A stretch of DNA of 64,000 nt from Candidatus Daviesbacteria bacterium. GTDB lineage: Bacteria > Patescibacteriota > Microgenomatia > Daviesbacterales > UBA10151. Below the pieces are notes generated by a model. That model worked only from the letters and a program-made list of their open reading frames with translations. It did not search any database and had not been told where the DNA came from. The stretch's first letter is position 1. Each line of letters opens with the position of its first letter. The stretch covers positions 3,657-67,656 of the forward strand of contig JAUSHL010000038.1 of the NCBI GenBank assembly GCA_030648645.1. Direction: 5' to 3'. This document shows, piece after piece, positions 1 to 64,000 of this stretch. The position numbers and the translations under genes were made by a program.

Positions 1-12
1 GTAGCTCATAAT

Positions 13-510
13 TTGGAAATATCTCCCCCCAAATTTACCTCGCCGATAGGCGGGCCAAAACTAGTCAGAATAGCTCCCAGAATTTTACCTCCCCAACAAC
101 CCATACTTCCCCCATTACCCCAACCTATTCCTCAACCTGTAATTACCATTCCTCTACCACCAAAATTTACACCCTCAACTCCAGTTGTCACTATCGCCGA
201 AAAACCAAAAATGGTGCAAAAGTCTCTGGTTTTAACATCTTTACCCAATGTAGTCAATGGTATTGTGACTGATTTTTCCGGCAATTATATTGAAAATGTG
301 ATTGTGATTATTCACAATCAAGATGGAATTCCGGTTAGAGCCTCCAAAACCAATAAACTAGGTCAATTTTCCGGTGCCACTCCGCTTCCGGCCGGTCTTT
401 ATAATGTCACTTTTGAAAAAGAAGGATTAAGTTTTGAAACTTTACAGATTAATTTAAATAATGAAATTATGCCGGCCTTAAGTATTCAACCAATGAAAGG
501 AATCTCGTGA
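13..510 (+). CDS. Pro-rich protein with C-terminal carboxypeptidase-regulatory-like beta-sandwich motif; first visible gene of a T4SS-like operon (true N-terminus may lie outside window)
   Basis: ORF track; long PQP/PxP low-complexity stretch then VVNGIVTDFSGNYIENVIVII...GLYNVTFEKEG resembling CarbopepD_reg-like folds; stop overlaps GTG start of next gene (GTGA). Confidence 0.3.
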   Translation: MEISPPKFTSPIGGPKLVRIAPRILPPQQPILPPLPQPIPQPVITIPLPPKFTPSTPVVTIAEKPKMVQKSLVLTSLPNVVNGIVTDFSGNYIENVIVIIHNQDGIPVRASKTNKLGQFSGATPLPAGLYNVTFEKEGLSFETLQINLNNEIMPALSIQPMKGIS

Positions 511-1262
511 ATTCTTCCCAAAATTTCATACCAATTAAAAATATTCAGGACGATTTAGTTTTTTTGAATGATGGTGCAGCTAGTATGGTAATTTCCACTT
601 CAGCTGTAAATTTTGGATTATTATTTGAAACTGAACAAATTTCTATTATTGAATCATTTGCCGGTTTTTTAAATTCTTTGTCTTTTCCAATTCAAATTGT
701 AATTTTATCTCATCGGTTAGATATCTCTTCATATTTAAAAACATTAGACAAAGCTCAAAGTTTACAAACTAACCCCAAGCTAAAAGAATTAACCGCCCAT
801 TATCATCAATTCATTGAAAGTATTATTAAAGAAAATGATGTTTTAGATAAAAAATTTTATGTTTGCCTCAATGTTGGATCTGCTGAACTGGGACTATTAT
901 CAAAAAGCATTGCTGATACCAGTAGAAAAGCTTTTACTCTACTATCCCCCAGAAGAGATCATATTATCCGTCAATTAGGACGAATGGGGCTCAAAGCCAG
1001 ACAACTAACCACTAAAGAGCTCATTAAGCTCTTTTATGTGGTTTACAACGACTTGGAAGATATCATAATCGAGGAACCTACCTCACCAAATCCAGGCGGG
1101 ACTGCAAAAATTCCTACTCCAACTATCCCAACTCCACCTCCGGTTTTACAACCTGCTGTTTTACCTGTTGTTCCACCTCCTCAATCCATACCTATATCCA
1201 CACCCCAACCAATTAGCAGATCTGCGCCTTTTATTGTGGAGGAGTTAAATGATGACAACTGA
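507..1262 (+). CDS. VirB4-N-terminal-domain-like protein (resembles the N-terminal region of Gram-positive TrsE/TcpF/PrgJ-type conjugation ATPases) with Pro-rich C-terminal tail
   Basis: Motif IKNIQDDLVFLNDGAASMVISTSAVNFGLL resembles start of VirB4/TrsE proteins; overlaps downstream ATPase gene by 14 nt; ends in PTPTIPTPPPVLQPAVLPVVPPP tail. Confidence 0.4.
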   Translation: MNSSQNFIPIKNIQDDLVFLNDGAASMVISTSAVNFGLLFETEQISIIESFAGFLNSLSFPIQIVILSHRLDISSYLKTLDKAQSLQTNPKLKELTAHYHQFIESIIKENDVLDKKFYVCLNVGSAELGLLSKSIADTSRKAFTLLSPRRDHIIRQLGRMGLKARQLTTKELIKLFYVVYNDLEDIIIEEPTSPNPGGTAKIPTPTIPTPPPVLQPAVLPVVPPPQSIPISTPQPISRSAPFIVEELNDDN

Positions 1263-2988
1263 CCCTAAAAAAAATACTGTTGATTTTTCTTTGGCCGATG
1301 CCATTGCTCCTTTGGAAATTGAGGTAGATTTCGCTCATTTAAGATTAAATCAAACACTATACCGTACTTTTTTTGTTTCAGGCTACCCACGATTCGTTGC
1401 CCCAAATTGGCTGGAACCTTTAATTTCTTTTGAACATTCTTTAAATGTTTCAATGTTTATTTACCCGACTAAATCAGCCGGAGTTTTAGGTGAGTTAAAG
1501 CGAAAAATTGCCGAGATGGAAGCCACTATTCAAACCGATTCCGATCGCGGCAGGGAAATAGATCCGGCAGTATTGGCTTCGTTAGAAGATGCACAAGAGT
1601 TACAGGCACAAATGGTCCGCGGTGCCGAAAGATTTTTTCAATTTAGTTTATATGTCACTGTACCTGCGCAGAATAAAGAAGAATTAAATAATATTTCTAA
1701 ACTCGTGGAATCAACTCTGGGAAGTATCTCTATTACCACTCATCCTGTGACCTTACAGATGACTGAAGGTTTTTCTTCAACTGTTCCTTTGGGTGAAAAT
1801 CCCTTGTATCTAACTCATAACATGGATACAACGTCCTTAGCCACAACATTTCCTTTTACAACCTCAGAACTTACTTCACCTGAAGGAGTGGTTTATGGAA
1901 TCAATGAACACAATGATTCTTTAATTATTTATGACCGGTTTGCCGGAGAAAACGCCAATTCAGTGATACTTGCTACCTCAGGATCCGGCAAATCCTATTT
2001 TATAAAATTGGAAGCTTTAAGGTCATTAATGCTGGGAACAGATGTTATTATCATTGATCCGGAAAAAGAATATGCTCATTTGGCAGAAGCGGTTGGTGGT
2101 GACTATATTAATTTTTCTACCTCCTCTCCTGTTAAAATTAATCCTTTTGATTTGCCTTCTCCAACAACAGAGTCACAAGGTGAAGATGAGTTGGGTAGAA
2201 AAATATTATCGTTGATGGGATTTTTAAAATTGGTTTTAGGTGATCTGAATGCTAATGAAACAGCAATGCTGGATAGGGCAATTAATACTACTTACAGATT
2301 AAAAGGAATTACCAAATCAGCAGATTATCAACAGGGTATGCAACTGCCTTTAATGGAGGATTTATATAAGGTACTAATTGGCATGGAAGATGCGATGTCC
2401 CAAAGTTTGGCCCTGCGACTCGAAAGATTTATCAAAGGATCACTGGCCGGTATTTTTTCTGCCCAGTCAAATGTGCAGATTAATAATCAACTCACAGTAT
2501 TTTCAGTCAGGGATTTACCGGAATCCTTAAGACCATTGGCAATGTATCTAATTTTGGATTATATCTGGACCAAAATCAGATTTGAACTTAAAAAAAGAAT
2601 ACTAATCGTTGATGAAGCTTGGTACATGATGAAATATCCTGATTCGGCAGCATTCTTAGTAGAACTTGTGAAAAGAGCCAGAAAATATTATTTGGGAGTA
2701 ACAACGATCTCACAGGATGTAGAAGATTTTTGGGGAGAAAATAAAGGTAAGGAAATAATTTCCAACTCTGCTATGCAGGTACTATTTAAACAAGCTCCGG
2801 TTTCGATTGAAAGAATTGGAGACACTTTTAATTTATCTCAAGGAGAAAGAAGGTTACTACTTTCAGCAGGAGTTGGAAGAGGGATTTTTTTTGCCGGTAA
2901 TGTTCATGTAGCAATGAGAGTAGTAGCCTCTGAGGAGGAACATAAATTAATTACCACTAAACCGGAAGAGATCATTAAAGCAACATGA
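1249..2988 (+). CDS. virB4: VirB4/TraC/TrsE-family type IV secretion (conjugal transfer) ATPase
   Basis: Walker A ATSGSGKSYF, Walker B ILIVDEAWYM, conserved N-region YRTFFVSGYPRFVAPNWLEPL typical of the VirB4 family; operon with neighbours. Confidence 0.75.
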   Translation: MMTTDPKKNTVDFSLADAIAPLEIEVDFAHLRLNQTLYRTFFVSGYPRFVAPNWLEPLISFEHSLNVSMFIYPTKSAGVLGELKRKIAEMEATIQTDSDRGREIDPAVLASLEDAQELQAQMVRGAERFFQFSLYVTVPAQNKEELNNISKLVESTLGSISITTHPVTLQMTEGFSSTVPLGENPLYLTHNMDTTSLATTFPFTTSELTSPEGVVYGINEHNDSLIIYDRFAGENANSVILATSGSGKSYFIKLEALRSLMLGTDVIIIDPEKEYAHLAEAVGGDYINFSTSSPVKINPFDLPSPTTESQGEDELGRKILSLMGFLKLVLGDLNANETAMLDRAINTTYRLKGITKSADYQQGMQLPLMEDLYKVLIGMEDAMSQSLALRLERFIKGSLAGIFSAQSNVQINNQLTVFSVRDLPESLRPLAMYLILDYIWTKIRFELKKRILIVDEAWYMMKYPDSAAFLVELVKRARKYYLGVTTISQDVEDFWGENKGKEIISNSAMQVLFKQAPVSIERIGDTFNLSQGERRLLLSAGVGRGIFFAGNVHVAMRVVASEEEHKLITTKPEEIIKAT

Positions 2989-4607
2989 ATGAACAAAATC
3001 AATTTTCTGCAAAATTATTACAAAACACTAAGGATTTAGTTTCCCTTTATAATACCGACAGTGAATTTAAGAAAGTCTTCAATAGGTTAGTGACTGTTCC
3101 TAAAGTAACATATAAAGGACAACTTCTGCGTACTTACGTTCACATAATTGCTGTCACTACTCCTAAATATTATCCGTTTGAAAGAAAGGTTGGTAATTCA
3201 CCGGAAAAATATGAGGAGCTATTCACTTCTTTTTATAAAGATCCACGGGGATATTCTGTGCTTGCAAAAAATTTAACAGATATTAAAAATGGAAAATATT
3301 CTTTACCTTTGACTCCTCAGGAACTAAAACTTCTGCAGGAATTAGATAAAATGCCGGATGATAATTCCAAATTATCTGCCGGTGATAAAAAGAAAAAGGA
3401 AGAAATTATTACCAAAATATCCGGAGGTTCCGGACATACTGATCAGAAAATCGCTGAAGAAAATAAAATTAAAGAAGACAAAGAAAAACAGGAACAAACA
3501 CAGACAGAGGAGCAAAAACCGGCAGAAAAAACCGAAGAAAAAGTAGTCGAAACACCGGTAATAATTGTTCCGGAAACCTCAGGCTTAAAAGATGTTAATG
3601 GTGAGCCTTTAAAGGTTTACAATCCTCAACCTATTTCCGCAATCACTCCTCCCATTATTATTCCTACTATCACTTCTATTCCGATGTCTGATTCTGCCCC
3701 ATCCGGCTCTTCTTCTGCCTCTGGGCCATCCTTTCATCTTCCTTCAGTCCGTCTTCCTTCAAGTGTTAAAGAGGGTTTAAAAAACAGTATGTCAAAAGCT
3801 AAAATATCTGCCGGTAATTTTTTAAAGAAAACTTTCCCAAAAGCTTCAAAGGGTATATTAAAAGGCTTAGGACTGGGAGCAAAAACAGCTGCCGGACTGG
3901 GAGCCAAAGCGGGATTGGCTGCCACCGGAGTTGGTGCACCTGTCGCTGCCGCTTTAATGGCACCAGATATTATTAAAGCCGGATTAAAAATTGCAAAATA
4001 TGTTGCCATTATTGTTGGAGCAATTATATTTTACTTTTTATTTAGTGATGTAAACCAAACAGGTTCACTATTTTCTCCCGGTACAATCACTGAATCAGCC
4101 GTTTTGCCACCGGAAGACACATATATCGCCTCCTGTCCTGCCTCAGGAAAAATAAGTTACCCTTCATATCGTGAAAATGGTCATTGCTCCGAAGGCTATG
4201 GTTTTGGTTGTCCTTGCACTCCGGTCGGACAGGGAAGACGGGCCAATGCCATCGATGTTTACACAAATAATCAAAGCATTATTCTGCCAAAAATCGATGA
4301 ACAAAATGTTCAATGGCAATTAATTGCCAAAAATTATCCGGTTAATAGTTCGGAAGGTGGGGGGTTTGGAGATACTTTTAAAGCATCCGTGGGAGGTGAT
4401 ACTTGGTTTTTAGATTTAATCCATCTTCAATCAATCAATCTTGAAACAAATATATTGTATCCATCCGGACAATCTATTGCCCAATCTGACGGACCAATTG
4501 TTCATATTAGTATTGGTAAAAATATTCAAGATCCGGTAGTTATTAGTCCCGGCAGTAGTTATGATTGTTCACCTAATTGGATTCCGGCTGATTTTATGTG
4601 TCAATAA
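2985..4607 (+). CDS. T4SS-operon membrane protein: K/E-rich N-domain, Pro/Ser-rich linker, single TM segment, Cys-rich C-terminal extracytoplasmic domain (possible hydrolase)
   Basis: ORF track; hydrophobic stretch ...AKYVAIIVGAIIFYFLF; C-terminal region with many Cys/His (GHCSEGYGFGCPCT...); 4-nt overlap with virB4 stop. Confidence 0.3.
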   Translation: MNEQNQFSAKLLQNTKDLVSLYNTDSEFKKVFNRLVTVPKVTYKGQLLRTYVHIIAVTTPKYYPFERKVGNSPEKYEELFTSFYKDPRGYSVLAKNLTDIKNGKYSLPLTPQELKLLQELDKMPDDNSKLSAGDKKKKEEIITKISGGSGHTDQKIAEENKIKEDKEKQEQTQTEEQKPAEKTEEKVVETPVIIVPETSGLKDVNGEPLKVYNPQPISAITPPIIIPTITSIPMSDSAPSGSSSASGPSFHLPSVRLPSSVKEGLKNSMSKAKISAGNFLKKTFPKASKGILKGLGLGAKTAAGLGAKAGLAATGVGAPVAAALMAPDIIKAGLKIAKYVAIIVGAIIFYFLFSDVNQTGSLFSPGTITESAVLPPEDTYIASCPASGKISYPSYRENGHCSEGYGFGCPCTPVGQGRRANAIDVYTNNQSIILPKIDEQNVQWQLIAKNYPVNSSEGGGFGDTFKASVGGDTWFLDLIHLQSINLETNILYPSGQSIAQSDGPIVHISIGKNIQDPVVISPGSSYDCSPNWIPADFMCQ

Positions 4608-4625
4608 TGTATAATAATAAATAAG

Positions 4626-5105
4626 ATGCCAAAACTTAATTTAAAACAAATTATTATTGCAATTGTCACAATAATTGGAGCATTACTGATCTTAATTTTT
4701 GGCAGAGGGTTATATTCTTCCCCACCAGCTTCTCAAAAAAACACAGCAGTAAAATCTGCCCAAACAGAGACAAAAGATGAAAATAATAAAGAAATAAAAG
4801 TAGTTTCCACTAACCCTGAAGATCTGGACGGCTCAACAATTTTACCCAACCAAACCATCGAAATAACTTTCAATCAGCCAATGGAAAACAGAGGTGAATT
4901 TAAAAATAAAATTGAACCTCCCGCAGATTATGAAATCAAGCTTTCTGATGACCGGAAAACTGCCAAAATTATTTTAGCCAAACCATTTAAATTAGGCACA
5001 GGTTATACTTTATTTATAAAATCTGATACAAAATTCGATGGAAAGAAAACTTTAGATAAAGAAATAATTTATCATTTTAATACAATATCATACAAAGGAG
5101 TTTAA
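4626..5105 (+). CDS. small secreted/membrane-anchored protein (N-terminal TM, possible Ig-like domain)
   Basis: N-terminal hydrophobic IIIAIVTIIGALLILIF; last gene of same-strand cluster. Confidence 0.3.
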   Translation: MPKLNLKQIIIAIVTIIGALLILIFGRGLYSSPPASQKNTAVKSAQTETKDENNKEIKVVSTNPEDLDGSTILPNQTIEITFNQPMENRGEFKNKIEPPADYEIKLSDDRKTAKIILAKPFKLGTGYTLFIKSDTKFDGKKTLDKEIIYHFNTISYKGV

Positions 5106-5169
5106 TTTTAAATTTTTAATTTTAAATTTTAAAATTGATTTAAAATTTGATTTTTGAGTTTTAAAATTA

Positions 5170-6270
5170 TCAACTTAGATTCACCGGCATTATAATATAT
5201 TGTAACCCCTCTTCTCCAATTGGTTTAATTAAAGTCGCAGATAAAATCCCGGAAAATTCCATTACTACCTTTGTGGTATTTAAATTAGAAAAAGCATCAA
5301 TTAAAAACTTAGTATTAAAAGCAATAGCAATATCTTCTCCCTCTTTTTCTGCTTCAAATTGTTTTTCCTGACTCCCCAACTCTTTTGCCTCAGAACTTAA
5401 AATAATTTTTCCCTCCAGACAATTTAATTTAACAATATTGGCTTCATTTCGGGAAAACACAGCTGCCAATTTTACTGCTTTCAAAAATCCACTTCTGTCT
5501 AAAATAACTTTAGTAATTACTTTTTCCGGAATAATTTTTTCCCAAGCCGGAAATTGTCCTTCAATCAAGCGGGAGGATACTTGGGTATTACCAAAAGAAA
5601 AAATCATTTGATTATTATCTTCCGACACGGCAATTTTAACCAAATCAGCAGAATCTTCTGAAATTAAACGGACAATTTCTTCAAAAGTCCTCTTTGGCAC
5701 TAAAGCTTTAAAAGAAGATGTTTCGGCAATCGGCACAATTTTATGTGCCAGACGATAACCGTCGGTGGCAACCAATTGTAGTTTTTTATCTTTTATCTCC
5801 GTTAAAATTCCGGTTAAAGTTGGTCTGCCATCATCCATGGCGGCGGCAAAAATAATTTCCGGCAAAGATTTAACTAAAATTTCCGATTCAATTGAAACTG
5901 TATCTTTCCCAAGTAAAGGAATTGATGGAAATTCCAAAGCCGAAATACCGTTTAATTTGGAAGAAAAAGTCGGAGTAGAAATTTCTATTTGATCATTACT
6001 TCCACTTATTTCAATTTTTTCACCTGATAAATTAGCAATTACTTCCACAAAAGTTTTAGCCGGCACTGTCACTTCTCCTTCTTCTAAAATTTCGGCATTA
6101 ATAAATTTTACTACGCCAATTTCTAAGTTTGTGGAAGAAAGTTTTAATTTTCCGGAAGAAGCCTGAACTAAAACATTGCCCAAAACCGGAAGTTGTGCAC
6201 GCACACCAGTTGATCTGGCGACAGCTTGCAGTGTGGGTATTAAATCCTGTTGTAAGATTATAAATTTCAT
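5170..6270 (-). CDS. dnaN: DNA polymerase III beta subunit (sliding clamp)
   Basis: N-terminus MKFIILQQDLIPTLQAVARSTGVRAQLPVLGNVLV typical of DnaN; 366 aa; adjacent to dnaA. Confidence 0.9.
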   Translation of the reverse strand: MKFIILQQDLIPTLQAVARSTGVRAQLPVLGNVLVQASSGKLKLSSTNLEIGVVKFINAEILEEGEVTVPAKTFVEVIANLSGEKIEISGSNDQIEISTPTFSSKLNGISALEFPSIPLLGKDTVSIESEILVKSLPEIIFAAAMDDGRPTLTGILTEIKDKKLQLVATDGYRLAHKIVPIAETSSFKALVPKRTFEEIVRLISEDSADLVKIAVSEDNNQMIFSFGNTQVSSRLIEGQFPAWEKIIPEKVITKVILDRSGFLKAVKLAAVFSRNEANIVKLNCLEGKIILSSEAKELGSQEKQFEAEKEGEDIAIAFNTKFLIDAFSNLNTTKVVMEFSGILSATLIKPIGEEGLQYIIMPVNLS

Positions 6271-6354
6271 ATTTTTATAATGAGTATAATTTTAAATTTT
6301 AAATTTTAAATTTTAAAATTGCTTTAAAATTTTAATTTTGGATTTTAAAATTAC

Positions 6355-6816
6355 TCATTTTCCTCTGGTGACAAACCCATGTACTTCTTCTTCACTAACT
6401 TTAATCAATCTAAAATTAACTCTCCCGGTTGTAATTAGGTTTTTAATGTGTTTTTCCTCTTCTGTCAAGACATGAAAATTTCCTGACTTTACTTCAATAA
6501 AATCAATTCTCTCATTATTTTTAATACCAATAAAATCTACAGGCTGACCTAAAGGAATAATCCGGTCATAATCATATCTAAGTTCAGCATAAGTTAAAAG
6601 CTCAGCCATTTTCCCCTTTTGCGGATTAATTGATCCCTGAATAGTTTGCAATACTCTGGCTGGTAAATCCTGTAATCCTTTGTACAGATCAATTAAATCA
6701 GTTGGAATATCACTCCCACCCTTGCGGTGAAGCCTGCCAAACAAATAAGCTACCAATAAGGCTAAAATACCTATTAAAATGTAAATAAAAGTTTGATCCA
6801 TTGTTAGTTTGTCCAC
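6355..6816 (-). CDS. membrane-anchored protein with putative PD-(D/E)xK nuclease-like fold
   Basis: N-terminal TM helix; PVDFIGI...(11 aa)...DFIEVKSG resembles D...(D/E)xK core of Hjc/Mrr-like nucleases; sits between dnaA and dnaN. Confidence 0.3.
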   Translation of the reverse strand: MDKLTMDQTFIYILIGILALLVAYLFGRLHRKGGSDIPTDLIDLYKGLQDLPARVLQTIQGSINPQKGKMAELLTYAELRYDYDRIIPLGQPVDFIGIKNNERIDFIEVKSGNFHVLTEEEKHIKNLITTGRVNFRLIKVSEEEVHGFVTRGK

Positions 6817-7124
6817 ATAGAGCCTGAACTACTTTTTGTAATTAATAAAATAGTAGTAGTATTTATAGGCAGTGTTGATAAGTGTATAAATAGGGTATAT
6901 TTATGAGTAATTGATTGGTGGATAAGCATAGAATCATTTTACAGCTTCAACGAACAACAAACAACAGTCTGTTTACTCTCGAGCTTTTGTCTTATTTTCG
7001 TGTGTAAAAAGTATAGTCAACTTGGGGATAAGTTAGTGGATAACTTCATGTGTAATGTGGAAAACTCTGGAAGAATGAAGAATGAAGAATGAAGAATGAA
7101 GAATTAAGAATTAAGAATTAAGAA
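6808..7124. promoter_or_regulatory. dnaA-dnaN intergenic region with a cluster of DnaA-box-like 9-mers; candidate oriC segment
   Basis: TTGTCCACA (6808-6816), TGTTGATAA (6873-6881, reverse of TTATCAACA), GTGGATAAG (~6919), GGGATAAG (~7025), TGGATAAC (~7037); AT-rich; heptamer tandem repeat at 7071-7127. Confidence 0.6.
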
Positions 7125-7127
7125 TTA
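7071..7127. repeat. 7-nt tandem repeat (AAGAATG x3 then AAGAATT x4) abutting dnaA stop codon
   Basis: Directly visible: gaagaatgaagaatgaagaatgaagaattaagaattaagaattaagaatta. Confidence 0.9.
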
Positions 7128-8459
7128 ATCCAATAATTTTTGCTTTATCTCTCCAATAATTTTTTGAATTTCACTGTCTGTATTTAAAATTACCCCAATT
7201 TTTTCTACGCCGTGCATAATAGTTGTGTGATCTCTTCCTCCCAACATTTCACCGATCTTTTCATAAGGTAGTTTACAGTCTTGATATAAGATATACATAG
7301 CAATCTGACGGGATCTGACGAGATCTTTTTTACGGTTTGGTCCCACTAAATCTGCCATTTTAATATCAAAATATTGATTAATACCGGCTAAAACCTTTTT
7401 TTGATCAATTTTAAAGCCACTGGTTACACTTACTTTTCCCAACAGAAATCGGACATTTTCCTCATTAAATTCTTTCCCTGTGAGTTTTAAGGTTTGAATA
7501 ATCTGCATTAATTTACCTTCTAACTCACGCCCATTGGTAGAGATATTTTCAGCAATTAAAGTTAAACAATTTTCCGGAATATCATCCCCTTTTTCCTTAC
7601 ATTTAGCCTTTAAAATTGCGACCCTAGTATCAAAATCAGGAAGTTGAATATCAACCATCATTCCTCCCTGAAAACGGGAAGCCAAACGGGGTTCTAATTT
7701 CTGAATTTCATGAGGAGGACGGTCGGCTGTGACAATAATTTGGATATTTTTACCTTGTAGATCATTAAAAGTGTGAAAAAATTCTTCCTGTGTTGAATCA
7801 CGGCCGGATAAAAATTGGACATCATCAATTAGTAATAAATTACAGCTCCTATATTTAGTTCTAAATTGGGTCATACTTTTGGTCTGAATCCCCTGTACTA
7901 AATCATTGGTAAATTGCTCCAGTGGTGAGTAAATTATTTTTAAATTAGGATTTTTTTTAAGAAGAGCGTGTCCTACACCGACCATTAAATGAGTCTTTCC
8001 TACTCCGGTTCCGCCATATAAAAATAAAGGATTGTAAGAAAGTCCGGGATTGGCAATGACAGCTTGGGCTGCAGCATAGGCTAGATTGTTAGAAAGTCCA
8101 ACCACAAAATTCTCCAGAGAATATTTGGGATTTAAGTTGGTAATATTAGTTTTTGGGGTACTGGAAAATAAATTTAGTTCAAAATTATCATCTTCCGGAT
8201 TTTCTTCAGAGCGAGATTTAGTACTGCTCACTCTCAAATCAATTGGAATGGGCTTACCTAGGATCTGTTTTACAGCTTCTTCTAATACATCCTGATGTTT
8301 AGTATGGATTTCCTGCTTGATAAAATGAGTTGCTACAAAAATCACAAATTTTCCATCCACTTCCCCATCACAACTAGCCTTAGCAAACCACATTTTGTAA
8401 TTTATCGGAGAAACCTGATCTTTTATTATTTCCAGTACTTTATGCCATTCTTTATTCAT
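7125..8459 (-). CDS. dnaA: chromosomal replication initiator protein DnaA
   Basis: AAA+ Walker A GGTGVGKTHL, DnaA box-binding C-terminal domain; 444 aa; followed by dnaN. Confidence 0.95.
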   Translation of the reverse strand: MNKEWHKVLEIIKDQVSPINYKMWFAKASCDGEVDGKFVIFVATHFIKQEIHTKHQDVLEEAVKQILGKPIPIDLRVSSTKSRSEENPEDDNFELNLFSSTPKTNITNLNPKYSLENFVVGLSNNLAYAAAQAVIANPGLSYNPLFLYGGTGVGKTHLMVGVGHALLKKNPNLKIIYSPLEQFTNDLVQGIQTKSMTQFRTKYRSCNLLLIDDVQFLSGRDSTQEEFFHTFNDLQGKNIQIIVTADRPPHEIQKLEPRLASRFQGGMMVDIQLPDFDTRVAILKAKCKEKGDDIPENCLTLIAENISTNGRELEGKLMQIIQTLKLTGKEFNEENVRFLLGKVSVTSGFKIDQKKVLAGINQYFDIKMADLVGPNRKKDLVRSRQIAMYILYQDCKLPYEKIGEMLGGRDHTTIMHGVEKIGVILNTDSEIQKIIGEIKQKLLD

Positions 8460-8647
8460 ATGTTATATCCAAAATTCTTATTTTGGATTCAAGCCATTTA
8501 ATGAGAATTATGCATCCGAGTTAAATTGGCTTATCCACATCCCAGATTCTAGTGTATAAGTTATCCACATTGAAAGATGGAGGAAGTATAAATAACTAGA
8601 TCAATTTTTATATTTAAAGATAATAATTTTTGTGATACTGTAAATAT
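8460..8647. promoter_or_regulatory. dnaA upstream region with two perfect DnaA boxes; candidate oriC segment / dnaA autoregulation
   Basis: TTATCCACA at 8531-8539 and 8561-8569. Confidence 0.65.
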
Positions 8648-9298
8648 ATGACAAATAATGATTTAGTTTATGGATTTTTAGACGAGTCTCCTAATTTACA
8701 GGATAAATTTGCTTTCTTTTCAGTAGTTATTATATTAAGCACTAACCCAGATGAGAAAAGTTATAGATCAATTTTTAAAAAAACTCGCAAGAATGTTCTT
8801 AAAAAGAAACAGAAAGAAATCCCTGAATTAAAGTTTGCCAATTCTACTCCTCAAGTAAGAATTAAAATACTGAAGGCCATTGGTAAAAGATCTATTAAAA
8901 TATCTGCTTATATTTTGGATAAAGCAGGAAGACGTATACCAGATACGCCTGAAAATTATGGTATTGTGGCTGGTTTTGCGATTAGTGAGGTATTAAAGAA
9001 ATACCCTGTTATTGTTTTAACTTTTGATAAAAAATATACCAAAGTTAAAGATCAAGAAGAAGTGGAGAGAGTAACATTAAAAGTTGTAGCTAAAGTTTTA
9101 AAGAAAGGTGTATTACAGTTTAAGGAGCATGGTGATAGCAAAGCAAACAGTATACTTCAAATGGCAGATTTTGTAGCTGGGGCAGTAAGTTATAAATACA
9201 ATTTGAATGATAAGAGCTACTGGGAGTTGATAAAGGATTTAATTGAACAGGAAAATAAGGAATCATGGATAGATATTAAAGCAATTTATAAGCAATAA
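8648..9298 (+). CDS. DUF3800-like protein (accessory cassette gene)
   Basis: N-terminal VYGFLDESPN resembles the Y-x-DESG signature of DUF3800; bracketed by repeat modules. Confidence 0.3.
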   Translation: MTNNDLVYGFLDESPNLQDKFAFFSVVIILSTNPDEKSYRSIFKKTRKNVLKKKQKEIPELKFANSTPQVRIKILKAIGKRSIKISAYILDKAGRRIPDTPENYGIVAGFAISEVLKKYPVIVLTFDKKYTKVKDQEEVERVTLKVVAKVLKKGVLQFKEHGDSKANSILQMADFVAGAVSYKYNLNDKSYWELIKDLIEQENKESWIDIKAIYKQ

Positions 9299-9485
9299 AA
9301 AAGAATAGTCAATCCCTGGGCTCCGATTCTCACCGCCTTTTTCGAGGGTAAACCCCGATGGGTCTACTTTGCACGGAATAAGACCGCTATTGCTGGACTA
9401 GAGATCCCAGGACTTACTCGACTATTCTTGATTAAGATTGTACCAAATTTTCACCAATTTTTCAAGGCCCAGATTTTAAAATAAC

Positions 9486-9722
9486 TCAAGCAAAGGAAGG
9501 AAGTATAAGCTTATTTAGTTTCACTAAATATCTTGAACCCAAAATAAGTATTTTGGGTATAATCTAATTCAACTCAAGCTTGTAAAAATTCGTTGAATAT
9601 CTTGAATTCAAAATGAAGCATTTTGAATATAAACCAATTTAACTCGTCCACCAGTGGCGGACTCATTAAATAGTTTGAACCAAAAATTTGCAAATTTTTG
9701 GTATAAATAACTAGATCAATTT
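9486..9722. repeat. ~235-bp direct repeat copy 1 (three tandem -35/palindrome/-10-like modules plus a GC hairpin), left flank of the HEPN/MNT cassette
   Basis: Near-identical to 10586-10812; contains TTGAAC-ccaaaatNNNattttgg-gTATAAT style units. Confidence 0.85.
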
Positions 9723-9736
9723 TTGAGTTCTGGGAG

Positions 9737-10093
9737 TTATTGGATTTTATCTTTCACAAAGCTTGTAATTTCTTTAGCAAACTTATAAGCTTCTTCTGAT
9801 TTTTCCTTAGTAAAATGAATAAATTCTGAAAGATCTGGGTAGCGTGAAGGAATGTAATAGGTGTTAAGAGCAACACACTCGTTTCTTAAACTCTCAAAAG
9901 ACTGGTCACTTTTAATACATTCTTCAAGTAGTGCTCTTAAATCGTGAATTTTCTTGATGTCTTTTTCTTGACTAATCAAATAAGCTTTTAGAGCTTTTTC
10001 CACTGCTTGCTGGGATGTAAAACAAGCTCCATACCAAATTTTTCCTTCCAGACTATTTTTGTAACTATTCAGAGTTTCCCAGTAGACTGTCAT
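9737..10093 (-). CDS. HEPN domain protein (toxin component of HEPN/MNT pair)
   Basis: C-terminal YYIPSRYPD motif characteristic of HEPN proteins partnered with minimal nucleotidyltransferases; 118 aa. Confidence 0.6.
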   Translation of the reverse strand: MTVYWETLNSYKNSLEGKIWYGACFTSQQAVEKALKAYLISQEKDIKKIHDLRALLEECIKSDQSFESLRNECVALNTYYIPSRYPDLSEFIHFTKEKSEEAYKFAKEITSFVKDKIQ

Positions 10094-10157
10094 CGCGAGG
10101 GTCGAAACTTCGACCCGTGGCGATCTAATTAGATTGCTTCGCTACGCTCGCAATGAC
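10088..10157. mobile_element. MITE-like GC-rich palindromic element (tgtcatcgcgagg...ctcgcaatgac)
   Basis: Terminal inverted repeats shared with >10 other copies in window; its terminal tgtcat supplies the ATG of the HEPN gene. Confidence 0.6.
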
Positions 10158-10261
10158 GATTTTATTGGGAAGAACTAATTAGTTACCTATTTTTTGTCCA
10201 GGAAAGATCATCTAATGCATAATTAAGCCATTTCTGAGATGACTTATTTATTGATTTACGA

Positions 10262-10558
10262 TTATCCATATACAATTTTACCAGTCTCGTTAGCCTCTTT
10301 TATAAAAAGATTATCTAGTTTTGCTTTTTCGAATTCCTGGGGTGTTAACACAAATATGTCAACAGCAGTTACTGTTCTTAGAAGTAGATGTACTTGTTTT
10401 TGTCTTTCAAGAAAAGGCAGGGTAGTTTTTTTTATAACGACAAGATCTACATCACTATCTGAGCTGGGTTTACCATTAGCATAAGATCCAAAAAGAATTA
10501 TTTTTTCCGGGTTATAAGGCATAATTTGATCAATAATGTCTTGAACTACTGAATTCAT
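10262..10558 (-). CDS. minimal nucleotidyltransferase (MNT, antitoxin component of HEPN/MNT pair)
   Basis: LFGSYANGKPSSDSDVDLVVI = GS...D.D nucleotidyltransferase motif; 98 aa. Confidence 0.7.
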   Translation of the reverse strand: MNSVVQDIIDQIMPYNPEKIILFGSYANGKPSSDSDVDLVVIKKTTLPFLERQKQVHLLLRTVTAVDIFVLTPQEFEKAKLDNLFIKEANETGKIVYG

Positions 10559-10585
10559 GAGTACATTGTATCATAAAAAAAAAGG

Positions 10586-10812
10586 GGGGGGAGGAAGTAT
10601 AAGCTTATTTAGTTTCACTAAATATCTTGAACCCAAAATTTTGGAGAATTTTAGGTATAAACCAATTTAACTCAATTTTACAACTCTCGTTAAATGGCTT
10701 GAATTCAAAATGAAGCATTTTGAATATAAACCAATTTAACTCGTCCACCAGTGGCGGACTCATTAAATAGTTTGAACCAAAAATTTGCAAATTTTTGGTA
10801 TAAATAACTAGA
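10586..10812. repeat. ~230-bp direct repeat copy 2, right flank of the HEPN/MNT cassette
   Basis: Near-identical to 9486-9722 (shared ggaagtataagcttatttagtttcactaaatatcttgaaccc... and ...tccaccagtggcggactcattaaatagtttgaaccaaaaatttgcaaatttttggtataaataactagatca). Confidence 0.85.
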
Positions 10813-10863
10813 TCAGTTTTTGGGGTTGATAAATTATGCCTCTGTGGTTTATACTTAATAAGT

Positions 10864-11001
10864 ATGCCAAAGCGCACATATCAACCAAAAAAATTAAAAA
10901 GATTGCGAAAACATGGATTCATCAAAAGAATGGAAACTCGTGATGGACAAAAAGTTTTAAAAAGAAGAAGAGCCAGGGGTAGAAAAAAGTTGACGGTATA
11001 G
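10864..11001 (+). CDS. rpmH: 50S ribosomal protein L34 (absent from the ORF track because it is only 45 aa)
   Basis: Translates to [45 protein letters not shown], a classic L34; precedes rnpA. Confidence 0.9.
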
Positions 11002-11003
11002 TC

Positions 11004-11114
11004 TGTCATTCTGAGCACTTCGATGTCATTGCGAGCGAAGTGAAGCAATCTCAGTGTAAACTCAGCGAAGAATCTCTTGAGATTGCTTCTCCGGCTTCGC
11101 CGGATCGCAATGAC
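11004..11114. mobile_element. MITE-like palindromic element between rpmH and rnpA
   Basis: gtcattgcgagcgaagtgaagcaatctc ... gagattgcttctccggcttcgccggatcgcaatgac forms one long imperfect palindrome. Confidence 0.6.
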
Positions 11115-11125
11115 AATAAAATAAA

Positions 11126-11470
11126 ATGCTTCCAAAAAATAAAAGACTTAATCTCAACAAAGATTTTAGATGGGTGGCTTCTGGGAAAAGAATTGAAAAT
11201 AATCTGGTAAAGATGTTTTTAAAAATGAGTCCACCATCTGATGTAGAATTACCACAACCCAAAATAGGAATTTCTCTATCTAAAAATGTTTTTAAGAAAG
11301 CTGTGGATAGAAACAGAGCAAGGCGTCTTGTTTCCAAAGCTTTAGAAAACCTGTATAATGAATTGCCAAGCGGGTTAAATATTGTAGCAATGCCCAAAAA
11401 AGATATTCTGGAAATGAACTCAAATGAGATTACCAAGAACTTGGAAGAGCTATTAAAGAAAGTTTGGTGA
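11126..11470 (+). CDS. rnpA: ribonuclease P protein component
   Basis: Position after rpmH; basic 114-aa protein with RNase P protein-like N-terminus. Confidence 0.8.
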   Translation: MLPKNKRLNLNKDFRWVASGKRIENNLVKMFLKMSPPSDVELPQPKIGISLSKNVFKKAVDRNRARRLVSKALENLYNELPSGLNIVAMPKKDILEMNSNEITKNLEELLKKVW

Positions 11471-11562
11471 ATTTTAAATTTTTAATTTTAAATCAATTTT
11501 TAATTTTTAAACATTTAAACATTAGAAATTCATTAGAAATTATTAATTAGAAATTAAAAATT

Positions 11563-11763
11563 ATGAAACAGATTATAATTTGGCTAATAAATTTTTATCA
11601 GACCTTTTTATCTTTTGATAAAGGGATGTTGGCTATCTTTGCTCCGGGTGGGGCTTGCAAAAACTCCCCCACTTGTTCAGAATATACAAAACTTATGATT
11701 AAAAAACACGGAAGTGTTAAAGGTATAATAATGGGTGGAAGGAGAATTATCTCGTGCAGGTAA
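11563..11763 (+). CDS. yidD: membrane protein insertion efficiency factor YidD
   Basis: SPTCSEY motif (YidD family CxxCSxY); sits between rnpA and yidC. Confidence 0.7.
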   Translation: MKQIIIWLINFYQTFLSFDKGMLAIFAPGGACKNSPTCSEYTKLMIKKHGSVKGIIMGGRRIISCR

Positions 11764-12587
11764 TAACTGATATTTTTAATACTTTCTTCATGGGACCAAT
11801 CCTTAATTTATTGGTACTGATTTTGGATGGTCTAAATTTCCTGCATATTCCGGGAGCTTTTGGTTTATCTATTATTATCCTGACTATTTTAATTAGAATT
11901 TTAGTTTGGCCATTAATGACTAAACAGCTAAAATCTGCCAAGAAAATGCAGGATTTAAAACCTCATTTGGATGCTTTAAAAGTCAAACATAAAGGTGACA
12001 AGAAAGCCTTTGCGGCAGCACAAATGGATCTTTATAAACAACATGGAGTAAATCCTGCCGGTGGATGTTTGCCGGTTTTAATCCAATTCCCGGTGTTGAT
12101 TGCTCTTTATCAAACTATTTTTGCTTTTTTTAATGGCCCCACAGGTTTGGTTCAGATAAATAATATGCTCTATCCTTTTGTCCCTCACCTAAAAACAGTC
12201 CCCAGTTTAGATTTTCTTGGAATTAGTTTAGCAGTTAAGCCTTCAGAATTTAGTCAATATGGTTTTTTACTTTTAGCAATTCCGCTGATCACGGCTCTTC
12301 TAACTTTTTTCCAGTCAAAAATGATGATGCCACCAAAACCATTAAAGGAATACCCAGCAGATTCTCCTAAAGAAAAGAAAGACAAAGTAAGTACTGAGGA
12401 TGCAATGGGGGCAATGCAGGGACAAATGATGTACATGATGCCTGTAATGATTGGTTATTTTGCTTTTCAGTTCCCCATTGGTTTGGCTCTTTATTGGAAC
12501 ACCATGACAATTTTAGGAATTTACCAACAATACAAAGTTTCCGGCTGGGGTGGAATGGAGAGTTGGGTGAAGATTATTAAAAAGTAG
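11754..12587 (+). CDS. yidC: membrane protein insertase YidC (short Gram-positive-type form)
   Basis: YidC/Oxa1 core ...LYKQHGVNPAGGCLPVLIQFPVLIALY...; 277 aa with multiple TM segments. Confidence 0.85.
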   Translation: MQVITDIFNTFFMGPILNLLVLILDGLNFLHIPGAFGLSIIILTILIRILVWPLMTKQLKSAKKMQDLKPHLDALKVKHKGDKKAFAAAQMDLYKQHGVNPAGGCLPVLIQFPVLIALYQTIFAFFNGPTGLVQINNMLYPFVPHLKTVPSLDFLGISLAVKPSEFSQYGFLLLAIPLITALLTFFQSKMMMPPKPLKEYPADSPKEKKDKVSTEDAMGAMQGQMMYMMPVMIGYFAFQFPIGLALYWNTMTILGIYQQYKVSGWGGMESWVKIIKK

Positions 12588-12600
12588 AGATTTTTGTTGT

Positions 12601-12788
12601 GTCATTGCGATCCGGCGAAGCCGGAGTGGCAATCTTTTCTATCTACAATAAACTAATTTAACTCGTCCGCCAACCGGCGGACTCGTTAAATATTTTGAAC
12701 CCAAAATTTTGATTAAAAGTTGTAGACTGGAGTATTTTGGGTATAGATTGCTTCGTCGTCCGCCAGCTGGCGGACTCCTCGCAATGAC
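12601..12788. mobile_element. composite MITE-like element (gtcattgcga...ctcgcaatgac termini) enclosing a hairpin plus promoter-like module
   Basis: Termini match the MITE family; interior carries atttaactcgtccgccaaccggcggactcgttaaat hairpin and ttgaacccaaaatttt...attttgggtata unit. Confidence 0.5.
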
Positions 12789-12924
12789 AGTAATTTTTTC
12801 TGATTGACTGATCCTAGATTTTCCTTTATACCCACATTACTTTAATGGGTTCAAACTTTTTAATGAGACCGCCAGCTGGCGGTTGCAAAATCGAATTAAA
12901 ATAGTTTATACTTACCTTCATTGT

Positions 12925-13416
12925 ATGGAACAAAAAGTTTCGGAAATTTTAGAAAATATTTTAGGACTCCTGGCCCTTGAGGGTTCATTTGAAGTTGTAG
13001 AAAATCCGGAAGAAGTTAGTGTAACTATTGAAACTACAGACCCGGGAAGGCTGATTGGTTTTAGAGGAGAAACTTTAGATTCTTTACAACTCATTGTAAA
13101 TTTAATTTTAAGCAGACAAATAAGTGATGAGGAAAAGTTTAAAAGAGTAGTGATTGATGTTGAAGGCTGGAGAAAAAATAAGGAAGCAGATTTACAAAGA
13201 AGGGCAGAAGATTGGGGCAAAGAAGTACTGGAAACCGGAAAAGAAATAGAACTTGAACCAATGCCTTCTTGGCAAAGAAGAATTGTACATATGGTAATTT
13301 CAGAAACAAAAGGTGTGGAATCAGAAAGTATGGGAGATGGACGAGATAGACATTTAGTCCTCAGACCGGAAATTACTAAAAAAGAAGTTACCAAAAAAAC
13401 TGCAAAGAAAGAATAA
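12925..13416 (+). CDS. jag: Jag/KhpB-like RNA-binding protein (KH + R3H domains)
   Basis: R3H motif region RRIVHMVISETKGVES...GDGRDRHLVL; classic position after yidC; start moved to ATG 12925 because 12883-12924 lies inside a repeat element. Confidence 0.65.
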   Translation: MEQKVSEILENILGLLALEGSFEVVENPEEVSVTIETTDPGRLIGFRGETLDSLQLIVNLILSRQISDEEKFKRVVIDVEGWRKNKEADLQRRAEDWGKEVLETGKEIELEPMPSWQRRIVHMVISETKGVESESMGDGRDRHLVLRPEITKKEVTKKTAKKE

Positions 13417-13479
13417 AGAATAAAGCTTAATTCTTTATTCTGGTTGCTTAATTCTCCATTAATTGGATAGAATAAAGAA

Positions 13480-14751
13480 GTGGATATTATTAAGAAAATT
13501 TTACATCAAACAAGTTGGCAGATGGTGGCCAAGGTTGTATCTTCCCTTTCAACAATTATCATTTTAAGTTTGGTTGCCAGAAATTATGGCACTTCCGGCA
13601 CCGGAGTTTATACTCTAGCCGTTGCCTATCTCTCATTCTTTTATATTGCTGTTGATTTTGGCATCAATGCTCATGTCCTGCCAAACTTAATCAAAGAAAA
13701 TTTTGGCTCCCCTTTTCAAAAACTTCTGGGACTGCGAATTTTATGGGCATTTGTACTAATGATTTTGGCCTCATCTATAATTTTGCTCTGGCCAGATGTT
13801 AATAAAGATTTCCAGCAGGCAGTTTTAATTGCCATTCCAGCTATTTTAGGAGTTGGTGTCTTTGCAACTTCCACAGCCCTATTTCAGGGAAAATTAAAAT
13901 TTCAACTGGCAACTATTGCTTCTTCCTTTGGGGTCTTAATAACTCTTTTACTGACCATACTTGTTGTTTATTTAGGTTTAGGTGCTCCCGATTTATTATT
14001 TGCTCATGCCGTAGGTCTTATTTTAGGTGCAGTATTATCCCTATTTTTAATCCAATCATTTACCAAAATTATTCCCCTGTTTGATTTTTCCTATATTAAG
14101 AAAACCGTTTCGCAGTCGTGGCCGATATCTCTGACACTTTTATTAAATATTATCTATTTTAGAGCCGATGCTTTTATTTTAACTTCCTTAAAAAGTTTTG
14201 CTGAGGTTGGAATTTATAATGTTGCTTATCAGGTTTTTCAATCACTACTTGTGATCCCTGCTTTTATTATGAATAGTTTTTATCCAATTATGTTAAAAGA
14301 TTTTGCAGAAGATAAGCCAAAGTTTATAAATAATTTATTGAAAATGTCTCTCACTATGTTTGGATTATCTTTTGTCGGTATGCTTTTAACACTACTTTTT
14401 GCTCCCCTTGTCATCGATATTATCACCGGTGGTAAAAGCTTTGCCGGATCCATCTCATCACTCCGTATGTTATCTTTGGGCTTTCCTGCTTTTTTTGTAA
14501 CCTCAGTGCTCATGTGGACTTTGATAGTTTTGAAAAAATATAAAACAATGTTGATAATTTATTTGGTAGGAATGATCTTCAATATTTCTTTGAACTTCAT
14601 TCTAATTCCTGCATATTCCTATATTGGAGCATCGGGAGTCACAGTATTATCAGAGTACTTGATTTTAAGCCTCCAGTTAGTTATTCTGATTCCTGCATTA
14701 AAAGAAAACTCAAAATCCAAAACTCAAATTTTAAGACCTTTGCAATCGTAA
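13480..14751 (+). CDS. polysaccharide/oligosaccharide flippase family protein (MOP superfamily, Wzx-like)
   Basis: ~12 predicted TM segments; N-terminal region typical of Polysacc_synt family. Confidence 0.55.
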   Translation: MDIIKKILHQTSWQMVAKVVSSLSTIIILSLVARNYGTSGTGVYTLAVAYLSFFYIAVDFGINAHVLPNLIKENFGSPFQKLLGLRILWAFVLMILASSIILLWPDVNKDFQQAVLIAIPAILGVGVFATSTALFQGKLKFQLATIASSFGVLITLLLTILVVYLGLGAPDLLFAHAVGLILGAVLSLFLIQSFTKIIPLFDFSYIKKTVSQSWPISLTLLLNIIYFRADAFILTSLKSFAEVGIYNVAYQVFQSLLVIPAFIMNSFYPIMLKDFAEDKPKFINNLLKMSLTMFGLSFVGMLLTLLFAPLVIDIITGGKSFAGSISSLRMLSLGFPAFFVTSVLMWTLIVLKKYKTMLIIYLVGMIFNISLNFILIPAYSYIGASGVTVLSEYLILSLQLVILIPALKENSKSKTQILRPLQS

Positions 14752-14832
14752 TTCAATAGGTCGCAAGGTCTTGCGAACTTGAGAGCAAGTTCTTAAACCA
14801 AATTTAAAATTTAAAATTAAAAATTTAAAATT

Positions 14833-15246
14833 ATGAACAAGATTATTATAAATACAGATGGTGGGTCGAGAGGTAATCCGGGTCCAGGTGCTTGTGCTTT
14901 TGTGATCTCGGATGAACATGGAAAACAAATTGCCGGAGAAGGGAAGTTCTTGGGTGTTTGTACCAATAATGAAGCCGAATATGAAGCAGTTATTTTGGCC
15001 TTTGAGTGGGTGGTAAATAATTTGGCAAATAATTTACCTGAGAATATAGCGTTCAAAGCCGATTCGAAATTAGTGGTAGAGCAACTTTCTGGCAGGTTCA
15101 AAGTCAAAAATCCTCGTATTGCAGTGTTACATGGGCGGGTGAGGGTATTGGAAAAAAATATGTCTGAAATTACTTACACTTATATTCCGCGTGAGGAGAA
15201 TTATCAGGCAGACAATCTGGTAAATCAAATCCTGGATCTTCAGTAA
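14833..15246 (+). CDS. rnhA: ribonuclease HI
   Basis: NTDGGSRGNPGPGACAFVI...TNNEAEYEAVILAFEW... matches RNase H catalytic DEDD core. Confidence 0.85.
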   Translation: MNKIIINTDGGSRGNPGPGACAFVISDEHGKQIAGEGKFLGVCTNNEAEYEAVILAFEWVVNNLANNLPENIAFKADSKLVVEQLSGRFKVKNPRIAVLHGRVRVLEKNMSEITYTYIPREENYQADNLVNQILDLQ

Positions 15247-15368
15247 TTTTAAAATTAAAAATTTAAAATTTAAAATTGACGCAGTCTTATACCTTTCCTC
15301 TCTCTTGATTTGAGCATGAAATATTACTAAGATGTGTGAAGTGGGTGATATCTATCATCTAAATTAAT

Positions 15369-18176
15369 ATGATTACGCTTTCGCGAAACGTACCTCTAGC
15401 CTTAGTTGTGGGAGCTGCCGGTTTCATAGGATCTCATCTAACAGAAAAACTTCTGGAAAAAAATGTGCAGGTTTTGGCGATTGATAATCTTTCGTCCGGT
15501 AATCATTCAAATATTGAAGAAGCAACCAAGGATAAGAATTTTCATCTACTTCATCAGTCAATTGCCGATAAACTGGAATTAGATCTCCCCCGCCTTGATT
15601 ATGCTTTCTTTATAATTTCTGAAGATATTAGTAAAACTGATTACCGTACTGGTATAAGCAACTTTGTAAAATTATGTGAAAAGTGGAGTCCTAAAATAGT
15701 TTATGTTTCCTCAATCGATCTGTATGATAAAAAAAGTGAGGGTTTAGAAAATATCCGCGAAGCCGAAAGATTTTTGGCAACTCACGCTTTCGAGAATAAA
15801 TCAAATATCCGTGTGGTAAGGTTGAGTGAAATATATGGTCCCCGCATGCATTTTCGGGGTTCTGATCCAATTATTAGATTACTTAAAAGTGCCGGCTTAA
15901 ACAATATTCAGGAAGATGGATCCCCTCTGGATTTTACTACCAGAGCTATTTTTATCAATGATGCAGTGAACTTATTAATTAAGGCTTTGATGCACGGTGC
16001 AACAGCCCAGAAAATTTATGATGGGACACTACTCAATCCAATCAAAGTTGCAGAAATAAAACAAATTTTACTTGATCCGCTGTGGCATGAAAACCGGAAT
16101 TTTGCTCCAACCGAGCTTCCACCTTGGCCAACTCCTAATATTTTAAAAACAGAAAAAGAGCTTGCCTGGAAACCAAGTACTAATATTGTTTCAGCTCTCA
16201 GGCAAACCTTATATTTTCTAAAAGAAAATCAGGAAAGATTGAAAGAGCCAGAAGAACCATCCACCTACGCTGACAGCCGTCGGCCAGAGCCTATGGCGTC
16301 GGACGAAGCTTCGGTGGACAAGAAGGAGCCAAAGGAAATAAAGATTAAGGAATTTAAGAAAAAGGGGAGTGGTAAATTTGGAAAATATTTAATCACGGGA
16401 TTTGGTTTAGCGATAATTATTTATGCTTTATTTTATCCATTATTTATTTTTGTCTGGCAGGCGGTGGTGACTAAAAATTATTTACAAAGCTCTTTGAGTC
16501 AAGTACGTGCGGGCAATATAGATCAAGCTGAAAATGAGCTAAAAATGACCGGAGAGAGTGCGCAATTTTTTCAAAAATGGGTCAGCAATTTTCAGGCTTT
16601 GGGTAATGCCGGCATATTTAAATCACAGCTCCAATTTGGGGAAGATTCATTAAATATTATGACTGACGGGATTAAGGCAGTGTCTTTTTGGATCAATGGC
16701 ATTAAGGATTTAGAGATATCGATGCAAATATTATCCGGTGGAAAAGAGGGGAATCTGGAAGAAATATATGCCGATGCCAACACTAATTTTAATTCTGCCG
16801 GTGCCATTTTAAGTGATATTAATCAAAAATTAACTGATCCAAGATATCAGAGAATTAGTGATTATAAAAAAAGAGTCGAGTTTTATCAGAAATTAGTTGA
16901 AGATTCAAAAAATATCGCCCGTATTTTGCCAAGTATTTTTAGCAATTCAGATAAATTTTTAATTGTTTTGGTAGATAATGATTATCAAAGAGCCGGTGGA
17001 GGAAAACCAAAAACTGTTGCCCAATTAAGCTTAGATCAGGGAAAATTAAAAGAGATAAAAATTGACTCGGTTGAGTCCTTGGATAAGAAACTGACAGAAA
17101 ATATAGAAATTCCCTTAAATCTAAAAAATTATTTACCTAAAGGTAATTGGAAGATGGGGGATACGAATTTTGAAGTTGATAATCCTGCCAATGGAAAATT
17201 GTTCGAATGGTTTTACCAAAAAGAATCCGGAGAAAAAACTGCCGGAGTTTTAACTTTGGATAAAAATGGTTTAAATGAACTATTAAAAGTGGTGGGACCG
17301 ATAACTTTATCTAGTCAAAAGCAGGTTAGCAGTGATAATTTTCTGGCAATGTCAGAAGGGGGTAGTGACCAATTTTACAGTGATGTTTTACAAGGAGTTT
17401 TAAATAATATCTTTTTCCTCTCCAATCAAAATTATGTGGGACTGGCGATGAATTTAAACAAGGCATTTACAGAAAAGCATGCTTTAATTTATATGAATAA
17501 TCCTTTACTTTTTTCGGAGTTAAATTCTTTAGGAATAGCAGGGGTTTTACCAAGACAACAAACAAGTAAAATAGGGGAGAAAGATGAATTTTTGGCAATC
17601 TTTGAAACAGATTTAAGCAGTGAAAGTTTTTCATTAAGTAAAAACATTAATTTGCAAAGTACAATTGAAAATACAGAAACAATTACTCATCAACTCCAAA
17701 TTAATTTCATTAATCAGTCAGGAGCAGTGAATGCTAAATTTAATGAACAGGTCTTTTTACCAGCTGGGACCAAGCTAAACAAGGCATCGTTTGCCGGAAA
17801 AGATATATTAAAAATGATAAGTTCTTATAGTGATTTTGGCAGGGCTGTGTATGCTGTAAATTTAGAAGTTGGATCCCCTTCGACAGATTCGACAGGCTCA
17901 CTGCAAGCAAGCTCAGGGCAAGGTAAAGAGGTAAAAACACTGATCTTAGAATATCAGGACAATAAAAAATTGGAATTTGATGCAGGGGTAGTAACTATTA
18001 ATCTGGAAGTTTTAAAACAAGCAGGGGAGGGGGATAATAATTTTAATTATAAACTTATTTATCCCCAAAATTTCACCTTGGTTTCTCCAACTAAGGATCA
18101 AAATATTCCTCAGGAAGTTTCTTTTTCAACAGTGCTAGATACAGATAAAAACTTTCAAGTAGTATTGAAAAAATGA
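15369..18176 (+). CDS. fusion protein: N-terminal NAD-dependent sugar epimerase/dehydratase domain, TM helix, large C-terminal extracytoplasmic domain (DUF4012-like?)
   Basis: Rossmann motif VVGAAGFIGSHL; hydrophobic helix YLITGFGLAIIIYALFYPLFIFVW near residue 335; ~570-aa C-terminal domain of unknown function. Confidence 0.5.
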   Translation: MITLSRNVPLALVVGAAGFIGSHLTEKLLEKNVQVLAIDNLSSGNHSNIEEATKDKNFHLLHQSIADKLELDLPRLDYAFFIISEDISKTDYRTGISNFVKLCEKWSPKIVYVSSIDLYDKKSEGLENIREAERFLATHAFENKSNIRVVRLSEIYGPRMHFRGSDPIIRLLKSAGLNNIQEDGSPLDFTTRAIFINDAVNLLIKALMHGATAQKIYDGTLLNPIKVAEIKQILLDPLWHENRNFAPTELPPWPTPNILKTEKELAWKPSTNIVSALRQTLYFLKENQERLKEPEEPSTYADSRRPEPMASDEASVDKKEPKEIKIKEFKKKGSGKFGKYLITGFGLAIIIYALFYPLFIFVWQAVVTKNYLQSSLSQVRAGNIDQAENELKMTGESAQFFQKWVSNFQALGNAGIFKSQLQFGEDSLNIMTDGIKAVSFWINGIKDLEISMQILSGGKEGNLEEIYADANTNFNSAGAILSDINQKLTDPRYQRISDYKKRVEFYQKLVEDSKNIARILPSIFSNSDKFLIVLVDNDYQRAGGGKPKTVAQLSLDQGKLKEIKIDSVESLDKKLTENIEIPLNLKNYLPKGNWKMGDTNFEVDNPANGKLFEWFYQKESGEKTAGVLTLDKNGLNELLKVVGPITLSSQKQVSSDNFLAMSEGGSDQFYSDVLQGVLNNIFFLSNQNYVGLAMNLNKAFTEKHALIYMNNPLLFSELNSLGIAGVLPRQQTSKIGEKDEFLAIFETDLSSESFSLSKNINLQSTIENTETITHQLQINFINQSGAVNAKFNEQVFLPAGTKLNKASFAGKDILKMISSYSDFGRAVYAVNLEVGSPSTDSTGSLQASSGQGKEVKTLILEYQDNKKLEFDAGVVTINLEVLKQAGEGDNNFNYKLIYPQNFTLVSPTKDQNIPQEVSFSTVLDTDKNFQVVLKK

Positions 18177-18185
18177 CAGTTGTAC

Positions 18186-18317
18186 TGTCATCCCGGACTT
18201 CGTCCAAAGGACGATCAGCCTTTGGCTGATGATCCGGGATCCATGAATTTATTTATATAGATTCCTGCCCCTCGGTCCTGAGTCCCTCGGGATCGAAGGA
18301 CTTTCGCAGGAATGACA
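18186..18317. mobile_element. MITE-like element, subfamily 2 (tgtcatcccgg...caggaatgaca)
   Basis: First 60 bp nearly identical to the copy inside valS at 21304-21388. Confidence 0.6.
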
Positions 18318-18359
18318 ATGTTTCTTGCTTCAATGAACAAAATGTGGTAAATTATCACA

Positions 18360-19124
18360 ATGGATAGAATAGCTTTAAAAGCGGAAGAACGGGAAATATT
18401 GGGTAAAAAAGTTAAAAACCTTCGAAGTCAGGGTTTAATTCCGGCCCACGTTTTCGGAAAGGGACTTCAAACAGAGCATGTTACAGTAAGTGCTTTAGAA
18501 TTTAAAAAAGTTTATGACCAAGCCGGAGAAACCGGTTTGATTGATTTAAAGATCGGGGCAGAAAAAATCAGACCGGTGTTGATTCGGGGTGTTCAACTGG
18601 ATCCGGTCAGAGATAATCTTTTACACATTGATTTTTATCAAGTTAATTTATCGGTGAAAGTTAAAGTATTTGTACCGATTGAAATTATTGGGGAAGAGGC
18701 AGAAGCAGTACATACAGGGGAAGCTGTGGTTATTCAGCCAATGTCAGAGATTGAAGTTGAAGCTTTACCTGCCGATTTGCCGGAAAAAATTACTGTGGAT
18801 ATTACCTCACTTAAAGCAATTGATGATGCAATTTTAGTTTCCGGTTTATCTGTACCGGAGGGGGTGACAATTTTAGCCGAACCTGAAGCAGTGGTGGTAA
18901 AGCTTGATAGCGCAGTAACTGAAGAAATGAAGAGATTATTGGAAGAGCAAGCTGCTGAAGCTGCGGCGGCAGCTGCTGCACAGGCTCCTGCCGAAGGAGA
19001 ACCCGCCTCCGCTGAAGCTACGGCGGGCAAGGAAGCAGAGGGAGAAAAAGGTGCACAAGTTTCAACTGAGGCTGAACCCGCCTCCGCTGAAGCTACGGTG
19101 GGCAAGGAAGAAACTCCTGAATAA
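18360..19124 (+). CDS. rplY: 50S ribosomal protein L25 / general stress protein Ctc with Ala/Glu-rich C-terminal extension
   Basis: N-terminal L25 fold sequence ...REILGKKVKNLRSQGLIPAHVFGKG...; tail contains tandem EPASAEAT.GKE repeat. Confidence 0.85.
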   Translation: MDRIALKAEEREILGKKVKNLRSQGLIPAHVFGKGLQTEHVTVSALEFKKVYDQAGETGLIDLKIGAEKIRPVLIRGVQLDPVRDNLLHIDFYQVNLSVKVKVFVPIEIIGEEAEAVHTGEAVVIQPMSEIEVEALPADLPEKITVDITSLKAIDDAILVSGLSVPEGVTILAEPEAVVVKLDSAVTEEMKRLLEEQAAEAAAAAAAQAPAEGEPASAEATAGKEAEGEKGAQVSTEAEPASAEATVGKEETPE

Positions 19125-19223
19125 GCCCCCTGCGGTGATTTTACGTTAAATTTGCGGTAATTTCAGGCACAAACCTATTTAAATATTACTATCTAGCCCA
19201 TATTTTGCTAATATTTATGTACT

Positions 19224-19751
19224 ATGGAAGGTTATAAAAAGTTGGCAAGCTATATTTTAGCTACAGTGATTCATGATTTAACTGCTATATTTGTTAAACG
19301 TTGGATAAGTCCATATTCCCGGACAACAGATCAAATGGAACAGGCAGCCAGATCCGGTAAACAAAATATTGCCGAAGGGTATACAGTCCAAAGCCTGGAG
19401 AGTTATATAAAACTTTGTGGAGTAGCTGAAGGCTCAATTAAAGAACTGGCAATTGATTTTGAAGATTTTTTAAGACAAAGAGGATATTCTATTTGGGATA
19501 AGAATGATGAAAGAGTTAGGGGATTTAGGGCTTTTAGGGCTGTTTGGAAAATACCTAATATCCCCAATACCCCAAATTTACCTAATAATCCTGAAGAAGC
19601 AGCAAATATGCTTTTAACTTTTTGCCAGATGGAGTCTTTTCTTCTTCATAGGCAAATTGAAGCTTTAAGAAATAAGTTTATTTCAGAGGGTGGTTTTAGA
19701 GAAAATTTATTCAAAGAAAGGTTGATAGAAAAGAAAAAGCAAATTAGATAG
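19224..19751 (+). CDS. four-helix-bundle protein of the 23S rRNA intervening-sequence-encoded family (TIGR02436-like), with C-terminal extension
   Basis: MEGYKKLASYILATVIHDLTAIFVKRW...EQAARSGKQNIAEGY resembles IVS-protein family; here free-standing. Confidence 0.45.
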   Translation: MEGYKKLASYILATVIHDLTAIFVKRWISPYSRTTDQMEQAARSGKQNIAEGYTVQSLESYIKLCGVAEGSIKELAIDFEDFLRQRGYSIWDKNDERVRGFRAFRAVWKIPNIPNTPNLPNNPEEAANMLLTFCQMESFLLHRQIEALRNKFISEGGFRENLFKERLIEKKKQIR

Positions 19752-21996
19752 TTTTTGGCCAATTTTTAGTCATAATAGATTCTCCTGGAGCTATCTTTTG
19801 CCATAACTCTTCTGATAAAAAAGGCATAAAAGGATGGAGGAGCTTTAAGCAGGTTTGGAAAACATATTCTAAAACTGGTTGAGCCTCAGCTCTTCTGTCT
19901 TTGCTTTTTTCAATATAAACATCAGCAAACTTATGCCAGATAAATTCATATAATGTTTCTGTGGCCAGATGAAGCTGGAAGGATTCTAAATTTTTGGTCA
20001 CATCATTAATAGTTTTGTTTAGTTCTTCTAGTATTTTTTTATTATCGATATGAGATTGCTTCTCCGGCAATTGCCGGATCGCAATGACGTCAGTGCCGAG
20101 CGTTGTTGAAATGTCATTGCGAGGAGCCGTAGGCGACGTGGCAATCTCTTTTGGTTTTAGTTCATAAATAAATCTGTAAATATTTTTTATCTTTGTCCCA
20201 AAGTTCCGGTAATTTCTGCATCTTTCATCTATTATTTGTCGGGAGGTTCTGCCATCACGGCCGGGGGCAGAGTAGGAATAGAGTGCCATGCGGGTAGCAT
20301 CTACTCCCCACAGTTGTACCAAATCATAAGGATTAATACCATTGCCTAATGATTTGGAAAACTTTTTTCCATCTATTCCTCTGAGTGTTCCATGGAAAAA
20401 CATGTTTTTAAAAGGAATACTATCCTTAAACCAAAGACTTAACATAATTTGGCGGGCAATCCAAAGGTATTTAATCTCCGGAGCAGTTAGTTCAAAATCC
20501 CAGGGGAAGTATTTTTCCAATTCATCAGATTTGTCAGGTTTACCCTCCGAAGCTTTAGCGGAGGAGGGCCAATTAAGTGTAGATAAGGGCCACATTCCGG
20601 AAGAAAACCAAGTGTCTAAAACTTTCTCTTCCTGCACCCAGTCTTCTCCAGGTGAGTCTTTTGATACTTGTATTTGATTCCCTTTGTACCATATCGGTAT
20701 ACGGTGTCCCCACCAAAGATTGCGTGAGATACACCAATCATGAATTCCACTTAGCCAGTCTCCCAGAATTTTGTCATAGTTTTTGGGTAAAAAGTTGATT
20801 TTATCTAAATTCTTTAAAGCTTTTTCTGCCAATGGTTTCATTTTGATAAACCATTCCTCGGAGATTAAAGGCTCAACAGTAGTTTTGCATCTTTCGCAAA
20901 CAGGGACTGAATGAGTATATTCTTCTACTTTTTCGATTGTTCCATTTTGTTCTAAAATTTCAGCAACTTTTGCTCGGGCCTCGGCAATTTTTAAACCCTG
21001 CAAATCTCCGGCTAGATCAGTCATTTTTCCTAATTTATCAATGGCATGTAAAATCGGAAGGTTATGATCTTTGCCGATGGCAAAGTCCAAAGGATCATGA
21101 CCGGGGGTAATTTTTAAAGCCCCAGTCCCAAAATCTTTTTCAACACGGGTATCTTCAAAAATTGGGATTTGATTATTGTTTAATGGATTGATGGCAAATT
21201 TTCCAATAAATTTGGCAAATTTTGGATGATTGGGAAAAACTGCAATACCGCAATCTGCATAAATTGTTTCCGGACGGGCGGTGGCAATAGTAATAAATTG
21301 ATCTGTCATCCCGTACTTCGTCCAAAAGACGATCAGCCTTTGGCTGATGATACGGGATCCATGGATTCCCGCTTCCGCGGGAATGACATTATTGTTTTGT
21401 ATTTGATATTTAACATAATAAAGCTTTTCTTTTCTTTCCTCATATTCCATTTCCACATCTTCAATGGCAGTGTTGCATTTGGGACACCACTCTACAATAT
21501 AAGCCCCTTTATAAATTAAATCTTGCTCCCACAAAGTTTTAAATTCTACAAAAGTGGCTTGTTGAATTTTGGGATCCAAGGTAAAAACTTCTCTTGACCA
21601 GTCAGCCGAAATACCTAAAAAAGTCCAGGTGTTATGAAAAGAATTATAAATTTTTTCTTTAAATTTCCAAGCCCTTTTCATCCAACTATCATATCCTAAC
21701 TTTTGTTTGGAAAGATTTTCTTTGGCCAGTTCTTTGTTAAAAGTTGATTCAAAAATAATGCCGGCATGATCAACCCCCGGTAATAATAAAACATCAAATC
21801 CTTGCATTCGTTTGAAACGGGCAACTGCATCCAAAATTGATTGTTGCATAGCATGACCGAGGTGCAAATCTCCATTGACATTGGGTGGAGGCATTAAAAG
21901 GGAATAAGGTTTTTTAGAAGACTTAGGATCTGCTTTAAACAGCCCCGCCTTTTCCCAGAAATCATACAATTTTTGTTCTGAAGTTTGTTCATCCAT
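19744..21996 (-). CDS. valS: valine--tRNA ligase (short form) carrying two in-frame repeat-element insertions
   Basis: HIGH-type motif PPPNVNGDLHLGHA, KMSKS-type KFSKSLGN, editing-domain region WCPKCNTAIEDVEME; insertions at 20052-20148 and 21304-21388. Confidence 0.8.
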   Translation of the reverse strand: MDEQTSEQKLYDFWEKAGLFKADPKSSKKPYSLLMPPPNVNGDLHLGHAMQQSILDAVARFKRMQGFDVLLLPGVDHAGIIFESTFNKELAKENLSKQKLGYDSWMKRAWKFKEKIYNSFHNTWTFLGISADWSREVFTLDPKIQQATFVEFKTLWEQDLIYKGAYIVEWCPKCNTAIEDVEMEYEERKEKLYYVKYQIQNNNVIPAEAGIHGSRIISQRLIVFWTKYGMTDQFITIATARPETIYADCGIAVFPNHPKFAKFIGKFAINPLNNNQIPIFEDTRVEKDFGTGALKITPGHDPLDFAIGKDHNLPILHAIDKLGKMTDLAGDLQGLKIAEARAKVAEILEQNGTIEKVEEYTHSVPVCERCKTTVEPLISEEWFIKMKPLAEKALKNLDKINFLPKNYDKILGDWLSGIHDWCISRNLWWGHRIPIWYKGNQIQVSKDSPGEDWVQEEKVLDTWFSSGMWPLSTLNWPSSAKASEGKPDKSDELEKYFPWDFELTAPEIKYLWIARQIMLSLWFKDSIPFKNMFFHGTLRGIDGKKFSKSLGNGINPYDLVQLWGVDATRMALYSYSAPGRDGRTSRQIIDERCRNYRNFGTKIKNIYRFIYELKPKEIATSPTAPRNDISTTLGTDVIAIRQLPEKQSHIDNKKILEELNKTINDVTKNLESFQLHLATETLYEFIWHKFADVYIEKSKDRRAEAQPVLEYVFQTCLKLLHPFMPFLSEELWQKIAPGESIMTKNWPKTI

Positions 21997-22028
21997 AGGG
22001 TAAGTATAAAGCTAGTACTATCTCTTGG

Positions 22029-23348
22029 TCAATCAGAAAGAGAGATGTTAGGGTTTGCTTGTAGTTTGATTGGTTCAATTGGGTGATAGTTGTATAAAGC
22101 ACTAGTTGCAATATAGACAGCATTATCGGTACAAAGCTTGGGGGTAGGAATAGAAATTCGCACATTCATCTTTTTTTGCAAAGATTGTGCCACAAGCTTT
22201 TTGGCAAGAATTTGGTTGGCTGCAACTCCTCCTGCAACCAAAATTTGTTCAACTTTAAATGTTTGGACGGCTTTTAAAGTTTTGGCAACTAAAACATCGG
22301 TGATTGCTTCTTGGATAGAGGCTGAGAGGTTTGATATTTCTTGGGATTGCTTCTCCGGCAATTGCCGGATCGCAATGACATTGTTCTTCTTGTCATCGCG
22401 AGGAGTGTTAACGACGAAGCGATCTCTTGCAATATTTGAAATTGCAGTTTTTAAACCGGAAAAAGAAAAATCCCAGCCATAGGCTGGTCCGCCTTTGGCG
22501 GAAAAATTTCCATTCTCCAGCATTGGTCGGGGTAGTGGATATGCTTTGGGATTTCCTTTTTCTGCCATTTTTGAAATGGACGGACCTCCGGGATAAGGTA
22601 AACCCAGTAGCCTGGCAGATTTATCAAAACATTCACCGGCAGCATCGTCACGGGTTCCACCTAAATATTTATATTTACCATGATCTGTCATTAAAATTAA
22701 ATCTGTATGACCTCCTGAAACAAGAAGACCAATGGCGGGGAAGGTGGGTACTGTAAAATTGTCATTGCGAGGAAGGTCGATACTTCGACCCGGCGCGGCA
22801 ATCTTATTAATTGATTTGGCAGATTGTTTCGCGGAGTTTACGCTGAGATTGCTTCGCTCTGCTCGCAATGACGTCGAAGTGTTCGCAATGACAGGAGAAA
22901 TCCAATTTGCATAAAAATGACCCAGTAAGTGATTCACCGGTATTAATGGTTTATTCCAAACAGTTGCCAGAACTTTAGCAGTTTCTACTCCCACAAGGAG
23001 AGAACCAATTAGCCCCGGACCTTCGGTAACAGCAATGGCATCGATAGATTTTATTATCTCTTTATTGTCATGCTGAACTTGTTTCAGCATCTTGTCTGTG
23101 GATCCCGAAATAAATTCGGGATGACACTTTGCTTGAGTAAGTGCTTCCTGAATGACGGGAATAATGGATTTTAATTGTTCACGGGCTGCCTGTTCCGGGA
23201 TCACACCGCCGAATTTAGCTTGTAACTCAGCCGAGGATGCCACAATATTGGACAATATCGTTACTCGTTTCTCGTCACTCGCCACGATAGCACAAGCTGT
23301 CTCATCACAGGATGACTCAATTCCTAAAATGATACGGGGATTTTTCAT
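22029..23348 (-). CDS. tsaD: tRNA N6-adenosine threonylcarbamoyltransferase TsaD (Kae1/Gcp family) carrying two in-frame repeat-element insertions
   Basis: N-terminus ILGIESSCDETACAIV, HLLGHFYAN and LVSGGHT motifs; 439 aa vs ~340 typical; insertions at 22345-22436 and 22760-22893. Confidence 0.85.
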   Translation of the reverse strand: MKNPRIILGIESSCDETACAIVASDEKRVTILSNIVASSAELQAKFGGVIPEQAAREQLKSIIPVIQEALTQAKCHPEFISGSTDKMLKQVQHDNKEIIKSIDAIAVTEGPGLIGSLLVGVETAKVLATVWNKPLIPVNHLLGHFYANWISPVIANTSTSLRAERSNLSVNSAKQSAKSINKIAAPGRSIDLPRNDNFTVPTFPAIGLLVSGGHTDLILMTDHGKYKYLGGTRDDAAGECFDKSARLLGLPYPGGPSISKMAEKGNPKAYPLPRPMLENGNFSAKGGPAYGWDFSFSGLKTAISNIARDRFVVNTPRDDKKNNVIAIRQLPEKQSQEISNLSASIQEAITDVLVAKTLKAVQTFKVEQILVAGGVAANQILAKKLVAQSLQKKMNVRISIPTPKLCTDNAVYIATSALYNYHPIEPIKLQANPNISLSD

Positions 23349-23827
23349 GGAAACAAACTCTCTGCTTTTAGACCTGTAAATTGCTCTATTCCCTGAGTAT
23401 AAGCATTAACTTTGCTCAATATTGTTGTTTTCCAAGGTTCAATGGTTTCTCTTAAAGCTTGTTTTGTATTCAAATTGCTTCTCACGATTGCCTGAACAAT
23501 AGCTTGGGCGATTCTTTCCTGACGGTGGTTATCAGATAAAGATAGTTCAATACATTCACCTGCCACAAGTCTTTCATCAAATTTTCTGCATAAAGATATA
23601 AATTGATCTTTGGAACATCCTGCAATATATAAAAGAGATTCCGGTGTCCAACCATTTATTTTTTCAGAAATTGCTTTTAAGTGATAAGACGGAAGACCAA
23701 CAAGTTGAATGGGGGGATTTTCTAAACTTATAAGTTCAACTAAATCTTGTACAACAGTCACTGCTCCCTCTAGTTTATTAGGCTGATGTGGATGCCAATG
23801 TGTCTGATCATGTTCAGGAATAGCCAT
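23345..23827 (-). CDS. hypothetical protein translationally coupled to tsaD
   Basis: ORF track; stop overlaps tsaD start by 4 nt; His-rich N-terminus HDQTHWHPH. Confidence 0.3.
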   Translation of the reverse strand: MAIPEHDQTHWHPHQPNKLEGAVTVVQDLVELISLENPPIQLVGLPSYHLKAISEKINGWTPESLLYIAGCSKDQFISLCRKFDERLVAGECIELSLSDNHRQERIAQAIVQAIVRSNLNTKQALRETIEPWKTTILSKVNAYTQGIEQFTGLKAESLFP

Positions 23828-23863
23828 GTCGTAAAGTATTGTAGCATAATCGTAAACTGATTA

Positions 23864-24280
23864 TTAGGTAGAAATTTTAACAGAGTGGGCTTTTAACCAT
23901 TCGGATATTTGTTCCACTGAATAATTTTCATTTACTACTTTTCTTGTAAATTTGACTGCTTCTTTCCTTTTAATTTTTAAGGAATATTTATTATATTCAA
24001 GAAATAAAATAGCACAAAAAAGGGAAGTTCTTTTGTTTCCATCTAAAAAAGGATGGTTATTGATTATAGAATGAAATAAAGATGCACTTTTATCAAAAAT
24101 GGATTTATAAGCATCTTGAAATCCGATTGACATTTGAGGCCTACCTACAGAAGAACTTAATATATGTAAATCCCTTACACCATGAATGCCACCAAATTGA
24201 GACACCAATTCTTCATTGATAGCGATTATTTCTGCCTCAGAAAGATAGTGAATTATTATACTCTTGCCAGATCTTGCCAT
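23864..24280 (-). CDS. doc: Fic/Doc family toxin (death-on-curing)
   Basis: Fic motif HPFLDGNKRTSLF. Confidence 0.75.
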   Translation of the reverse strand: MARSGKSIIIHYLSEAEIIAINEELVSQFGGIHGVRDLHILSSSVGRPQMSIGFQDAYKSIFDKSASLFHSIINNHPFLDGNKRTSLFCAILFLEYNKYSLKIKRKEAVKFTRKVVNENYSVEQISEWLKAHSVKIST

Positions 24281-24495
24281 ACTCCTGCATATTTTTTAGA
24301 AATTTTTTTAATCAACTTTACTACTGTTGGGTCTATATCTGTTGGTTTTTTAGCCTTTTTCTCGTGCATCAAGAGCAATCCTTCATCGGTATTTTTCCAC
24401 TCAATAGTGGATCCATCTCTAATACTGAGTTGATGAGCATAAGCTTTTGGTACTGTTACTGCTAGAGAGTTGCCGTTTTTAAATACTTTTCTCAT
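24256..24495 (-). CDS. AbrB/MazE-fold antitoxin (Phd-like partner of Doc)
   Basis: SpoVT/AbrB-like N-terminus MRKVFKNGNSLAVTVPKAY; overlaps doc start. Confidence 0.6.
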   Translation of the reverse strand: MRKVFKNGNSLAVTVPKAYAHQLSIRDGSTIEWKNTDEGLLLMHEKKAKKPTDIDPTVVKLIKKISKKYAGVWQDLARV

Positions 24496-24568
24496 ACGAT
24501 TATTATATCACATTATGTACTGACAATGTACTGACCCCGATTTAATCGGGGCTGGCCTTTTTGCTATA

Positions 24569-24596
24569 TTGAAAGTATCATTCTCGGATGTATAAT
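24569..24596 (+). promoter_or_regulatory. sigma70-like promoter (TTGAAA-16-TATAAT) upstream of the 457-aa gene
   Basis: ttgaaagtatcattctcggatgtataat. Confidence 0.4.
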
Positions 24597-24604
24597 CTGT
24601 CTAT

Positions 24605-25978
24605 ATGTTGGAAACAGAACAGCTTGCCAAAGAGAATTTTGCCTCGGCTGTAGCTTTGGCAAAGACATTTGATTTTCGTTCGGATCAAATCCGGCTCAAT
24701 AGTCATATTGGAAAGTGTCTCGCAGGAGCAGGATTAGATTATTCTGCACAACTGCAATTTTTGAGTAAGATTCTACCCAGAGTAAAAGGTAAGAAGGAAG
24801 CAGAAGAAAGAAGATCCGCTCTATATGGAATGGCAGATATATATTTGGCCGGTAATGATCCGCAGTCAGCTTTTAAAATAATCTCCTTGGATAGAAATCG
24901 GCAGTCATTTTTGCGACCACATTTTGATCTAAAAATTGCCAGAGAGTTTGCCAAATTAGGGCAAGATCCAAGCAAAGCTTTAAAAAGAGTGTCATCTAAT
25001 ATCAGAAATGTAACAGGAGAGGATGGATTAAAGGATTTTATACAGGCTAATGATTATATTGGACTTGCCGAAACACAATATGATTTAGGTATTGATCATA
25101 AGCCTGCATTAACTAAAGCACATTCTCTATTTGAAAAATTAGGTTCAGAAAAATCAGTTGTCGAAGGTAAGTTAGCAAGGCTGTATGCTATATTCGGCGA
25201 TCCGGAGATGGTTTTGGATATAGTGGAGAAAATACAAGATCAAAATCCGGATCAAACCATTCATCGAAAAACAGAGGTTTTGCGGTCTGCATCCAGAGCA
25301 AGTTTGGCCAGAGGAGATGTTGATACCGCATTGGAAATTGCTGATGAGGAATCGGATTTGCTTATGGCTGAAATTGCTGCAGGTGGAGCAGTACAGGCAG
25401 TACAAAATAAAAATAGTGAATCAGCAGGTATTTTAATTGGAGTTGCAATGGATCATATAGATAGACCACAAGAGGAAGCATTGTCAGATTATGAGGAGGG
25501 GTGGCAGGCAGAAGTTTATTCTTTGATAGACCGAGCTAAGATTTTAACCGGAGTGAATCATGTTATGTATGGAGGAAGACCTTTTCTCCAGTCTTTAGAT
25601 ATTGCCTCTATTGTACGGGATGCACTATATCGTGCATCAACATATAATGAGATAGCCAAAAATCAGGCCTTAGTTGATATAGACGCAAAACCGGCTTGGA
25701 AATTAGCCCTTGAATCTGTTGCCAAAGAACTGAGACGTTCAGAAGGAAATAGTTGGACTGAGGGGGTGTGTTTACTCACCTTGGAAGATTTTACAAATGA
25801 TCAGGTTGAATGCGGTTACTATGATACAGCTTTGGATACAGTGGAGCAAATGATTAAAATTGATGAAATTACAAGCAAGAAGCTTACTAATAGATATTAT
25901 GAAGTATTTAAAACAGAGGTATTGGCAGATATTGGGTTAGCCCAGGTCAAAAAATCCCGCAAATTGGGGGCATCTTGA
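24605..25978 (+). CDS. alpha-helical repeat protein of unknown function (partner of Cas4-like nuclease)
   Basis: ORF track; predicted all-helical, locally higher GC than surroundings; stop 4 nt before next ATG. Confidence 0.3.
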   Translation: MLETEQLAKENFASAVALAKTFDFRSDQIRLNSHIGKCLAGAGLDYSAQLQFLSKILPRVKGKKEAEERRSALYGMADIYLAGNDPQSAFKIISLDRNRQSFLRPHFDLKIAREFAKLGQDPSKALKRVSSNIRNVTGEDGLKDFIQANDYIGLAETQYDLGIDHKPALTKAHSLFEKLGSEKSVVEGKLARLYAIFGDPEMVLDIVEKIQDQNPDQTIHRKTEVLRSASRASLARGDVDTALEIADEESDLLMAEIAAGGAVQAVQNKNSESAGILIGVAMDHIDRPQEEALSDYEEGWQAEVYSLIDRAKILTGVNHVMYGGRPFLQSLDIASIVRDALYRASTYNEIAKNQALVDIDAKPAWKLALESVAKELRRSEGNSWTEGVCLLTLEDFTNDQVECGYYDTALDTVEQMIKIDEITSKKLTNRYYEVFKTEVLADIGLAQVKKSRKLGAS

Positions 25979-25982
25979 ATAA

Positions 25983-26831
25983 ATGATTCAAAGGAAAAAG
26001 GCAGGTTTTGTTAAAAATGCCCTTTACTTATCTCACACCACTTTAAATGATTTTTTAAATTGCCCCCGTGCCTATTATTTAAAAAATATTTATCGTAATC
26101 CTGAGACCGGTTATAAATTACAAATTGCTTCCCCATATCTCAGCTTGGGTGCTACAGTGCATGATGCTATAAAATGGTTTTTGGAACAGGGATCAAAGTT
26201 GTTTTTCAATGATATTGAAGGGCAATACCGTAATCATTGGCAAAAATACCGTGGTAAAAAAGGTGGATTTAGTTCGGATGAGGAAGAAGCAATTTTTGGT
26301 AAGAGGGGATTGAAAATGCTTCAGAATTTTGTCGAAAATTCTTCTAAATTGGAAAAACTCCTACCACTTATAAATTTTCCTAAATATCCATTAACGGAAA
26401 ATATTATTTTGCACGGAAATATGGATTTTGTGGGGGAAAGAAAAGATGACAGTTTGCATGTTTTGGATTTTAAAACCGGCACCCGTGATGAAGACAGTCC
26501 AATTCAGCTTTATATTTATGCAATTTTGGCAGAAAATAATTATGAAAAGCCGGTTTCAAAGGCAAGTTTTTGGTATTTAGATCGGGATGAAAATCCCAAA
26601 GAAATAGTTATTGATTCTTTAGAACACACTATTGATTGGTTAAAAGAAAAGGGTTTACTCATGCAAAAAGCCATTGCCGAAAATAATTGGGTTTGTAAAA
26701 ATGGTCCCGCACCAGACGGTGCAGGATTGTGTAGAGATTGCAAGGAATATCAGGCAATAATTGATGGTAAAGGGGAATTTATGTTCTCAGATTATGCTTT
26801 TAAAAAGGATATATATTTTTTATCTCATTGA
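25983..26831 (+). CDS. PD-(D/E)xK nuclease of the Cas4/RecB family with four-Cys cluster
   Basis: N-terminal Cys (NCPRAYY), GNMDF, VLDFKTG (D-x-K), QLYIYA, C-terminal CKNGPAPDGAGLCRDC. Confidence 0.65.
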   Translation: MIQRKKAGFVKNALYLSHTTLNDFLNCPRAYYLKNIYRNPETGYKLQIASPYLSLGATVHDAIKWFLEQGSKLFFNDIEGQYRNHWQKYRGKKGGFSSDEEEAIFGKRGLKMLQNFVENSSKLEKLLPLINFPKYPLTENIILHGNMDFVGERKDDSLHVLDFKTGTRDEDSPIQLYIYAILAENNYEKPVSKASFWYLDRDENPKEIVIDSLEHTIDWLKEKGLLMQKAIAENNWVCKNGPAPDGAGLCRDCKEYQAIIDGKGEFMFSDYAFKKDIYFLSH

Positions 26832-27434
26832 ATGATCAGGTAAAGGTGGAATTTGAAAATATTTAAAAATCTTTTCCGGCAAAAGGGAAGTTTTAAACTC
26901 AGCGACTACAGGTTGATCTGTTAATTTATCAATAAATTTGTTTTCATTCTTTTTAACAACTGCCCGAAAGTGGGGCAATGAAGGTTTGGGCAGAGAAAGT
27001 TGTTGTTTAGGAAAATGATGAGGACAAAGGGTAAGAATATAGTGCAATTCTTCCTCTACGGTATGTTCCTGGTAACCTCCCGGATAAAAAAATCTGTTAA
27101 AAAAATAAACAAAACGGAGGCGATTGATAGGGAAAAGACCTAATTTTTCTAGCTTTGTAGCCTTATCTATTTTGTTGTGACTAATTGTATTGAACCCTAT
27201 TGAAATAAGTTCTGTGGAACAAACACCCAGGCCTTGGGCTTTTGCTGACTGATAAGCTTCTCTGTGCCTTAAAAAATTGAGATATTTATATTGTTCTTCT
27301 AATTCCAGATTTGCATTGCTGATTCTTGAGCGAAAGGTATCAAATTTTTTCTGCAGTTGGAGGTAAGCATCTCTGGCAGTATTGAATTCTTCCAAACCCT
27401 GTTCATAATTTTTTGGTAATAATTTTTCTGGCAT
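26820..27434 (-). CDS. hypothetical protein
   Basis: ORF track only. Confidence 0.3.
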   Translation of the reverse strand: MPEKLLPKNYEQGLEEFNTARDAYLQLQKKFDTFRSRISNANLELEEQYKYLNFLRHREAYQSAKAQGLGVCSTELISIGFNTISHNKIDKATKLEKLGLFPINRLRFVYFFNRFFYPGGYQEHTVEEELHYILTLCPHHFPKQQLSLPKPSLPHFRAVVKKNENKFIDKLTDQPVVAEFKTSLLPEKIFKYFQIPPLPDHSMR

Positions 27435-27537
27435 ATTTTTTGTTAATTACATTATAAAAATGATGGGGAATATTTTCCAGCCAAGAGAATTTGAGTCAAA
27501 ATTATTTGACCTTTGATGTATAATTCAGTCACAACCT

Positions 27538-28203
27538 ATGCACCCTATTCAAAAACACATCCTGCATGAATTAATTTTTCACTCCTTTCTCCCTTATTCT
27601 CGGTTGAAACCACAAGGTATTGAAAGCAATTTGTTTATCTATCATTTAAAACAGCTAATTTCGGAAGGTTTAATCCAAAAAAGAGCTGATGGTAAATATG
27701 AGTTAAGTCCGGAGGGGCAAAGTTTTATTGAACACTTAAGTCTAAAAAACCTAAAACCAATAATTCAACCTAAAATTGTGACTTTAATTGTTTGTCAAAA
27801 TAAAAATGGAGAATTTTTGCTCTACAAAAGAAATCACCAGCCATTTTTAGGCCTCGTTGGTTTTCCTTATGGGAAGATACATTTGGGAGAGACGATTGCG
27901 GAGGCTGCAGAGAGGGAGTTAAAAGAAAAAACTGACTTGTCTGCAGAGCTACAACATCGGGGGGATGTTTATCTGACAACGTTTCGGGATAAAAATTTAC
28001 TCACCCAGACATTTTGTCATATTTTTACAGCAAACAATGTCAAAGGGGAACTTCTGGCAAAATCAGAAATTGGGGAATGCTTCTGGTCAAAAATAGATTT
28101 TTCTGAAGAAAAATTGATACCGGGGTTTAAAGATGTATTAAATTTGGTTAAAAAATCTAAAAATAATCTCTTTTTCGCTGAGTTTATTTATCATCTAAAA
28201 TAA
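27538..28203 (+). CDS. NUDIX hydrolase with N-terminal winged-helix-like domain
   Basis: Nudix box GKIHLGETIAEAAERELKEKTDL. Confidence 0.7.
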   Translation: MHPIQKHILHELIFHSFLPYSRLKPQGIESNLFIYHLKQLISEGLIQKRADGKYELSPEGQSFIEHLSLKNLKPIIQPKIVTLIVCQNKNGEFLLYKRNHQPFLGLVGFPYGKIHLGETIAEAAERELKEKTDLSAELQHRGDVYLTTFRDKNLLTQTFCHIFTANNVKGELLAKSEIGECFWSKIDFSEEKLIPGFKDVLNLVKKSKNNLFFAEFIYHLK

Positions 28204-28243
28204 AACGAAAAAATAGAAACTAATTAGTTCTTCTCATAGAGTT

Positions 28244-28322
28244 TGTCATTCCGAGTGCATCCGAGGAATCTTCCGTCTTAAGCGGGAAGATTGCCACGCT
28301 CACTATGTTCGCTCGCAATGAC
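28244..28322. mobile_element. MITE-like element (tgtcattccgag...ctcgcaatgac)
   Basis: Termini match the MITE family. Confidence 0.55.
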
Positions 28323-28360
28323 ATTAATGGGAAATACTAAATAGTTGCCAAAATAGGTAT

Positions 28361-28389
28361 TTGACATATTGTCATATGTATGCTATAAT
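28361..28389 (+). promoter_or_regulatory. vapBC promoter TTGACA-17-TATAAT with embedded palindrome tgacatattgtcatatg (probable antitoxin operator)
   Basis: ttgacatattgtcatatgtatgctataat. Confidence 0.55.
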
Positions 28390-28395
28390 ACTTGT

Positions 28396-28626
28396 ATGTT
28401 GATGAGAACTACCTTAAGAATAGAAGAAAACCTAAAAAGAATTGCTGAGCTTAAAGCTTTGGAAGAAGATACTACCCTGCAGGCAATTTTTAACCTGGCT
28501 TTGGAAGATTATTTGGAAAAAGATGCCCGTCAGAACGCCAAAAAGATTATTTTTAAAACACATCATTTAGGAGTTCCTTTAGATAACTTAACTAGGGACG
28601 ATTTTTATCCTGATCCGAAGATTTAA
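28396..28626 (+). CDS. vapB: VapB-family antitoxin (start uncertain: ATG 28396 or 28402; ORF track begins 28369, which would overlap the promoter)
   Basis: Small acidic protein directly preceding PIN gene; stop 2 nt before vapC ATG. Confidence 0.5.
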   Translation: MLMRTTLRIEENLKRIAELKALEEDTTLQAIFNLALEDYLEKDARQNAKKIIFKTHHLGVPLDNLTRDDFYPDPKI

Positions 28627-28627
28627 C

Positions 28628-29038
28628 ATGATTATTGATAGTAATATTTTAATCTATGCAATTAACTCCGACTCTCCCAAAAACAAAAAAGCTCAGGAAT
28701 TTTTAAGAGAGAATTTAAAAAATTTAGAAGTTACTCATCAAAATATATTAGAAACTCTAAGAGTTTTAACCCATCCGAAATTTTCCAAAAAAATGAAATC
28801 ACAAGATGCTCTAGAATCAATTACAGGTATAATAAGAGTTGCCAGAATTATCCAGCCCAGATATGAAACCTATTATGTATTTTTGGAGTTACTAAAAAAA
28901 CACCAGTTTGGGGGAGATAAAATTTTTGATATATATCTTATAGCTACAGCTTTAAGTAATAATATTGAGACAATAGCTACAGATAATACAAAAGATTTTA
29001 TAAAATTCAAGGAGATCAAGACAATAAATCCTTTTTAG
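28628..29038 (+). CDS. vapC: PIN-domain ribonuclease toxin VapC
   Basis: MIIDSNILIYAIN... conserved acidic residues of PIN fold. Confidence 0.75.
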   Translation: MIIDSNILIYAINSDSPKNKKAQEFLRENLKNLEVTHQNILETLRVLTHPKFSKKMKSQDALESITGIIRVARIIQPRYETYYVFLELLKKHQFGGDKIFDIYLIATALSNNIETIATDNTKDFIKFKEIKTINPF

Positions 29039-29108
29039 CTTTGGAGAGTCTTTTTTTGCTGAATTTACGTACCATTTAAAATAAAACATTGCATGGTATA
29101 ATACTACT

Positions 29109-29321
29109 ATGCAAGCTACTGACTGGACAAAAATTTATAAGAATTTCCAAGGTCTTTGGGTGGCTTTAAAAGATGATGAACAAACTGTGATTGCTTCAGG
29201 TAAAAGCTTAAAGGAAACCTCAGAAAAAGCTCTAAAAAAGGGTTTTAGTGATCCTATCTTTATGCAAGTACCTCAAAAGTCAGCTTATTTTATAGGAAGC
29301 ACACATAAAAGTGATATTTAA
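29109..29321 (+). CDS. small protein (DUF5678-like?) preceding retropepsin-like protease
   Basis: ORF track; overlaps next gene by 11 nt. Confidence 0.3.
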   Translation: MQATDWTKIYKNFQGLWVALKDDEQTVIASGKSLKETSEKALKKGFSDPIFMQVPQKSAYFIGSTHKSDI

Positions 29322-29730
29322 ATATCGAAAAATTAATTTATCATCTCCATTTGCTCGTAACAAATATCTTTTAAGACCAATAATTCCGGTAAGTTTAAAT
29401 TATAAAAATCATGCGATTCATTATGAAGCTTTGATTGATTCCGGCGCAGATTTTAGTATTTTTCCCATAGAAATTGCCCAGAAACTGGGTGTTAATTTAA
29501 AGAAGAAAGATGGTATTTGTTTTTCTGGCTTGGGAGAAGAATTTATAGAGGGATTTAAAAGTAAAATTATTTTAAGAATAGATAAATTGGAGTTTAAAAC
29601 CAATGTGGTCTTTGCAGATTTAAGTGGCAAAAGTGGCATTTTAGGACAGAATGGATTTTTTGATTTATATAAGGTTAAATTTAGTTTACTACAAAAAGAA
29701 ATAGAAATAACTCCTTACAAAATTAATTAA
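29311..29730 (+). CDS. retropepsin-like (clan AA) aspartic peptidase
   Basis: ALIDSGADFSIFP contains the D-S/T-G-A catalytic signature; 139 aa single-lobe size. Confidence 0.55.
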   Translation: MIFKYRKINLSSPFARNKYLLRPIIPVSLNYKNHAIHYEALIDSGADFSIFPIEIAQKLGVNLKKKDGICFSGLGEEFIEGFKSKIILRIDKLEFKTNVVFADLSGKSGILGQNGFFDLYKVKFSLLQKEIEITPYKIN

Positions 29731-30313
29731 GGGGTATTTCGGCAATAGTGTTGTGTTTATGAAATCCTTCTTCCGGAATTGATTCAAAAAGTTTAACAGA
29801 GGTAATATTGATTGATTCAAAATCTTCTTTTACTGCCATTTCCTGTAATTTTTTTTCCTGTTCTTCTGATAAAAAATAATTACTGACTTTACCAATCGCA
29901 ATGTGAGGAACATACCTCCTTTCATCAGTATTCAAACCCAATTTAGCAATTCCATCTTTAATTCGTTCACGTAGAACAAACAATTTATCAATATCACCCT
30001 TAACTCCCACCCAGAAAGTGTCAGGATTGTGCAGATTAGGAAAAGCATCAATATAAGCAGGAATGATGGAAAAAGGGGAAATTCCAGATACAGCTTCTTT
30101 GATAATACTGGTAAAATCATCAATCATTTTTTCAGATTGCTCACCAATAAAAGCAATAGTCAGGTGCAGTTTTTCATTATTGGTCAGACGGACTTCAGGC
30201 ACAATCTGTTGCAGATCTTTTTGCACAGCTTTTAAAGACTCTCTGCAGCTATCGGGAATTTCTAAAGCAATGAAAAATCTCATATTATTGTTTAGACGAT
30301 TTTTCCAGTGCAA
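29723..30313 (-). CDS. thpR: RNA 2',3'-cyclic phosphodiesterase / 2'-5' RNA ligase (2H phosphoesterase, LigT/ThpR)
   Basis: Two H-x-T/S-x motifs: HLTIAF and HIAIGK. Confidence 0.7.
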   Translation of the reverse strand: MHWKNRLNNNMRFFIALEIPDSCRESLKAVQKDLQQIVPEVRLTNNEKLHLTIAFIGEQSEKMIDDFTSIIKEAVSGISPFSIIPAYIDAFPNLHNPDTFWVGVKGDIDKLFVLRERIKDGIAKLGLNTDERRYVPHIAIGKVSNYFLSEEQEKKLQEMAVKEDFESINITSVKLFESIPEEGFHKHNTIAEIPLN

Positions 30314-30515
30314 GCACTGTAAAGAATCTCATATGATTGTAATTTTAAAGGTAAGATCCTTTGCGACGCAAGGCGTCTTGAAAAATCTCATATTAGTTTA
30401 TAGTATATGGTTTATGGTTTATTGTAAAATAGAGAAAATAACTTATTGTATTTTTTCTCTTTGTAATTGGATTGCTAGGTTTTGTTATTTCATTGAGTTT
30501 ATTGGAGTTTATAAT

Positions 30516-30788
30516 CTACTTAAACTGTACTGAAAGAGAAGTATCTAGGGCATTTGCCAATCTTTTTAGAAGAGATAAAGAAGGAGTACTTTGGCCACTT
30601 TCTACTCGGGAAATAACAGATTGCTTAGTTTTGAGTTTTTTGGCAAGTTGTGTTTGTGTTAGCTGTTTTTTTACTCTTGCAAGAATTAAAGCCTTGGCAA
30701 TATCATATTCAAGCCTAGTTTCTTTCCAAGCTTTTCTAACCTCAGGGTCTTTCATTAATATTTTTCTGTGTTTTTCCCAAGTCATCAT
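30516..30788 (-). CDS. XRE-family HTH antitoxin (HigA-like)
   Basis: HTH LTQTQLAKKLKTKQSVISRVESG; directly downstream of toxin gene. Confidence 0.65.
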   Translation of the reverse strand: MMTWEKHRKILMKDPEVRKAWKETRLEYDIAKALILARVKKQLTQTQLAKKLKTKQSVISRVESGQSTPSLSLLKRLANALDTSLSVQFK

Positions 30789-30821
30789 AATATAAACATT
30801 ATATCATAATATTGTGATATT

Positions 30822-31187
30822 TCAAGAATTAGTTTCTAGATGTGATTTATAATCATTCAGTCTATTAATGGCAGTTTTTATCTCTCTTGTATCAGTTTTT
30901 TGCTTCTTTTTTTGGAAAGCATGGAGCAATAAAAATTGTCGATTCACTACTGCTACATAAAAGATTCTAATATTGTCACTCCCAAGAATACGAAGTTCCC
31001 ATAAGGGTGTGCCTATTAATTTCTTTGAGTGGGGAGAACCAATTAAGGTACCAAGTTGTTTTAACAAATCCATAACACCTATGACTTTGGATTTAATTTT
31101 AGGATCAAGATTTTGGATAAATTCAAAAGCAGGGGAGCTACCTTGAGAAGTTTCGTAATAGATAATTTTCCATTTCTGATCCATCAA
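30822..31187 (-). CDS. RelE/ParE-superfamily toxin, HigB/phage Gp49-like, upstream of its antitoxin
   Basis: Size, position (toxin-first arrangement), weak similarity to HigB-like proteins. Confidence 0.5.
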   Translation of the reverse strand: MMDQKWKIIYYETSQGSSPAFEFIQNLDPKIKSKVIGVMDLLKQLGTLIGSPHSKKLIGTPLWELRILGSDNIRIFYVAVVNRQFLLLHAFQKKKQKTDTREIKTAINRLNDYKSHLETNS

Positions 31188-31208
31188 TTTAGTCTAGCAT
31201 AACAAGGA

Positions 31209-32972
31209 TTACTGAGTTCCCACTAAGTATATTGCCTGCCAGGGTTTATATGCAGATTTCCAGGTTTCATTGAGTAAAATTTCACCATTTCTGATGACAG
31301 TCCTTTTGAAAGAAACATTGGCTCCCCAAGCTGACCAGTCAACTTGTTTAACAGTGCCTCTTGGTAATGTTGGATCATCTTGTCGGAGTTCTGCAGGGGG
31401 TGGAGTTTGATCAGAAATAATTGGTTTGGTTAAAGTGGTTATTCTTCCATCTGAAGCTCCATATAAATCAATCGTTAAACTTGTGCCATATACATGAGCC
31501 TGAATTAAAACATAAGATCCGGTGTCGTTTTTAAATTGAAAATCAACACTTGGGGAAAAAACAGTTGCATCCAATCCTGCAGGATACCCCTGTTCATAAT
31601 AACCAACTCTGTAGGCATGAGCCGTCCTTTTTGTTACAGGTAATCCGGAATTTAGTACAGCTCTAAATAAAGTTGTGGAAACCTGACAAACTCCGCCACC
31701 ATCATCCAAGACAGTTCTGCCTTCTTTAATTACATAAGCCTGTTTGTAACCGGAATGGGCAGAAATATCCCCCACAGTTTTATTAAAAGAAAAAGTTGCT
31801 CCCGGATCAATTAATGATCCGTTAATTCTGGATGATGCCAGTCCAATATTATAAATCCTATTTTCAATTGATCCTGAAAAATTTGATTGACCCCGACCTA
31901 ATAAATCAGTAATGCCAAAATTATTAGTTTGGGCTGTTGAGATATTTGGTTCAGTAATTTTAACCGGTAAAGTAATATTGGAGTTGGAATTTGAGACTAG
32001 TGCTTGTTCAATTAAATATTTTGTCTGGACTACATCCAATTCTCTTCCCTGTTCAGCCGGTTTAAATTCCGATACTCTTTTACTTGCCGGATCAAAAGTA
32101 AATTTAGCATTTTGGACCGGTTGATTAATTGCCAAAGACAAATCCTCCAAATATGCATCCAGTTTTTTTTGATCGATAATATTATTATCAAAAGTTATAT
32201 TTTGTCCGACTATATTTGAATTTAAAGAAGTGGAAGAATTTTCTTTAAAATCCAAAAGAGAAAGTAGTGTTATCTGATCAATAATTAAAGTTTGTTTTTG
32301 GTAAGTTAATTTGATGGAATTTTCTTTAATTTTTTCCAAAATAGTTTTGTAATATTGAGCATTTTCTGTACTGAATTTTGGTTTTAAAATCTTGATTGGT
32401 AAATCATTAGGTTTTATTCCTTGCAGATTTAAATAATCCTTAATTTGGGAAAGTAGTTTTTGATCATCTAATTCTTTGCCATCTAAAGATGGAGTAATAA
32501 TTACTTCCTGATTGGCAATGGTAATTTTAGCAGATACAGGTTTAACTTTTACAGATTGATTAATCAAAGAAATTTGGGAAATTAAAGATGAGGGGCGGTC
32601 AAATTTTAAAGTGGTAATAAAGTTTTGACCAAAAATTGCAGTTTGAATTTGCTGTTTGGAAAAAATTTGATTTAGAGTTTGATCAATATTTAAAGACGGA
32701 GATGAAGAAGATAAATCAATGACGATTTCATTATCATTTATTGTAAATTGCAAACTATCGTTTGATCTTTTCTTGAATTCCTCGTTTAATAGTGTTTTTG
32801 CCTGTATCTTTGTTTTTCCTTGCAGGGAAATGTTATTGACTTTAATTCCCGGGTAAAATTTATTGCCAAAATAGAAAGTAAAAGCAAGATATGAATAACA
32901 AACTAAGATGGCAATTATTAAAATTACCAGTAGACTAATTCTTAATATTTTGTGTTTGTTTTTTGTTTTCAT
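31209..32972 (-). CDS. VanW-domain protein with N-terminal TM anchor
   Basis: GGGVCQVSTTLFRAVLNSGLPVTKRTAHAY matches the VanW domain signature region. Confidence 0.6.
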   Translation of the reverse strand: MKTKNKHKILRISLLVILIIAILVCYSYLAFTFYFGNKFYPGIKVNNISLQGKTKIQAKTLLNEEFKKRSNDSLQFTINDNEIVIDLSSSSPSLNIDQTLNQIFSKQQIQTAIFGQNFITTLKFDRPSSLISQISLINQSVKVKPVSAKITIANQEVIITPSLDGKELDDQKLLSQIKDYLNLQGIKPNDLPIKILKPKFSTENAQYYKTILEKIKENSIKLTYQKQTLIIDQITLLSLLDFKENSSTSLNSNIVGQNITFDNNIIDQKKLDAYLEDLSLAINQPVQNAKFTFDPASKRVSEFKPAEQGRELDVVQTKYLIEQALVSNSNSNITLPVKITEPNISTAQTNNFGITDLLGRGQSNFSGSIENRIYNIGLASSRINGSLIDPGATFSFNKTVGDISAHSGYKQAYVIKEGRTVLDDGGGVCQVSTTLFRAVLNSGLPVTKRTAHAYRVGYYEQGYPAGLDATVFSPSVDFQFKNDTGSYVLIQAHVYGTSLTIDLYGASDGRITTLTKPIISDQTPPPAELRQDDPTLPRGTVKQVDWSAWGANVSFKRTVIRNGEILLNETWKSAYKPWQAIYLVGTQ

Positions 32973-33142
32973 GACTTTTGCATTGTACCTGTTTAAAAAA
33001 ACTCTGGCAATGATATAACGGACTTGTGTAAAATAATATTGTTCGATACGCCATTGGCGGAGAGAACTAACTTCTCACTTCGCTATGCTTGTTCGAAGAA
33101 TAGATACATAAGCTCTAATATAATCAGTGGTATAATTTATCC

Positions 33143-34423
33143 ATGAAAAAATGGGTGGTACTTGTAATTATTTTAGCAACTACTTTGGGAATTATTTTTT
33201 GGAAATATTATCCGGCGATTTCCAATATGGGTCAGGAAAAAATTAAACAGGTAACTTTAACTTATTGGGGGCTTTCTGAGGATGAACAGATAATGAGACC
33301 GTTAATTTCTGCCTTTGAATCACAGCATCCCAATATTAAAATTAATTTTGAAAAACAATCTCCTTTAAATTATCAAACCAGAGCTCAAACTCAAATTAAA
33401 GCCAGTCCGGCAACTGCCGGGAGTCCGGATATTATTACTATTCACGAAAGCTGGTTACCTGCGTTTTTTCCTGATTTGAAACCGGCTCCAGATTCTTCAA
33501 TATCCTTAGCAGATTTTTCCCAGACATTTTATCCTGTAGCCCGCGATTCTTTAGTAGTTAATAATAAAATTTATGCTATGCCTTTGGAGGTAGACGGTTT
33601 GGCTCTTTTTTATAATGATGATATTTTAAAAGCAGCAGGAGTTAAGGTGCCCAAAAGTTGGCAGGATTTTATCAATGTTTCCCGCACTTTAACGGTAAAA
33701 AATCAGGATGGACAAATTCAAACAGCCGGTGCATCAGTGGGTACTACCACTAATGTTGATTTTTGGCCGGAAATTATTGCTTTGCTTTTTTTGCAACAAC
33801 CGGGAGGGGATTTAAGGTCGCCGGCAAATAATGCCGGAATAGAAATAGTAAAATTTTATACCGGATTTGTAACTGATCCGCAAAATAAAACCTGGGATGT
33901 TAATTTACCAAATTCCACAAAAATGTTTGCTGATGGAAAATTAGCTTTTTATTTTGCTCCATCTTCGCAAATTTCAGTAATTAAAGAATTAAATCCTAAT
34001 TTAAATTTTAAAGTGGCAACTGTTCCACAACTGCCCGGAAAAATTGTTGATCTAGGATCTTTTTGGGTAAAAGCAGTTTCAGTAAACTCTCCTAATCAAA
34101 CTGAGGCTTGGGAATTTTTGAATTTTTTGGCAGGAGCTGAGGTAATGCAGAGTGTAAATATCAATAAACCCTATTCCCGAGTTGATTTGGCAGGATTACA
34201 AATTAATGATCCTTACTTAGGAGCTTATGTGGCAGAAGGGCCTTACTATAAAGCTTGGTTTTTAAATTCTAATACCGGTGATTTAGGGATCAATGAGGAA
34301 ATGATAAAAAGTTATAAAGAGGGGGTTGATGGAATACTTGCAGGCAGAGATCCAATGCAGATGTTACAAATTACTCAAACAGGAGTCGGGCAGGCTTTGG
34401 GAAAATATGGGGTAGGGAAATAA
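33143..34423 (+). CDS. ABC transporter extracellular solute-binding protein (family 1, sugar type)
   Basis: N-terminal signal/anchor; SBP-like length and W/Y-rich composition; weak. Confidence 0.5.
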   Translation: MKKWVVLVIILATTLGIIFWKYYPAISNMGQEKIKQVTLTYWGLSEDEQIMRPLISAFESQHPNIKINFEKQSPLNYQTRAQTQIKASPATAGSPDIITIHESWLPAFFPDLKPAPDSSISLADFSQTFYPVARDSLVVNNKIYAMPLEVDGLALFYNDDILKAAGVKVPKSWQDFINVSRTLTVKNQDGQIQTAGASVGTTTNVDFWPEIIALLFLQQPGGDLRSPANNAGIEIVKFYTGFVTDPQNKTWDVNLPNSTKMFADGKLAFYFAPSSQISVIKELNPNLNFKVATVPQLPGKIVDLGSFWVKAVSVNSPNQTEAWEFLNFLAGAEVMQSVNINKPYSRVDLAGLQINDPYLGAYVAEGPYYKAWFLNSNTGDLGINEEMIKSYKEGVDGILAGRDPMQMLQITQTGVGQALGKYGVGK

Positions 34424-34443
34424 ATCTAAAATTATGGTAAAAT

Positions 34444-34719
34444 ATGAGCATGTTAAAACAAACTACTAAAGTTTTAGAGTATGAATTACCAATTAAAATA
34501 ACTCCTCAGAAAGAAGGAGGGTTTGTAGTAACTTGTCCTGTTTGGTCTACCTGTTATGCTCAGGGAGAAACTGTGGAAGAGGCTGTATTAGAAGCTACTG
34601 CTGTAGCTCAATCACTAATTGAAATTTACAAAGAAGAAGGTTTAAAAATTCCTCTTAAGAAGCAAGAAGAAAAAAGAATGGAAATGTCATTTAATGTTCC
34701 TGTTATTGTGGCTGCATGA
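34444..34719 (+). CDS. hicB: HicB-family antitoxin
   Basis: UPF0150/HicB-like ...GGFVVTCPVWSTCYAQGETVEEAVLEA... Confidence 0.6.
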   Translation: MSMLKQTTKVLEYELPIKITPQKEGGFVVTCPVWSTCYAQGETVEEAVLEATAVAQSLIEIYKEEGLKIPLKKQEEKRMEMSFNVPVIVAA

Positions 34720-34934
34720 TTTACAGACCCTTATCTTACCGGGAGGTAATTAAAAAGGCTCGCAAAGCAGGTTTTGTGTTTCGCCGAAATACTGGTGGTA
34801 CTCATGAGATTTGGTGGAATGAGGAAAAGAAAAAAACTTGTGTTATTCCCCATCATCATGAAATCAAAGCAGGAACATTGAAGAGTATTATTAATCAAAT
34901 GGGCTTAAAATCGGAAGAATTTGAAAAACTTTAA
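34716..34934 (+). CDS. hicA: HicA-family mRNA interferase toxin
   Basis: YREVIKKARKAGFVFRRNTGGTHEIWW; 4-nt overlap with hicB. Confidence 0.6.
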   Translation: MIYRPLSYREVIKKARKAGFVFRRNTGGTHEIWWNEEKKKTCVIPHHHEIKAGTLKSIINQMGLKSEEFEKL

Positions 34935-35135
34935 AATAATTTATGAATTGGGCAAGCGCTTTACAATCAGGACAGAAAATAGTACTGGCGACTTCTTCAA
35001 AGGATAGTAAACCACATGGAAATAAAAGAAGTTTTGATCTTGATAAAAAGGAAAAAGTTTTTTAGTAGATGATAACAAAAAATCAATGGGACAAAACTCA
35101 GCTATAGCTTAATGTTGTCCCACTGAATTTAATAG

Positions 35136-35163
35136 TTGACATATGTAAGATTTTATGTATAAT
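35136..35163 (+). promoter_or_regulatory. sigma70-like promoter TTGACA-16-TATAAT for the phd/relE-like pair
   Basis: ttgacatatgtaagattttatgtataat followed by AGGAG ribosome-binding site and ATG at 35185. Confidence 0.5.
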
Positions 35164-35184
35164 TATATGTAGGAGATTATATAT

Positions 35185-35463
35185 ATGAATATACCTTTAG
35201 GAAATTATGTTTCTGTGTCTGATGTGCAAAGGGATTACCGCAGAGTCTTTGACAAGGCTAAAAAAACTAAACAAACAGTTATGGTTCTTCGCGACAACAA
35301 GCCTGATGTAGGTGTGGTTGACGCAAAAATATTAATGGAAAGAGAAAAAAGATTAGAAGAGTTGGAAATTGAGGATGCCTTAAGAGCAGTTAAAGAAGGA
35401 GAAGAAGAATATCGGACTGGAAAAATTATAAAAGCAAAATCTTTAGCTGATTTACTTAAATGA
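35185..35463 (+). CDS. Phd/YefM-family antitoxin
   Basis: N-terminal Phd/YefM-like sequence; acidic C-terminus; overlaps toxin gene. Confidence 0.55.
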   Translation: MNIPLGNYVSVSDVQRDYRRVFDKAKKTKQTVMVLRDNKPDVGVVDAKILMEREKRLEELEIEDALRAVKEGEEEYRTGKIIKAKSLADLLK

Positions 35464-35723
35464 TCATTAAAATAAATTATGCTAAAAGATTTCTTCGCGC
35501 TTTTAAAAAATTAACTCCGAATAAACAACAACTAGCTATCGAAAGAGAAAAAATTTTTATAAAAGATCCATTTTCTTTAACACTGAAAACTCATAAATTA
35601 TCAGGAGAGCTGAAAGAATACTGGTCTTTTTCTATTACATATCAAGATAGGGTAATGTTTCGTTTTGTAAATGATCATGAGGTGATTTTTTATAGAATTG
35701 GTAGCCATGATATTTATAAATAA
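35460..35723 (+). CDS. RelE/ParE-family toxin
   Basis: C-terminal ...RVMFRFVNDHEVIFYRIGSHDIYK matches RelE/ParE consensus tail. Confidence 0.6.
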   Translation: MIIKINYAKRFLRAFKKLTPNKQQLAIEREKIFIKDPFSLTLKTHKLSGELKEYWSFSITYQDRVMFRFVNDHEVIFYRIGSHDIYK

Positions 35724-35734
35724 AACATATGCAG

Positions 35735-35835
35735 TACCAATTTAGTGGACGACCCGCCGGCTAACGCCTGAGCGCCCGCCCGCTTCGATATGCGAAGCAT
35801 TTCGTGCAGGTAGCGATGGCGGGCAGGTCGCATCA
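35735..35835. other. GC-rich (~65%) nested-hairpin element between convergent genes; candidate structured ncRNA or MITE
   Basis: Outer stem taccaatt/aattggta, inner GC stems (gacgacccgccgg / cggcgggcaggtcgc, gcttcg-atat-gcgaagc). Confidence 0.4.
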
Positions 35836-36558
35836 TGAATTGGTATGGAAAACACGTTTAGTAAATTTTTTAAAAATTCTCAATTGATCAGTGTTTGTTT
35901 GAAGATATAAATTCATTATATTGTCTACTCTCAAAATTATTTCTGCTGTGGCAGGATTTTTATTGGAAATACTATTATTTAACTCATAATATAAAGTTGC
36001 AGTTGGATTATTGGGTTTTATATTTAACATGGTGTATCTGAAATATCCTGTTTTATCTACAGAAATAAAATTATGAATTTTTTCATTTCTTTGTCTGTAA
36101 TCTAAAGGTTTTTTATCAAAACTTATTTCCAGCTTGTTTATATCCGGATCAGAAATATAATAAGTAATTTGTAATATTTCATCATTTATTTTTATTTCGC
36201 GTTGATAGGCAAAAGGGTTTGGTTTTGTTGTTTTTTTATCCTGTAATAATTTATCAATAATTAATTGTCTTAAAGTTTTGATTCTATTGAAGGTTTGCAG
36301 TTTTTCAGCATCTATAATATTTTGTTGTTCTTGGAGAACCGTTTTTTCTTCGAAGGTTTCAAGAAATGTACTTACGGGAACATTGGTATCTAAACACAAC
36401 CATGTTTCAACTTGTTCAATAATTTTTGTATAGGCAGTTATCGGGGTATAGGGTTGACCAATGGAGGTAGAAAATCGTTTACTTTCAACTAAAACTTCCA
36501 GATATTTTAATCTGTCATTAAAAGTTGGTTGACCAGTTGTTTCTTTTTCCTGCAACAT
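35833..36558 (-). CDS. hypothetical protein
   Basis: ORF track only; last codons lie inside the GC-rich element. Confidence 0.3.
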   Translation of the reverse strand: MLQEKETTGQPTFNDRLKYLEVLVESKRFSTSIGQPYTPITAYTKIIEQVETWLCLDTNVPVSTFLETFEEKTVLQEQQNIIDAEKLQTFNRIKTLRQLIIDKLLQDKKTTKPNPFAYQREIKINDEILQITYYISDPDINKLEISFDKKPLDYRQRNEKIHNFISVDKTGYFRYTMLNIKPNNPTATLYYELNNSISNKNPATAEIILRVDNIMNLYLQTNTDQLRIFKKFTKRVFHTNS

Positions 36559-36596
36559 AGACCTATATTATAACCGATAGTATAAGTAAATTCAAA

Positions 36597-37544
36597 TTAT
36601 AGTGGTGGTAGATTGATAAATTGAACTTCAGGTTCTAGGATAATTCCAAATTTTTCTTTTACTTCCTGCATTAAATTATGAGACAATTGCCAGACATCCG
36701 AAGCTTTGCCGTGCCCTTTATTAATTATCAAATTAGCATGAAAATTGGAAACTTCAATATCACCTATTTTTTTGCCTTTAGCTCCAATTAAATCCAAAAG
36801 TACTCCAGCCGGAACTTTTCCATAAACAATTTTATCTTTTGGAATAAGATTTAATCCGGCACCTGCCGGATCTGCAGGAATTTTTTCAACCGGAATATTT
36901 TTAAAAAATGATCCTGGACATTTTAATCCCTGAGGGTATTTGGCCATTCTTTGAGCCAGAATTTCCAGAGATTCTTTACTTAAAAGATCAGTATCTCCTT
37001 TAGGAAATTTAAAATAGGCTTCTAGAATAATTAGTCCGCCGACCGCCGAATTTCTTTTGAAGATACTTTCTCTGTAAGCAAACTCACATTGATTTTTGGG
37101 TAAAAGTTTAATTTCTGTACTATCTAAATAGGCCACTTCGGTTAAATAATCAGCAATAGTTTGTCCATAAGCTCCGGCATTGCCAAAAATTGCCCCACCG
37201 ACTGTGCCGGGAATTCCTGCCATTTTTTGTATTCCTGCCAAACCATTTTCGATACTGTAATCTACCAATTGAGAGAGTTTAGTTCCGCCCTGAACAATCA
37301 ATTCACCATCTTTCTTAATTCCCGAAATATCATTTTTAATAACCAGTCCGGCAAAACCTTCATCAGAGATAAGTAGATTACTGCCACTGCCTAAAATTAA
37401 AACAGGCAGATTTTTGGTCTTAGCCCATTTCACTCCTTCAATTAAATCTGCCTGATTATTTATTACCAGAAAATATTTAGCCGGACCACCAATATCAAAA
37501 GTGGTGAAAGGTGCCAGAGGAATATTTTCTTGAATACTGATCAT
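36597..37544 (-). CDS. murB: UDP-N-acetylenolpyruvoylglucosamine reductase
   Basis: N-terminus ...PLAPFTTFDIGGPAKYF...LPVLILGSGSNLL typical of MurB FAD-binding domain. Confidence 0.85.
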   Translation of the reverse strand: MISIQENIPLAPFTTFDIGGPAKYFLVINNQADLIEGVKWAKTKNLPVLILGSGSNLLISDEGFAGLVIKNDISGIKKDGELIVQGGTKLSQLVDYSIENGLAGIQKMAGIPGTVGGAIFGNAGAYGQTIADYLTEVAYLDSTEIKLLPKNQCEFAYRESIFKRNSAVGGLIILEAYFKFPKGDTDLLSKESLEILAQRMAKYPQGLKCPGSFFKNIPVEKIPADPAGAGLNLIPKDKIVYGKVPAGVLLDLIGAKGKKIGDIEVSNFHANLIINKGHGKASDVWQLSHNLMQEVKEKFGIILEPEVQFINLPPL

Positions 37545-37567
37545 AGTTTAATTATACTCCTTTAAAA

Positions 37568-39190
37568 TCAAAGACCCGGTAAACAGGAGATATAATCTTC
37601 CAAATCAGGCCCATGGGTTGAATAAATTGTTGGAGCAATCGTTCTACTTAAAAATAGTAGACATCTTTTAATCTCAGGAGGCAGATCTTTTAGATTTTTT
37701 GCTTTTATTGTTTTTGCTTCATCACAACCTGCAAATTCAATACAGTGAGCATCTAAATTATTTAACATTTGCTGATAGGGTATATATGGTGTTTCCAGAC
37801 CGGATTTTCTATCACTGTAGTGGGTAATAACCCGCATGGGCTGGTTTGGCCGGATAGCATCTAAATGAGTAACTGCCAGAAAATCATAACCGGCAACTCT
37901 TCGTAAATATTCCAATATAGATAAAGGAATAGGAGAAATACCTCTAAGTCGGCCTGTAGATTTACCTTTTTCCTTAAATTCTATTTGAATATCAGTTTCC
38001 CACTGTTCATTTTTGACATTTGGTAAATTTCTACAACCAACACTGGAGGTGTACGTTTTAAGTGTACCCATTCTATAGGCAATCTCATTCGGTATAATCC
38101 GTCCATATGTTGCATCGGAAATAAAATTTGATCCTGGACGACTGGCTGTTACATCCGGATAAACACCATGATAAGGATCAAGACCCATACCTTGGGCTCC
38201 TTCAAAGGTAATAGGGATGGAAGGATTATTCCAGACTGTTCCTAAAAGATGATAAGCATCTTTTAACAAATGTGGTTTCAAAACTTCACGGCACAACTCA
38301 AGTTTTTCAATAAATTCTCTTTTTGTTCCCACTGGTCGTTCAACTGGTTTACTCGATTTTAATGATTCTTTCATATTATAAACAGAAATTTCTGCTAAAT
38401 TGGCACCGAACCCCCAAAGTTGTTTTTCGCAAAAATCATAATGATTACCAAAAATTTCTTGATAATCCGGTTCAAACAAATCATTAAAGAAAACTGCATT
38501 GCGAAGGAGTAAACTGCTATAAGCAGGAGCAATGCCCCTACCGGTGGATCCCTTTGATCCGGGAAGATCTTGTTTATAAATTTTCTCGATTGCCCGGTGA
38601 GTGTCCAAAGCAAGTGGAGTAAAACCATCAATAAGTAAATTGGCAGGAAGTTTTGTTCCCAAGCTTTGTTCGACTGCATCCATTTCAACAATCAATTCGG
38701 TTGGATGTATTACCATGCCACGGGAGATAATAGCTGTTGCACCCTCTTGTGCAATTGCCATTGGTAATTGATGAGTTACTACAGTTAGTCCATTGAAAAC
38801 AGCTTCATGACCGGCATTTCCTCCTCCATTATATCTTAATGAATAAAGTTGATGATGTTTTTCGTATAATTGGTGGTTTATTTTTGCCATGACTGCACCT
38901 TTGCCTTCATCACCAAAAAGAGCTCCCTCGACACCGTAACTGTTTGGTCTGATATTAGATGTTTGGGATCTATTTAAAGAGTTGGTAAGACATTCGGAAA
39001 GTTCTTTGGTAAGAGTAGTGTCACTTAAGTTTTGTACATAATCATAAAAATATAAAATTTCTGTGCTTATCATTGTAAACAGGCAACCGGACAATTTTAA
39101 CAAATCAAAGAAAGAAAGCAAGTCCTTGACAATAGCAAGAAGCATGTTTAAAATATCAACCCAGAGAGTAATCTGCCAGCTCTTCGACAA
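37568..39190 (-). CDS. purA: adenylosuccinate synthetase-like protein with ~80-aa N-terminal extension
   Basis: FGDEGKG, GGGNAGH and GSTGRGIAPAY motifs match AdSS signatures. Confidence 0.65.
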   Translation of the reverse strand: MSKSWQITLWVDILNMLLAIVKDLLSFFDLLKLSGCLFTMISTEILYFYDYVQNLSDTTLTKELSECLTNSLNRSQTSNIRPNSYGVEGALFGDEGKGAVMAKINHQLYEKHHQLYSLRYNGGGNAGHEAVFNGLTVVTHQLPMAIAQEGATAIISRGMVIHPTELIVEMDAVEQSLGTKLPANLLIDGFTPLALDTHRAIEKIYKQDLPGSKGSTGRGIAPAYSSLLLRNAVFFNDLFEPDYQEIFGNHYDFCEKQLWGFGANLAEISVYNMKESLKSSKPVERPVGTKREFIEKLELCREVLKPHLLKDAYHLLGTVWNNPSIPITFEGAQGMGLDPYHGVYPDVTASRPGSNFISDATYGRIIPNEIAYRMGTLKTYTSSVGCRNLPNVKNEQWETDIQIEFKEKGKSTGRLRGISPIPLSILEYLRRVAGYDFLAVTHLDAIRPNQPMRVITHYSDRKSGLETPYIPYQQMLNNLDAHCIEFAGCDEAKTIKAKNLKDLPPEIKRCLLFLSRTIAPTIYSTHGPDLEDYISCLPGL

Positions 39191-39205
39191 GCTCAGGGTA
39201 AAAAT

Positions 39206-39535
39206 ATGGTAAAAAAAATAACTAGAACCTATAACCTAGAACCTAAAACCTCAGTCAAACCATTGGCAGGTTATGTTTTAATAGAACCTGCTGAAGCGGA
39301 AACTAAAACTTCTTCAGGTATAATCCTTCCGGAAAATGCTCAGGAAAAACCCAGTTTGGGAACAGTTTTAGCTTGTGGAGAAAGTTTGATCTTAGAAAAT
39401 GGCAAAACTATTGGATCCCCAGTCAAACCTGGGGACAAGGTTTATTTTAAAAAATGGGGCAGTGATGATATTAAAATTGAAGGAAAGGAATTAAAATTAG
39501 TCAAATTTGATGATCTGATGGCTATCGTTGAGTGA
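39206..39535 (+). CDS. groES: co-chaperonin GroES
   Basis: ...KPLAGYVLIEPAEAETKTSSGIILPENAQEKPSLGTVLACG... Confidence 0.85.
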   Translation: MVKKITRTYNLEPKTSVKPLAGYVLIEPAEAETKTSSGIILPENAQEKPSLGTVLACGESLILENGKTIGSPVKPGDKVYFKKWGSDDIKIEGKELKLVKFDDLMAIVE

Positions 39536-39554
39536 AGTTGACCCGCCTCTGGCG

Positions 39555-39704
39555 AGGTCATCCTGAGCGTAGTCGAAGGATTGATGACTTAATGGCAATA
39601 GTGGAGTGAGATTGCTTCTCCGCCAGTTGGCGGATCGCAATGACGCCAGCACTGAGTGTAGTTGAAGTGTCATTGCGAGGAGCCGAAGGCGACGTGGCAA
39701 TCTA
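39555..39704. mobile_element. MITE-like element immediately downstream of groES
   Basis: gaggtcatcctgagcg ... gagattgcttctccgccagttggcggatcgcaatgac ... gtcattgcgaggagccgaaggcgacgtggcaatct. Confidence 0.6.
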
Positions 39705-39722
39705 TGAAAAAGGGAGAAAAAT

Positions 39723-40109
39723 ATGGTTATAGAAACAAATAGACAATTTGAAGTGGATGCTAAATCGGTGGAATTAATTGATAGTGGGTTAGTGGCAAAA
39801 TCTGTAGATGGTACTAAACTGTTTAAGTGGGTTGATTACGGGAGCTCTATTATATTCGCCTATGCCCGACACTTATCAGATGACAAATCAGCAATAGAGA
39901 TGTTGGATAACATGTGTCAAGCACGAAATGGTAATATGTCAGCTTTAACTCAATATCGTAGTTTAGTAGAGTCATCATTAAAGCATTATCAACAACTGCA
40001 TCCAGAATATGAGAACTGTGTTTTAGGGGTGGATGTTTCAATTGAAAGAAGGGAACAGATAAAATATAATCATCGTGAAATTGGTATTTGGAAGCCAATT
40101 AGTATTTAA
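39723..40109 (+). CDS. hypothetical protein (gene 1 of 3 inserted between groES and groEL)
   Basis: ORF track; preceded by AGGGAGAAAAATATG. Confidence 0.4.
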   Translation: MVIETNRQFEVDAKSVELIDSGLVAKSVDGTKLFKWVDYGSSIIFAYARHLSDDKSAIEMLDNMCQARNGNMSALTQYRSLVESSLKHYQQLHPEYENCVLGVDVSIERREQIKYNHREIGIWKPISI

Positions 40110-40120
40110 AGGAGAAAAAT

Positions 40121-40573
40121 ATGACAGAAATAGTATCAGAAATAAAACAATTACAGATTAATCCCAGAACTATTAGAAGAAGTGAGGGGGAGTTTTTCGC
40201 AACAGGTAGAAATGGAGTAGATATTTTTTGTCTCTTAGGTAGTGTAGGAAGTTTGCTGGATGAATATCTTACTTATAAGCATTTAGCTGGTCAAAAATTA
40301 TCAGAAGAATTATCAGGCGAATATAGAGATTTAGCCAAAAGAGCTCTTGATTGGTATATAAAAGAAAATTTTGAAAATAGAAGGGATATGGCTTTAGGTG
40401 TTCTGGTTGATGAGAATGAAGAAGGAGAATTAATGTATAAGCATGATGATCTGGGTTATTGGAAAAAAGTTGGCAAAAAAGCTAGACATGCTGGAGGAGT
40501 AATAAGGATAAGGAGACAAAATGGTTATGCGGATGGATATTCATGGAGAATAGTAGAGATACCAGTAACTTAA
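40121..40573 (+). CDS. hypothetical protein (gene 2 of 3 inserted between groES and groEL)
   Basis: ORF track; preceded by TAAAGGAGAAAAATATG. Confidence 0.4.
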   Translation: MTEIVSEIKQLQINPRTIRRSEGEFFATGRNGVDIFCLLGSVGSLLDEYLTYKHLAGQKLSEELSGEYRDLAKRALDWYIKENFENRRDMALGVLVDENEEGELMYKHDDLGYWKKVGKKARHAGGVIRIRRQNGYADGYSWRIVEIPVT

Positions 40574-40583
40574 GGAGAAAAAT

Positions 40584-40865
40584 ATGGCAAATATTTATTT
40601 TGAAATAAGAACAGACCCATCTATAATAAAACAGTTGATAAATTCAAGTCAATGTTTGTGGAATAAAGTTTATGACAATGCCGTGGCAGTTGTTAAAGGG
40701 CAGGAAAAACCGGATTTTCGTGTGAATATTGCATATCTTGAAATCAAAAGGGATTTGGCTACTTTAACCGGGGATATTCATGAAGAAGGCAGACTGAATG
40801 ATTTAAGAAGAAATTTGGAAAGATCATCGAGCACATCCTCTGCTGAAAGAAGAAGGGGATATTAA
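40584..40865 (+). CDS. hypothetical protein (gene 3 of 3 inserted between groES and groEL)
   Basis: ORF track; preceded by TAAGGAGAAAAATATG. Confidence 0.4.
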   Translation: MANIYFEIRTDPSIIKQLINSSQCLWNKVYDNAVAVVKGQEKPDFRVNIAYLEIKRDLATLTGDIHEEGRLNDLRRNLERSSSTSSAERRRGY

Positions 40866-40880
40866 TTAAAGGAAAAAAAT

Positions 40881-42518
40881 ATGGCTAAAATATTGAAATT
40901 TGATAGTGAAGCAAGAGAGAAATTATTAAAAGGGATTAATATCCTGACTGAGGCTGTGGCTTCAACACTGGGACCCAAGGGAAGAAATGTTGCCATAGAT
41001 CGCAAATGGGGTGCTCCCAATGTGGTCCATGACGGAGTAACTGTTGCCAAAGAAATTGAACTGGAAGATCCATTTGAAAATATGGGGGCTCAACTGATTA
41101 AGGAAGCAGCCTCCAAAACCAATGATGTGGCAGGAGATGGAACCACCACTGCTACTATTTTGGCTCAAGCCATTGTGGCAGAAGGCTTAAAAAATATTCA
41201 GGCCGGAGCCAATCCAATGATTTTGCGACACGGTATTGAAAAGGCAGTTGATATTTTAGTTGAGGAATTGAAGAAAATGAGCAAAAAACTTACTCTGCCT
41301 TCAGAAATTACTCAGGTTGCCACTATTTCTGCTCAGGATGAAGTAATCGGTAAAATAATTTCTGATGCTATTTCCCGGGTTGGTAAAGATGGAGTAATTA
41401 CAGTTGAGGAGGGAAAAACTATGGAAATGAGCGTTGATTATAAGGAAGGTATGGAATTTGAAAAAGGCTATGCTTCTCCTTATTTTGTCACTGACACTGA
41501 TAAGATGGAATCTTCTATTGAAGATGCTCACATCTTAATTACTGATAAGAAAATCTCCAATATGGCCGAACTTTTGCCTTTCCTGGAAAAGTTTGTCCAA
41601 GTTTCGAAAAATTTAGTCATTATTGCTGATGAGATTGAGGGAGAAGCCTTAACTACATTGGTGGTTAATAAACTTCGGGGAGTATTTAATGTTTTGGCAG
41701 TAGGAGCACCAGGGTTTGGCGATCGAAGAAAAGAAATGCTTTCCGATATTGCTATTTTAACTGGTGGAACAATAATTTCCGAAGATACCGGCCGAAAACT
41801 TGATTCAGTTGAAGTGACTGATTTAGGTAGAGCTGGAAGAGTCACCTCTTCCAAAGATACAACTTTAATTGTTGATGGAAAAGGATCAAAGAGTAAAATT
41901 GATGCCCGAGTTTTGCAAATAAGAAAAGAACTGGAAAATTCTGATTCAGAATTTGATAAAGAAAAACTGGCTGAAAGATTGGCAAAACTTACCGGTGGAG
42001 TAGCAGTGATAAATGTGGGAGCAGCAACTGAGGTGGAAATGAAAGAGAAAAAAGAAAGAGTGATTGATGCAGTGGCTGCCACTAAAGCTGCCATTGAAGA
42101 AGGAATTGTGGCTGGAGGAGAGATTGCTTTACTTAGAGTAGTCTCAGTTTTAGATAAAACAAAAGCTGACCCTTCAACAGGCTCAGGGCAAGAGGAAAAA
42201 GTGGGAGTGGAAATTATCAAAAAAGCGATTGAACAGCCCTTTAGAAGATTAATGAGTAATGCCGGTTTTGATCCAGGGGTAATGCTTGCTAAAGTTTTAG
42301 AATCTGCAGGGAATATGGGGATAGATGTGTTGGATGGTAGTGTGAAAGATTTAGTCAAAGCAGGTATTATTGATCCGGTTAAAGTTACCAGAACAGCTTT
42401 GCAAAATGCCTCATCGGTGGCTATTATGGTGATGAGTACTAATTGTTTAATTACAGATTTACCGGAGAAAAATTCTCCAGCCATGCCCCAAATCCCTCAG
42501 GGAATGGGTGAATATTAA
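40881..42518 (+). CDS. groEL: chaperonin GroEL
   Basis: MAKILKFDSEAREKLLKGINILTEAVASTLGPKGRNV...AGDGTTTATILAQAIV; 545 aa. Confidence 0.95.
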   Translation: MAKILKFDSEAREKLLKGINILTEAVASTLGPKGRNVAIDRKWGAPNVVHDGVTVAKEIELEDPFENMGAQLIKEAASKTNDVAGDGTTTATILAQAIVAEGLKNIQAGANPMILRHGIEKAVDILVEELKKMSKKLTLPSEITQVATISAQDEVIGKIISDAISRVGKDGVITVEEGKTMEMSVDYKEGMEFEKGYASPYFVTDTDKMESSIEDAHILITDKKISNMAELLPFLEKFVQVSKNLVIIADEIEGEALTTLVVNKLRGVFNVLAVGAPGFGDRRKEMLSDIAILTGGTIISEDTGRKLDSVEVTDLGRAGRVTSSKDTTLIVDGKGSKSKIDARVLQIRKELENSDSEFDKEKLAERLAKLTGGVAVINVGAATEVEMKEKKERVIDAVAATKAAIEEGIVAGGEIALLRVVSVLDKTKADPSTGSGQEEKVGVEIIKKAIEQPFRRLMSNAGFDPGVMLAKVLESAGNMGIDVLDGSVKDLVKAGIIDPVKVTRTALQNASSVAIMVMSTNCLITDLPEKNSPAMPQIPQGMGEY

Positions 42519-42521
42519 GCG

Positions 42522-42788
42522 TTAATACACTTGATTGTGTGAGCCAATATCCATAAAAATAACTTCATCTTCTGAGATCGGCATATAAGTTATACGAATA
42601 TCTCCGGTAACAGAAAAAGAATCTAATCCCTTTTTAGCTCCGGATAGCTCGTGATTTTCTAAAAGGGGATTTCTTAAATTAGCTTTAAACAAATTTATTC
42701 TTGTTTCTGTCTGAAGCACCAATTTCTTATTAAGAGAGATTCTGATTTTGTAAGATTTTTTAAATTTACGATGAAGTCTAATTCTCAT
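42522..42788 (-). CDS. relE: RelE/StbE-family toxin
   Basis: C-terminal ...IRITYMPISEDEVIFMDIGSHNQVY RelE/ParE tail. Confidence 0.6.
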   Translation of the reverse strand: MRIRLHRKFKKSYKIRISLNKKLVLQTETRINLFKANLRNPLLENHELSGAKKGLDSFSVTGDIRITYMPISEDEVIFMDIGSHNQVY

Positions 42789-43062
42789 TCAAATGCTTCA
42801 TTAAGTCACTGACATTTGTAAATGTTGTAAGCTTTGCCTTGCCTGATTCTATTTCATCAATCATCTTGTCATATCGTTTAATAGCTTTAGGGGAGAGTTG
42901 AATAGCTTCTTCAAATTTGAGATTAACTTCTCCGACAGCTATTTTATTGATAAATAATCTTATAATCTCCTGTAAAGAAGAAAAACCCATTTTTTCCACT
43001 CTTAAAGTAGCCTGATCGCGTACGCTTTTATTTATAGGAACCTGTAAAGTAACACTGTTCAT
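42778..43062 (-). CDS. relB: RelB/DinJ-family antitoxin
   Basis: Position upstream of and overlapping relE; small acidic protein. Confidence 0.5.
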   Translation of the reverse strand: MNSVTLQVPINKSVRDQATLRVEKMGFSSLQEIIRLFINKIAVGEVNLKFEEAIQLSPKAIKRYDKMIDEIESGKAKLTTFTNVSDLMKHLNEN

Positions 43063-43143
43063 AGTAATATAATTATACTGTTTTGATATTATTTGTCAAG
43101 ACTAGTAGTAGCGAGATGATGAAAATTGTGTACAATATAGTTA

Positions 43144-43734
43144 ATGGCAAAACTGCACTATCAAAAACCACCAACAGAAAAAGAAAAAAAAGATTATGCC
43201 AAGTTTTTGGCAGAGGATGAAGAATTAGTTTTAATCACCGGTTTGGGAAAAATATATCTTCGATCTTATTTTATCATTGGAATTGCCTGGCCGGGAGGGA
43301 TTTTTTTAATCTTAGGTTTAATTGCTTCTTATTTATTAAGAGTAAATTTAGCTTGGGGTTTAAGTTTTGGTCTGATTTTGGCTTGTGTGGTGGCCTTTGT
43401 AAAAACAAGTTATACCAATCATGCCAATAAATATTTACTAACTACCAGACGGGTAATTATTAAAAAAAGTATTGTGGCTGTAAAACTTACAGCAGCCTTG
43501 TATGACAAAATTACTCACATTGAAGTAGAACAATCGTTTGCAGATAAAATCTTTTATCAACACGGAACAATAATTATTAACACTGCCGGAACAAATAAAG
43601 GTGAAATTACTTTAAAATATATTGATTATCCGGTTGAATTTAAGAATTTATTGGAAAGATTAATTAATAGAGAAAGAGAGCAATATGGATTTAGGGCTGG
43701 GCATTTGGAGACAATAGAAGGGGAAGTAGTTTAG
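43144..43734 (+). CDS. membrane protein with bacterial PH (bPH_2/YdbT-like) domain
   Basis: Two TM helices followed by ...HGTIIINTAGTNKGEITLKYIDYPVEFKNLL typical of bPH_2. Confidence 0.5.
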   Translation: MAKLHYQKPPTEKEKKDYAKFLAEDEELVLITGLGKIYLRSYFIIGIAWPGGIFLILGLIASYLLRVNLAWGLSFGLILACVVAFVKTSYTNHANKYLLTTRRVIIKKSIVAVKLTAALYDKITHIEVEQSFADKIFYQHGTIIINTAGTNKGEITLKYIDYPVEFKNLLERLINREREQYGFRAGHLETIEGEVV

Positions 43735-44359
43735 GTAAAATAAGTTCAGGATTAAAATATTCTCCATTTTTAGTAGTTTCCAAGTGAGTGTGTGGTCCAC
43801 TGGTGCGTCCGGTCATTCCAACTTCCCCTAAAATTGAATTTTGGGTAACAATATCATCTTTTTTTACAAAAATTCTGCCCATATGGCCATAAGTAGATTT
43901 AATGCCCTGTTCATGTTCAATTACTACATAATGTCCTAATCCAAAATAACCAAAAGAGACTTCTATAATTTTACCGGAATTGATCGGATGTATCGGCATT
44001 CCTAATCCCGTGGCGATATCTACTCCAGGATGTCCCGCTGAAAAACTGGTAGTTTTATAACCCGGATGAGGTAGAATAAAAGGATCCTTGAAGCTGGAAT
44101 TTTGGATAATTTGTTCCTGAGAAAATTCAGCTTTGACAATTGATTGGGTAATAGGCGGAATATCTAAAGTAGGCTGGTATCCGGAAAAATAAAATAACAA
44201 AGAGAGCCCCAAAATGACTTTGGAGAGTAAGGAACACTTGAATATTTTTAGCTTTTCGGAACCCCTAACCCTGAAGCTATGTTGGGAAACTATACGATTT
44301 AGGGCGACCCTTTCGTGTAGTTTCTTAGGCAAAAGGCTTTTTAACCTATCTTTAAACAA
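43691..44359 (-). CDS. M23-family peptidoglycan metalloendopeptidase
   Basis: HPGVDIA...GHYVVIEHEQGIKSTYGHM...GPHTHLE (HxxxD and HxH motifs). Confidence 0.8.
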   Translation of the reverse strand: MFKDRLKSLLPKKLHERVALNRIVSQHSFRVRGSEKLKIFKCSLLSKVILGLSLLFYFSGYQPTLDIPPITQSIVKAEFSQEQIIQNSSFKDPFILPHPGYKTTSFSAGHPGVDIATGLGMPIHPINSGKIIEVSFGYFGLGHYVVIEHEQGIKSTYGHMGRIFVKKDDIVTQNSILGEVGMTGRTSGPHTHLETTKNGEYFNPELILPKLLPLLLSPNAQP

Positions 44360-44475
44360 ACTTGTGAATTATAAGCCAATTTAACTCAAATTGCAACTTT
44401 CGTTAAATGGCTTGAGCCCAAATTAAAGTATTTGGGCATAACAAAATTTAGGCACAAAAGCAAATCTGGGTGCGA

Positions 44476-44643
44476 TTAAACTTCCACAAAAGCTCTAATA
44501 GCTTTTTCTGTGTTCTCATAAGCTTCTTTTTTAGTTTTACCCTGTGACATACATCCATATAAATTTACCACATCAGACACATAACCTTTATAGTCCTTGT
44601 CATAAGTCAATTTAATTATGTAATCCAATTTGTCGTGTCTCAT
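44476..44643 (-). CDS. small HicB-like (UPF0150) protein, 55 aa, absent from the ORF track; orphan
   Basis: Translates to MRHDKLDYIIKLTYDKDYKGYVSDVVNLYGCMSQGKTKKEAYENTEKAIRAFVEV; pattern Y.A..E.D.dGGY....P.LPGC.SQGDT.eEA..N..EAI. Confidence 0.35.
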   Translation of the reverse strand: MRHDKLDYIIKLTYDKDYKGYVSDVVNLYGCMSQGKTKKEAYENTEKAIRAFVEV

Positions 44644-45220
44644 CTTTCAATTATACCATCAAATTTCAATATGGTATACTAAAAAGGTGAACACTTCGAA
44701 GCTCAGTGCAAGTCAAAAAGGTTTCGCTACCATTTTAATTTTGGTTGGAATATTGGTAATAGTAGCAGTAGTTGGTGGGACATATTATTTTGATAAATTC
44801 CAAATTTCTAAATCTCAGCCTCAAAGTTCAGTGGCACAAGCCGTGCAGCCGACTATTGTTTTACAACCTACATTAGCAACGAATAACCTGAACACGAATG
44901 AATTGCAAGGGTTTCCAGCTTATCCTAATGCTATCTATATAGGAAAACAACCTATTGTTCCTTGTAGTAACGGCACTGAGCAAAATGGATTCAGTACATG
45001 TAATGCTGTGATTTATTCATGGAAAACATCAGACGATTATGATCAAGTAATACTCTATTATAGAAATAAAGAGTGGTTGTGTGGTGGAGCTGGTTCATAT
45101 GATGGACCAAGGAGTGCTTCTGGGGGAGGTAATAATTGTACCAAGAATAATAGGCGTTTTGGGACTTTTTTTGATGCTTCTGCTAAAGAAACGAAGATAG
45201 ATTTTGCACTATACCCTTAA
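44630..45220 (+). CDS. secreted protein with prepilin-like N-terminus (KG/FATILILVG...); true start probably downstream of the annotated ATG
   Basis: SQKGFATILILVGILVIVAVVGG resembles class III signal peptide but lacks Glu at +5; annotated start overlaps the HicB-like ORF. Confidence 0.3.
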   Translation: MSCLIFQLYHQISIWYTKKVNTSKLSASQKGFATILILVGILVIVAVVGGTYYFDKFQISKSQPQSSVAQAVQPTIVLQPTLATNNLNTNELQGFPAYPNAIYIGKQPIVPCSNGTEQNGFSTCNAVIYSWKTSDDYDQVILYYRNKEWLCGGAGSYDGPRSASGGGNNCTKNNRRFGTFFDASAKETKIDFALYP

Positions 45221-45314
45221 CTCATCAAATTCTTTCCACTTTTAGATTCAACTAATGATCACTACAAGTAAACTTACTCAGTAAATCACAAACTCTTGGA
45301 CGGCCACATCATAA

Positions 45315-45404
45315 ATATCACACCCTTGTGTGTCATATCACACCCCAAGGGTGTGATATGACACACCCTTGGGGTGTGATATGACATTGGGGTGTGATAT
45401 GACA
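45315..45404. repeat. array of 15-16-bp repeats GGGTGTGATATGACA (one inverted pair followed by direct copies)
   Basis: atatcacaccc, tgtcatatcacacccc, gggtgtgatatgaca, ggggtgtgatatgaca, ggggtgtgatatgaca in 90 bp. Confidence 0.85.
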
Positions 45405-45500
45405 AAGGATTAATTTCATACCAATTGCTTGGACGATCGTACACTAAATTGGTTTAACTTTTTCTAATCTTTCAAACTGGTATAATAGATGTAATCTTTT

Positions 45501-46292
45501 ATGAAAAAGAAAATTTTTGTTATTTTAATAGTTTTGAGTGTTTTAGCCTTGCTTTTTCGTTTTGGAGTGCCAATGCTCGCTAGTTTGTGGGAAAATCCTA
45601 AATCAGGGCTGCAGATTAGCTCAACTCCCGAAGCTGATGTTTTATTTGATGGTCAACCAGTGGGCAGAACTCCTTATGAAAATAATGATTTAAAAGTAAG
45701 AGATTATAAAATTACACTTAAAGCAGGAGAATCTATCTGGCAGGGAATGATTCCAACAACAGCAGGTACGGTTTCTATTCTAAATAGAGATTTAGCTCCC
45801 AATATTGCTTCTTCTTCCGGAGAAGCTTTGGTATTAAGAAAAGGAAAAGGGGTTTTTTTAACTTCAACTCCCTCTGAGACAGAAATAGAAATTAATGGGA
45901 AAGTTTATGGTAAAACTCCTCTTTTAATTTCAGATTTAGCACCTGCCGAATATGTTTTTTTGTTATCTCATTCAGGATATAATAAGAGACAAATTAGAGT
46001 AGTTTTACCACCTCAAATGCAACTAAATATTAATACCGACTTAGCTGTCACGGAAGTTGATTTAGGAGTAAGTTCCAATATTCCTAAAGTAAGTTCTGAA
46101 ACTAAAGTTACAGTCAAACAAACTCCCACAGGATTTTTGAGAGTAAGAAATAAACCATCAACTACGGGAAAGGAATTAGCCAGAGTTTCTGCTGGCGATA
46201 GTTTAATTTTATTGGAAGAAGGTACTTGGGATAAAATCAGGACTACTGATGGAATAGAAGGTTATGTTTCCGGGGTTTATATAATTAAGTGA
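45501..46292 (+). CDS. PEGA-domain protein with C-terminal SH3b domain
   Basis: Two PEGA-like segments (PEADVLFDGQPVGRTPY; PSETEIEINGKVYGKTP) and SH3_3-like C-terminus. Confidence 0.5.
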   Translation: MKKKIFVILIVLSVLALLFRFGVPMLASLWENPKSGLQISSTPEADVLFDGQPVGRTPYENNDLKVRDYKITLKAGESIWQGMIPTTAGTVSILNRDLAPNIASSSGEALVLRKGKGVFLTSTPSETEIEINGKVYGKTPLLISDLAPAEYVFLLSHSGYNKRQIRVVLPPQMQLNINTDLAVTEVDLGVSSNIPKVSSETKVTVKQTPTGFLRVRNKPSTTGKELARVSAGDSLILLEEGTWDKIRTTDGIEGYVSGVYIIK

Positions 46293-46295
46293 TTT

Positions 46296-47228
46296 TTAAC
46301 CTCCCAAGTAGTAGATAATTACTATAATAGTGATTAACCAAAGAATAACTGTAGCCAAAATTGGAGTATCAGTTAAAATGACTCTTTCCGGAGACTCTCC
46401 CTCTCTTTTTTCATAAATAATGTAAAGATATCTCATCACTCCATAAAGCACTAAAGGTACAGTGATCATTAAATATTTAGCTTCAATAAAAGGAATAGCA
46501 GCGATATTGAAAAAACCTGTAAAGATAGGTTTTATAATAATAGGGGGTTGTTGAAAAGCAAATAAAGCGTAGGTAAGCCAAGCAGACGTGGCAAACATCG
46601 CAGTTAAAATATCCAAAAAATTTTCCGGGTAATGAAGTAATGTCTCTCTTTGTTTGCCAGCTTCTTTTCGCCAAAGAGTAAGTTCTGATCTTCTTTTTCC
46701 AATTGCTAAAAAGAGAGCGCAGGCAATAATTGAAAGTAAAAACCAAACATTTAAATGAGCATCGATTACCCAAATTCCGGCATAAATTCGAAGGACAAAT
46801 CCGGCTGCAATAACTATTACATCTATTAAAATAATAGATTTTAAATAAGCAGAATATAAAAGTTGTAGTATCAAATAGCCCAAACCTGCATAGAAAAATG
46901 AAGGATTAAGACGGTATGAAAGCGGTAACAAGATGGCAATTAAAACTATGGCGATAGTTATAGCTACTTTGGGTGAAATTAAACCTGAGGCGATAGGGCG
47001 GCGTTTTTTAAATGGATGTTGTCTGTCGCGATTAATATCAAAAACATCATTAATAAAATATGTCGCAGAAGAAAGTCCGCAAAAAATTATAAAAGCCTGA
47101 GTAACAATAAACAGAGAATTTGAATTATCCAGTTGTCCAGAAAAAATTAACCCAGCAAAGAGGGCAAAGTTTTTTATCCATTGTCGCGGTCTGGCCGTTT
47201 TGATAAGTCCCCAAAGGAATTTAGCCAT
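46296..47228 (-). CDS. UbiA-family prenyltransferase, decaprenyl-phosphate phosphoribosyltransferase-like
   Basis: N-terminal ARPRQWIKN motif plus multiple TM segments. Confidence 0.6.
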   Translation of the reverse strand: MAKFLWGLIKTARPRQWIKNFALFAGLIFSGQLDNSNSLFIVTQAFIIFCGLSSATYFINDVFDINRDRQHPFKKRRPIASGLISPKVAITIAIVLIAILLPLSYRLNPSFFYAGLGYLILQLLYSAYLKSIILIDVIVIAAGFVLRIYAGIWVIDAHLNVWFLLSIIACALFLAIGKRRSELTLWRKEAGKQRETLLHYPENFLDILTAMFATSAWLTYALFAFQQPPIIIKPIFTGFFNIAAIPFIEAKYLMITVPLVLYGVMRYLYIIYEKREGESPERVILTDTPILATVILWLITIIVIIYYLGG

Positions 47229-48295
47229 AAAATAAATCCTACAAATATTGTTGATACTGCAATTAAAGCAAATATTTTACTTTGAGTATCGACAAATAAT
47301 GCAATTGCTCCTAAGATAACACTTCCGAAAATATAAAACAAGCTGATTTTTTGATGTGACCAGCCAAGATCATCATATAATCTATGATGCAAGTGTCCGC
47401 GGTCTCCCCAAACGGGTGAGTGACCGGATTTTACTCTTCGATAAAAGGTATAAATAAAATCAGCAGTGGGAATACCTAAAACAAGTAGGGCTGTTGCCAA
47501 TTTTGCTCCGGATAAAATTGCTAAAATTGCCAAAAGATAAGCCAGTATTGTTGATCCGGAAAAACCCGGAAAAATTTTTGCCGGATGCCAATTAAAAATC
47601 AAAAATCCCAAAGATACTCCGGCTGTAATAAAGGCAAGTTTGGCAATGGGTAATTGATTAATATCTCCCTGAATATAAAATTTTAAGGAGAGTATTCCCA
47701 AGACAATAGCTGCAACCATTGTTATCCCGGGCATTTGCCCATCAACTCCTTTGGACCAATTAATAATTTGAGTTAGAGCTACGATCCAAATGAAGGCTAA
47801 AATATCTGCTAATAAAATTATCTTGTGAGTTCCATAAAAATCTACAGGAATAATAATTTGATCTAAGCTTAAAATTGGCGTAGTTAAATTAATTGGTAAA
47901 AGGGGAATATGAGTTAACGGATTGTTAATAAAAGCAACACCAATACCTGCTCCGACAGCACAGCCTGCTGCCAAAAAAATTAATACCAGTCGGAAGTAAG
48001 GGCTAAAATTTCTTTTTTTATCATCAATTAAACCTGTGATTAGAAGGATAGTAATACCTATAAATATGCCAATGAAAGCTTTAGTAATGGGTAAAAATAA
48101 TAAAACGCTGATTACTACTCCAATATAAATAGCTAATCCTCCAGCCCGGGGAATAATATCCAAATGGATATGAGCAGGGTGTGGTCTATTTTTAGGATTA
48201 TCAACTAAATCATATTTTTTGGCCAGTTTAATTACAAATGGTATGGACAGAATAGTTATTAAACAAGAAAAAATAAAAATTAATAAAATTTCCAT
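47174..48295 (-). CDS. glycosyltransferase family 4 polyprenyl-phosphate sugar-1-phosphate transferase (MraY/WecA family)
   Basis: ...KKYDLVDNPKNRPHPAHIHLDIIPRAGGLAIY... typical of WecA/MraY; 11 TM segments. Confidence 0.7.
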   Translation of the reverse strand: MEILLIFIFSCLITILSIPFVIKLAKKYDLVDNPKNRPHPAHIHLDIIPRAGGLAIYIGVVISVLLFLPITKAFIGIFIGITILLITGLIDDKKRNFSPYFRLVLIFLAAGCAVGAGIGVAFINNPLTHIPLLPINLTTPILSLDQIIIPVDFYGTHKIILLADILAFIWIVALTQIINWSKGVDGQMPGITMVAAIVLGILSLKFYIQGDINQLPIAKLAFITAGVSLGFLIFNWHPAKIFPGFSGSTILAYLLAILAILSGAKLATALLVLGIPTADFIYTFYRRVKSGHSPVWGDRGHLHHRLYDDLGWSHQKISLFYIFGSVILGAIALFVDTQSKIFALIAVSTIFVGFILWLNSFGDLSKRPDRDNG

Positions 48296-48301
48296 AACTT
48301 T

Positions 48302-48661
48302 TTATAAAAAAATAGATAATATTTTTAAGAAAGTGGTTAAAATAATCAAATCAATAAATATTAAACTGAGCATTAATAATCTTTTTAAAACTTTTTGCAA
48401 AGGATGAAGTTGAGAAACAATGAAAGTATTGATTAATATTATAACCGATAAAACAATCGGCAATAGAAATAATTGTTGTTTTGAAACCAATTGATTATCT
48501 CCCCAAGATAAAGAATAAAAAAGAGGTAATTGTGGTGGTAGTGATATAAAAAAAATCCAAATTAATATGGTAATTAACAGCACTGTAAATAAGGATATTA
48601 AAAGGGGAATTAAAAAATATTGATCTTTGGATTCAAAAATGAGAGATAGTTTTTTTTTCAT
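48302..48661 (-). CDS. small integral membrane protein
   Basis: ORF track; three hydrophobic segments; 4-nt overlap with upstream GT2 gene. Confidence 0.3.
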   Translation of the reverse strand: MKKKLSLIFESKDQYFLIPLLISLFTVLLITILIWIFFISLPPQLPLFYSLSWGDNQLVSKQQLFLLPIVLSVIILINTFIVSQLHPLQKVLKRLLMLSLIFIDLIILTTFLKILSIFL

Positions 48662-50457
48662 TTTGTAGAAATTCTGGCTTTATTAGTAGTTCTAAATTCC
48701 ATATATTTTCCCAGCATTAGTCGAGTTTGAGCATCAAGTGCGGGAATAGTTAAAATGGATACAAGAGCAATGGGAATAAAAACCCATTGGATATAAGACC
48801 AAATTTTTTGCCAAATATTCCAAGTAGATGGTCTTTTGGGAGCCAATTTTTCATTTACATAAATAGTGGAAAAAAGCCCGATAAAAGCGGCTGTTAAAAT
48901 CCAAGAGGCAATTATATTTAAATTATGCGAAACTACCGATTCGGAATAACCCGGATTAATCAACGGAATAAAAAACCCACCAAAAGTAATAAATAGTGCC
49001 AATGTTCCCCATTTAAAATATGACCAAAGAATAAAGGTTAATTTGTCCATTCTATCATTAAAGTTCATATCTTTATTTTTGAAAAATTGCATGATAATAA
49101 AAGGAATATGTTCCACACCATAAGCCCATCTTTTAAGTTGCAAATATTGATTTTGGAAAGTTTTGACTAAAGTTGTATCCAAACAGGCATCGGCCGAAAT
49201 AGGTAAATAATGAGGAATAACTTTATAATCGCCTTTGAAATGATAATAAGCTTTCCAATAAAAACCGGAGTCGTCATTAACTTTATTGGGGATCCATAGT
49301 CCAATATCCAGTAATGTTTTCATATTAATTGATAGAGAGGAGAAATTAATATATTTATCGGATCCGACCATTTCGGATAATTGCCAAAAGGCAGTACCTG
49401 TAGCAATAATTCTCATGGGAGTTGGAGCCTGCCAGTAATTATTGTTATAGAGAAAAGTTCCGGTGAATGATCTTTTATTTCTTTCATTTTCCGGCGTTTT
49501 CAAATATTTATGCAAAGCACCAGTTAAAAATTGTTTATTAATTACAAAATCGGCATCGAGTGTAGTAACTATTACCTGCTCAGGTTTGATATTTAATTTA
49601 TTAAATTCTTTGATGGCACAATTTATCATCCAATTTCTGTTTGTAGCCGGTCCGGGAATTTCTCCTTCCAGTTCTACAGGATGTAAAGTTGCAAAAACTC
49701 CGCCAATTTTGGAAGAAAGTTTTTTCACGGCATTCATTCTTGTCTTTACTCCTTCCGGATCTTTTTGCATCATCCGATCTTCAAAACCAACTATTAAAAA
49801 AACTTTTTTCTTGGGATAATCAGAATCAATTACGGCATTAATAGCCGGCATAATTACCTCCGATCCTTCGTTATAAGTCGGTAAGACTAACAAATGGTAA
49901 TAATTTTCCCAAGTATCAGGAAAATCATGTTTCAATTTTTCCAGCCAATTTTGTTTCTTGGCAAAATCCATTCTTTTATATCCAACATAAAGTAAAACGG
50001 AAATTCTAATAGCCGAAATGAACCAATAAACATCAGCTAAAATTATCAGATATGCAACAGCAAAGGGGAGTGCAAATGATAACCAAATCGGGGAAGTTAG
50101 AGCCAACCAAGTTAAGGCTCCTGGTAAAATTTCTAGTAATCTTTCAATAGTGCTCTCATGTTTTTTGGCAAAACGCATTTCAATGTCTTCGGAAAGAATA
50201 TAACTTTTGGAAAAAAGATGATGAAAAATTAAACCAAAGCCTGAGCCAATTAAAAAAATAGAAAACAAATATTTAAGAGGTTCAGAAGATGTGAAGAATA
50301 ATCCTGTAAATCCTGCAAAAATTAAAAAAATACCAAAAATACTATGATTGATATGGATTATTTTATTCAGGCCAATTTTTCTGACTAAAGATACCAGGAT
50401 TTCTGCTAAATAAAAACAGATTATTAACCCGACCAGAAAACTTAATAATATTCTCAT
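48658..50457 (-). CDS. membrane glycosyltransferase family 2 (processive, cellulose/chitin-synthase-like, QxxRW)
   Basis: TLDADF (DxD region) and QLKRWAYG (QxxRW) with N- and C-terminal TM bundles. Confidence 0.6.
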   Translation of the reverse strand: MRILLSFLVGLIICFYLAEILVSLVRKIGLNKIIHINHSIFGIFLIFAGFTGLFFTSSEPLKYLFSIFLIGSGFGLIFHHLFSKSYILSEDIEMRFAKKHESTIERLLEILPGALTWLALTSPIWLSFALPFAVAYLIILADVYWFISAIRISVLLYVGYKRMDFAKKQNWLEKLKHDFPDTWENYYHLLVLPTYNEGSEVIMPAINAVIDSDYPKKKVFLIVGFEDRMMQKDPEGVKTRMNAVKKLSSKIGGVFATLHPVELEGEIPGPATNRNWMINCAIKEFNKLNIKPEQVIVTTLDADFVINKQFLTGALHKYLKTPENERNKRSFTGTFLYNNNYWQAPTPMRIIATGTAFWQLSEMVGSDKYINFSSLSINMKTLLDIGLWIPNKVNDDSGFYWKAYYHFKGDYKVIPHYLPISADACLDTTLVKTFQNQYLQLKRWAYGVEHIPFIIMQFFKNKDMNFNDRMDKLTFILWSYFKWGTLALFITFGGFFIPLINPGYSESVVSHNLNIIASWILTAAFIGLFSTIYVNEKLAPKRPSTWNIWQKIWSYIQWVFIPIALVSILTIPALDAQTRLMLGKYMEFRTTNKARISTK

Positions 50458-50583
50458 TTTTTATGGCAAGTTAGTTAATTATATCCAAAACACTCGCTTA
50501 ATCAAAGTTTTGGATTCAAGCTATTTAACGAGACCGCCAGCTGGCGGTTGCAAATTCGAGTTAAATTAGCTTATACTTAAAAT

Positions 50584-51417
50584 TTAGGAGAAATGGAAAA
50601 GTATCTGGGCGTTGTGGAAAGTGACTTGAGCAATTTTCTCACAAGATAAGTCTTTAATTTGGGCAATGACTTTGACCACTTCCACTACATCAGCCGGTTC
50701 ACATCTTTGTCCGCGTTTACTTTGTGGCGGTAAAAAAGGACAATCTGTTTCAGTTAAAATCTTATCTTGTGGCATGAATTTAATAATTTCCCGGAGATAT
50801 TCATTTTTAGGGTAAGTAATAATACAGGAAAATGATAAATAAAATCCTAAATTTAAGGCTTTTTGGGCATCATCAAAGTTGGAAGTAAAACTATGAAAGA
50901 CACCACTTATACCTGTAAAATCAAAATTAAAAATATCTTCCCAAGCCGATCTGCAATGAATTATTAATGGTAGATTGAGCTTTCTGGCTAAATCAATTTG
51001 GGCCTGGAAAAGTTTTTTCTGGATAAACACCTCCGAGGTGGGCTTTGACTCCTCGGAGGTGGAAAAGAAATCCAAACCACATTCACCAACGCCAATCACT
51101 TTTTGCGGATTTGCTAAATATATTTTTTCCAAAGCTCTTATTTTTTCCGGAATAGATTTTGCCGGATTTGCAATTGGCACATATTCAGGGTGTAATCCAA
51201 TGGTAGAAAACATTTTAATTTGATCATTTTCTAATTGGGTTGCTGCCTTAGCAGAATTAACACTGGGCCCAATATTTATAATAGTTGTGACTCCGGCTAT
51301 TTTGGCTCTTTCAATAACATTCTCAAAATCAGGCTTAAATTGCTTCACATCCAGATGTGCATGAGTGTCAATAAGTTGATTCATATAAAAATAAATTAAT
51401 TTTAATTTAGGGAACAA
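50584..51417 (-). CDS. tatD: TatD-family metal-dependent hydrolase/DNase
   Basis: LIDTHAHLD N-terminal motif; ~277 aa. Confidence 0.8.
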   Translation of the reverse strand: MFPKLKLIYFYMNQLIDTHAHLDVKQFKPDFENVIERAKIAGVTTIINIGPSVNSAKAATQLENDQIKMFSTIGLHPEYVPIANPAKSIPEKIRALEKIYLANPQKVIGVGECGLDFFSTSEESKPTSEVFIQKKLFQAQIDLARKLNLPLIIHCRSAWEDIFNFDFTGISGVFHSFTSNFDDAQKALNLGFYLSFSCIITYPKNEYLREIIKFMPQDKILTETDCPFLPPQSKRGQRCEPADVVEVVKVIAQIKDLSCEKIAQVTFHNAQILFHFS

Positions 51418-51451
51418 TTAATCGCTATAGCGACTCGTTGTCCCCCTTTGG

Positions 51452-52081
51452 TCATTTAGACTTTTGGCCAATAAATTTAATTAATTTTACTTTATCTTTA
51501 TATGATTTTCCCTCATGATCCATGATTAAAGTCTTAAATTGGTAAGAAAATTTTTCCATTGATTGAATACTAAAAAATCGTTTAGTAATTCCCGGTAGTA
51601 ATTCAAAAAAATCATTTTCAATTTTATTGCCAGTATTATATTCAGGATCTTTTGTAGAATTAACAATTACAGCTAGTATTCCTTCTGGTTTCAGGACTCT
51701 GTAAATTTCAGAAAATATTTGTGTAGTAATTTTATTATCAAAAAAATGAATTGCAAGGTGTGCATAAATAATGTTGAATTCGTTATCATTAAAAGGGAAG
51801 ACTTTTTTTAGATTTAATTTTTGAATTGAAATTTGTTTAAGGGAGTGTTTTTGTAAATTATATTTTAGAGCTGTTTCTGAAAAATCCGTAGAAATAACTG
51901 AGTATCCTTTGGTTGCAAAAAAATTACCATCTTGACCATGACCAGCGCCTAATTCTAATAATTTGCCGTTTTTGGGAAAAAATTGAATAGCCCACTTTGC
52001 AAAAATAGAGGGTTTATCAATCCATTTTTCTTTGGAATATCCTGTGATTTTTTTATCCCAATAATTTTGCTGATTATCCAT
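51452..52081 (-). CDS. class I SAM-dependent methyltransferase
   Basis: Motif I LLELGAGHGQDGNFFA. Confidence 0.6.
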   Translation of the reverse strand: MDNQQNYWDKKITGYSKEKWIDKPSIFAKWAIQFFPKNGKLLELGAGHGQDGNFFATKGYSVISTDFSETALKYNLQKHSLKQISIQKLNLKKVFPFNDNEFNIIYAHLAIHFFDNKITTQIFSEIYRVLKPEGILAVIVNSTKDPEYNTGNKIENDFFELLPGITKRFFSIQSMEKFSYQFKTLIMDHEGKSYKDKVKLIKFIGQKSK

Positions 52082-52084
52082 AAG

Positions 52085-53476
52085 TTAAATTCTGGGAAAA
52101 AGTGGTGGGGCGGATTTTATTTCACCAGAAAATTGTTTCATAATTTTTTCTGCAGTTTCTGGGAGGAATGGTTTTAAATTAAAGGCAATTTGCTGGATTT
52201 TTAAAACTAAATCTTCCAGAATTGGTTTGGCTTTTTCTTGATCCAATTCCCATGGTTTTGTTTCATTGATTTTTTTATCTGCTTCAGTAATTTCTGACCA
52301 GATATAACTTAAAGCCTCATTTAATTTATATTCTTCAATTAAAGTGCCGAGATTTTTTGCTATTGCAAGATTTCTCGTCACCCCACTAATATTATTATTC
52401 TCACATAGTTTGGCAACGCGGGCTATCAAATTTCCCAAACCATTGGCGAGGTCACTATTGTATTTTTCATTAAACCAAGCAAAATCAACTTCACTATCAG
52501 AATTGTAAGGCATACTGACAGCGAGTAAGTAACGTGTTCCGTCAGTACCATATTTTTCTAACAAATCATCGACAGTAACAGCATTCCCCAAAGATTTTCC
52601 AACTTTTTTTCCTTCAACATTATAATATCCATGAACAAAGATTTTTTTAGGTAGGGGAAGTTCTAGTGAAAGAAGCAGTGCCGGCCAGATTACAGAATGA
52701 AACCAATTATTTCCTTTACCTAAAAAATGTAAATCTGCCGGCCAAAAATCATCTTTTTTAAAAATTTTTGTAGCAGTGTAATAATTCATTAAAGCTTCTA
52801 CCCAAACGTAAACAGTTTGTTGTTCATCCCAAGGTAATTTAATTCCCCAAGGAACATTTTGGCGGGAAATGGATAAATCATGAATTTCGCCATCCAAACG
52901 TGCAAGAATTTCTTTCTTTTTGCTTTCCGGTTCTAAGGGTAATGTGCCATCAAGAATATATTTTTTAATAGTAGGGATATATTTTGTTAATTTGAAAAAA
53001 TAATTTTCTTCTTCTTTTGTTGAAATTTGATCAGAGCGATGTTCAGGACAATGACCATCAACCAAATCCCTTTCCGATTTAAATTCTTCACAACCCACAC
53101 AATACACTCCTGTATAAGTTGCTTTATAAATATCTCCATTTTCTTTGATTTGATTTAAAAGTTTGGCAACTATTTCTTTGTGTTCAGGCAGAGTCGTTCT
53201 CATAAAAATATCATGGCTGATATTTAATTTTTGCCAATAATCCTGCCATTTTTGGGCAAGTTCATCAACAAATTGTTGAGGTTCTTTATCTTCCTTCTTT
53301 GATGCCAGATAAACTTTTTCTCCATGTTCATCTAAACCTGTTAAGAAAAGTACATCATTTTCTTTTAATCTGTTATATCTGGCAATAATATCAGCAAAAA
53401 TAGTTGTGCCGATGTGTCCAATATGAGGATTATCATTGGCATAATAGATTGGCGTAGTCAGATAAAATTTTTTCAT
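52085..53476 (-). CDS. metG: methionine--tRNA ligase (short form)
   Basis: YYANDNPHIGHIGTT (HIGH region), KVGKSLGN (KMSKS), Zn-knuckle-like CVGCEEF...GHCPEH. Confidence 0.85.
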   Translation of the reverse strand: MKKFYLTTPIYYANDNPHIGHIGTTIFADIIARYNRLKENDVLFLTGLDEHGEKVYLASKKEDKEPQQFVDELAQKWQDYWQKLNISHDIFMRTTLPEHKEIVAKLLNQIKENGDIYKATYTGVYCVGCEEFKSERDLVDGHCPEHRSDQISTKEEENYFFKLTKYIPTIKKYILDGTLPLEPESKKKEILARLDGEIHDLSISRQNVPWGIKLPWDEQQTVYVWVEALMNYYTATKIFKKDDFWPADLHFLGKGNNWFHSVIWPALLLSLELPLPKKIFVHGYYNVEGKKVGKSLGNAVTVDDLLEKYGTDGTRYLLAVSMPYNSDSEVDFAWFNEKYNSDLANGLGNLIARVAKLCENNNISGVTRNLAIAKNLGTLIEEYKLNEALSYIWSEITEADKKINETKPWELDQEKAKPILEDLVLKIQQIAFNLKPFLPETAEKIMKQFSGEIKSAPPLFPRI

Positions 53477-53573
53477 ATTATATTTTTAAGGTTAAAATTT
53501 TGATGCTTAGCTTAAAACGTAAAAAGTTTTAATGCTACGCAATATATATTTCATGGCTAAATTGTATCCTTAC

Positions 53574-53813
53574 TTATAACTTTTGTAAATTAGATAGTTT
53601 AGGAATTTTTTTGGACGAGATTTTTTTGGGAATTTTTTTAAAAAACATTTTAAAGATCAGATTAAGTAAAAAGAATAAAAATAAAAACAGGGGAATAAAA
53701 AATAATCCTAATTGTAAAACGGAAGCAAAAGCAAGATCTTTTGGAGGAGTTACTTGATTTATAATAATAATGAAAATGGCTCCAAAAAATAAAATGGGCA
53801 CTAATTTTTTCAT
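53574..53813 (-). CDS. small membrane protein
   Basis: ORF track; two hydrophobic segments. Confidence 0.25.
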   Translation of the reverse strand: MKKLVPILFFGAIFIIIINQVTPPKDLAFASVLQLGLFFIPLFLFLFFLLNLIFKMFFKKIPKKISSKKIPKLSNLQKL

Positions 53814-53982
53814 TAGTTTATTTTAACTGTTTCAGAAGACAGAATGAAGTCTTTACTTTGTTTAAATCATTGATATAAGATGGATATAAGCTAATTTAAC
53901 TCGAGTATGTAGCTCTCGTTAAATATCTTGAACCCAAAATATTATAATATTTTGGGTATAGAGCAAGAAAGGAAAGTTTTAA

Positions 53983-54192
53983 ATGAAAGCAAAGAAACAT
54001 TCAACAGCCAAAATCCAGAAAAAACAAAAAAATTCATTAACTTCCATTCATGGAATGGGAATTGGAGCCGTTGTTATGGCAATTGGCTGGCTGATTGCAG
54101 CCAGTATGGTTACCATAATCGGAGTCTTGATTTTTGTTCCATCAGCAGGCATGGCTCTTGCCAAACATTTTAAAAAGATAAAAAAACACTAA
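53983..54192 (+). CDS. small membrane protein
   Basis: ORF track; hydrophobic core GIGAVVMAIGWLIAASMVTIIGVLIFV. Confidence 0.25.
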   Translation: MKAKKHSTAKIQKKQKNSLTSIHGMGIGAVVMAIGWLIAASMVTIIGVLIFVPSAGMALAKHFKKIKKH

Positions 54193-54575
54193 GGTATGTC
54201 CGTAGTGTCGGCTTCAGCTTCAGCTTTAGTTTTATGGATAACTCCATCCTTGTGATTTGCTGGGCTATAAATTGTGTAAAGTTTTAGTCCGGTACCTCCT
54301 GCGATCACATTATGTTGTGTGCCTGCTGGAACGACGATTGCAAATCCATCGGAAATTTGATGTTGCTCACCATTCATTACAACTTTTCCGGATCCTTTTT
54401 CTATCCTAAAAAATTGGTCAACATTTTCGTGCATTTCCATACCAATTTCCTTATTCGGATTAAGGCTCATTAAAACAAGTTGTGAATGTGGCGCGGTGAA
54501 AATTACTTTTCGGAAATTATCGTTACCTAAAGTGTCAGTGTCTATATTGGTTACAAATCCTGCCATTAAATTCAC
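54189..54575 (-). CDS. cupin-domain protein
   Basis: Cupin_2-like ...GFAIVVPAGTQHNVI... Confidence 0.55.
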   Translation of the reverse strand: MNLMAGFVTNIDTDTLGNDNFRKVIFTAPHSQLVLMSLNPNKEIGMEMHENVDQFFRIEKGSGKVVMNGEQHQISDGFAIVVPAGTQHNVIAGGTGLKLYTIYSPANHKDGVIHKTKAEAEADTTDIP

Positions 54576-54748
54576 CCCCTTTAGAAGTTCAGTATATCAT
54601 GTTGGGTATTTTTAAATGGTTCCATATTTATAATTTATACATATGCTTGAAACATACCAAAATTTCGCTGGAGCGAATAATTGGTATGAAATATATAAAT
54701 ATCATTCTCACTGATTTTAAATTATAATTAGCTAGAATTTACTAAAGT

Positions 54749-55399
54749 ATGAATAGTTTTTTTGAAATCACAAAATATGATCCAAAAATAGATTCTGAAG
54801 AACTTTTAAAAGAGCAAGTAAATAACGCCTATGAGGCAAATAAATTATTTTTTGGGCAGGATGTAGAAATAAAAATAAATATTATTTATAAGCGGGAAGA
54901 AATGAATCAAGTACAGGGTAGAAAAACTGATGATTGGATAGTTGGTACAGCCAGAAATGATCAGATAACAATATTTAGTCCGGAAGTATTTGATAAAGTT
55001 TCAAATCATTCTCGATCTGATTTTAATTTTGTGCTTACTCATGAGATTACACATATATTTACAGATAAAATGTATGGATTTAAATTTCCTGTGTGGTTTA
55101 AAGAAGGATTGGCAGGTTATGTAGCAGAACAATATAAACAAAGTACCATAAATACGGAAAATGTTCAGGATTTTCAAATGTTGCATGGTTATAAAGATTG
55201 GCAGGAACATCCAAATTATAGGCAGGCTTATTCTTTTATTAATTATATAGTCAAAAATGCAGGAAAAGATAAATTGTTCGAATTTTGTTCTAAATTAGAA
55301 GAAAAAGAATCTTATGAAGATTTTTGTCAAAAATTTAAAGAAAATTTTGGTGATGATTTAGATAAATATAAACAAAAGTGGATGCAAAAATTAATTTAA
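54749..55399 (+). CDS. putative HExxH zinc metallopeptidase-like protein
   Basis: VLTHEITHIF motif. Confidence 0.35.
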   Translation: MNSFFEITKYDPKIDSEELLKEQVNNAYEANKLFFGQDVEIKINIIYKREEMNQVQGRKTDDWIVGTARNDQITIFSPEVFDKVSNHSRSDFNFVLTHEITHIFTDKMYGFKFPVWFKEGLAGYVAEQYKQSTINTENVQDFQMLHGYKDWQEHPNYRQAYSFINYIVKNAGKDKLFEFCSKLEEKESYEDFCQKFKENFGDDLDKYKQKWMQKLI

Positions 55400-55430
55400 T
55401 TGAATTATAGAGGTACAATTAGTCGCATCA

Positions 55431-55450
55431 GATTCGTCAGCTGACGAATC
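55431..55450 (+). terminator. perfect 10-bp inverted repeat hairpin after the HExxH gene
   Basis: gattcgtcag/ctgacgaatc; no clear T-run. Confidence 0.3.
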
Positions 55451-55508
55451 GCAAGCTCTGTTTATAGCGATTCATTGCACCCCTAAAATTTCATTGTAGA
55501 TTCGGAAG

Positions 55509-56720
55509 GTGTGTTTTAGTATACTCATACTCAACTTACACAAAAAAATAATCATGACCAATTCTAATAACAAAATGACTGTAACCTGTCCAAAATGCCA
55601 GCATAAATTTTCTGTTGATGAGGCACTGGTTCCGCAAATTGCCGAAGCCCGTTCTCAAATTGAAACAGAACTCCGCCAAAAAATGCTTGATTGGCAAAAA
55701 AATAAAGAAGAAATACTAAATAAGGATGTGGAAGAGAAATTAAAAGCACTAAAAAAAGAAAATGAAAAAAAGACAGAAGAACTTAAAAAAACCCGTGAGT
55801 TGGAACTGAAACTATTAAATGAGAAAAAAGCTTTTGAAGATGAAAAACAAACCTTTGAATTAAAAGTTCAACGGCAGATGAATGAAGAAAGAGAAAAAAT
55901 CCGGGAAAATGTCAGTAAAGTATTAATGGAAGAGCATCAACTTAAGGATGCTGAGAATTTGAAAAAAATTGCTGATATGTCCAAAATGATTGAGGAACTT
56001 AAATTAAAAGCCGGACAAGGTTCACAGCAATTACAGGGTGAAGTTTTGGAATTAGAACTGGAAGAATTACTTATTAAAACTTTTCCTTTGGATGAAATTT
56101 TACCGGTTGGTAAAGGGATTACCGGAGCGGATGTCGTACAAAAAGTTCGTGACACACAGGGTAAAGTGTGTGGGTCAATTATTTGGGAATCAAAAAGAAC
56201 TAAAAACTGGACAGAAGGATGGGTTATGAAATTAAAAGATGATTTGCGCGCGTCAAAAGGAAATGTGGCAGTACTGGTTACTTCAGTTTTACCACCGGAG
56301 ATTAATAAATTTGGTCCCCGCGATGGAATTTATGTGACTAATTTTGAAAGTTTCTTAAGTGTTGCCTCACTACTCCGGATTGCTTTAATTGAACAAAATA
56401 AAACAAAACTTTCTGTGGTGGGAAAAAATGAAAAAATGGATGCAATTTATAATTATTTATCAGGAAGTGAGTTCCGTCAAAGAGTGGAGGCAATCGTCGA
56501 AAGCTTTTCCGGAATGCAATCTGATTTGGAAAAAGAAAAAAGAATGTATACCCAAATTTGGGCAAAAAGAGAAAAACAAATTCAAAAAGTTTTGGATTCA
56601 ACCATTGGTATGCATGGAGATTTACAAGGATTAATGGGAGCATCTTTACCCCAACTACCAAGCTTAGATATTGAAATTGATGAAATTGAAATTATGATTG
56701 AAGAAAATTTAGAAAAATGA
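55509..56720 (+). CDS. DUF2130/RmuC-like protein: N-terminal C4 zinc ribbon, long coiled coil, conserved C-terminal domain (start may be the ATG at 55554)
   Basis: CPKCQHKF zinc ribbon; E/K-rich heptads; C-terminal GSIIWESKRTKNWTEGWVMKLKDD resembles DUF2130. Confidence 0.45.
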   Translation: MCFSILILNLHKKIIMTNSNNKMTVTCPKCQHKFSVDEALVPQIAEARSQIETELRQKMLDWQKNKEEILNKDVEEKLKALKKENEKKTEELKKTRELELKLLNEKKAFEDEKQTFELKVQRQMNEEREKIRENVSKVLMEEHQLKDAENLKKIADMSKMIEELKLKAGQGSQQLQGEVLELELEELLIKTFPLDEILPVGKGITGADVVQKVRDTQGKVCGSIIWESKRTKNWTEGWVMKLKDDLRASKGNVAVLVTSVLPPEINKFGPRDGIYVTNFESFLSVASLLRIALIEQNKTKLSVVGKNEKMDAIYNYLSGSEFRQRVEAIVESFSGMQSDLEKEKRMYTQIWAKREKQIQKVLDSTIGMHGDLQGLMGASLPQLPSLDIEIDEIEIMIEENLEK

Positions 56721-59700
56721 TTTCTAATACTTTTGATAAACTTTATAAACGATTAAATCCGGAACAAAAATTAGCTGTTGATGAGATAGAAGGACCAGTG
56801 ATGGTGATTGCCGGTCCGGGGACCGGAAAGACTCAAATTCTCACACTTCGGATTGCTAATATTTTAATTAAAACTCAAGTTAATCCGGAAAATATTCTGG
56901 CTCTAACTTTTACAGAATCTGCCAAATCAGAAATGAGGCAAAGATTAGTAGAAATTATTGGCACGCCGGCATACCGTGTACAAATTAATACTTTTCATGG
57001 TTTTTCCAATGAAGTTATAAAATCAAATCCAGAAAATTTTCCTCATTTAATTTCCTCAGAAAGTATTACTGAAGTTGAACAAATTGAAAGTTTGGAAAAA
57101 ATTATAACTAACACGGATTTGCAATTTTTAAAACCATTTGGTGATCCGCTGTATTATTTAAAACCCTCTTTATCGGAAATCAGTAATCTAAAAAAAGAGG
57201 GGATTGATTCAAATTTATTGGAGGAAGCAATAAAAAAATGGGAAGATGATTTTACTAAAATTGATGACTTATATCATGAAAAAGGAAAATACGCAGGAGA
57301 AATGAAAGGTAAATATCAAGACGAACTGAAAAGTATTAATAAGACAAAAGAACTGTTATTAATTTATAAAAAATATCAGGAATATTTATTAAAAGAAAGA
57401 AAATATGATTTTAATGACATGCTCTTGGAAGTAAAAAAAGCTTTGGAAAATGATAAAGGCTTATTACTTAGATTACAAGAAAAATATCAATACATTTTAA
57501 TTGATGAACATCAGGATACTAATGCAGTGCAAAATAAAATTGCTGAACTTTTAGGAAGTTTTTTCGAAGACAACCCAAATCTTTTTGTAGTGGGGGATGA
57601 AAAACAGGCAATTTTCCGTTTTCAAGGAGCCTCTCTGGAGAATTTTTTATATTTTCAAAAAAAATATCCAAAAGCTAAAATTATAAAACTTACAGAAAAT
57701 TACCGGTCGCATCAAAAAATCTTAGATGCTGTTGATAGTTTGATTTCTAATAATATTACCGCGAATTTATTATCTCCCAAGAAAATTATTTTGCATGCCC
57801 AATCAAAAAAAATATCTGAACCAATAAAACTGGCGGTGTTAAATAATTATTTTACTGAATATCAATTTATAGTTGATGATATTTCGAAAAAAATTAAACA
57901 AGGAATTCCACTGGAAGAAATTGCTATTATTGGCCGTAATAATAAAGATTTAAAAGTTGTTGCAGAATCCTTGGAAAGAAATGGTATTCCATATTCACTG
58001 CATAGTGATCAAAATATTTTTAATGATTTATATATGCAAAAATTGATCCTGATACTGGAAGCAGTAGGATCTGTGGGAAAGGACTTTGAACTATTAAAAG
58101 TCATGCATATTGATTTATTCAACATTGAGCCTTTGGACATTTATAAAATAATGGGGTATGCCCGCAAAAATAGAAGCTCCGTGTACGAGGTTTTGAGTAC
58201 TTTGAACAAAAGCTTAGCAAAAGAATTAAAACTTAAAAGTTTTGATTCATTAATTTCTTTTTATCAAAAATTAAATAATTGGCAAAAGACTGTACACAAC
58301 GAAAGTTTTGAAAAATTATTTATACAGGTTATAAACGAATCAGGATTTAAGGAAGCAATTTTAAAAAGTCCAAAAAGATTGGAACTTTTAGATAAATTGA
58401 TTACACTTTTTGAAGAAATTAAATCATTGGTTGAAAAAAATCCCAAATTCGGATTAAAGGATTTTTTAGATTATTTGCAGATGTGTCAAAAACATGAGTT
58501 ACCTTTAAAAAGTCATGTAATTTCGATTGATCAAAAAGCAGTAAAACTGATGACGGCACACCGTTCCAAAGGATTGGAATTTGATTATGTTTATATTGTT
58601 AATGCTTACGATGGACATTGGGGAAATGCTAAAAAAAGATCAGCTGGGCTTAAAATTCCTTGGGATATTTTAGGAATTACTTTAAATCTGGATACTGAAA
58701 ATGAAGATGAAAGAAGATTATTTTATGTAGCAATGACCCGCGCCCGCCAAGATATTATTATTACTTATTCAACACGCTGCCTTGAAGGAACAGAAAAAAT
58801 TCCATCACAATTTTTATCAGAAATTAATCCAAAATTAGTTGAAAAAATTGACACGGAGAAATTTGAAAAAGATTTTTTGCAGAAAAAAGAGGTAATTTTT
58901 GATGTAAGTACTGCGGTAAAAATTCCAGTGAAGAATGAATCTTCTCGAGGAGAAGCTTCTCCTAGAAAGGATCAACAATTTTTTAAAGAACTTTTTTTGC
59001 TTAGGGGATTATCAGCAACCGGACTTGATAATTATTTGAAATGTCCATGGCAATATTTTTACCGTAATTTATTGCAGTTTCCTGAAAGTAAAGAGAATTA
59101 TTTAATTTTTGGAACTGCAATCCACTTTGCTTTGGATTCTTTTATTTATCAAAGAAAAATAAAAAAATTAACTGGTAATTTTCTGGTAGAAAAATTTTCG
59201 GAAAGTTTAGATAATGAATTTCTTGTTGAACAAGACCGCAAAACACTTTTAGAAAAAGGTAAAAAAGCTCTACTTGGATACTTTGAAAATATTATTCCAA
59301 CTTGGGGGAAGGAAACCATGAGTGAGTTAAAAATATCTGGAGTAAAATTAACTGAAAATGTAACAATAACCGGAAGATTGGATATGATTGAAATAATTTC
59401 AGGAAACAGTGTTGCAGTACATGATTTTAAAACCGGAAAAATAAAATCCAGATCACAAATTGATGAGACAAATGAAAAAAGTGATTACCATTATTTGCGC
59501 CAGTTAACTTTTTATAAAATCTTATTAGATCGAAGTAAAAACGGATTAATGAAAATGACAGAAGGGGTAATAGATTTTATTGAACCAAATGAAAAAGGAA
59601 TATTTAAAAGTGAGAAATTTGAAGTGACAGAAATAATGGCAAAAGATTTGGAAAAAGAAATTATTAAAGTATCAAATGAGATTATAAATTTAGAATTTTG

Positions 59701-59767
59701 GGATAAAAGATGTGATGATCTAAAATGTGAATATTGTAAATTAAGAGATTTAACTATTTCAGAATAA
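56717..59767 (+). CDS. UvrD/PcrA-like superfamily-1 helicase fused to a C-terminal Cas4/AddB-like PD-(D/E)xK nuclease with Cys cluster
   Basis: Walker A AGPGTGKTQIL, DEHQDTN, VGDEKQAIFRFQGA, ENYRS; C-terminal CPWQYF...HDFKTGK...YLRQLTFY...CDDLKCEYCKL. Confidence 0.75.
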   Translation: MISNTFDKLYKRLNPEQKLAVDEIEGPVMVIAGPGTGKTQILTLRIANILIKTQVNPENILALTFTESAKSEMRQRLVEIIGTPAYRVQINTFHGFSNEVIKSNPENFPHLISSESITEVEQIESLEKIITNTDLQFLKPFGDPLYYLKPSLSEISNLKKEGIDSNLLEEAIKKWEDDFTKIDDLYHEKGKYAGEMKGKYQDELKSINKTKELLLIYKKYQEYLLKERKYDFNDMLLEVKKALENDKGLLLRLQEKYQYILIDEHQDTNAVQNKIAELLGSFFEDNPNLFVVGDEKQAIFRFQGASLENFLYFQKKYPKAKIIKLTENYRSHQKILDAVDSLISNNITANLLSPKKIILHAQSKKISEPIKLAVLNNYFTEYQFIVDDISKKIKQGIPLEEIAIIGRNNKDLKVVAESLERNGIPYSLHSDQNIFNDLYMQKLILILEAVGSVGKDFELLKVMHIDLFNIEPLDIYKIMGYARKNRSSVYEVLSTLNKSLAKELKLKSFDSLISFYQKLNNWQKTVHNESFEKLFIQVINESGFKEAILKSPKRLELLDKLITLFEEIKSLVEKNPKFGLKDFLDYLQMCQKHELPLKSHVISIDQKAVKLMTAHRSKGLEFDYVYIVNAYDGHWGNAKKRSAGLKIPWDILGITLNLDTENEDERRLFYVAMTRARQDIIITYSTRCLEGTEKIPSQFLSEINPKLVEKIDTEKFEKDFLQKKEVIFDVSTAVKIPVKNESSRGEASPRKDQQFFKELFLLRGLSATGLDNYLKCPWQYFYRNLLQFPESKENYLIFGTAIHFALDSFIYQRKIKKLTGNFLVEKFSESLDNEFLVEQDRKTLLEKGKKALLGYFENIIPTWGKETMSELKISGVKLTENVTITGRLDMIEIISGNSVAVHDFKTGKIKSRSQIDETNEKSDYHYLRQLTFYKILLDRSKNGLMKMTEGVIDFIEPNEKGIFKSEKFEVTEIMAKDLEKEIIKVSNEIINLEFWDKRCDDLKCEYCKLRDLTISE

Positions 59768-59799
59768 ATTTAATGTGTAATTTTTAATTAACTGCTATA

Positions 59800-60366
59800 A
59801 TGAAACAATCAATGAAAGCTACACAGCAATTAAAAGACGAACATCAAGGTGTACTCATAGCTCTTTCCATATTGGAAAAAATTAACAAGAAACTTAAAAA
59901 GGGTGAAAATGTTGATTATAAACATCTTGAACAACTTTTAGAATTTATAAGGGTATTTGTCGATAAATGCCATCATGGTAAAGAAGAAGATTTACTTTTT
60001 CCGGCGATGGAAAAAGCTGGAATCCCAAATGAGGGCGGACCAATTGGGATGATGTTAGAAGAACATAATTTAGGAAGAAATTATGTCAAAAATTTTGCTC
60101 AAGCTATAGAAGATTTTAAAACAGGTGATCCAAAAGCTGCTAATAAAATTATCAAAAGTACTAGTAGTTATATCGCTCTATTGAAAGACCATATTGATAA
60201 AGAGGATAATATTTTATACATGATTGCCGATGCTCATCTTTCCCAAAAAACTCAAAAAGATTTATTAGAGAAATTTGAGATAGTTGAGAATGAAAAAGTT
60301 GGTAAAGGAAAACATGAAGAATTTCATAAAATGCTGGATAATTTACAAAAGATTTATCTGAGCTAA
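59800..60366 (+). CDS. hemerythrin-like (HHE cation-binding) domain protein
   Basis: H/E/D ligands in helical repeats: DEHQGV, CHHGKEEDLLFP, EEHNLG, HIDKED. Confidence 0.6.
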   Translation: MKQSMKATQQLKDEHQGVLIALSILEKINKKLKKGENVDYKHLEQLLEFIRVFVDKCHHGKEEDLLFPAMEKAGIPNEGGPIGMMLEEHNLGRNYVKNFAQAIEDFKTGDPKAANKIIKSTSSYIALLKDHIDKEDNILYMIADAHLSQKTQKDLLEKFEIVENEKVGKGKHEEFHKMLDNLQKIYLS

Positions 60367-60393
60367 AATTTATTTTATTCTTGAACCAGAATA

Positions 60394-60469
60394 CCTCGCA
60401 GCTTGCTGCGAGGATGAATGGTTCACAGAAGAACTTGCCCGAAGGGATACTCCGCAATTTATTGCGGAG
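60394..60469. terminator. two perfect palindromes between convergent genes (likely bidirectional terminators)
   Basis: cctcgcagc-tt-gctgcgagg (60394-60413) and ctccgcaat-tt-attgcggag (60450-60469). Confidence 0.4.
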
Positions 60470-60476
60470 TAGTTCA

Positions 60477-61262
60477 TTATTTCTTCTGCCAACCAGTAAT
60501 GACATGATTTTTAAATCTTCGGGGGTCGAAAATTTCTAAAATATCTGTTTTTTGAAATTTAGTTTTTAAATATTTTTCCAATTCAAATCCACCATTTCTT
60601 GATTCTTGATTATGAGCAGGTCTGTTAAAAATAATCATGCCATCATTTTTTAAAAATGGCATAATTTTTTCAATAAAGTTTGGCTGATTAGAATTTAAAG
60701 AAACATAGGGTGGTTGCCCGGTAAAAATATCAACAATTATAATATCGAATAAAGAATTAAGAATAAAGAATTTAGAATAAGCGGAGCTTGCGAGCAGATG
60801 CTCTTTAAGAATCTGAAATGCGTCAGCTTTTAAAATCTGATAATTGGGTAATTGATCCAGATTAAAATATTTTCGGCAGGCTTCAATTATAAATTTATCT
60901 ATTTCAATAATAGTCTGAAGAATTTTGGGATTTTTTTGAGCAATTAAACTAGGAATAGTGTTTGCCCCTAATCCCAAAAGTAGTACTTGGCTATTCTTCC
61001 TTGAAGAACAAAATTTAACTACTAATTCTGCTACGGTGAACCAATAACTTTTTTCGATACTTTGATCTTTAATGGAAACTCCCTGAGGATATGAATTTAT
61101 CGTTAAAACTTTTTCTTTATTATATTTTTCAAAAACTTCAATTTTTCCCAAAATAAGGGATTTATAAATTGCTATTTTTTTTAACCGGAGTCTCCAATAA
61201 AAAAATAACAAAATTGGAATTAATATTAAAGTAAAAATTATTAAGGTAAAATTTTGCTGCAT
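60477..61262 (-). CDS. membrane-anchored spermidine-synthase-like / class I methyltransferase-fold protein
   Basis: N-terminal TM; LLLGLGANT glycine-rich motif, IIIVDIF acidic motif. Confidence 0.4.
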   Translation of the reverse strand: MQQNFTLIIFTLILIPILLFFYWRLRLKKIAIYKSLILGKIEVFEKYNKEKVLTINSYPQGVSIKDQSIEKSYWFTVAELVVKFCSSRKNSQVLLLGLGANTIPSLIAQKNPKILQTIIEIDKFIIEACRKYFNLDQLPNYQILKADAFQILKEHLLASSAYSKFFILNSLFDIIIVDIFTGQPPYVSLNSNQPNFIEKIMPFLKNDGMIIFNRPAHNQESRNGGFELEKYLKTKFQKTDILEIFDPRRFKNHVITGWQKK

Positions 61263-62173
61263 AAATATAATAACTTATAAACCGGATTATAAATTTTTAT
61301 AAAAGATCCGGGATATTCAATGACATTACCATGAAATCTTTTTTTGAACTCAGAAAAATTTTTCCATGATTTTCTCTCTTTCGGAAATCTTGGATCATAA
61401 ATTCCTTCAAAATCAAAAATAGGCAATTTTTTACTTTTGGCAAATTTAATACTTTCCCAAACCAATAAATAATTTGCTAAGGTTTCATAGCCTACTTTGG
61501 TAATACCTGTGTTCATATAAACAGCCCGATCTTCTAAAATTCCCAGCCAAACAGCTGCGACGGGTTGAGAAGATTGCTTCTCCGGCTTTCGCCGGATCGC
61601 AATGACATTATGATAGGCAAATAAAATATATGAAGAGTTTTTAAAAGCCATCATTTTTTTATGAAATTCGGAATGTCCCGGAATATAAAATTTTTTTAAA
61701 TGAGTTAAATTAGATAAAAGAGAATAAAATTTTTTAAATTGTAAATCACGGTCGCTATCTTTTAATGAAATTATTTTAATTTCTAAATTATTATTTTGCG
61801 CCTTTTTAATATTTCTTCTGGCATTTTCGGAAAATCCGGATAAAATTTTATTCTCTGATTTATTTATATCAATATAAATTGTTGAAGTGTGAGTGAGAGA
61901 GCTTTTCGATCGAACATATCCATTTTTTAAAACAGCTTCTTTATTAAAGTTATTTTTATCCGGTTCTAAAATTACAAATAAAGAATGATGCTTTTTGGCA
62001 AATTTATCAATTTCGGAAAATGATAAATTATTTTGAGGATGTTGAATTTTAATAACTGAATATTTTAAAAATGGTAAATTTCGAATAAAGACCCGAGAGT
62101 TTCCGATTTTTTCTACTTTCCAGCCAATTGAAGATAAATAATCTCCCCATTCTTTTGATTGTCTGATGTCCAT
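61241..62173 (-). CDS. FemAB-family peptidoglycan aminoacyltransferase-like protein carrying an in-frame repeat half-element
   Basis: FemAB-like N-terminus ...SKEWGDYLSSIGW...; VAIRRKPEKQSS encoded by MITE half-copy 61572-61616. Confidence 0.5.
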   Translation of the reverse strand: MDIRQSKEWGDYLSSIGWKVEKIGNSRVFIRNLPFLKYSVIKIQHPQNNLSFSEIDKFAKKHHSLFVILEPDKNNFNKEAVLKNGYVRSKSSLTHTSTIYIDINKSENKILSGFSENARRNIKKAQNNNLEIKIISLKDSDRDLQFKKFYSLLSNLTHLKKFYIPGHSEFHKKMMAFKNSSYILFAYHNVIAIRRKPEKQSSQPVAAVWLGILEDRAVYMNTGITKVGYETLANYLLVWESIKFAKSKKLPIFDFEGIYDPRFPKERKSWKNFSEFKKRFHGNVIEYPGSFIKIYNPVYKLLYLCSKILP

Positions 62174-62244
62174 AAAAAATTTCTAATTTCTAATTTCTAA
62201 TTTCTAATAAGCGAAGCTTGAAAACTCAGTTTTCAAGCAAGCTT

Positions 62245-63342
62245 TCAAACTTCGTTTATTAACCTAAGAAGTAATAATTTTAGTGGCATAAATTTTTCAA
62301 CTATATTAAATAAAATATAAATTGGCCAATTTAAAATTAAATCATAAGTTCCAATATATTCTATAAGTTCGGCACCCAACCCTCCTTTAAATTTAGTAAA
62401 TCCAAAATAAGAATCTTTTTCTCCTTTACTGAGATCTGCTGCTCCCCAAAGATCAAATTTTTTTAATCCCAATTTTTTACCCAATCTGATGGCATCCCAA
62501 GCCAATAAATTAGATGACATTACATTACGGTGTAATTCTGATGAGCCACCATAAGGATAATATAATGTATCTTTAAAATTTATTAACATCCAAGCGGTTA
62601 AAGGAATTTTTTCATAATAAGCAACTAATACTCTAACCATATTTTCTTTTTTCAGAGATTGCCAGACTGATTTGTGATAACTCATATTGTGTCCATGATA
62701 GCCTTGTCGTTTGGTAGTATCGAAATATAATTTTATGTAATCTGCAAAAAGCTGATCATCTGTGCCTTCTTTGATTATGACTTCATGTTTTTTTGCTACC
62801 TTGATGTTATATCTAAATTTTTGATGCATGTTTTGTAAAATTTCATCTTCGGATTTGGTTAAATCTAAAACATAATTGAATTTGGTAAAAAGTGGTTTAG
62901 GCGATGGTTTAAATTTTTTTGATATCAATGTGTTGTCATTGCGAGGAGCTCCGGCAGAGCCGGACGACGAAGCAATCTCTGTTTCAGATTGCTTCTCCGG
63001 CAATTGCCGGATCGCAATGACATCAGGTTCAATCTTAATGAAGGCACAATTATTTTCTTTGCCAATTTGTGTTAGGGCTTTGGCCAAATTTTTATCAGGA
63101 AATGGGCCTTTTGGTAAATATCCTACAAAATATTTTGTCAGAGGAATTTTATGAAAAGTAATTTGAAAAGCAGTTACTAATTGATTATTTTCAAAAAGAC
63201 CATATCTTTTTAATTTTGTATCCAAACTTTTTCTAAACTGCCCCCAAGCCCATGATTGCATGAGATGAGATACTGATTTATTGTAAATATTTTTTTCTTT
63301 TTCAGTAATTTCTCGCAAGTCCATAGCTGAATTATATATCAA
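62245..63342 (-). CDS. FemAB-family peptidoglycan aminoacyltransferase (FemX-like) carrying an in-frame repeat element
   Basis: ...HLMQSWAWGQFRKS...YLPKGPF... FemAB signature; insertion PDVIAIRQLPEKQSETEIASSSGSAGAPRNDNTLIS from 62934-63021. Confidence 0.6.
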   Translation of the reverse strand: MIYNSAMDLREITEKEKNIYNKSVSHLMQSWAWGQFRKSLDTKLKRYGLFENNQLVTAFQITFHKIPLTKYFVGYLPKGPFPDKNLAKALTQIGKENNCAFIKIEPDVIAIRQLPEKQSETEIASSSGSAGAPRNDNTLISKKFKPSPKPLFTKFNYVLDLTKSEDEILQNMHQKFRYNIKVAKKHEVIIKEGTDDQLFADYIKLYFDTTKRQGYHGHNMSYHKSVWQSLKKENMVRVLVAYYEKIPLTAWMLINFKDTLYYPYGGSSELHRNVMSSNLLAWDAIRLGKKLGLKKFDLWGAADLSKGEKDSYFGFTKFKGGLGAELIEYIGTYDLILNWPIYILFNIVEKFMPLKLLLLRLINEV

Positions 63343-63372
63343 AAAGGTGGTTTGTGGTAAAATACCCTAGTT

Positions 63373-63969
63373 ATGGATCAAAGAAACAAAGTTATCATTT
63401 TTGGAGGGGTGGGTTTGCTTATTTTAGCCGTAGTTTTTGTGTCTTTATTTTATATTTTAAAATCTTCTAAAATTACGAAGGTAACACAGTCGGCAAATGT
63501 GCCCAATTCTTTATCCAGACTTCCCAGTGTGGCAACTACTCCTTCTATAGTTTCTGATTTATCGCCTACACCAGTTTTATCAAATGATAAAATTTTTAAA
63601 GGTTTAGGTTATACTTTAAACTTTCCCAATAATTGGGGACTTTTAACTTGTAATAATTCCAATAATTTTGAGTTTGATCCAAGCGGTGAAAACAGAAAAG
63701 ATATAGTTTGTGATAGCGCCTTAAAACCGGTGACATTTTTGATAGTAAATAAGTTAAATTGCAGTGGCGAACCAATTAAATTAGGTGATAATCATGCGAC
63801 CAAAACAAAAACTTTAAGTGATAATGGGGATATTTCTTATAGATGGTGCTCAGCAGTAAGAGGTACGAATTTTGATATTTCTCACAGAGTATCACAGGAC
63901 GGAAGCCGGGCTACAAGTAAAAATGATTTTTCTAAGGAAGTGGAACAGATTATTTCTTCAATTAAATGA
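63373..63969 (+). CDS. membrane-anchored secreted protein, unknown function
   Basis: N-terminal TM VIIFGGVGLLILAVVFVSLFYIL; four Cys in ectodomain. Confidence 0.3.
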   Translation: MDQRNKVIIFGGVGLLILAVVFVSLFYILKSSKITKVTQSANVPNSLSRLPSVATTPSIVSDLSPTPVLSNDKIFKGLGYTLNFPNNWGLLTCNNSNNFEFDPSGENRKDIVCDSALKPVTFLIVNKLNCSGEPIKLGDNHATKTKTLSDNGDISYRWCSAVRGTNFDISHRVSQDGSRATSKNDFSKEVEQIISSIK

Positions 63970-64000
63970 AATCTAGAAGATAGAAACTTTAGCAGATGAT

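Follow-up and report, generated by a model that had tools for sequence, protein, structure and literature searches.

The window, a stretch of 64,000 nucleotides from Candidatus Daviesbacteria, a CPR bacterium with a tiny genome, carries a DUF2130 gene followed by a gene for a single-chain helicase-nuclease. The two genes probably encode core-genome enzymes of repair or recombination that are adjacent and co-transcribed specifically in this lineage, and they would form neither an obligate two-component system nor a defence island. Because they are neighbours in this lineage only, and stand amid housekeeping genes, we regard them as ordinary DNA-repair equipment and not as a new anti-phage system. 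The locus contains:

55517..55529, + strand: upstream element TAGTATACTCATA, contains TATACT, probable -10 of the pair's promoter
55554..56720, + strand: DUF2130 gene, 388 aa from ATG 55554 (Pfam DUF2130 1.5e-66; exact match P0001)
56717..59767, + strand: helicase-nuclease gene, 1016 aa, 4-nt ATGA overlap with the DUF2130 stop
59800..60366, + strand: Hemerythrin-HHE gene (Pfam Hemerythrin 4.8e-21)
60448..60471, + strand: terminator-like hairpin, 10-bp stem then T-rich tail, consensus match only

The encoded proteins have exact matches in a Candidatus Daviesbacteria MAG, and the helicase-nuclease is a 100% match to P0121, 'ATP-dependent DNA helicase [Candidatus Daviesbacteria bacterium]'. Both open reading frames of the earlier note (55509-56720 and 56717-59767, + strand) are real, as is their overlap: the helicase ATG (56717-56719) overlaps the DUF2130 TGA (56718-56720) in a shared ATGA at 56717-56720, and the junction reads GAAAAATGATTTCT. 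The length of 403 aa given there for the DUF2130 protein corresponds to the longest frame, from GTG 55509, and is probably too long, judging from homologues that start a few residues ahead of the CPxC motif and from public gene calls at ATG 55554 (388 aa) or at the alternative start ATG 55575 (381 aa; exact match P0002, NCBI Candidatus Daviesbacteria MAG). The element TAGTATACTCATA falls within this GTG extension. It is conserved 5' of the gene in L204 and L205 as well, whose DUF2130 proteins are 82% and 69% identical, and is a probable promoter -10 region of the pair. Downstream, 32 nt that hold no plus-strand terminator separate the helicase gene from the Hemerythrin-HHE gene, and the hairpin is the first plus-strand terminator-like element 3' of the pair. 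The gene is possibly co-transcribed with the pair in this genome only; it was not found downstream of the pair in relatives and is outside the conserved unit.

The helicase-nuclease is composed of a motor and a nuclease:

56753..58897, + strand: SF1A UvrD/PcrA-type helicase core (aa 13-727), Pfam UvrD-helicase and UvrD_C, motifs intact
58967..59755, + strand: Cas4/AddB/AdnA-type PD-(D/E)xK nuclease (aa 751-1013), 1+3 Cys Fe-S signature

This is the composition that the earlier note had described, a full UvrD/PcrA SF1 helicase ending in a Cas4/AddB-type Fe-S nuclease, and both halves were recovered by domain search. The motor matches UvrD-helicase (1.1e-63) and UvrD_C (1.2e-38), and its motifs (Walker A GPGTGKT, DEHQD, GDEKQAIFRFQGA, YRS, TAHRSKGLEF and VAMTRAR) do not vary among 30 orthologues. 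The nuclease matches PDDEXK_1 (1.5e-20, aa 765-1011) and, weakly, Cas4 TIGR00372 (4.4e-7); its residues C776, H803, D889, D903-x-K905, Q929/Y933 and C999-x4-C1004-x2-C1007 are invariant in the same number of orthologues, and the domain is predicted to bind an Fe-S cluster. Among the best 150 relatives the nuclease domain is always C-terminal in proteins of ~1000 aa. The fusion of a helicase with a Cas4-like nuclease is an already known type, since UvrD-Cas4-like (pfam12705) fusions were described computationally by Hudaiberdiev et al. 2017 (PMC5704561). Compared by domain order and families, and both known from sequence alone, the two sets share an N-terminal UvrD-like SF1 helicase, a C-terminal pfam12705 nuclease with Fe-S cysteines and an often stand-alone occurrence.

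The closest sequence and structure matches of the motor are PcrA, UvrD and Rep, with which it has all SF1A motifs in common (PcrA 4.4e-72 by phmmer against PDB; PcrA 3.7e-34, plus UvrD and Rep, by Foldseek). These helicases themselves lack a nuclease domain, and the NCBIfam PcrA model gives the helicase-nuclease 342 bits, below its cut-off of 911. The heterodimers AddAB and AdnAB, and RecB of RecBCD, likewise join a UvrD-like SF1A motor to a RecB-family nuclease, and by Foldseek the fold aligns over its full length with AddA (1.4e-30), AdnA (2.9e-26), AddB, RecB and AdnB. The '1+3 Cys' nuclease resembles that of AddB and AdnA. There are also differences: NCBIfam AddA, RecB and RecB-like models fall far under their cut-offs (e.g. 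164 vs 708-861 bits), the nuclease-domain profile barely finds AdnA (E = 0.93), and the protein is the product of one gene, the window encoding no AddB/AdnA-like partner. In AddAB and AdnAB the Fe-S nuclease sits on the subunit with the inactive motor, whereas the protein described here joins it to an active motor, like that of AddA and AdnB.

We propose that the 1016-aa protein is a motor-nuclease in one chain, in which an active UvrD/PcrA-like SF1A helicase, presumably 3'->5', works with an Fe-S PD-(D/E)xK nuclease. The Fe-S nucleases of AdnA (in AdnAB) and AddB (in AddAB) cut the unwound 5' strand (PMC8789073, PMC12094033). By analogy with these enzymes, the motor would move from a DNA end along one strand, the 5' strand that it displaces would be threaded into the C-terminal nuclease, and the 3' tail would be spared for RecA; this would make it a minimal end-resection enzyme. 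We infer strand polarity, strand assignment and Fe-S binding, as well as oligomerisation and substrates. A different use of the same protein, as a replication or repair accessory that handles, for example, stalled forks, flaps or incoming transforming DNA and has no functional relation to DUF2130, seems improbable to us. It would suit a motor whose nearest matches, PcrA, UvrD and Rep, are accessory helicases of replication and repair, and a nuclease-free PcrA-like UvrD (618-650 aa) is encoded close by in relatives (L001, L087, L007 and L008), so the two UvrD paralogues are likely specialised; a solo Cas4-like nuclease is also encoded in the window. Yet the combination of motor and RecB-family nuclease matches AddA, AdnA/B and RecB over the full length, and AddB and AdnA use this type of Fe-S nuclease on the 5' strand of DNA ends.

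The DUF2130 protein has its own nuclease architecture:

55587..55598, + strand: CPKC knuckle (C12 and C15 of the 388-aa form), two-cysteine half-site
55629..56018, + strand: long helix / coiled-coil stalk (aa 26-155), single AF2 helix H26-155
56022..56339, + strand: PD-(D/E)xK nuclease core (aa 157-262), catalytic E163/E166, D193 and E212-x-K214
56352..56645, + strand: C-terminal helical bundle (aa 267-364), from AF2 secondary structure, holds a ~60-aa helix

The DUF2130 domain claimed for this protein was confirmed when a domain search was run (224.7 bits vs a cut-off of 26.7, aa 145-382). The core is intact, with E163, D193, E212 and K214 invariant, and structure comparison gives a restriction-endonuclease-like fold; W336, R339, E340 and K341 are conserved in the C-terminal bundle. 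Two other parts of the earlier description have to be revised. The supposed C4 zinc ribbon is a single CPxC pair: C12 and C15 are the only invariant N-terminal cysteines in 25 homologues, among which no second Cys or His pair is conserved, and Zn_ribbon_4 matches under threshold (23.1 vs 30.3 bits) with the first half of the model only. The AF2 model folds residues 9-20 of this region into a small beta hairpin, and the knuckle may bind metal and perhaps bridge a dimer. The supposed coiled coil of ~200 aa is one continuous predicted helix of ~130 aa (26-155), with block-mean pLDDT of ~70-89 over most of it, lower at both ends, and with E/K/R/Q/L making up 63% of its residues, plus the separate ~60-aa C-terminal helix. 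The RmuC-like label holds for architecture and fold, since in RmuC (E. coli YigN) and ShdA, too, a restriction-endonuclease-like PD-(D/E)xK domain comes after helical or coiled-coil N-terminal sequence, but not for sequence homology: none is detectable, with no Pfam RmuC match at E<=0.01 and an hhalign probability of 0.1% against E. coli RmuC. Our search of the literature for DUF2130 and COG4487 found no functional study. The protein is probably an autonomous endonuclease built of knuckle, stalk, core and bundle, and probably acts as an oligomer on DNA structures arising from recombination or repair.

The pair was found in Daviesbacteria-like genomes only, within a block whose order is a 590-aa protein, TatD, MetRS, a small ORF, DUF2130, helicase-nuclease, a methyltransferase, FemAB and a PcrA-like UvrD. 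The full block is common to the window, L001-L005, L006/L087 and L088, and its MetRS-DUF2130-helicase part to L123, L126, L184 and L052. Gene order thus indicates a block vertically inherited in Daviesbacteria and close relatives. The conservation and synteny check favours the housekeeping alternative that the earlier note had also allowed: a conserved vertical block, core-gene neighbours and rarity on mobile elements.

The analysis weakens the case for coupling of the two genes, whose adjacency is confined to one lineage. The stop/start overlap occurs in three lineages (window, L001 and L004), the genes overlap or nearly abut in L001, L004, L205, L008 and L126, and adjacency is kept down to 42% DUF2130 identity (L123, L126 and L127); overlap and retained adjacency are compatible with some functional coupling. 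Taken further, they could mean a lineage-specific two-nuclease machine for end processing, functionally analogous to AddAB/AdnAB, in which DUF2130 would give a second (3'-strand or endonucleolytic) cut or, alternatively, use its coiled coil and CPxC knuckle to tether DNA ends. In L089 a stand-alone 276-aa PDDEXK_1 nuclease takes the place of DUF2130 upstream of the helicase-nuclease, so that a second nuclease beside the latter recurs, and in the Planctomycete locus L025 the ORF directly 5' of DUF2130 (627 aa) is weakly UvrD-like (25% identity). We nevertheless consider such a machine unlikely. In at least five related genomes the gap between the two genes is filled by 1 to ~11 genes: a 139-aa ORF in L088, LexA and a small ORF in L204, 5 kb in L052, 4.3 kb in L184 and ~7.8 kb with ~11 genes in L006/L087, so adjacency is dispensable. 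Outside the lineage, none of the 76 DUF2130 loci, which come from other phyla and from further CPR lineages, has a helicase-nuclease nearby (67 of them have >=3 kb of flanking sequence on at least one side). Of the 50 orthologous helicase-nuclease loci, only 5 include DUF2130 and 45 lack it. As the unrelated MetRS, TatD and FemAB genes are equally syntenic, general conservation of gene order explains the adjacency. In related CPR metagenomes the helicase-nuclease is always fused, at ~1000 aa, and its neighbours are BipA, PheRS alpha/beta, RNase J, YchF, peptidase M24 and glycosyltransferases.

The anti-phage reading offered by the earlier note is not supported. In that reading, a helicase-nuclease effector and a coiled-coil nuclease would defend against phages or plasmids by a logic like that of Gabija, Hachiman, Nhi or Shield, and we hold it to be a very doubtful explanation. 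Gabija has a UvrD-like helicase in GajB, and PADLOC GajB models match the motor (best 1.7e-88). This reflects only a general likeness among UvrD helicases; PcrA/UvrD NCBIfam models score higher (342 bits). GajB itself has no nuclease domain, and no GajA (OLD-type ATPase/TOPRIM) gene adjoins the pair. The PADLOC search found no defence partner (GajA, HamA or ShdA). RmuC-domain nucleases can serve as effectors, as in Shield, whose effector ShdA is membrane-anchored and confined to Pseudomonas (PMC10270631), but DUF2130 matches no PADLOC effector model, ShdA included, giving only a weak coiled-coil LmuB match (5.8e-4), and its N-terminal sequence shows no such anchor. The UvrD-Cas4-like fusions of other phyla are mostly neighbours of Type III R-M or Dcm/Vsr genes, and an ancillary defence role was favoured for them (PMC5704561); in contrast, the CPR proteins stand amid housekeeping genes, without Type III R-M, Dcm or Vsr partners in the flanks examined, and no R-M, toxin or integrase genes adjoin the pair in a neighbourhood that is syntenic across relatives. 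Collections of phages, viral contigs and plasmids contain hardly any members of either family: the nuclease domain occurs in 0 phage records, 0 of 2.9 M viral contigs and 2 of 72,556 plasmids, and DUF2130 in 7 prophage records, 31 viral contigs and 46 plasmids, with no PHROG. Housekeeping synteny, generic GajB similarity and this scarcity speak against an anti-phage system.

A few DUF2130 loci of other phyla do have defence-type neighbours, which would fit such a role: among 114 flanking ORFs, 3-4 are OLD/GajA-like, 2-3 are Type I methyltransferases and 1 is a dGTPase, and some DUF2130 genes lie beside ParA on plasmids or prophage-like elements. In the closest relative, on one contig only, a LexA gene is directly 3' of DUF2130, a weak hint of a tie to the damage response.

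The two genes lie on the forward strand, followed by a third:

55554-56720, forward strand: DUF2130 gene, 388 aa (ORF 55509-56720 from GTG 55509, 403 aa)
56717-59767, forward strand: helicase-nuclease gene, 1,016 aa
59800-60366, forward strand: hemerythrin-HHE gene, 32 nt 3' of the helicase-nuclease gene without an intervening terminator

The 4-nt overlap of the first two genes described in the earlier note is present, with the helicase ATG lying over the upstream TGA (junction GAAAAATGATTTCT). The 403-aa upstream ORF is also present, but its GTG start is unlikely, since homologues start a few residues ahead of the CPxC motif and public calls begin at ATG 55554 or 55575. A conserved promoter-like element (TAGTATACTCATA) is located at 55517-55529, inside the GTG extension, and no plus-strand terminator-like site was found downstream of the pair until 60448. 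Co-transcription of the DUF2130 and helicase-nuclease genes is predicted in Daviesbacteria from this arrangement, and the shared transcript may reflect simple co-regulation of two repair functions. Two proteins of a Candidatus Daviesbacteria MAG, P0002 and P0121, match the DUF2130 protein and the helicase-nuclease exactly. Other genes in the window include dnaA, LeuRS, TsaD, MetRS, TatD, GroEL and cell-envelope genes; this content and the MAG matches identify the window as core chromosome of a CPR (Microgenomates) bacterium.

The full SF1 UvrD/PcrA helicase proposed earlier was confirmed by Pfam (UvrD-helicase, 1.1e-63; UvrD_C, 1.2e-38), and its SF1A motifs (Q17, GPGTGKT, DEHQD, GDEKQAIFRFQGA, YRS, TAHRSKGLEF and VAMTRAR) are invariant in 30 orthologues. 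In sequence (4.4e-72) as in structure (3.7e-34), the nearest matches of the motor are PcrA/UvrD/Rep; the model of the whole chain (pLDDT 81.9) aligns with AddA, AdnA/B, RecB and AddB as well. The NCBIfam equivalog cut-offs were missed for PcrA (342 versus 911), UvrD (283 versus 1144) and Rep (269 versus 951). The C-terminal Cas4/AddB-type nuclease was likewise recovered (PDDEXK_1, 1.5e-20, aa 765-1011, plus a weak Cas4 match), and C776, H803, D889, D903-x-K905, Q929/Y933 and C999-x4-C1004-x2-C1007 are kept. As in the Fe-S RecB family, the 1+3 cysteines (C776; C999, C1004 and C1007), D889, D903-x-K905 and Q929/Y933 are invariant, the same pattern as the 'iron staple' signature of Cas4, AddB and AdnA (PMC12094033). 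Judged by these residues, the domain is of the Cas4/AddB/AdnA type, with predicted Fe-S binding and nuclease activity, and one chain combines an active-looking SF1A motor with an intact Fe-S-type RecB-family nuclease. Searched by sequence against solved structures, the nuclease domain found only AdnA (E = 0.93), and such a match was rejected. All 80 metagenomic orthologue loci recovered with the nuclease-domain profile have an unbroken fusion, the 150 best representatives all carry the nuclease domain at the C-terminus, and 303 clusters at E <= 1e-30 share the motor-plus-nuclease architecture without exception.

The largest branch of pfam12705 is made up of UvrD-Cas4-like proteins, and the fusion was earlier described computationally (PMC5704561); in that branch (Hudaiberdiev 2017) the UvrD-like helicase is N-terminal to the pfam12705 nuclease, the same order as here. 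The parts of both proteins belong to known families. Comparison with AddAB gave 164 bits for AddA models against cut-offs of 708-861, and no AddB-like ORF, the AddAB partner, within the 64-kb window. AddB consists of an inactive helicase-like domain and an Fe-S nuclease. AdnAB has two adjacent motor-nuclease subunits, whereas here a single motor-nuclease gene is flanked by DUF2130 and hemerythrin; AdnB matches it at 5e-20, over the motor only. Regarding RecBCD, the RecB model TIGR00609 gives 192 against 696, the window contains no further helicase-like ORF, and the window ORFs scanned gave no RecC or RecD family match.

The genomes of CPR bacteria are very small, and little is understood of how these bacteria repair DNA. 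The literature on CPR/Patescibacteria repair genes yielded nothing useful besides PMC5704561. In AdnAB and AddAB, the displaced 5' strand is cut by the Fe-S nuclease (AdnA, AddB) while the motor subunit is on the 3' strand (PMC8789073, PMC12094033). The CPR enzyme would have this Fe-S nuclease type joined straight to an active 3'->5' motor. By analogy with AdnAB/AddAB, the simplest model would be single-chain resection, in which the 5' strand is degraded and a 3' tail is left for RecA. The enzyme is of interest as a motor and Fe-S nuclease that are always fused, widely conserved and located among core genes. If it is the main break-resection enzyme of CPR bacteria, it would be the simplest known bacterial counterpart of AddAB, AdnAB and RecBCD, with one chain and one nuclease.

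The domain search bore out the DUF2130 assignment of the upstream protein (Pfam PF09903/COG4487, 224.7 bits versus a gathering score of 26.7, E = 1.5e-66), the match spanning profile positions 3-246 of 255. [quoted passage not shown] The AlphaFold2 model (pLDDT 78.7) has the following parts:

N-terminus, before helix 26-155: beta-hairpin knuckle
Residues 26-155: single helix
Residues 157-262: alpha-beta-beta-beta-alpha-beta core
Residues 267-364: C-terminal helices

A coiled coil is predicted, but as one helix of ~130 aa (26-155) rather than the ~200 aa given in the earlier note. The C4 zinc ribbon did not hold up: one CPxC is conserved and the second Cys/His pair is absent in 25 homologues. 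Zn_ribbon_4 (PF13717) was rejected, with 23.1 bits against a cut-off of 30.3 and only model positions 1-21 of 36 aligned. The proposed likeness to RmuC stands as architectural resemblance and fails as sequence homology, as there is no Pfam match to RmuC (PF02646) at E <= 0.01, and hhalign of the DUF2130 protein (A1) against E. coli RmuC gave a probability of 0.1%, with sensitivity limited by the single-sequence template. DUF2130 is a strongly conserved nuclease family (38-50% identity between phyla, in many bacterial phyla) whose function is not known. Because it is solitary in nearly all lineages, it most likely acts alone, as an oligomeric coiled-coil endonuclease working on recombination or repair intermediates.

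Linkage of the two genes was analysed in two scans. The DUF2130 scan, limited to one genome for each species, yielded 80 loci at 38-50% identity, spread over very diverse phyla. Among these, helicase-nuclease adjoins DUF2130 only in Daviesbacteria (loci L007-L009), and in one Patescibacteria locus (L052) it is 5 kb away. No helicase-nuclease was found near DUF2130 in the other 76 loci, 67 of which have flanks of 3 kb or more on one or both sides; the 76 include Saccharibacteria, Collier-, Roizman-, Levyi- and Moranibacteria, Paceibacterota and Giovannonibacteria. The helicase-nuclease scan, of metagenomes with the nuclease-domain profile, gave 80 loci, 50 of them with enough upstream sequence. 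DUF2130 is found in five of the 50 (four adjacent, one 4.3 kb off), and four of these five are among the ten best-scoring matches. In the lineage, both genes belong to a conserved block with a 590-aa membrane protein, TatD, MetRS, a small ORF and DUF2130 in its upstream half, and helicase-nuclease, a methyltransferase, FemAB and a PcrA-like UvrD in its downstream half. Between the two genes, relatives carry the following insertions:

L088: 139-aa ORF
L204: LexA and a small ORF
L052: 5 kb
L184: 4.3 kb
L006/L087: about 11 genes

These insertions indicate that adjacency came down with the surrounding genes and has not been kept strictly. The earlier view of the pair as a coupled unit is weakened by lineage-only adjacency, the insertions and the 76 unlinked DUF2130 loci. 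A functional link restricted to the Daviesbacteria lineage is unlikely; in its favour are the gene overlap seen in three lineages, adjacency that persists to 42% DUF2130 identity, and, in L089, a solo PDDEXK_1 nuclease occupying the same slot upstream of helicase-nuclease. Still more doubtful is a two-nuclease end-processing complex in Daviesbacteria, in which a coiled-coil DUF2130 dimer with paired CPxC knuckles would tether DNA ends during resection; this inter-protomer pairing of half-sites would resemble the Rad50 zinc hook. If true, it would provide the first function for DUF2130 and a minimal resection machine for CPR bacteria.

A universal DUF2130 partner was rejected, since all-versus-all clustering of the ORFs flanking the 80 loci revealed lineage-level synteny only; family-level scans of 114 ORFs flanking DUF2130 found no family in more than nine. 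Clustering of the 80 metagenome loci gave no universal helicase-nuclease partner either, the largest clusters being BipA and peptidase M24. Helicase-nuclease neighbours elsewhere are BipA, PheRS, RNase J, YchF, peptidase M24 and glycosyltransferases.

An anti-phage role, the first proposal of the earlier note, is unsupported, considering vertical synteny, housekeeping neighbours and near absence from mobile elements. In related genomes the pair sits in a vertical block of core genes, which places it on the housekeeping side, and at the level of the locus both synteny and context support the housekeeping reading. Where gene order is inherited vertically among housekeeping neighbours, finding a helicase-nuclease beside a coiled-coil nuclease is insufficient evidence of immunity. 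Searches with the nuclease domain found nothing among 50,697 phage records and 2.9 M viral contigs, and two matches among 72,556 plasmids. DUF2130 occurs in seven Helicobacter heilmannii prophage predictions, 31 viral contigs and 46 plasmids, with no match in PHROG. Both mobile-element copies inspected (L090, L091) are beside ParA partition genes and have no helicase. In Mesorhizobium pMLa (L090, 268052-269347), DUF2130 is also near relaxase, DUF736 and zincin-like (ArdC-type) genes; in the H. heilmannii prophage-like element (L091) it adjoins ParA. The plasmid/ICE-borne copies, without the N-terminal ~90 residues of the match, suggest a distinct subfamily. Outside CPR, few of the DUF2130 loci have neighbours of a defence type: by raw count among 114 flanking ORFs, OLD/GajA-like nucleases at 3-4, a Type I methyltransferase at 2-3 and a dGTPase at one.

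Membership of a known defence system was rejected, because PADLOC matched the helicase only to generic GajB/UvrD models and DUF2130 only weakly, to the coiled coil of LmuB; its effector models do not match the DUF2130 protein. Gabija GajB models match the helicase (1.7e-88), but no GajA is present, and the upstream DUF2130 protein has no PADLOC match to it. Shield ShdA is membrane-anchored with an RmuC domain, whereas the DUF2130 protein lacks RmuC homology and has no PADLOC match to ShdA, and its homologues, as read from sequence, start at CPxC without a hydrophobic segment. Nhi combines a nuclease with an SF1B-type helicase, in contrast to the SF1A UvrD-type motor with C-terminal nuclease found here, and the Nhi-like architecture was not borne out: the best 25 PADLOC helicase matches are GajB or RT-helicase models only. 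Hachiman consists of HamA (DUF1837) and the SF2 helicase HamB; the DUF2130 protein has no PADLOC match to HamA.

In the closest relative (L204, DUF2130 82% identical), a LexA gene (3214-3828; LexA_DNA_bind and Peptidase_S24 domains) immediately follows DUF2130. In front of it stand TTGACA, ACTGAC-N6-GTCAGT and TATTAT, in that order, plausibly a candidate autoregulatory operator. The window has no match to this candidate operator (CTGAC-N6-GTCAG), and no LexA gene was found in the window or the other loci examined. This single contig is a hint of a damage-response link for DUF2130; co-transcription in one lineage and the LexA neighbour in one relative are modest leads to a repair role.

Between the peptidase-MA and DUF2130 genes, at 55431-55450, there is a 20-nt perfect palindrome (GATTCGTCAGCTGACGAATC), present once in the window against zero expected by chance. 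It was rejected as a conserved operator or LexA box, being unique in the window and missing in L204; it could represent the stem of a terminator or have been inserted recently. Some hemerythrin-like di-iron proteins are Fe-S repair factors. Hemerythrin was rejected as a conserved third gene, as none is downstream of helicase-nuclease in relatives.

The window also encodes a stand-alone Cas4-like PDDEXK_1 nuclease (25983-26831, forward strand, 282 aa, 6e-18), which might supply the pathway with a second nuclease. Directly 5' of it is a 457-aa ORF (24605-25978) with weak TPR matches only. The nuclease is 36-38% identical to solo nucleases of L089 (beside helicase-nuclease) and of Collierbacteria L057 and L063 (near DUF2130). 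Solo nucleases of this family (276-293 aa) near helicase-nuclease or DUF2130 recur in L089, L166, L057, L060 and L063, in line with reports that solo Cas4 is abundant in CPR genomes:

L089, 5077-5907: solo PDDEXK_1 nuclease directly upstream of helicase-nuclease
L166, 2888-3724: solo PDDEXK_1 nuclease 1.5 kb downstream of helicase-nuclease
Collierbacteria (L057, 7167-8045; also L063): solo PDDEXK_1 nuclease 2 kb upstream of DUF2130

In Phycisphaeraceae (L025), a 627-aa ORF (8053-9936) with a weak UvrD-like match is directly upstream of DUF2130. It aligns to helicase residues 26-425 (90 bits, 25% identity) without a nuclease-domain match, and would be, in the 76 loci from outside the Daviesbacteria lineage, the sole further case of a helicase next to DUF2130. 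Relatives carry a second UvrD/PcrA-like helicase, lacking a nuclease domain and 618-650 aa long where annotated, at a conserved position downstream of the pair on the opposite strand; its counterpart here would lie just past the window end:

L001, 15128-end: second UvrD/PcrA-like helicase
L087, 12507-14363: second UvrD/PcrA-like helicase
L007 and L008: second UvrD/PcrA-like helicase, about 7-8 kb past the pair

Elsewhere in the window, an Rfam DUF3800-III RNA motif (9302-9428, reverse strand; 52 bits versus a gathering score of 43.8) adjoins a 216-aa ORF (8648-9298, forward strand). Some 2.5 kb away from dnaA (7125-8459, minus strand) lie a 579-aa TraG/VirB4-like P-loop ATPase and, after it, a 540-aa ORF without a Pfam match (1249-4607, forward strand); together they may form a module related to type IV secretion or DNA uptake.

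Follow-up and report, generated by a model that had tools for sequence, protein, structure and literature searches.

How does one short palindrome come to lie in frame in two neighbouring genes, and is it the hairpin or the encoded peptide that is conserved? The question arises in a 64-kb stretch of Daviesbacteria DNA (the window, by which we mean the whole stretch analysed), where the initial annotation had reported the same repeat in both genes of a FemAB-family pair. Both elements are present where reported, with small corrections, and both genes match Pfam PF02388; the FemX (tandem-GNAT) fold was checked in the second, FemAB2, whose structure model aligns with FemX 6snr at a TM of 0.77 and with W. 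viridescens FemX at a TM of 0.69-0.79.

The repeat in the two FemAB genes

The features of the FemAB region are as follows.

61241..62173, minus strand: FemAB1 host gene, 310 aa; Pfam PF02388, E = 4.6e-17; orthologues mostly 299-302 aa
61572..61606, minus strand: single REP unit in FemAB1, 35 nt (GTCATTGCGATCCGGCGAAAGCCGGAGAAGCAATC), in frame, encoding VIAIRRKPEKQS (residues 190-201)
62245..63342, minus strand: FemAB2 host gene, 365 aa (annotated protein 359 aa); Pfam PF02388, E = 9.5e-32, plus Acetyltransf_6
62935..62977, plus strand: second half of the FemAB2 dimer, 43 nt, with a different inner hairpin, read antisense as EIASSSGSAGAPRND
62978..62986, minus strand: 9-nt spacer of the FemAB2 dimer, the loop of its long hairpin
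62987..63021, minus strand: first half of the FemAB2 dimer, the 35-mer 'master' copy, encoding VIAIRQLPEKQS, with GTC read as a codon

The FemAB1 unit, which reads GATTGCTTCTCCGGCTTTCGCCGGATCGCAATGAC on the plus strand, is 35 nt long, so that the element first placed at 61572-61616 keeps its start and ends at 61606. Its peptide on the coding (minus) strand is V-I-A-I-R-R-K-P-E-K-Q-S, as originally given apart from the first I, which had been left out. The unit folds at -18 kcal/mol (z = -5.5) and in the protein model occupies a loop between strands 181-188 and 206-213, with a pLDDT of 44 over residues 191-200. It is carried only by the window and the two closest orthologues (85% and 79% identity), while orthologues at 65-77% identity lack it and have a 30-36 nt gap instead. 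No target-site duplication could be read from filled and empty FemAB1 sites, since even the closest sequence with an empty site has no more than 75% identity.

The FemAB2 insert (62935-63021) is an 87-nt inverted dimer, made of the 43-nt unit, the 9-nt spacer and the 35-mer, that encodes VIAIRQLPEKQSETEIASSSGSAGAPRND in frame and folds at -51.5 kcal/mol (z = -8.4). The 'full' element reported at 62934-63021 thus exists with a start at 62935, and the two forms that had been called 'half' and 'full' are real, being in fact a REP singleton and a REP heterodimer. Orthologues of FemAB2 range from 331 to 371 aa and vary in length only between the motifs IKIEPD and SPKPLFTK. At this site they carry different GTCAT...ATGAC dimers encoding quite different peptides, and in one orthologue (L128) the site is empty. 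Residues 108-136 of the FemAB2 model, and likewise the stretch counted as 111-140, have a pLDDT of 40-54, the whole-protein mean being 88.5; mapped on the models of both FemAB proteins, the insertion sites fall in low-confidence loops. A small ORF at 62876-63154 is spurious and is produced by the repeats.

Anatomy and copy number of the repeat unit

Five copies of the 35-mer GTCATTGCGATCCGGCAATTGCCGGAGAAGCAATC occur in the window at three or fewer mismatches (0 in 100 shuffles), and its terminal decamer TCGCAATGAC, allowing one mismatch, occurs 22 times versus 1.7 expected. These belong to a wider family with several stem types and a variable interior, which amounts to 25 hairpin units in the 64 kb (29 matches in a pattern search of the window versus 3.0 in shuffles), and is more than a single 34-mer family. 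Each unit has the unpaired tag YGTC at one end and a C at its 3' end; between them, an outer stem leads through a small internal loop to an inner hairpin that is GC-rich and variable. All 25 units start GTC-AT... and end ...AT-C, and the base before GTC is a pyrimidine in every one (TGTC in 21, CGTC in four). The C that follows the stem is likewise invariant, with variable bases after it (TCT, TTT, CCG, TCA and others). In the FemAB units the outer stem is ATTGC/GCAAT, its first pairs being A-T and then T-A, and the fold has a 5-bp outer and a 6-bp inner helix, separated by a 2x3 internal loop and closed by a loop of 4 nt. Plain 8-bp stems are found in units 21364-21387 (4-nt loop), 23067-23091 and 23101-23125 (5-nt loops). 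Units span 24-57 nt and have a GC content of 44-63%, versus 34% for the window.

The 25 units are distributed over 13 places, 12 of which hold inverted dimers of 59-188 nt, nearly all of them heterodimers. The ends of the dimers are inverted (GTCAT...ATGAC or GATTGC...GCAATC), and the heterodimers can fold into one long hairpin. About half of the units lie outside genes, whereas 13 of the 25 are in frame, spread over four genes (ValRS, TsaD and the two FemAB genes), and genes and spacers alike contain units in either orientation. Identical 35-mers are present in three genes, at 20054-20088 (ValRS), 22345-22379 (TsaD) and 62987-63021 (FemAB2). In addition, a 93-nt composite dimer with a similar spacer is common to ValRS (20054-20146) and an intergenic place (39610-39702). 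The identical 35-mers and the repeated composite point to recent spread.

Three classes of element with comparable features were considered and dismissed. The repeats lack the regular spacing of CRISPR repeats and the R''/R' motifs of integron attC sites, and their internal loop is 2x3, not the 3-nt bulge with tandem G-A pairs of a K-turn.

Copies in ValRS, TsaD and intergenic places

Outside the FemAB pair, in-gene copies fall in the ValRS gene (19744-21996) and the adjacent TsaD gene (22029-23348).

20054..20146: ValRS REP dimer, 93 nt, tags facing inward, in frame (KEIATSPTAPRNDISTTLGTDVIAIRQLPEKQS); residues additional to those of T. thermophilus ValRS 1gax
21305..21387: second ValRS REP dimer, encoding VIPAEAGIHGSRIISQRLIVFWTKYGMT; one unit (GTCATTCCCGCGGAAGCGGGAATC) with the stem of Neisseria dRS3
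22345..22424: TsaD insertion 3, REP dimer; residues 310-338 without counterpart in the solved TsaD 8iey
22761..22892: TsaD insertion 2, REP dimer plus partial third unit; residues 151-202 without counterpart in 8iey
23067..23125: TsaD insertion 1, REP dimer, 8-bp stems, 5-nt loops; residues 79-95 without counterpart in 8iey
10089..10157: intergenic REP heterodimer; ATCGC/GCGAT stem, a compensatory variant
11025..11114: intergenic REP dimer
12601..12788: REP dimer in the interval between yidC and jag; spacer of 111 nt
18187..18316: intergenic dimer whose REP units are long (55 and 57 nt), with stems ATCCC and ATTCC
28245..28322: intergenic REP heterodimer; stems ATTCC/GGAAT and ATTGC/GCAAT
39610..39702: intergenic 93-nt dimer, tags inward, after groES; holds the fifth 35-mer copy (39610-39644)

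Four different proteins had been credited with the motif, and these are ValRS, TsaD, FemAB1 and FemAB2, the fifth 35-mer copy being intergenic. Judging from orthologue gaps and from solved structures that have no counterpart, the in-gene copies are insertions. For instance, the ValRS dimer at 21305-21387 corresponds to 31 residues inserted between positions 207 and 209 of 1gax. In ValRS, TsaD and both FemAB proteins, the loops that hold the copies connect conserved secondary-structure elements. Presence and absence among orthologues, together with the multiple copies, bear out the view that the element behaves as inserted, dispersed DNA.

All seven in-gene places, in four genes, keep the frame and contain no stop codon, and no gene in the window is split by an out-of-frame unit. 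These facts weigh on a reading in which the inserts are cut from the RNA as intervening sequences and the ends rejoined, leaving proteins without the peptides. Long perfect dimer hairpins with inverted ends do recall rRNA intervening sequences, and the window encodes both a '23S rRNA intervening sequence protein' homologue (19224-19751) and a LigT-type RNA ligase (29723-30313). An excised sequence, however, would need no frame, and the open frames, kept at seven of seven in-gene places and in the T9SS-domain copies of other genomes described below, argue against excision, as does the absence from the window of any gene split out of frame. Nor is the rejoining of mRNA in this way an established process in bacteria. 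Of the readings weighed here, we give excision the smallest chance.

Hairpin constraint and codon-register bias

Substitutions in the stems are strongly coordinated. In the outer stem, full compensation is seen for 18 of 34 variant 5' arms, versus 1.2 expected by permutation (maximum of six in 5000 permutations), with ATCGC/GCGAT and ATTCC/GGAAT among the compensated variants of ATTGC/GCAAT. The two unconstrained pairs of the inner stem are CG in 19 cases, GC in five, UA in four and UG in three, a pattern whose score was not equalled in any of 500 shuffles. Folding z-scores of the elements range from -3.6 to -8.4. The excess of compensatory change called for as a check is therefore found in both stems, and the covariation identifies the hairpin as the conserved feature. 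The one example originally offered does not belong to it: in the change of caattg to ctttcg the stem CCGGC/GCCGG stays the same, and the difference is confined to the 4-nt loop, where plus-strand AATT is replaced by TTTC (coding-strand GAAA). That stem does have a genuinely compensated variant, CCGCC/GGCGG, which forms the inner stem of the dimer at 39610-39702.

The peptides follow a different pattern. One unit read in its two orientations gives different peptides, the antisense one (..APRND) being unrelated. Sense copies show a marked register bias: of 12 long ORFs, 11 read them in one and the same codon register, with the tag triplet GTC/GAC as a codon. The resulting peptide is common to T9SS sorting domains and to ValRS, TsaD, FemAB1 and FemAB2. 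Stop codons cannot be the cause of the bias, since none of the three sense frames contains one. The shared register and the recurrence of one peptide in unrelated host proteins are what would be expected if selection acted on the peptide, as a loop or linker module (VIAIRQLPEKQS...) used repeatedly to give its hosts some property. We think this very improbable. About half of the units lie outside genes, antisense units yield the unrelated peptide, orthologues have unrelated peptides or none at the FemAB2 site, nucleotide changes follow base pairing and not codons, and the modelled segments are low-confidence loops. The proposal that constraint acts on the hairpin rather than on the peptide is thus upheld by stems that covary and by peptides that differ with orientation and orthologue.

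A conserved hairpin might serve as a functional mRNA structure, slowing ribosomes at domain boundaries, stabilising the transcript or offering a site for RNase III or other processing. The coding-strand RNA is indeed very stable, as the energy of the FemAB2 dimer illustrates (-51.5 kcal/mol, z = -8.4), the stems covary, the inserts lie between structural elements of the proteins, and many REPs have been argued to act as RNA elements (Di Nocera et al.; PMC3733652). Such a role, which we rate as improbable, sits poorly with the presence of both orientations in genes and spacers and with G-T wobbles that show no strand preference, although the imperfect stems are few. Nor does it fit a FemAB2 site that is empty in some orthologues and filled by unrelated dimers in others, or a FemAB1 unit gained only recently. 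A terminator scan of the FemAB region found no terminator and no terminator-like tail, and Rfam returned nothing relevant either at the gathering threshold or at E <= 1.

Occurrence in other genomes and search for a mobiliser

The repeat was found in at least 115 stretches of other genomes, with nearly unchanged sequence in Bacteroidota, Omnitrophota, Gammaproteobacteria MAGs and others. In-frame copies with open frames occur there in T9SS sorting domains. When ORFs within 400 bp of 126 copies (115 loci) were clustered, no recurrent neighbour gene emerged. In particular, the four-helix-bundle homologue of the 23S rRNA intervening sequence protein seen in the window is not recurrent near other copies, and for that reason a cargo-gene link was dropped.

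No transposase was recognised among the 37 ORFs of the window that were scanned, a set that leaves out about 26 ORFs at 34-57 kb. A first RAYT motif pattern gave 0 matches; a second, taken from published HuH/Y motifs, picked up a single Y1_Tnp gene, located in L030, which is unflanked by units and is the only RAYT-like gene within about 4 kb of the 126 copies. This gene and its Collierbacteria homologue were rejected as mobilisers, being tied to GTAG hairpins and not to the YGTC family. Indeed, wherever a Y1 (RAYT-like) gene turned up in a CPR relative, one example being L129 2501-3055, the hairpins within or beside it were GTAG-tagged and not YGTC-tagged. Scanning the window for GTAG- or GTGG-tagged hairpins gave only AT-rich chance matches, none of them GC-rich. 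A query with an unconfirmed E. coli RayT sequence returned 0 matches, a result of little weight.

Hairpins without a transposase of their own could instead be recognition or target sites for another mobile system and not themselves mobile, a role that is compatible with the explanation preferred below. There is precedent, since dRS3, a member of the same superfamily, is the site for Neisseria filamentous prophages, and GTAG REPs are targets for IS1111/IS110-type elements, one of them for IS1111 in Coxiella. A target role, though, leaves identical copies and presence or absence among orthologues unexplained; no IS or prophage is seen inserted in any of the 25 units, and the pattern occurs in none of 2.9 million viral contigs scanned. 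We see slightly less chance in it than in the selected peptide. Full-text searches of the literature with the decamer GTCATTGCGA retrieved unrelated primers only, and those on CPR and extragenic palindromic repeats retrieved an incidental mention only.

A probable family of tolerated mobile hairpins

Taken together, the repeat is probably a REP-type hairpin family of the CGTC/TGTC-tagged superfamily, selfish and non-autonomous DNA whose in-gene copies are tolerated. Units would spread as hairpins of single-stranded DNA with the help of an enzyme that acts in trans and whose gene does not lie beside them, a role for which an HUH/Y1 (RAYT-like) transposase is the leading, as yet unproven, candidate. 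The copies now seen in genes would be the ones that selection has spared, being of a length and register that left the frame open and having a peptide that does no harm in a surface loop. Given their open frames, translation of the inserts is probable and would yield loop extensions that are neutral or nearly so. A loop that has acquired a dimer may be overwritable by other members of the family, through re-insertion or through conversion via the GTCAT...ATGAC ends, which would explain the different dimers at one FemAB2 site across orthologues.

The superfamily and its intragenic copies are already known. What looks new is the CPR (Daviesbacteria) host, the near-unchanged sequence across phyla and the marked codon-register bias; the last two are not predicted by a simple picture of species-specific selfish REPs. 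It is conceivable, though we lean against it, that one YGTC family, down to identical 35-nt copies, is now active in CPR Microgenomates, in Bacteroidota and other T9SS bacteria, in Omnitrophota and in some Gammaproteobacteria MAGs, without a transposase of its own and entering genes preferentially in one register. If so, it would be either a horizontally spreading 'orphan' ssDNA hairpin or one copied by a widely conserved host enzyme, and the surface loops of essential and secreted proteins would be systematically remodelled.

Palindromic repeats inside genes had so far been an oddity of Rickettsia and of a handful of species rich in REPs. A REP class is now seen densely in essential enzymes (ValRS, TsaD and two cell-wall FemAB transferases) of a reduced CPR genome, with a single site re-usable by different family members. 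For annotation, these repeats account for many length differences and 'low-complexity' loops of CPR proteins and for many spurious small ORFs. Sharing across phyla also offers a handle on the question, posed in 2013, of what mobilises CGTC REPs, as co-occurring genes become searchable over hundreds of genomes.

Relation to known systems

The initial annotation did not connect the repeat with the CGTC/TGTC-tagged REPs, a class already on record and known to have copies inside genes. Di Nocera, De Gregorio and Rocco (2013) defined these by an unpaired CGTC (or TGTC/CCTC) at one end of a palindrome (PMC3733652). The class has a stem with A-T/T-A first pairs and a short unpaired 3' tail of consensus CCA, and includes intragenic copies that encode 20-30 residues, in tRNA synthetase genes among others; its families CGTC-1 to -4 have an 8-9 bp stem and a 4-5 nt loop (PMC3733652). 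The Daviesbacteria repeat shares the YGTC tag, the AT-starting stem and the short GC-rich hairpin; it is likewise dispersed and multi-copy, found mostly as inverted dimers and often as heterodimers, with in-gene copies and without a known dedicated transposase. It differs in the two-tier stem and 26-57 nt length of units such as those in FemAB, versus the plain 8-9 bp of the four described families (into whose stem and loop sizes the three units with plain 8-bp stems do fall), and in a 3' tail of C plus variable bases instead of CCA. Its CPR/Patescibacteria host is not among the five phyla of the 2013 census, and its sequence is nearly unchanged across phyla. Bulged or unusual classes were missed by that census, according to its authors (PMC3733652).

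Rickettsia RPEs are also palindromes lying in frame in unrelated housekeeping genes, presumed translated with function kept. Those of the RPE-1 type, however, are about 150 bp long and confined to Rickettsia, whereas the present units measure 24-57 nt and occur in a free-living-type CPR genome. RPE-4 has been assigned to CGTC-4 and RPE-6 to CGTC-1, and Neisseria dRS3 is a further superfamily member (PMC3733652); the kinship of the Daviesbacteria units with RPEs runs through this RPE-4/6 assignment and not through sequence comparison.

The resemblance to dRS3 is more direct. The ValRS unit at 21364-21387 (GTCATTCCCGCGGAAGCGGGAATC) has the stem ATTCCCGC/GCGGGAAT of dRS3 (ATTCCCGCGCAGGCGGGAATC), as does one FemAB2 orthologue (L127, GTCATTCCCGCGCACGCGGGAATC), and both systems use an inverted-pair layout. 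Unlike dRS3, the FemAB units have the ATTGC stem, and the Neisseria repeats are intergenic. Bertels and Rainey regard the dRS3/NIME repeats as REPINs that belong to a Group 2 RAYT (bioRxiv 10.1101/2021.07.10.451892), whereas no RAYT flanked by YGTC units was found among the window ORFs scanned or in the roughly 4 kb around 126 copies.

With the GTAG REP/REPIN-RAYT systems of E. coli and Pseudomonas, finally, the repeat has in common a short unpaired 5' tag, inverted doublets and non-autonomy, and its dimer arrangement resembles, by analogy, that of a REPIN. In the TnpA_REP classes of Quentin et al. (2018), too, REP copies can lie inside genes, even in tnpA_REP itself (PMC6006769). The tag, however, is YGTC and not 5' GT[AG]G, and while REPIN sequences are described as lineage-specific, the YGTC repeat crosses phyla.

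Hairpin units in the window

The window belongs to a Candidatus Daviesbacteria genome (CPR/Microgenomates), and its FemAB2 protein is 100% identical to one listed under that name at NCBI. It has exact copies of the 35-mer GATTGCTTCTCCGGCAATTGCCGGATCGCAATGAC at 20054, 22345 and 62987, and copies differing in three bases at 39610 and 61572; 100 shuffles of the window gave zero matches. The copy at 39610-39644 is intergenic; the others lie in four genes.

19744-21996, ValRS
22029-23348, TsaD
61241-62173 (-), FemAB1
62245-63342 (-), FemAB2

Direct reading of 61572-61606 and 62935-63021 confirmed the repeat sequences given in the initial annotation. Translation of the coding (-) strand gives VIAIRRKPEKQS for the FemAB1 copy and VIAIRQLPEKQSETEIASSSGSAGAPRND for the FemAB2 element.

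With GC at 34% across the window, a scan requiring nothing but GTCAT and a complementary 5-nt arm returned 29 matches versus 3.0 in shuffles. Discarding AT-rich chance matches left 25 units at 13 places, with the common form 5'-(Y)GTC-AT NNN ... NNN' AT-C-3' and a GC-rich variable interior of 24-57 nt. A pyrimidine precedes GTC in all 25 (T 21, C 4). Inverted pairs, nearly all heterodimers of two different units, occupy 12 of the 13 places, with tags outward in nine and inward in three; the sole singleton is the FemAB1 copy. The tags-inward dimers 20054-20146 and 39610-39702 have 16 of 24 spacer bases in common, so that the whole dimer recurs as a composite. Folding gives one long hairpin for the FemAB2 dimer (-51.5 kcal/mol, z = -8.4) and -18 kcal/mol (z = -5.5) for a single unit.

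Elsewhere, the REP dimers in 10060-10190 and 28215-28350 each lie between imperfect inverted arms some 27 nt long, with AACTAATTAGTTCTTC present at 10169-10184 (-) and 28218-28233 (+); this arrangement suggests that a REP dimer forms the core of a larger composite element. A second GC-rich hairpin repeat, GAGACCGCCAGCTGGCGGTTGCAAA(A/T)TCGA at 12864-12895 and 50528-50562, shares the CCGCCAGCTGGCGG palindrome with the inner stems of numerous REP units and has no GTCAT tag. GC-rich stretches at 16253-16331, 17875-17925, 39525-39610 and 42165-42196, within or beside genes and with motifs like ..AQDDLARGG.. and ..SGQG.., look like further repeat families other than the YGTC units.

Covariation of the stems

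The hairpin is under selection. An outer-stem search that fixed only GTCAT..GA and ..ATC, leaving the three variable positions in each arm unconstrained, recovered 206 distinct units from the window and the loci fetched from other genomes and metagenomes, versus 2 in a reversed-sequence control. The 5' arm is other than TGC in 34 units, and a fully complementary 3' arm accompanies it in 18 of these (CGC/GCG 11, CAC/GTG 3, CCC/GGG 2, plus others); 5000 permutation trials averaged 1.2 such units and never gave more than 6. Among 34 distinct 35-mers, the only two inner-stem pairs that the search pattern left free were CG 19, GC 5, UA 4, UG 3 and other 3 for the first, and CG 29, UA 2, UG 1 and other 2 for the second; the covariation score was attained in 0 of 500 shuffles.

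The initial annotation had read the element as structured and proposed comparing stem substitutions with chance. Compensation is indeed in excess, and the structural reading holds in substance, but the example cited for it does not: CCGGCAATTGCCGG and CCGGCTTTCGCCGG keep the stem CCGGC/GCCGG and differ in the 4-nt loop alone. A genuine compensatory change in this stem does occur at 39610 (CCGCC...GGCGG).

Insertions in the host proteins

Twelve extra residues set the window's FemAB1 and the two orthologues nearest to it (85% and 79% identity) apart from the next ones (65-77% identity, 299-301 aa), which show a clean 30-36 nt gap at the DNA level. In the 85% relative the unit, with ATC for GTC and GCAACC for GCAATC, is in decay already. 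FemAB2 ranges from 331 to 371 aa across 35 orthologues, with variation confined between IKIEPD and SPKPLFTK. Comparison of the DNA of five orthologues with the window gave the following contents.

Content of the FemAB2 site
Window: ATTGC/ATTGC dimer
L118: partial ATTCT unit and ATTGC/ATTGC dimer
L126: ATCCT/ATTCT dimer
L127: dRS3-like ATTCCCGC unit and ATCCCGG unit
L116: remnant without tag
L128: empty

The FemAB2 model (mean pLDDT 88.5; match to FemX 6snr, TM 0.77) has ten-residue blocks averaging pLDDT 40-54 at residues 111-140, between strands 99-112 and 144-146. In that of FemAB1 (mean pLDDT 83), loop 189-205 lies between two strands at pLDDT 44. Both models thus show the inserts as floppy loops, with the fold left intact. 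TsaD has three segments without counterpart in solved TsaD (residues 79-95, 151-202 and 310-338). In ValRS, an extra 31 residues fall between positions 207 and 209 of the T. thermophilus enzyme, and a second segment precedes the anticodon-binding domain.

The stop-free REP dimer also holds open a 92-aa ORF opposite FemAB2 (62876-63154 (+), ..SLRGAPAEPDDEAISVSDCFSGNCRIAMT..), an example of the spurious ORFs that REP repeats make. Overlapping the ValRS stop codon is a four-helix-bundle '23S rRNA intervening sequence protein' homologue (19224-19751 (+); PF05635, 31.8 bits, just under cutoff), with no recurrence beside REP copies elsewhere among the matches listed.

Sense 35-mers within long ORFs read GTC as a codon in 4/4 window genes, 4/5 genome loci and 3/3 type IX secretion (T9SS) genes, and antisense units in the window end ...CGC AAT GAC in five of six cases. 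Since all three sense frames are open, the bias is not due to stop codons; it may come from peptide tolerance or from target choice.

Occurrence beyond the window

At least 115 stretches of species-representative genomes match GTCATTGCGATCCG-N6-10-CGGAGAAGCAATC; a scan of 2.9 million viral contigs gave no match. Among the matches listed, hosts include cultured Bacteroidota (Mucilaginibacter, Algoriphagus, Maribellus, Planktosalinus and others), many CPR lineages, Omnitrophota, PVC, WOR-3, Nitrospirae and some Gammaproteobacteria MAGs. Loci from Bacteroidia, Microgenomates and Gammaproteobacteria MAGs share 35-mers that are identical even in the loop. Seven metagenome loci have the window's own variant; in four of them (L119, L121, L122 and L124; three distinct genes) the exact 35-mer lies in frame between strands one and two of the type IX secretion C-terminal sorting domain (PF18962), in non-CPR organisms of 35% GC. 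Worth follow-up are this identity across phyla, the bias in register and the re-use of one site in FemAB2.

Mobilisation

A Pfam scan of 37 window ORFs found no transposase, and no recurrent gene adjoins the copies among the matches listed. One Y1_Tnp gene occurs in L030 (2397-2909; Pfam E = 3.5e-10), a locus labelled Pseudomonadales with synteny matching Collierbacteria; among its homologues is a Collierbacteria protein whose secDF-linked synteny is conserved. In CPR-type genomes, this gene and the one in L129 (2501-3140), both RAYT-like Y1 transposase genes, are found downstream of secDF. The former contains one GTAG-tagged hairpin (GTAGGGGCGATTCACGAATCGCCC) and two directly follow the latter (GTAGGGGTTTCATTTATGAAACCC); hairpins within or after the L030 and Collierbacteria genes are GTAG-tagged, not YGTC. 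The L030 and L129 genes are a separate GTAG REP/RAYT system, and genomes with it may contain YGTC REPs as well. CGTC-tagged REPs have no known dedicated transposase (Di Nocera et al. 2013, PMC3733652), and our searches agree with that conclusion that they are transposase orphans. Our best guess, tentative and on balance doubtful, would be that a RAYT-like enzyme cross-mobilises them.

Other features of the window

5170-13416, replication-origin neighbourhood: dnaN 5170-6270 (-), dnaA 7125-8459 (-), yidC 11754-12587 (+), jag/KhpB 12883-13416 (+)
10089-10157, 11025-11114 and 12601-12788, REP dimers inside that neighbourhood
8648-9298 (+), DUF3800 protein gene, followed at 9302-9428 (-) by the DUF3800-III RNA motif RF02962 (52 bits versus cutoff 43.8)
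35731-35844, 114-nt GC-rich island, intergenic or gene-end, with no Rfam match at gathering threshold; may be an unannotated structured RNA
9737-10558, 23864-24280, 28628-29038, 30822-31187 and 1249-2988, toxin-antitoxin or mobile-type genes (HEPN/MNT pair whose two genes are separated by a REP dimer, Fic, PIN, Gp49-like toxin, TraG/VirB4-like ATPase)

Relation to known repeat families

Palindromic insertions in frame have their classic example in the RPEs. CGTC-tagged REPs, known from several phyla, are mostly inverted dimers, often heterodimers; their intragenic copies encode 20-30 residues, tRNA synthetase genes included, and named members are Neisseria dRS3 and Rickettsia RPE-4/RPE-6 (Di Nocera et al. 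2013, PMC3733652). Bertels and Rainey (bioRxiv 10.1101/2021.07.10.451892) treated dRS3 (ATTCCCGCGCAGGCGGGAATC) as the REPIN of a Group 2 RAYT. The anatomy of the window units matches that of the CGTC-tagged REP superfamily, and the dRS3 stem is also present in the ValRS unit GTCATTCCCGCGGAAGCGGGAATC. Because of their two-tier stem, however, the FemAB units are filed as a further member rather than under the four described families, CGTC-1 to -4. The repeat is real and well defined, and adds both a new member and a new host phylum to an established class of hairpin repeats able to reside in genes.
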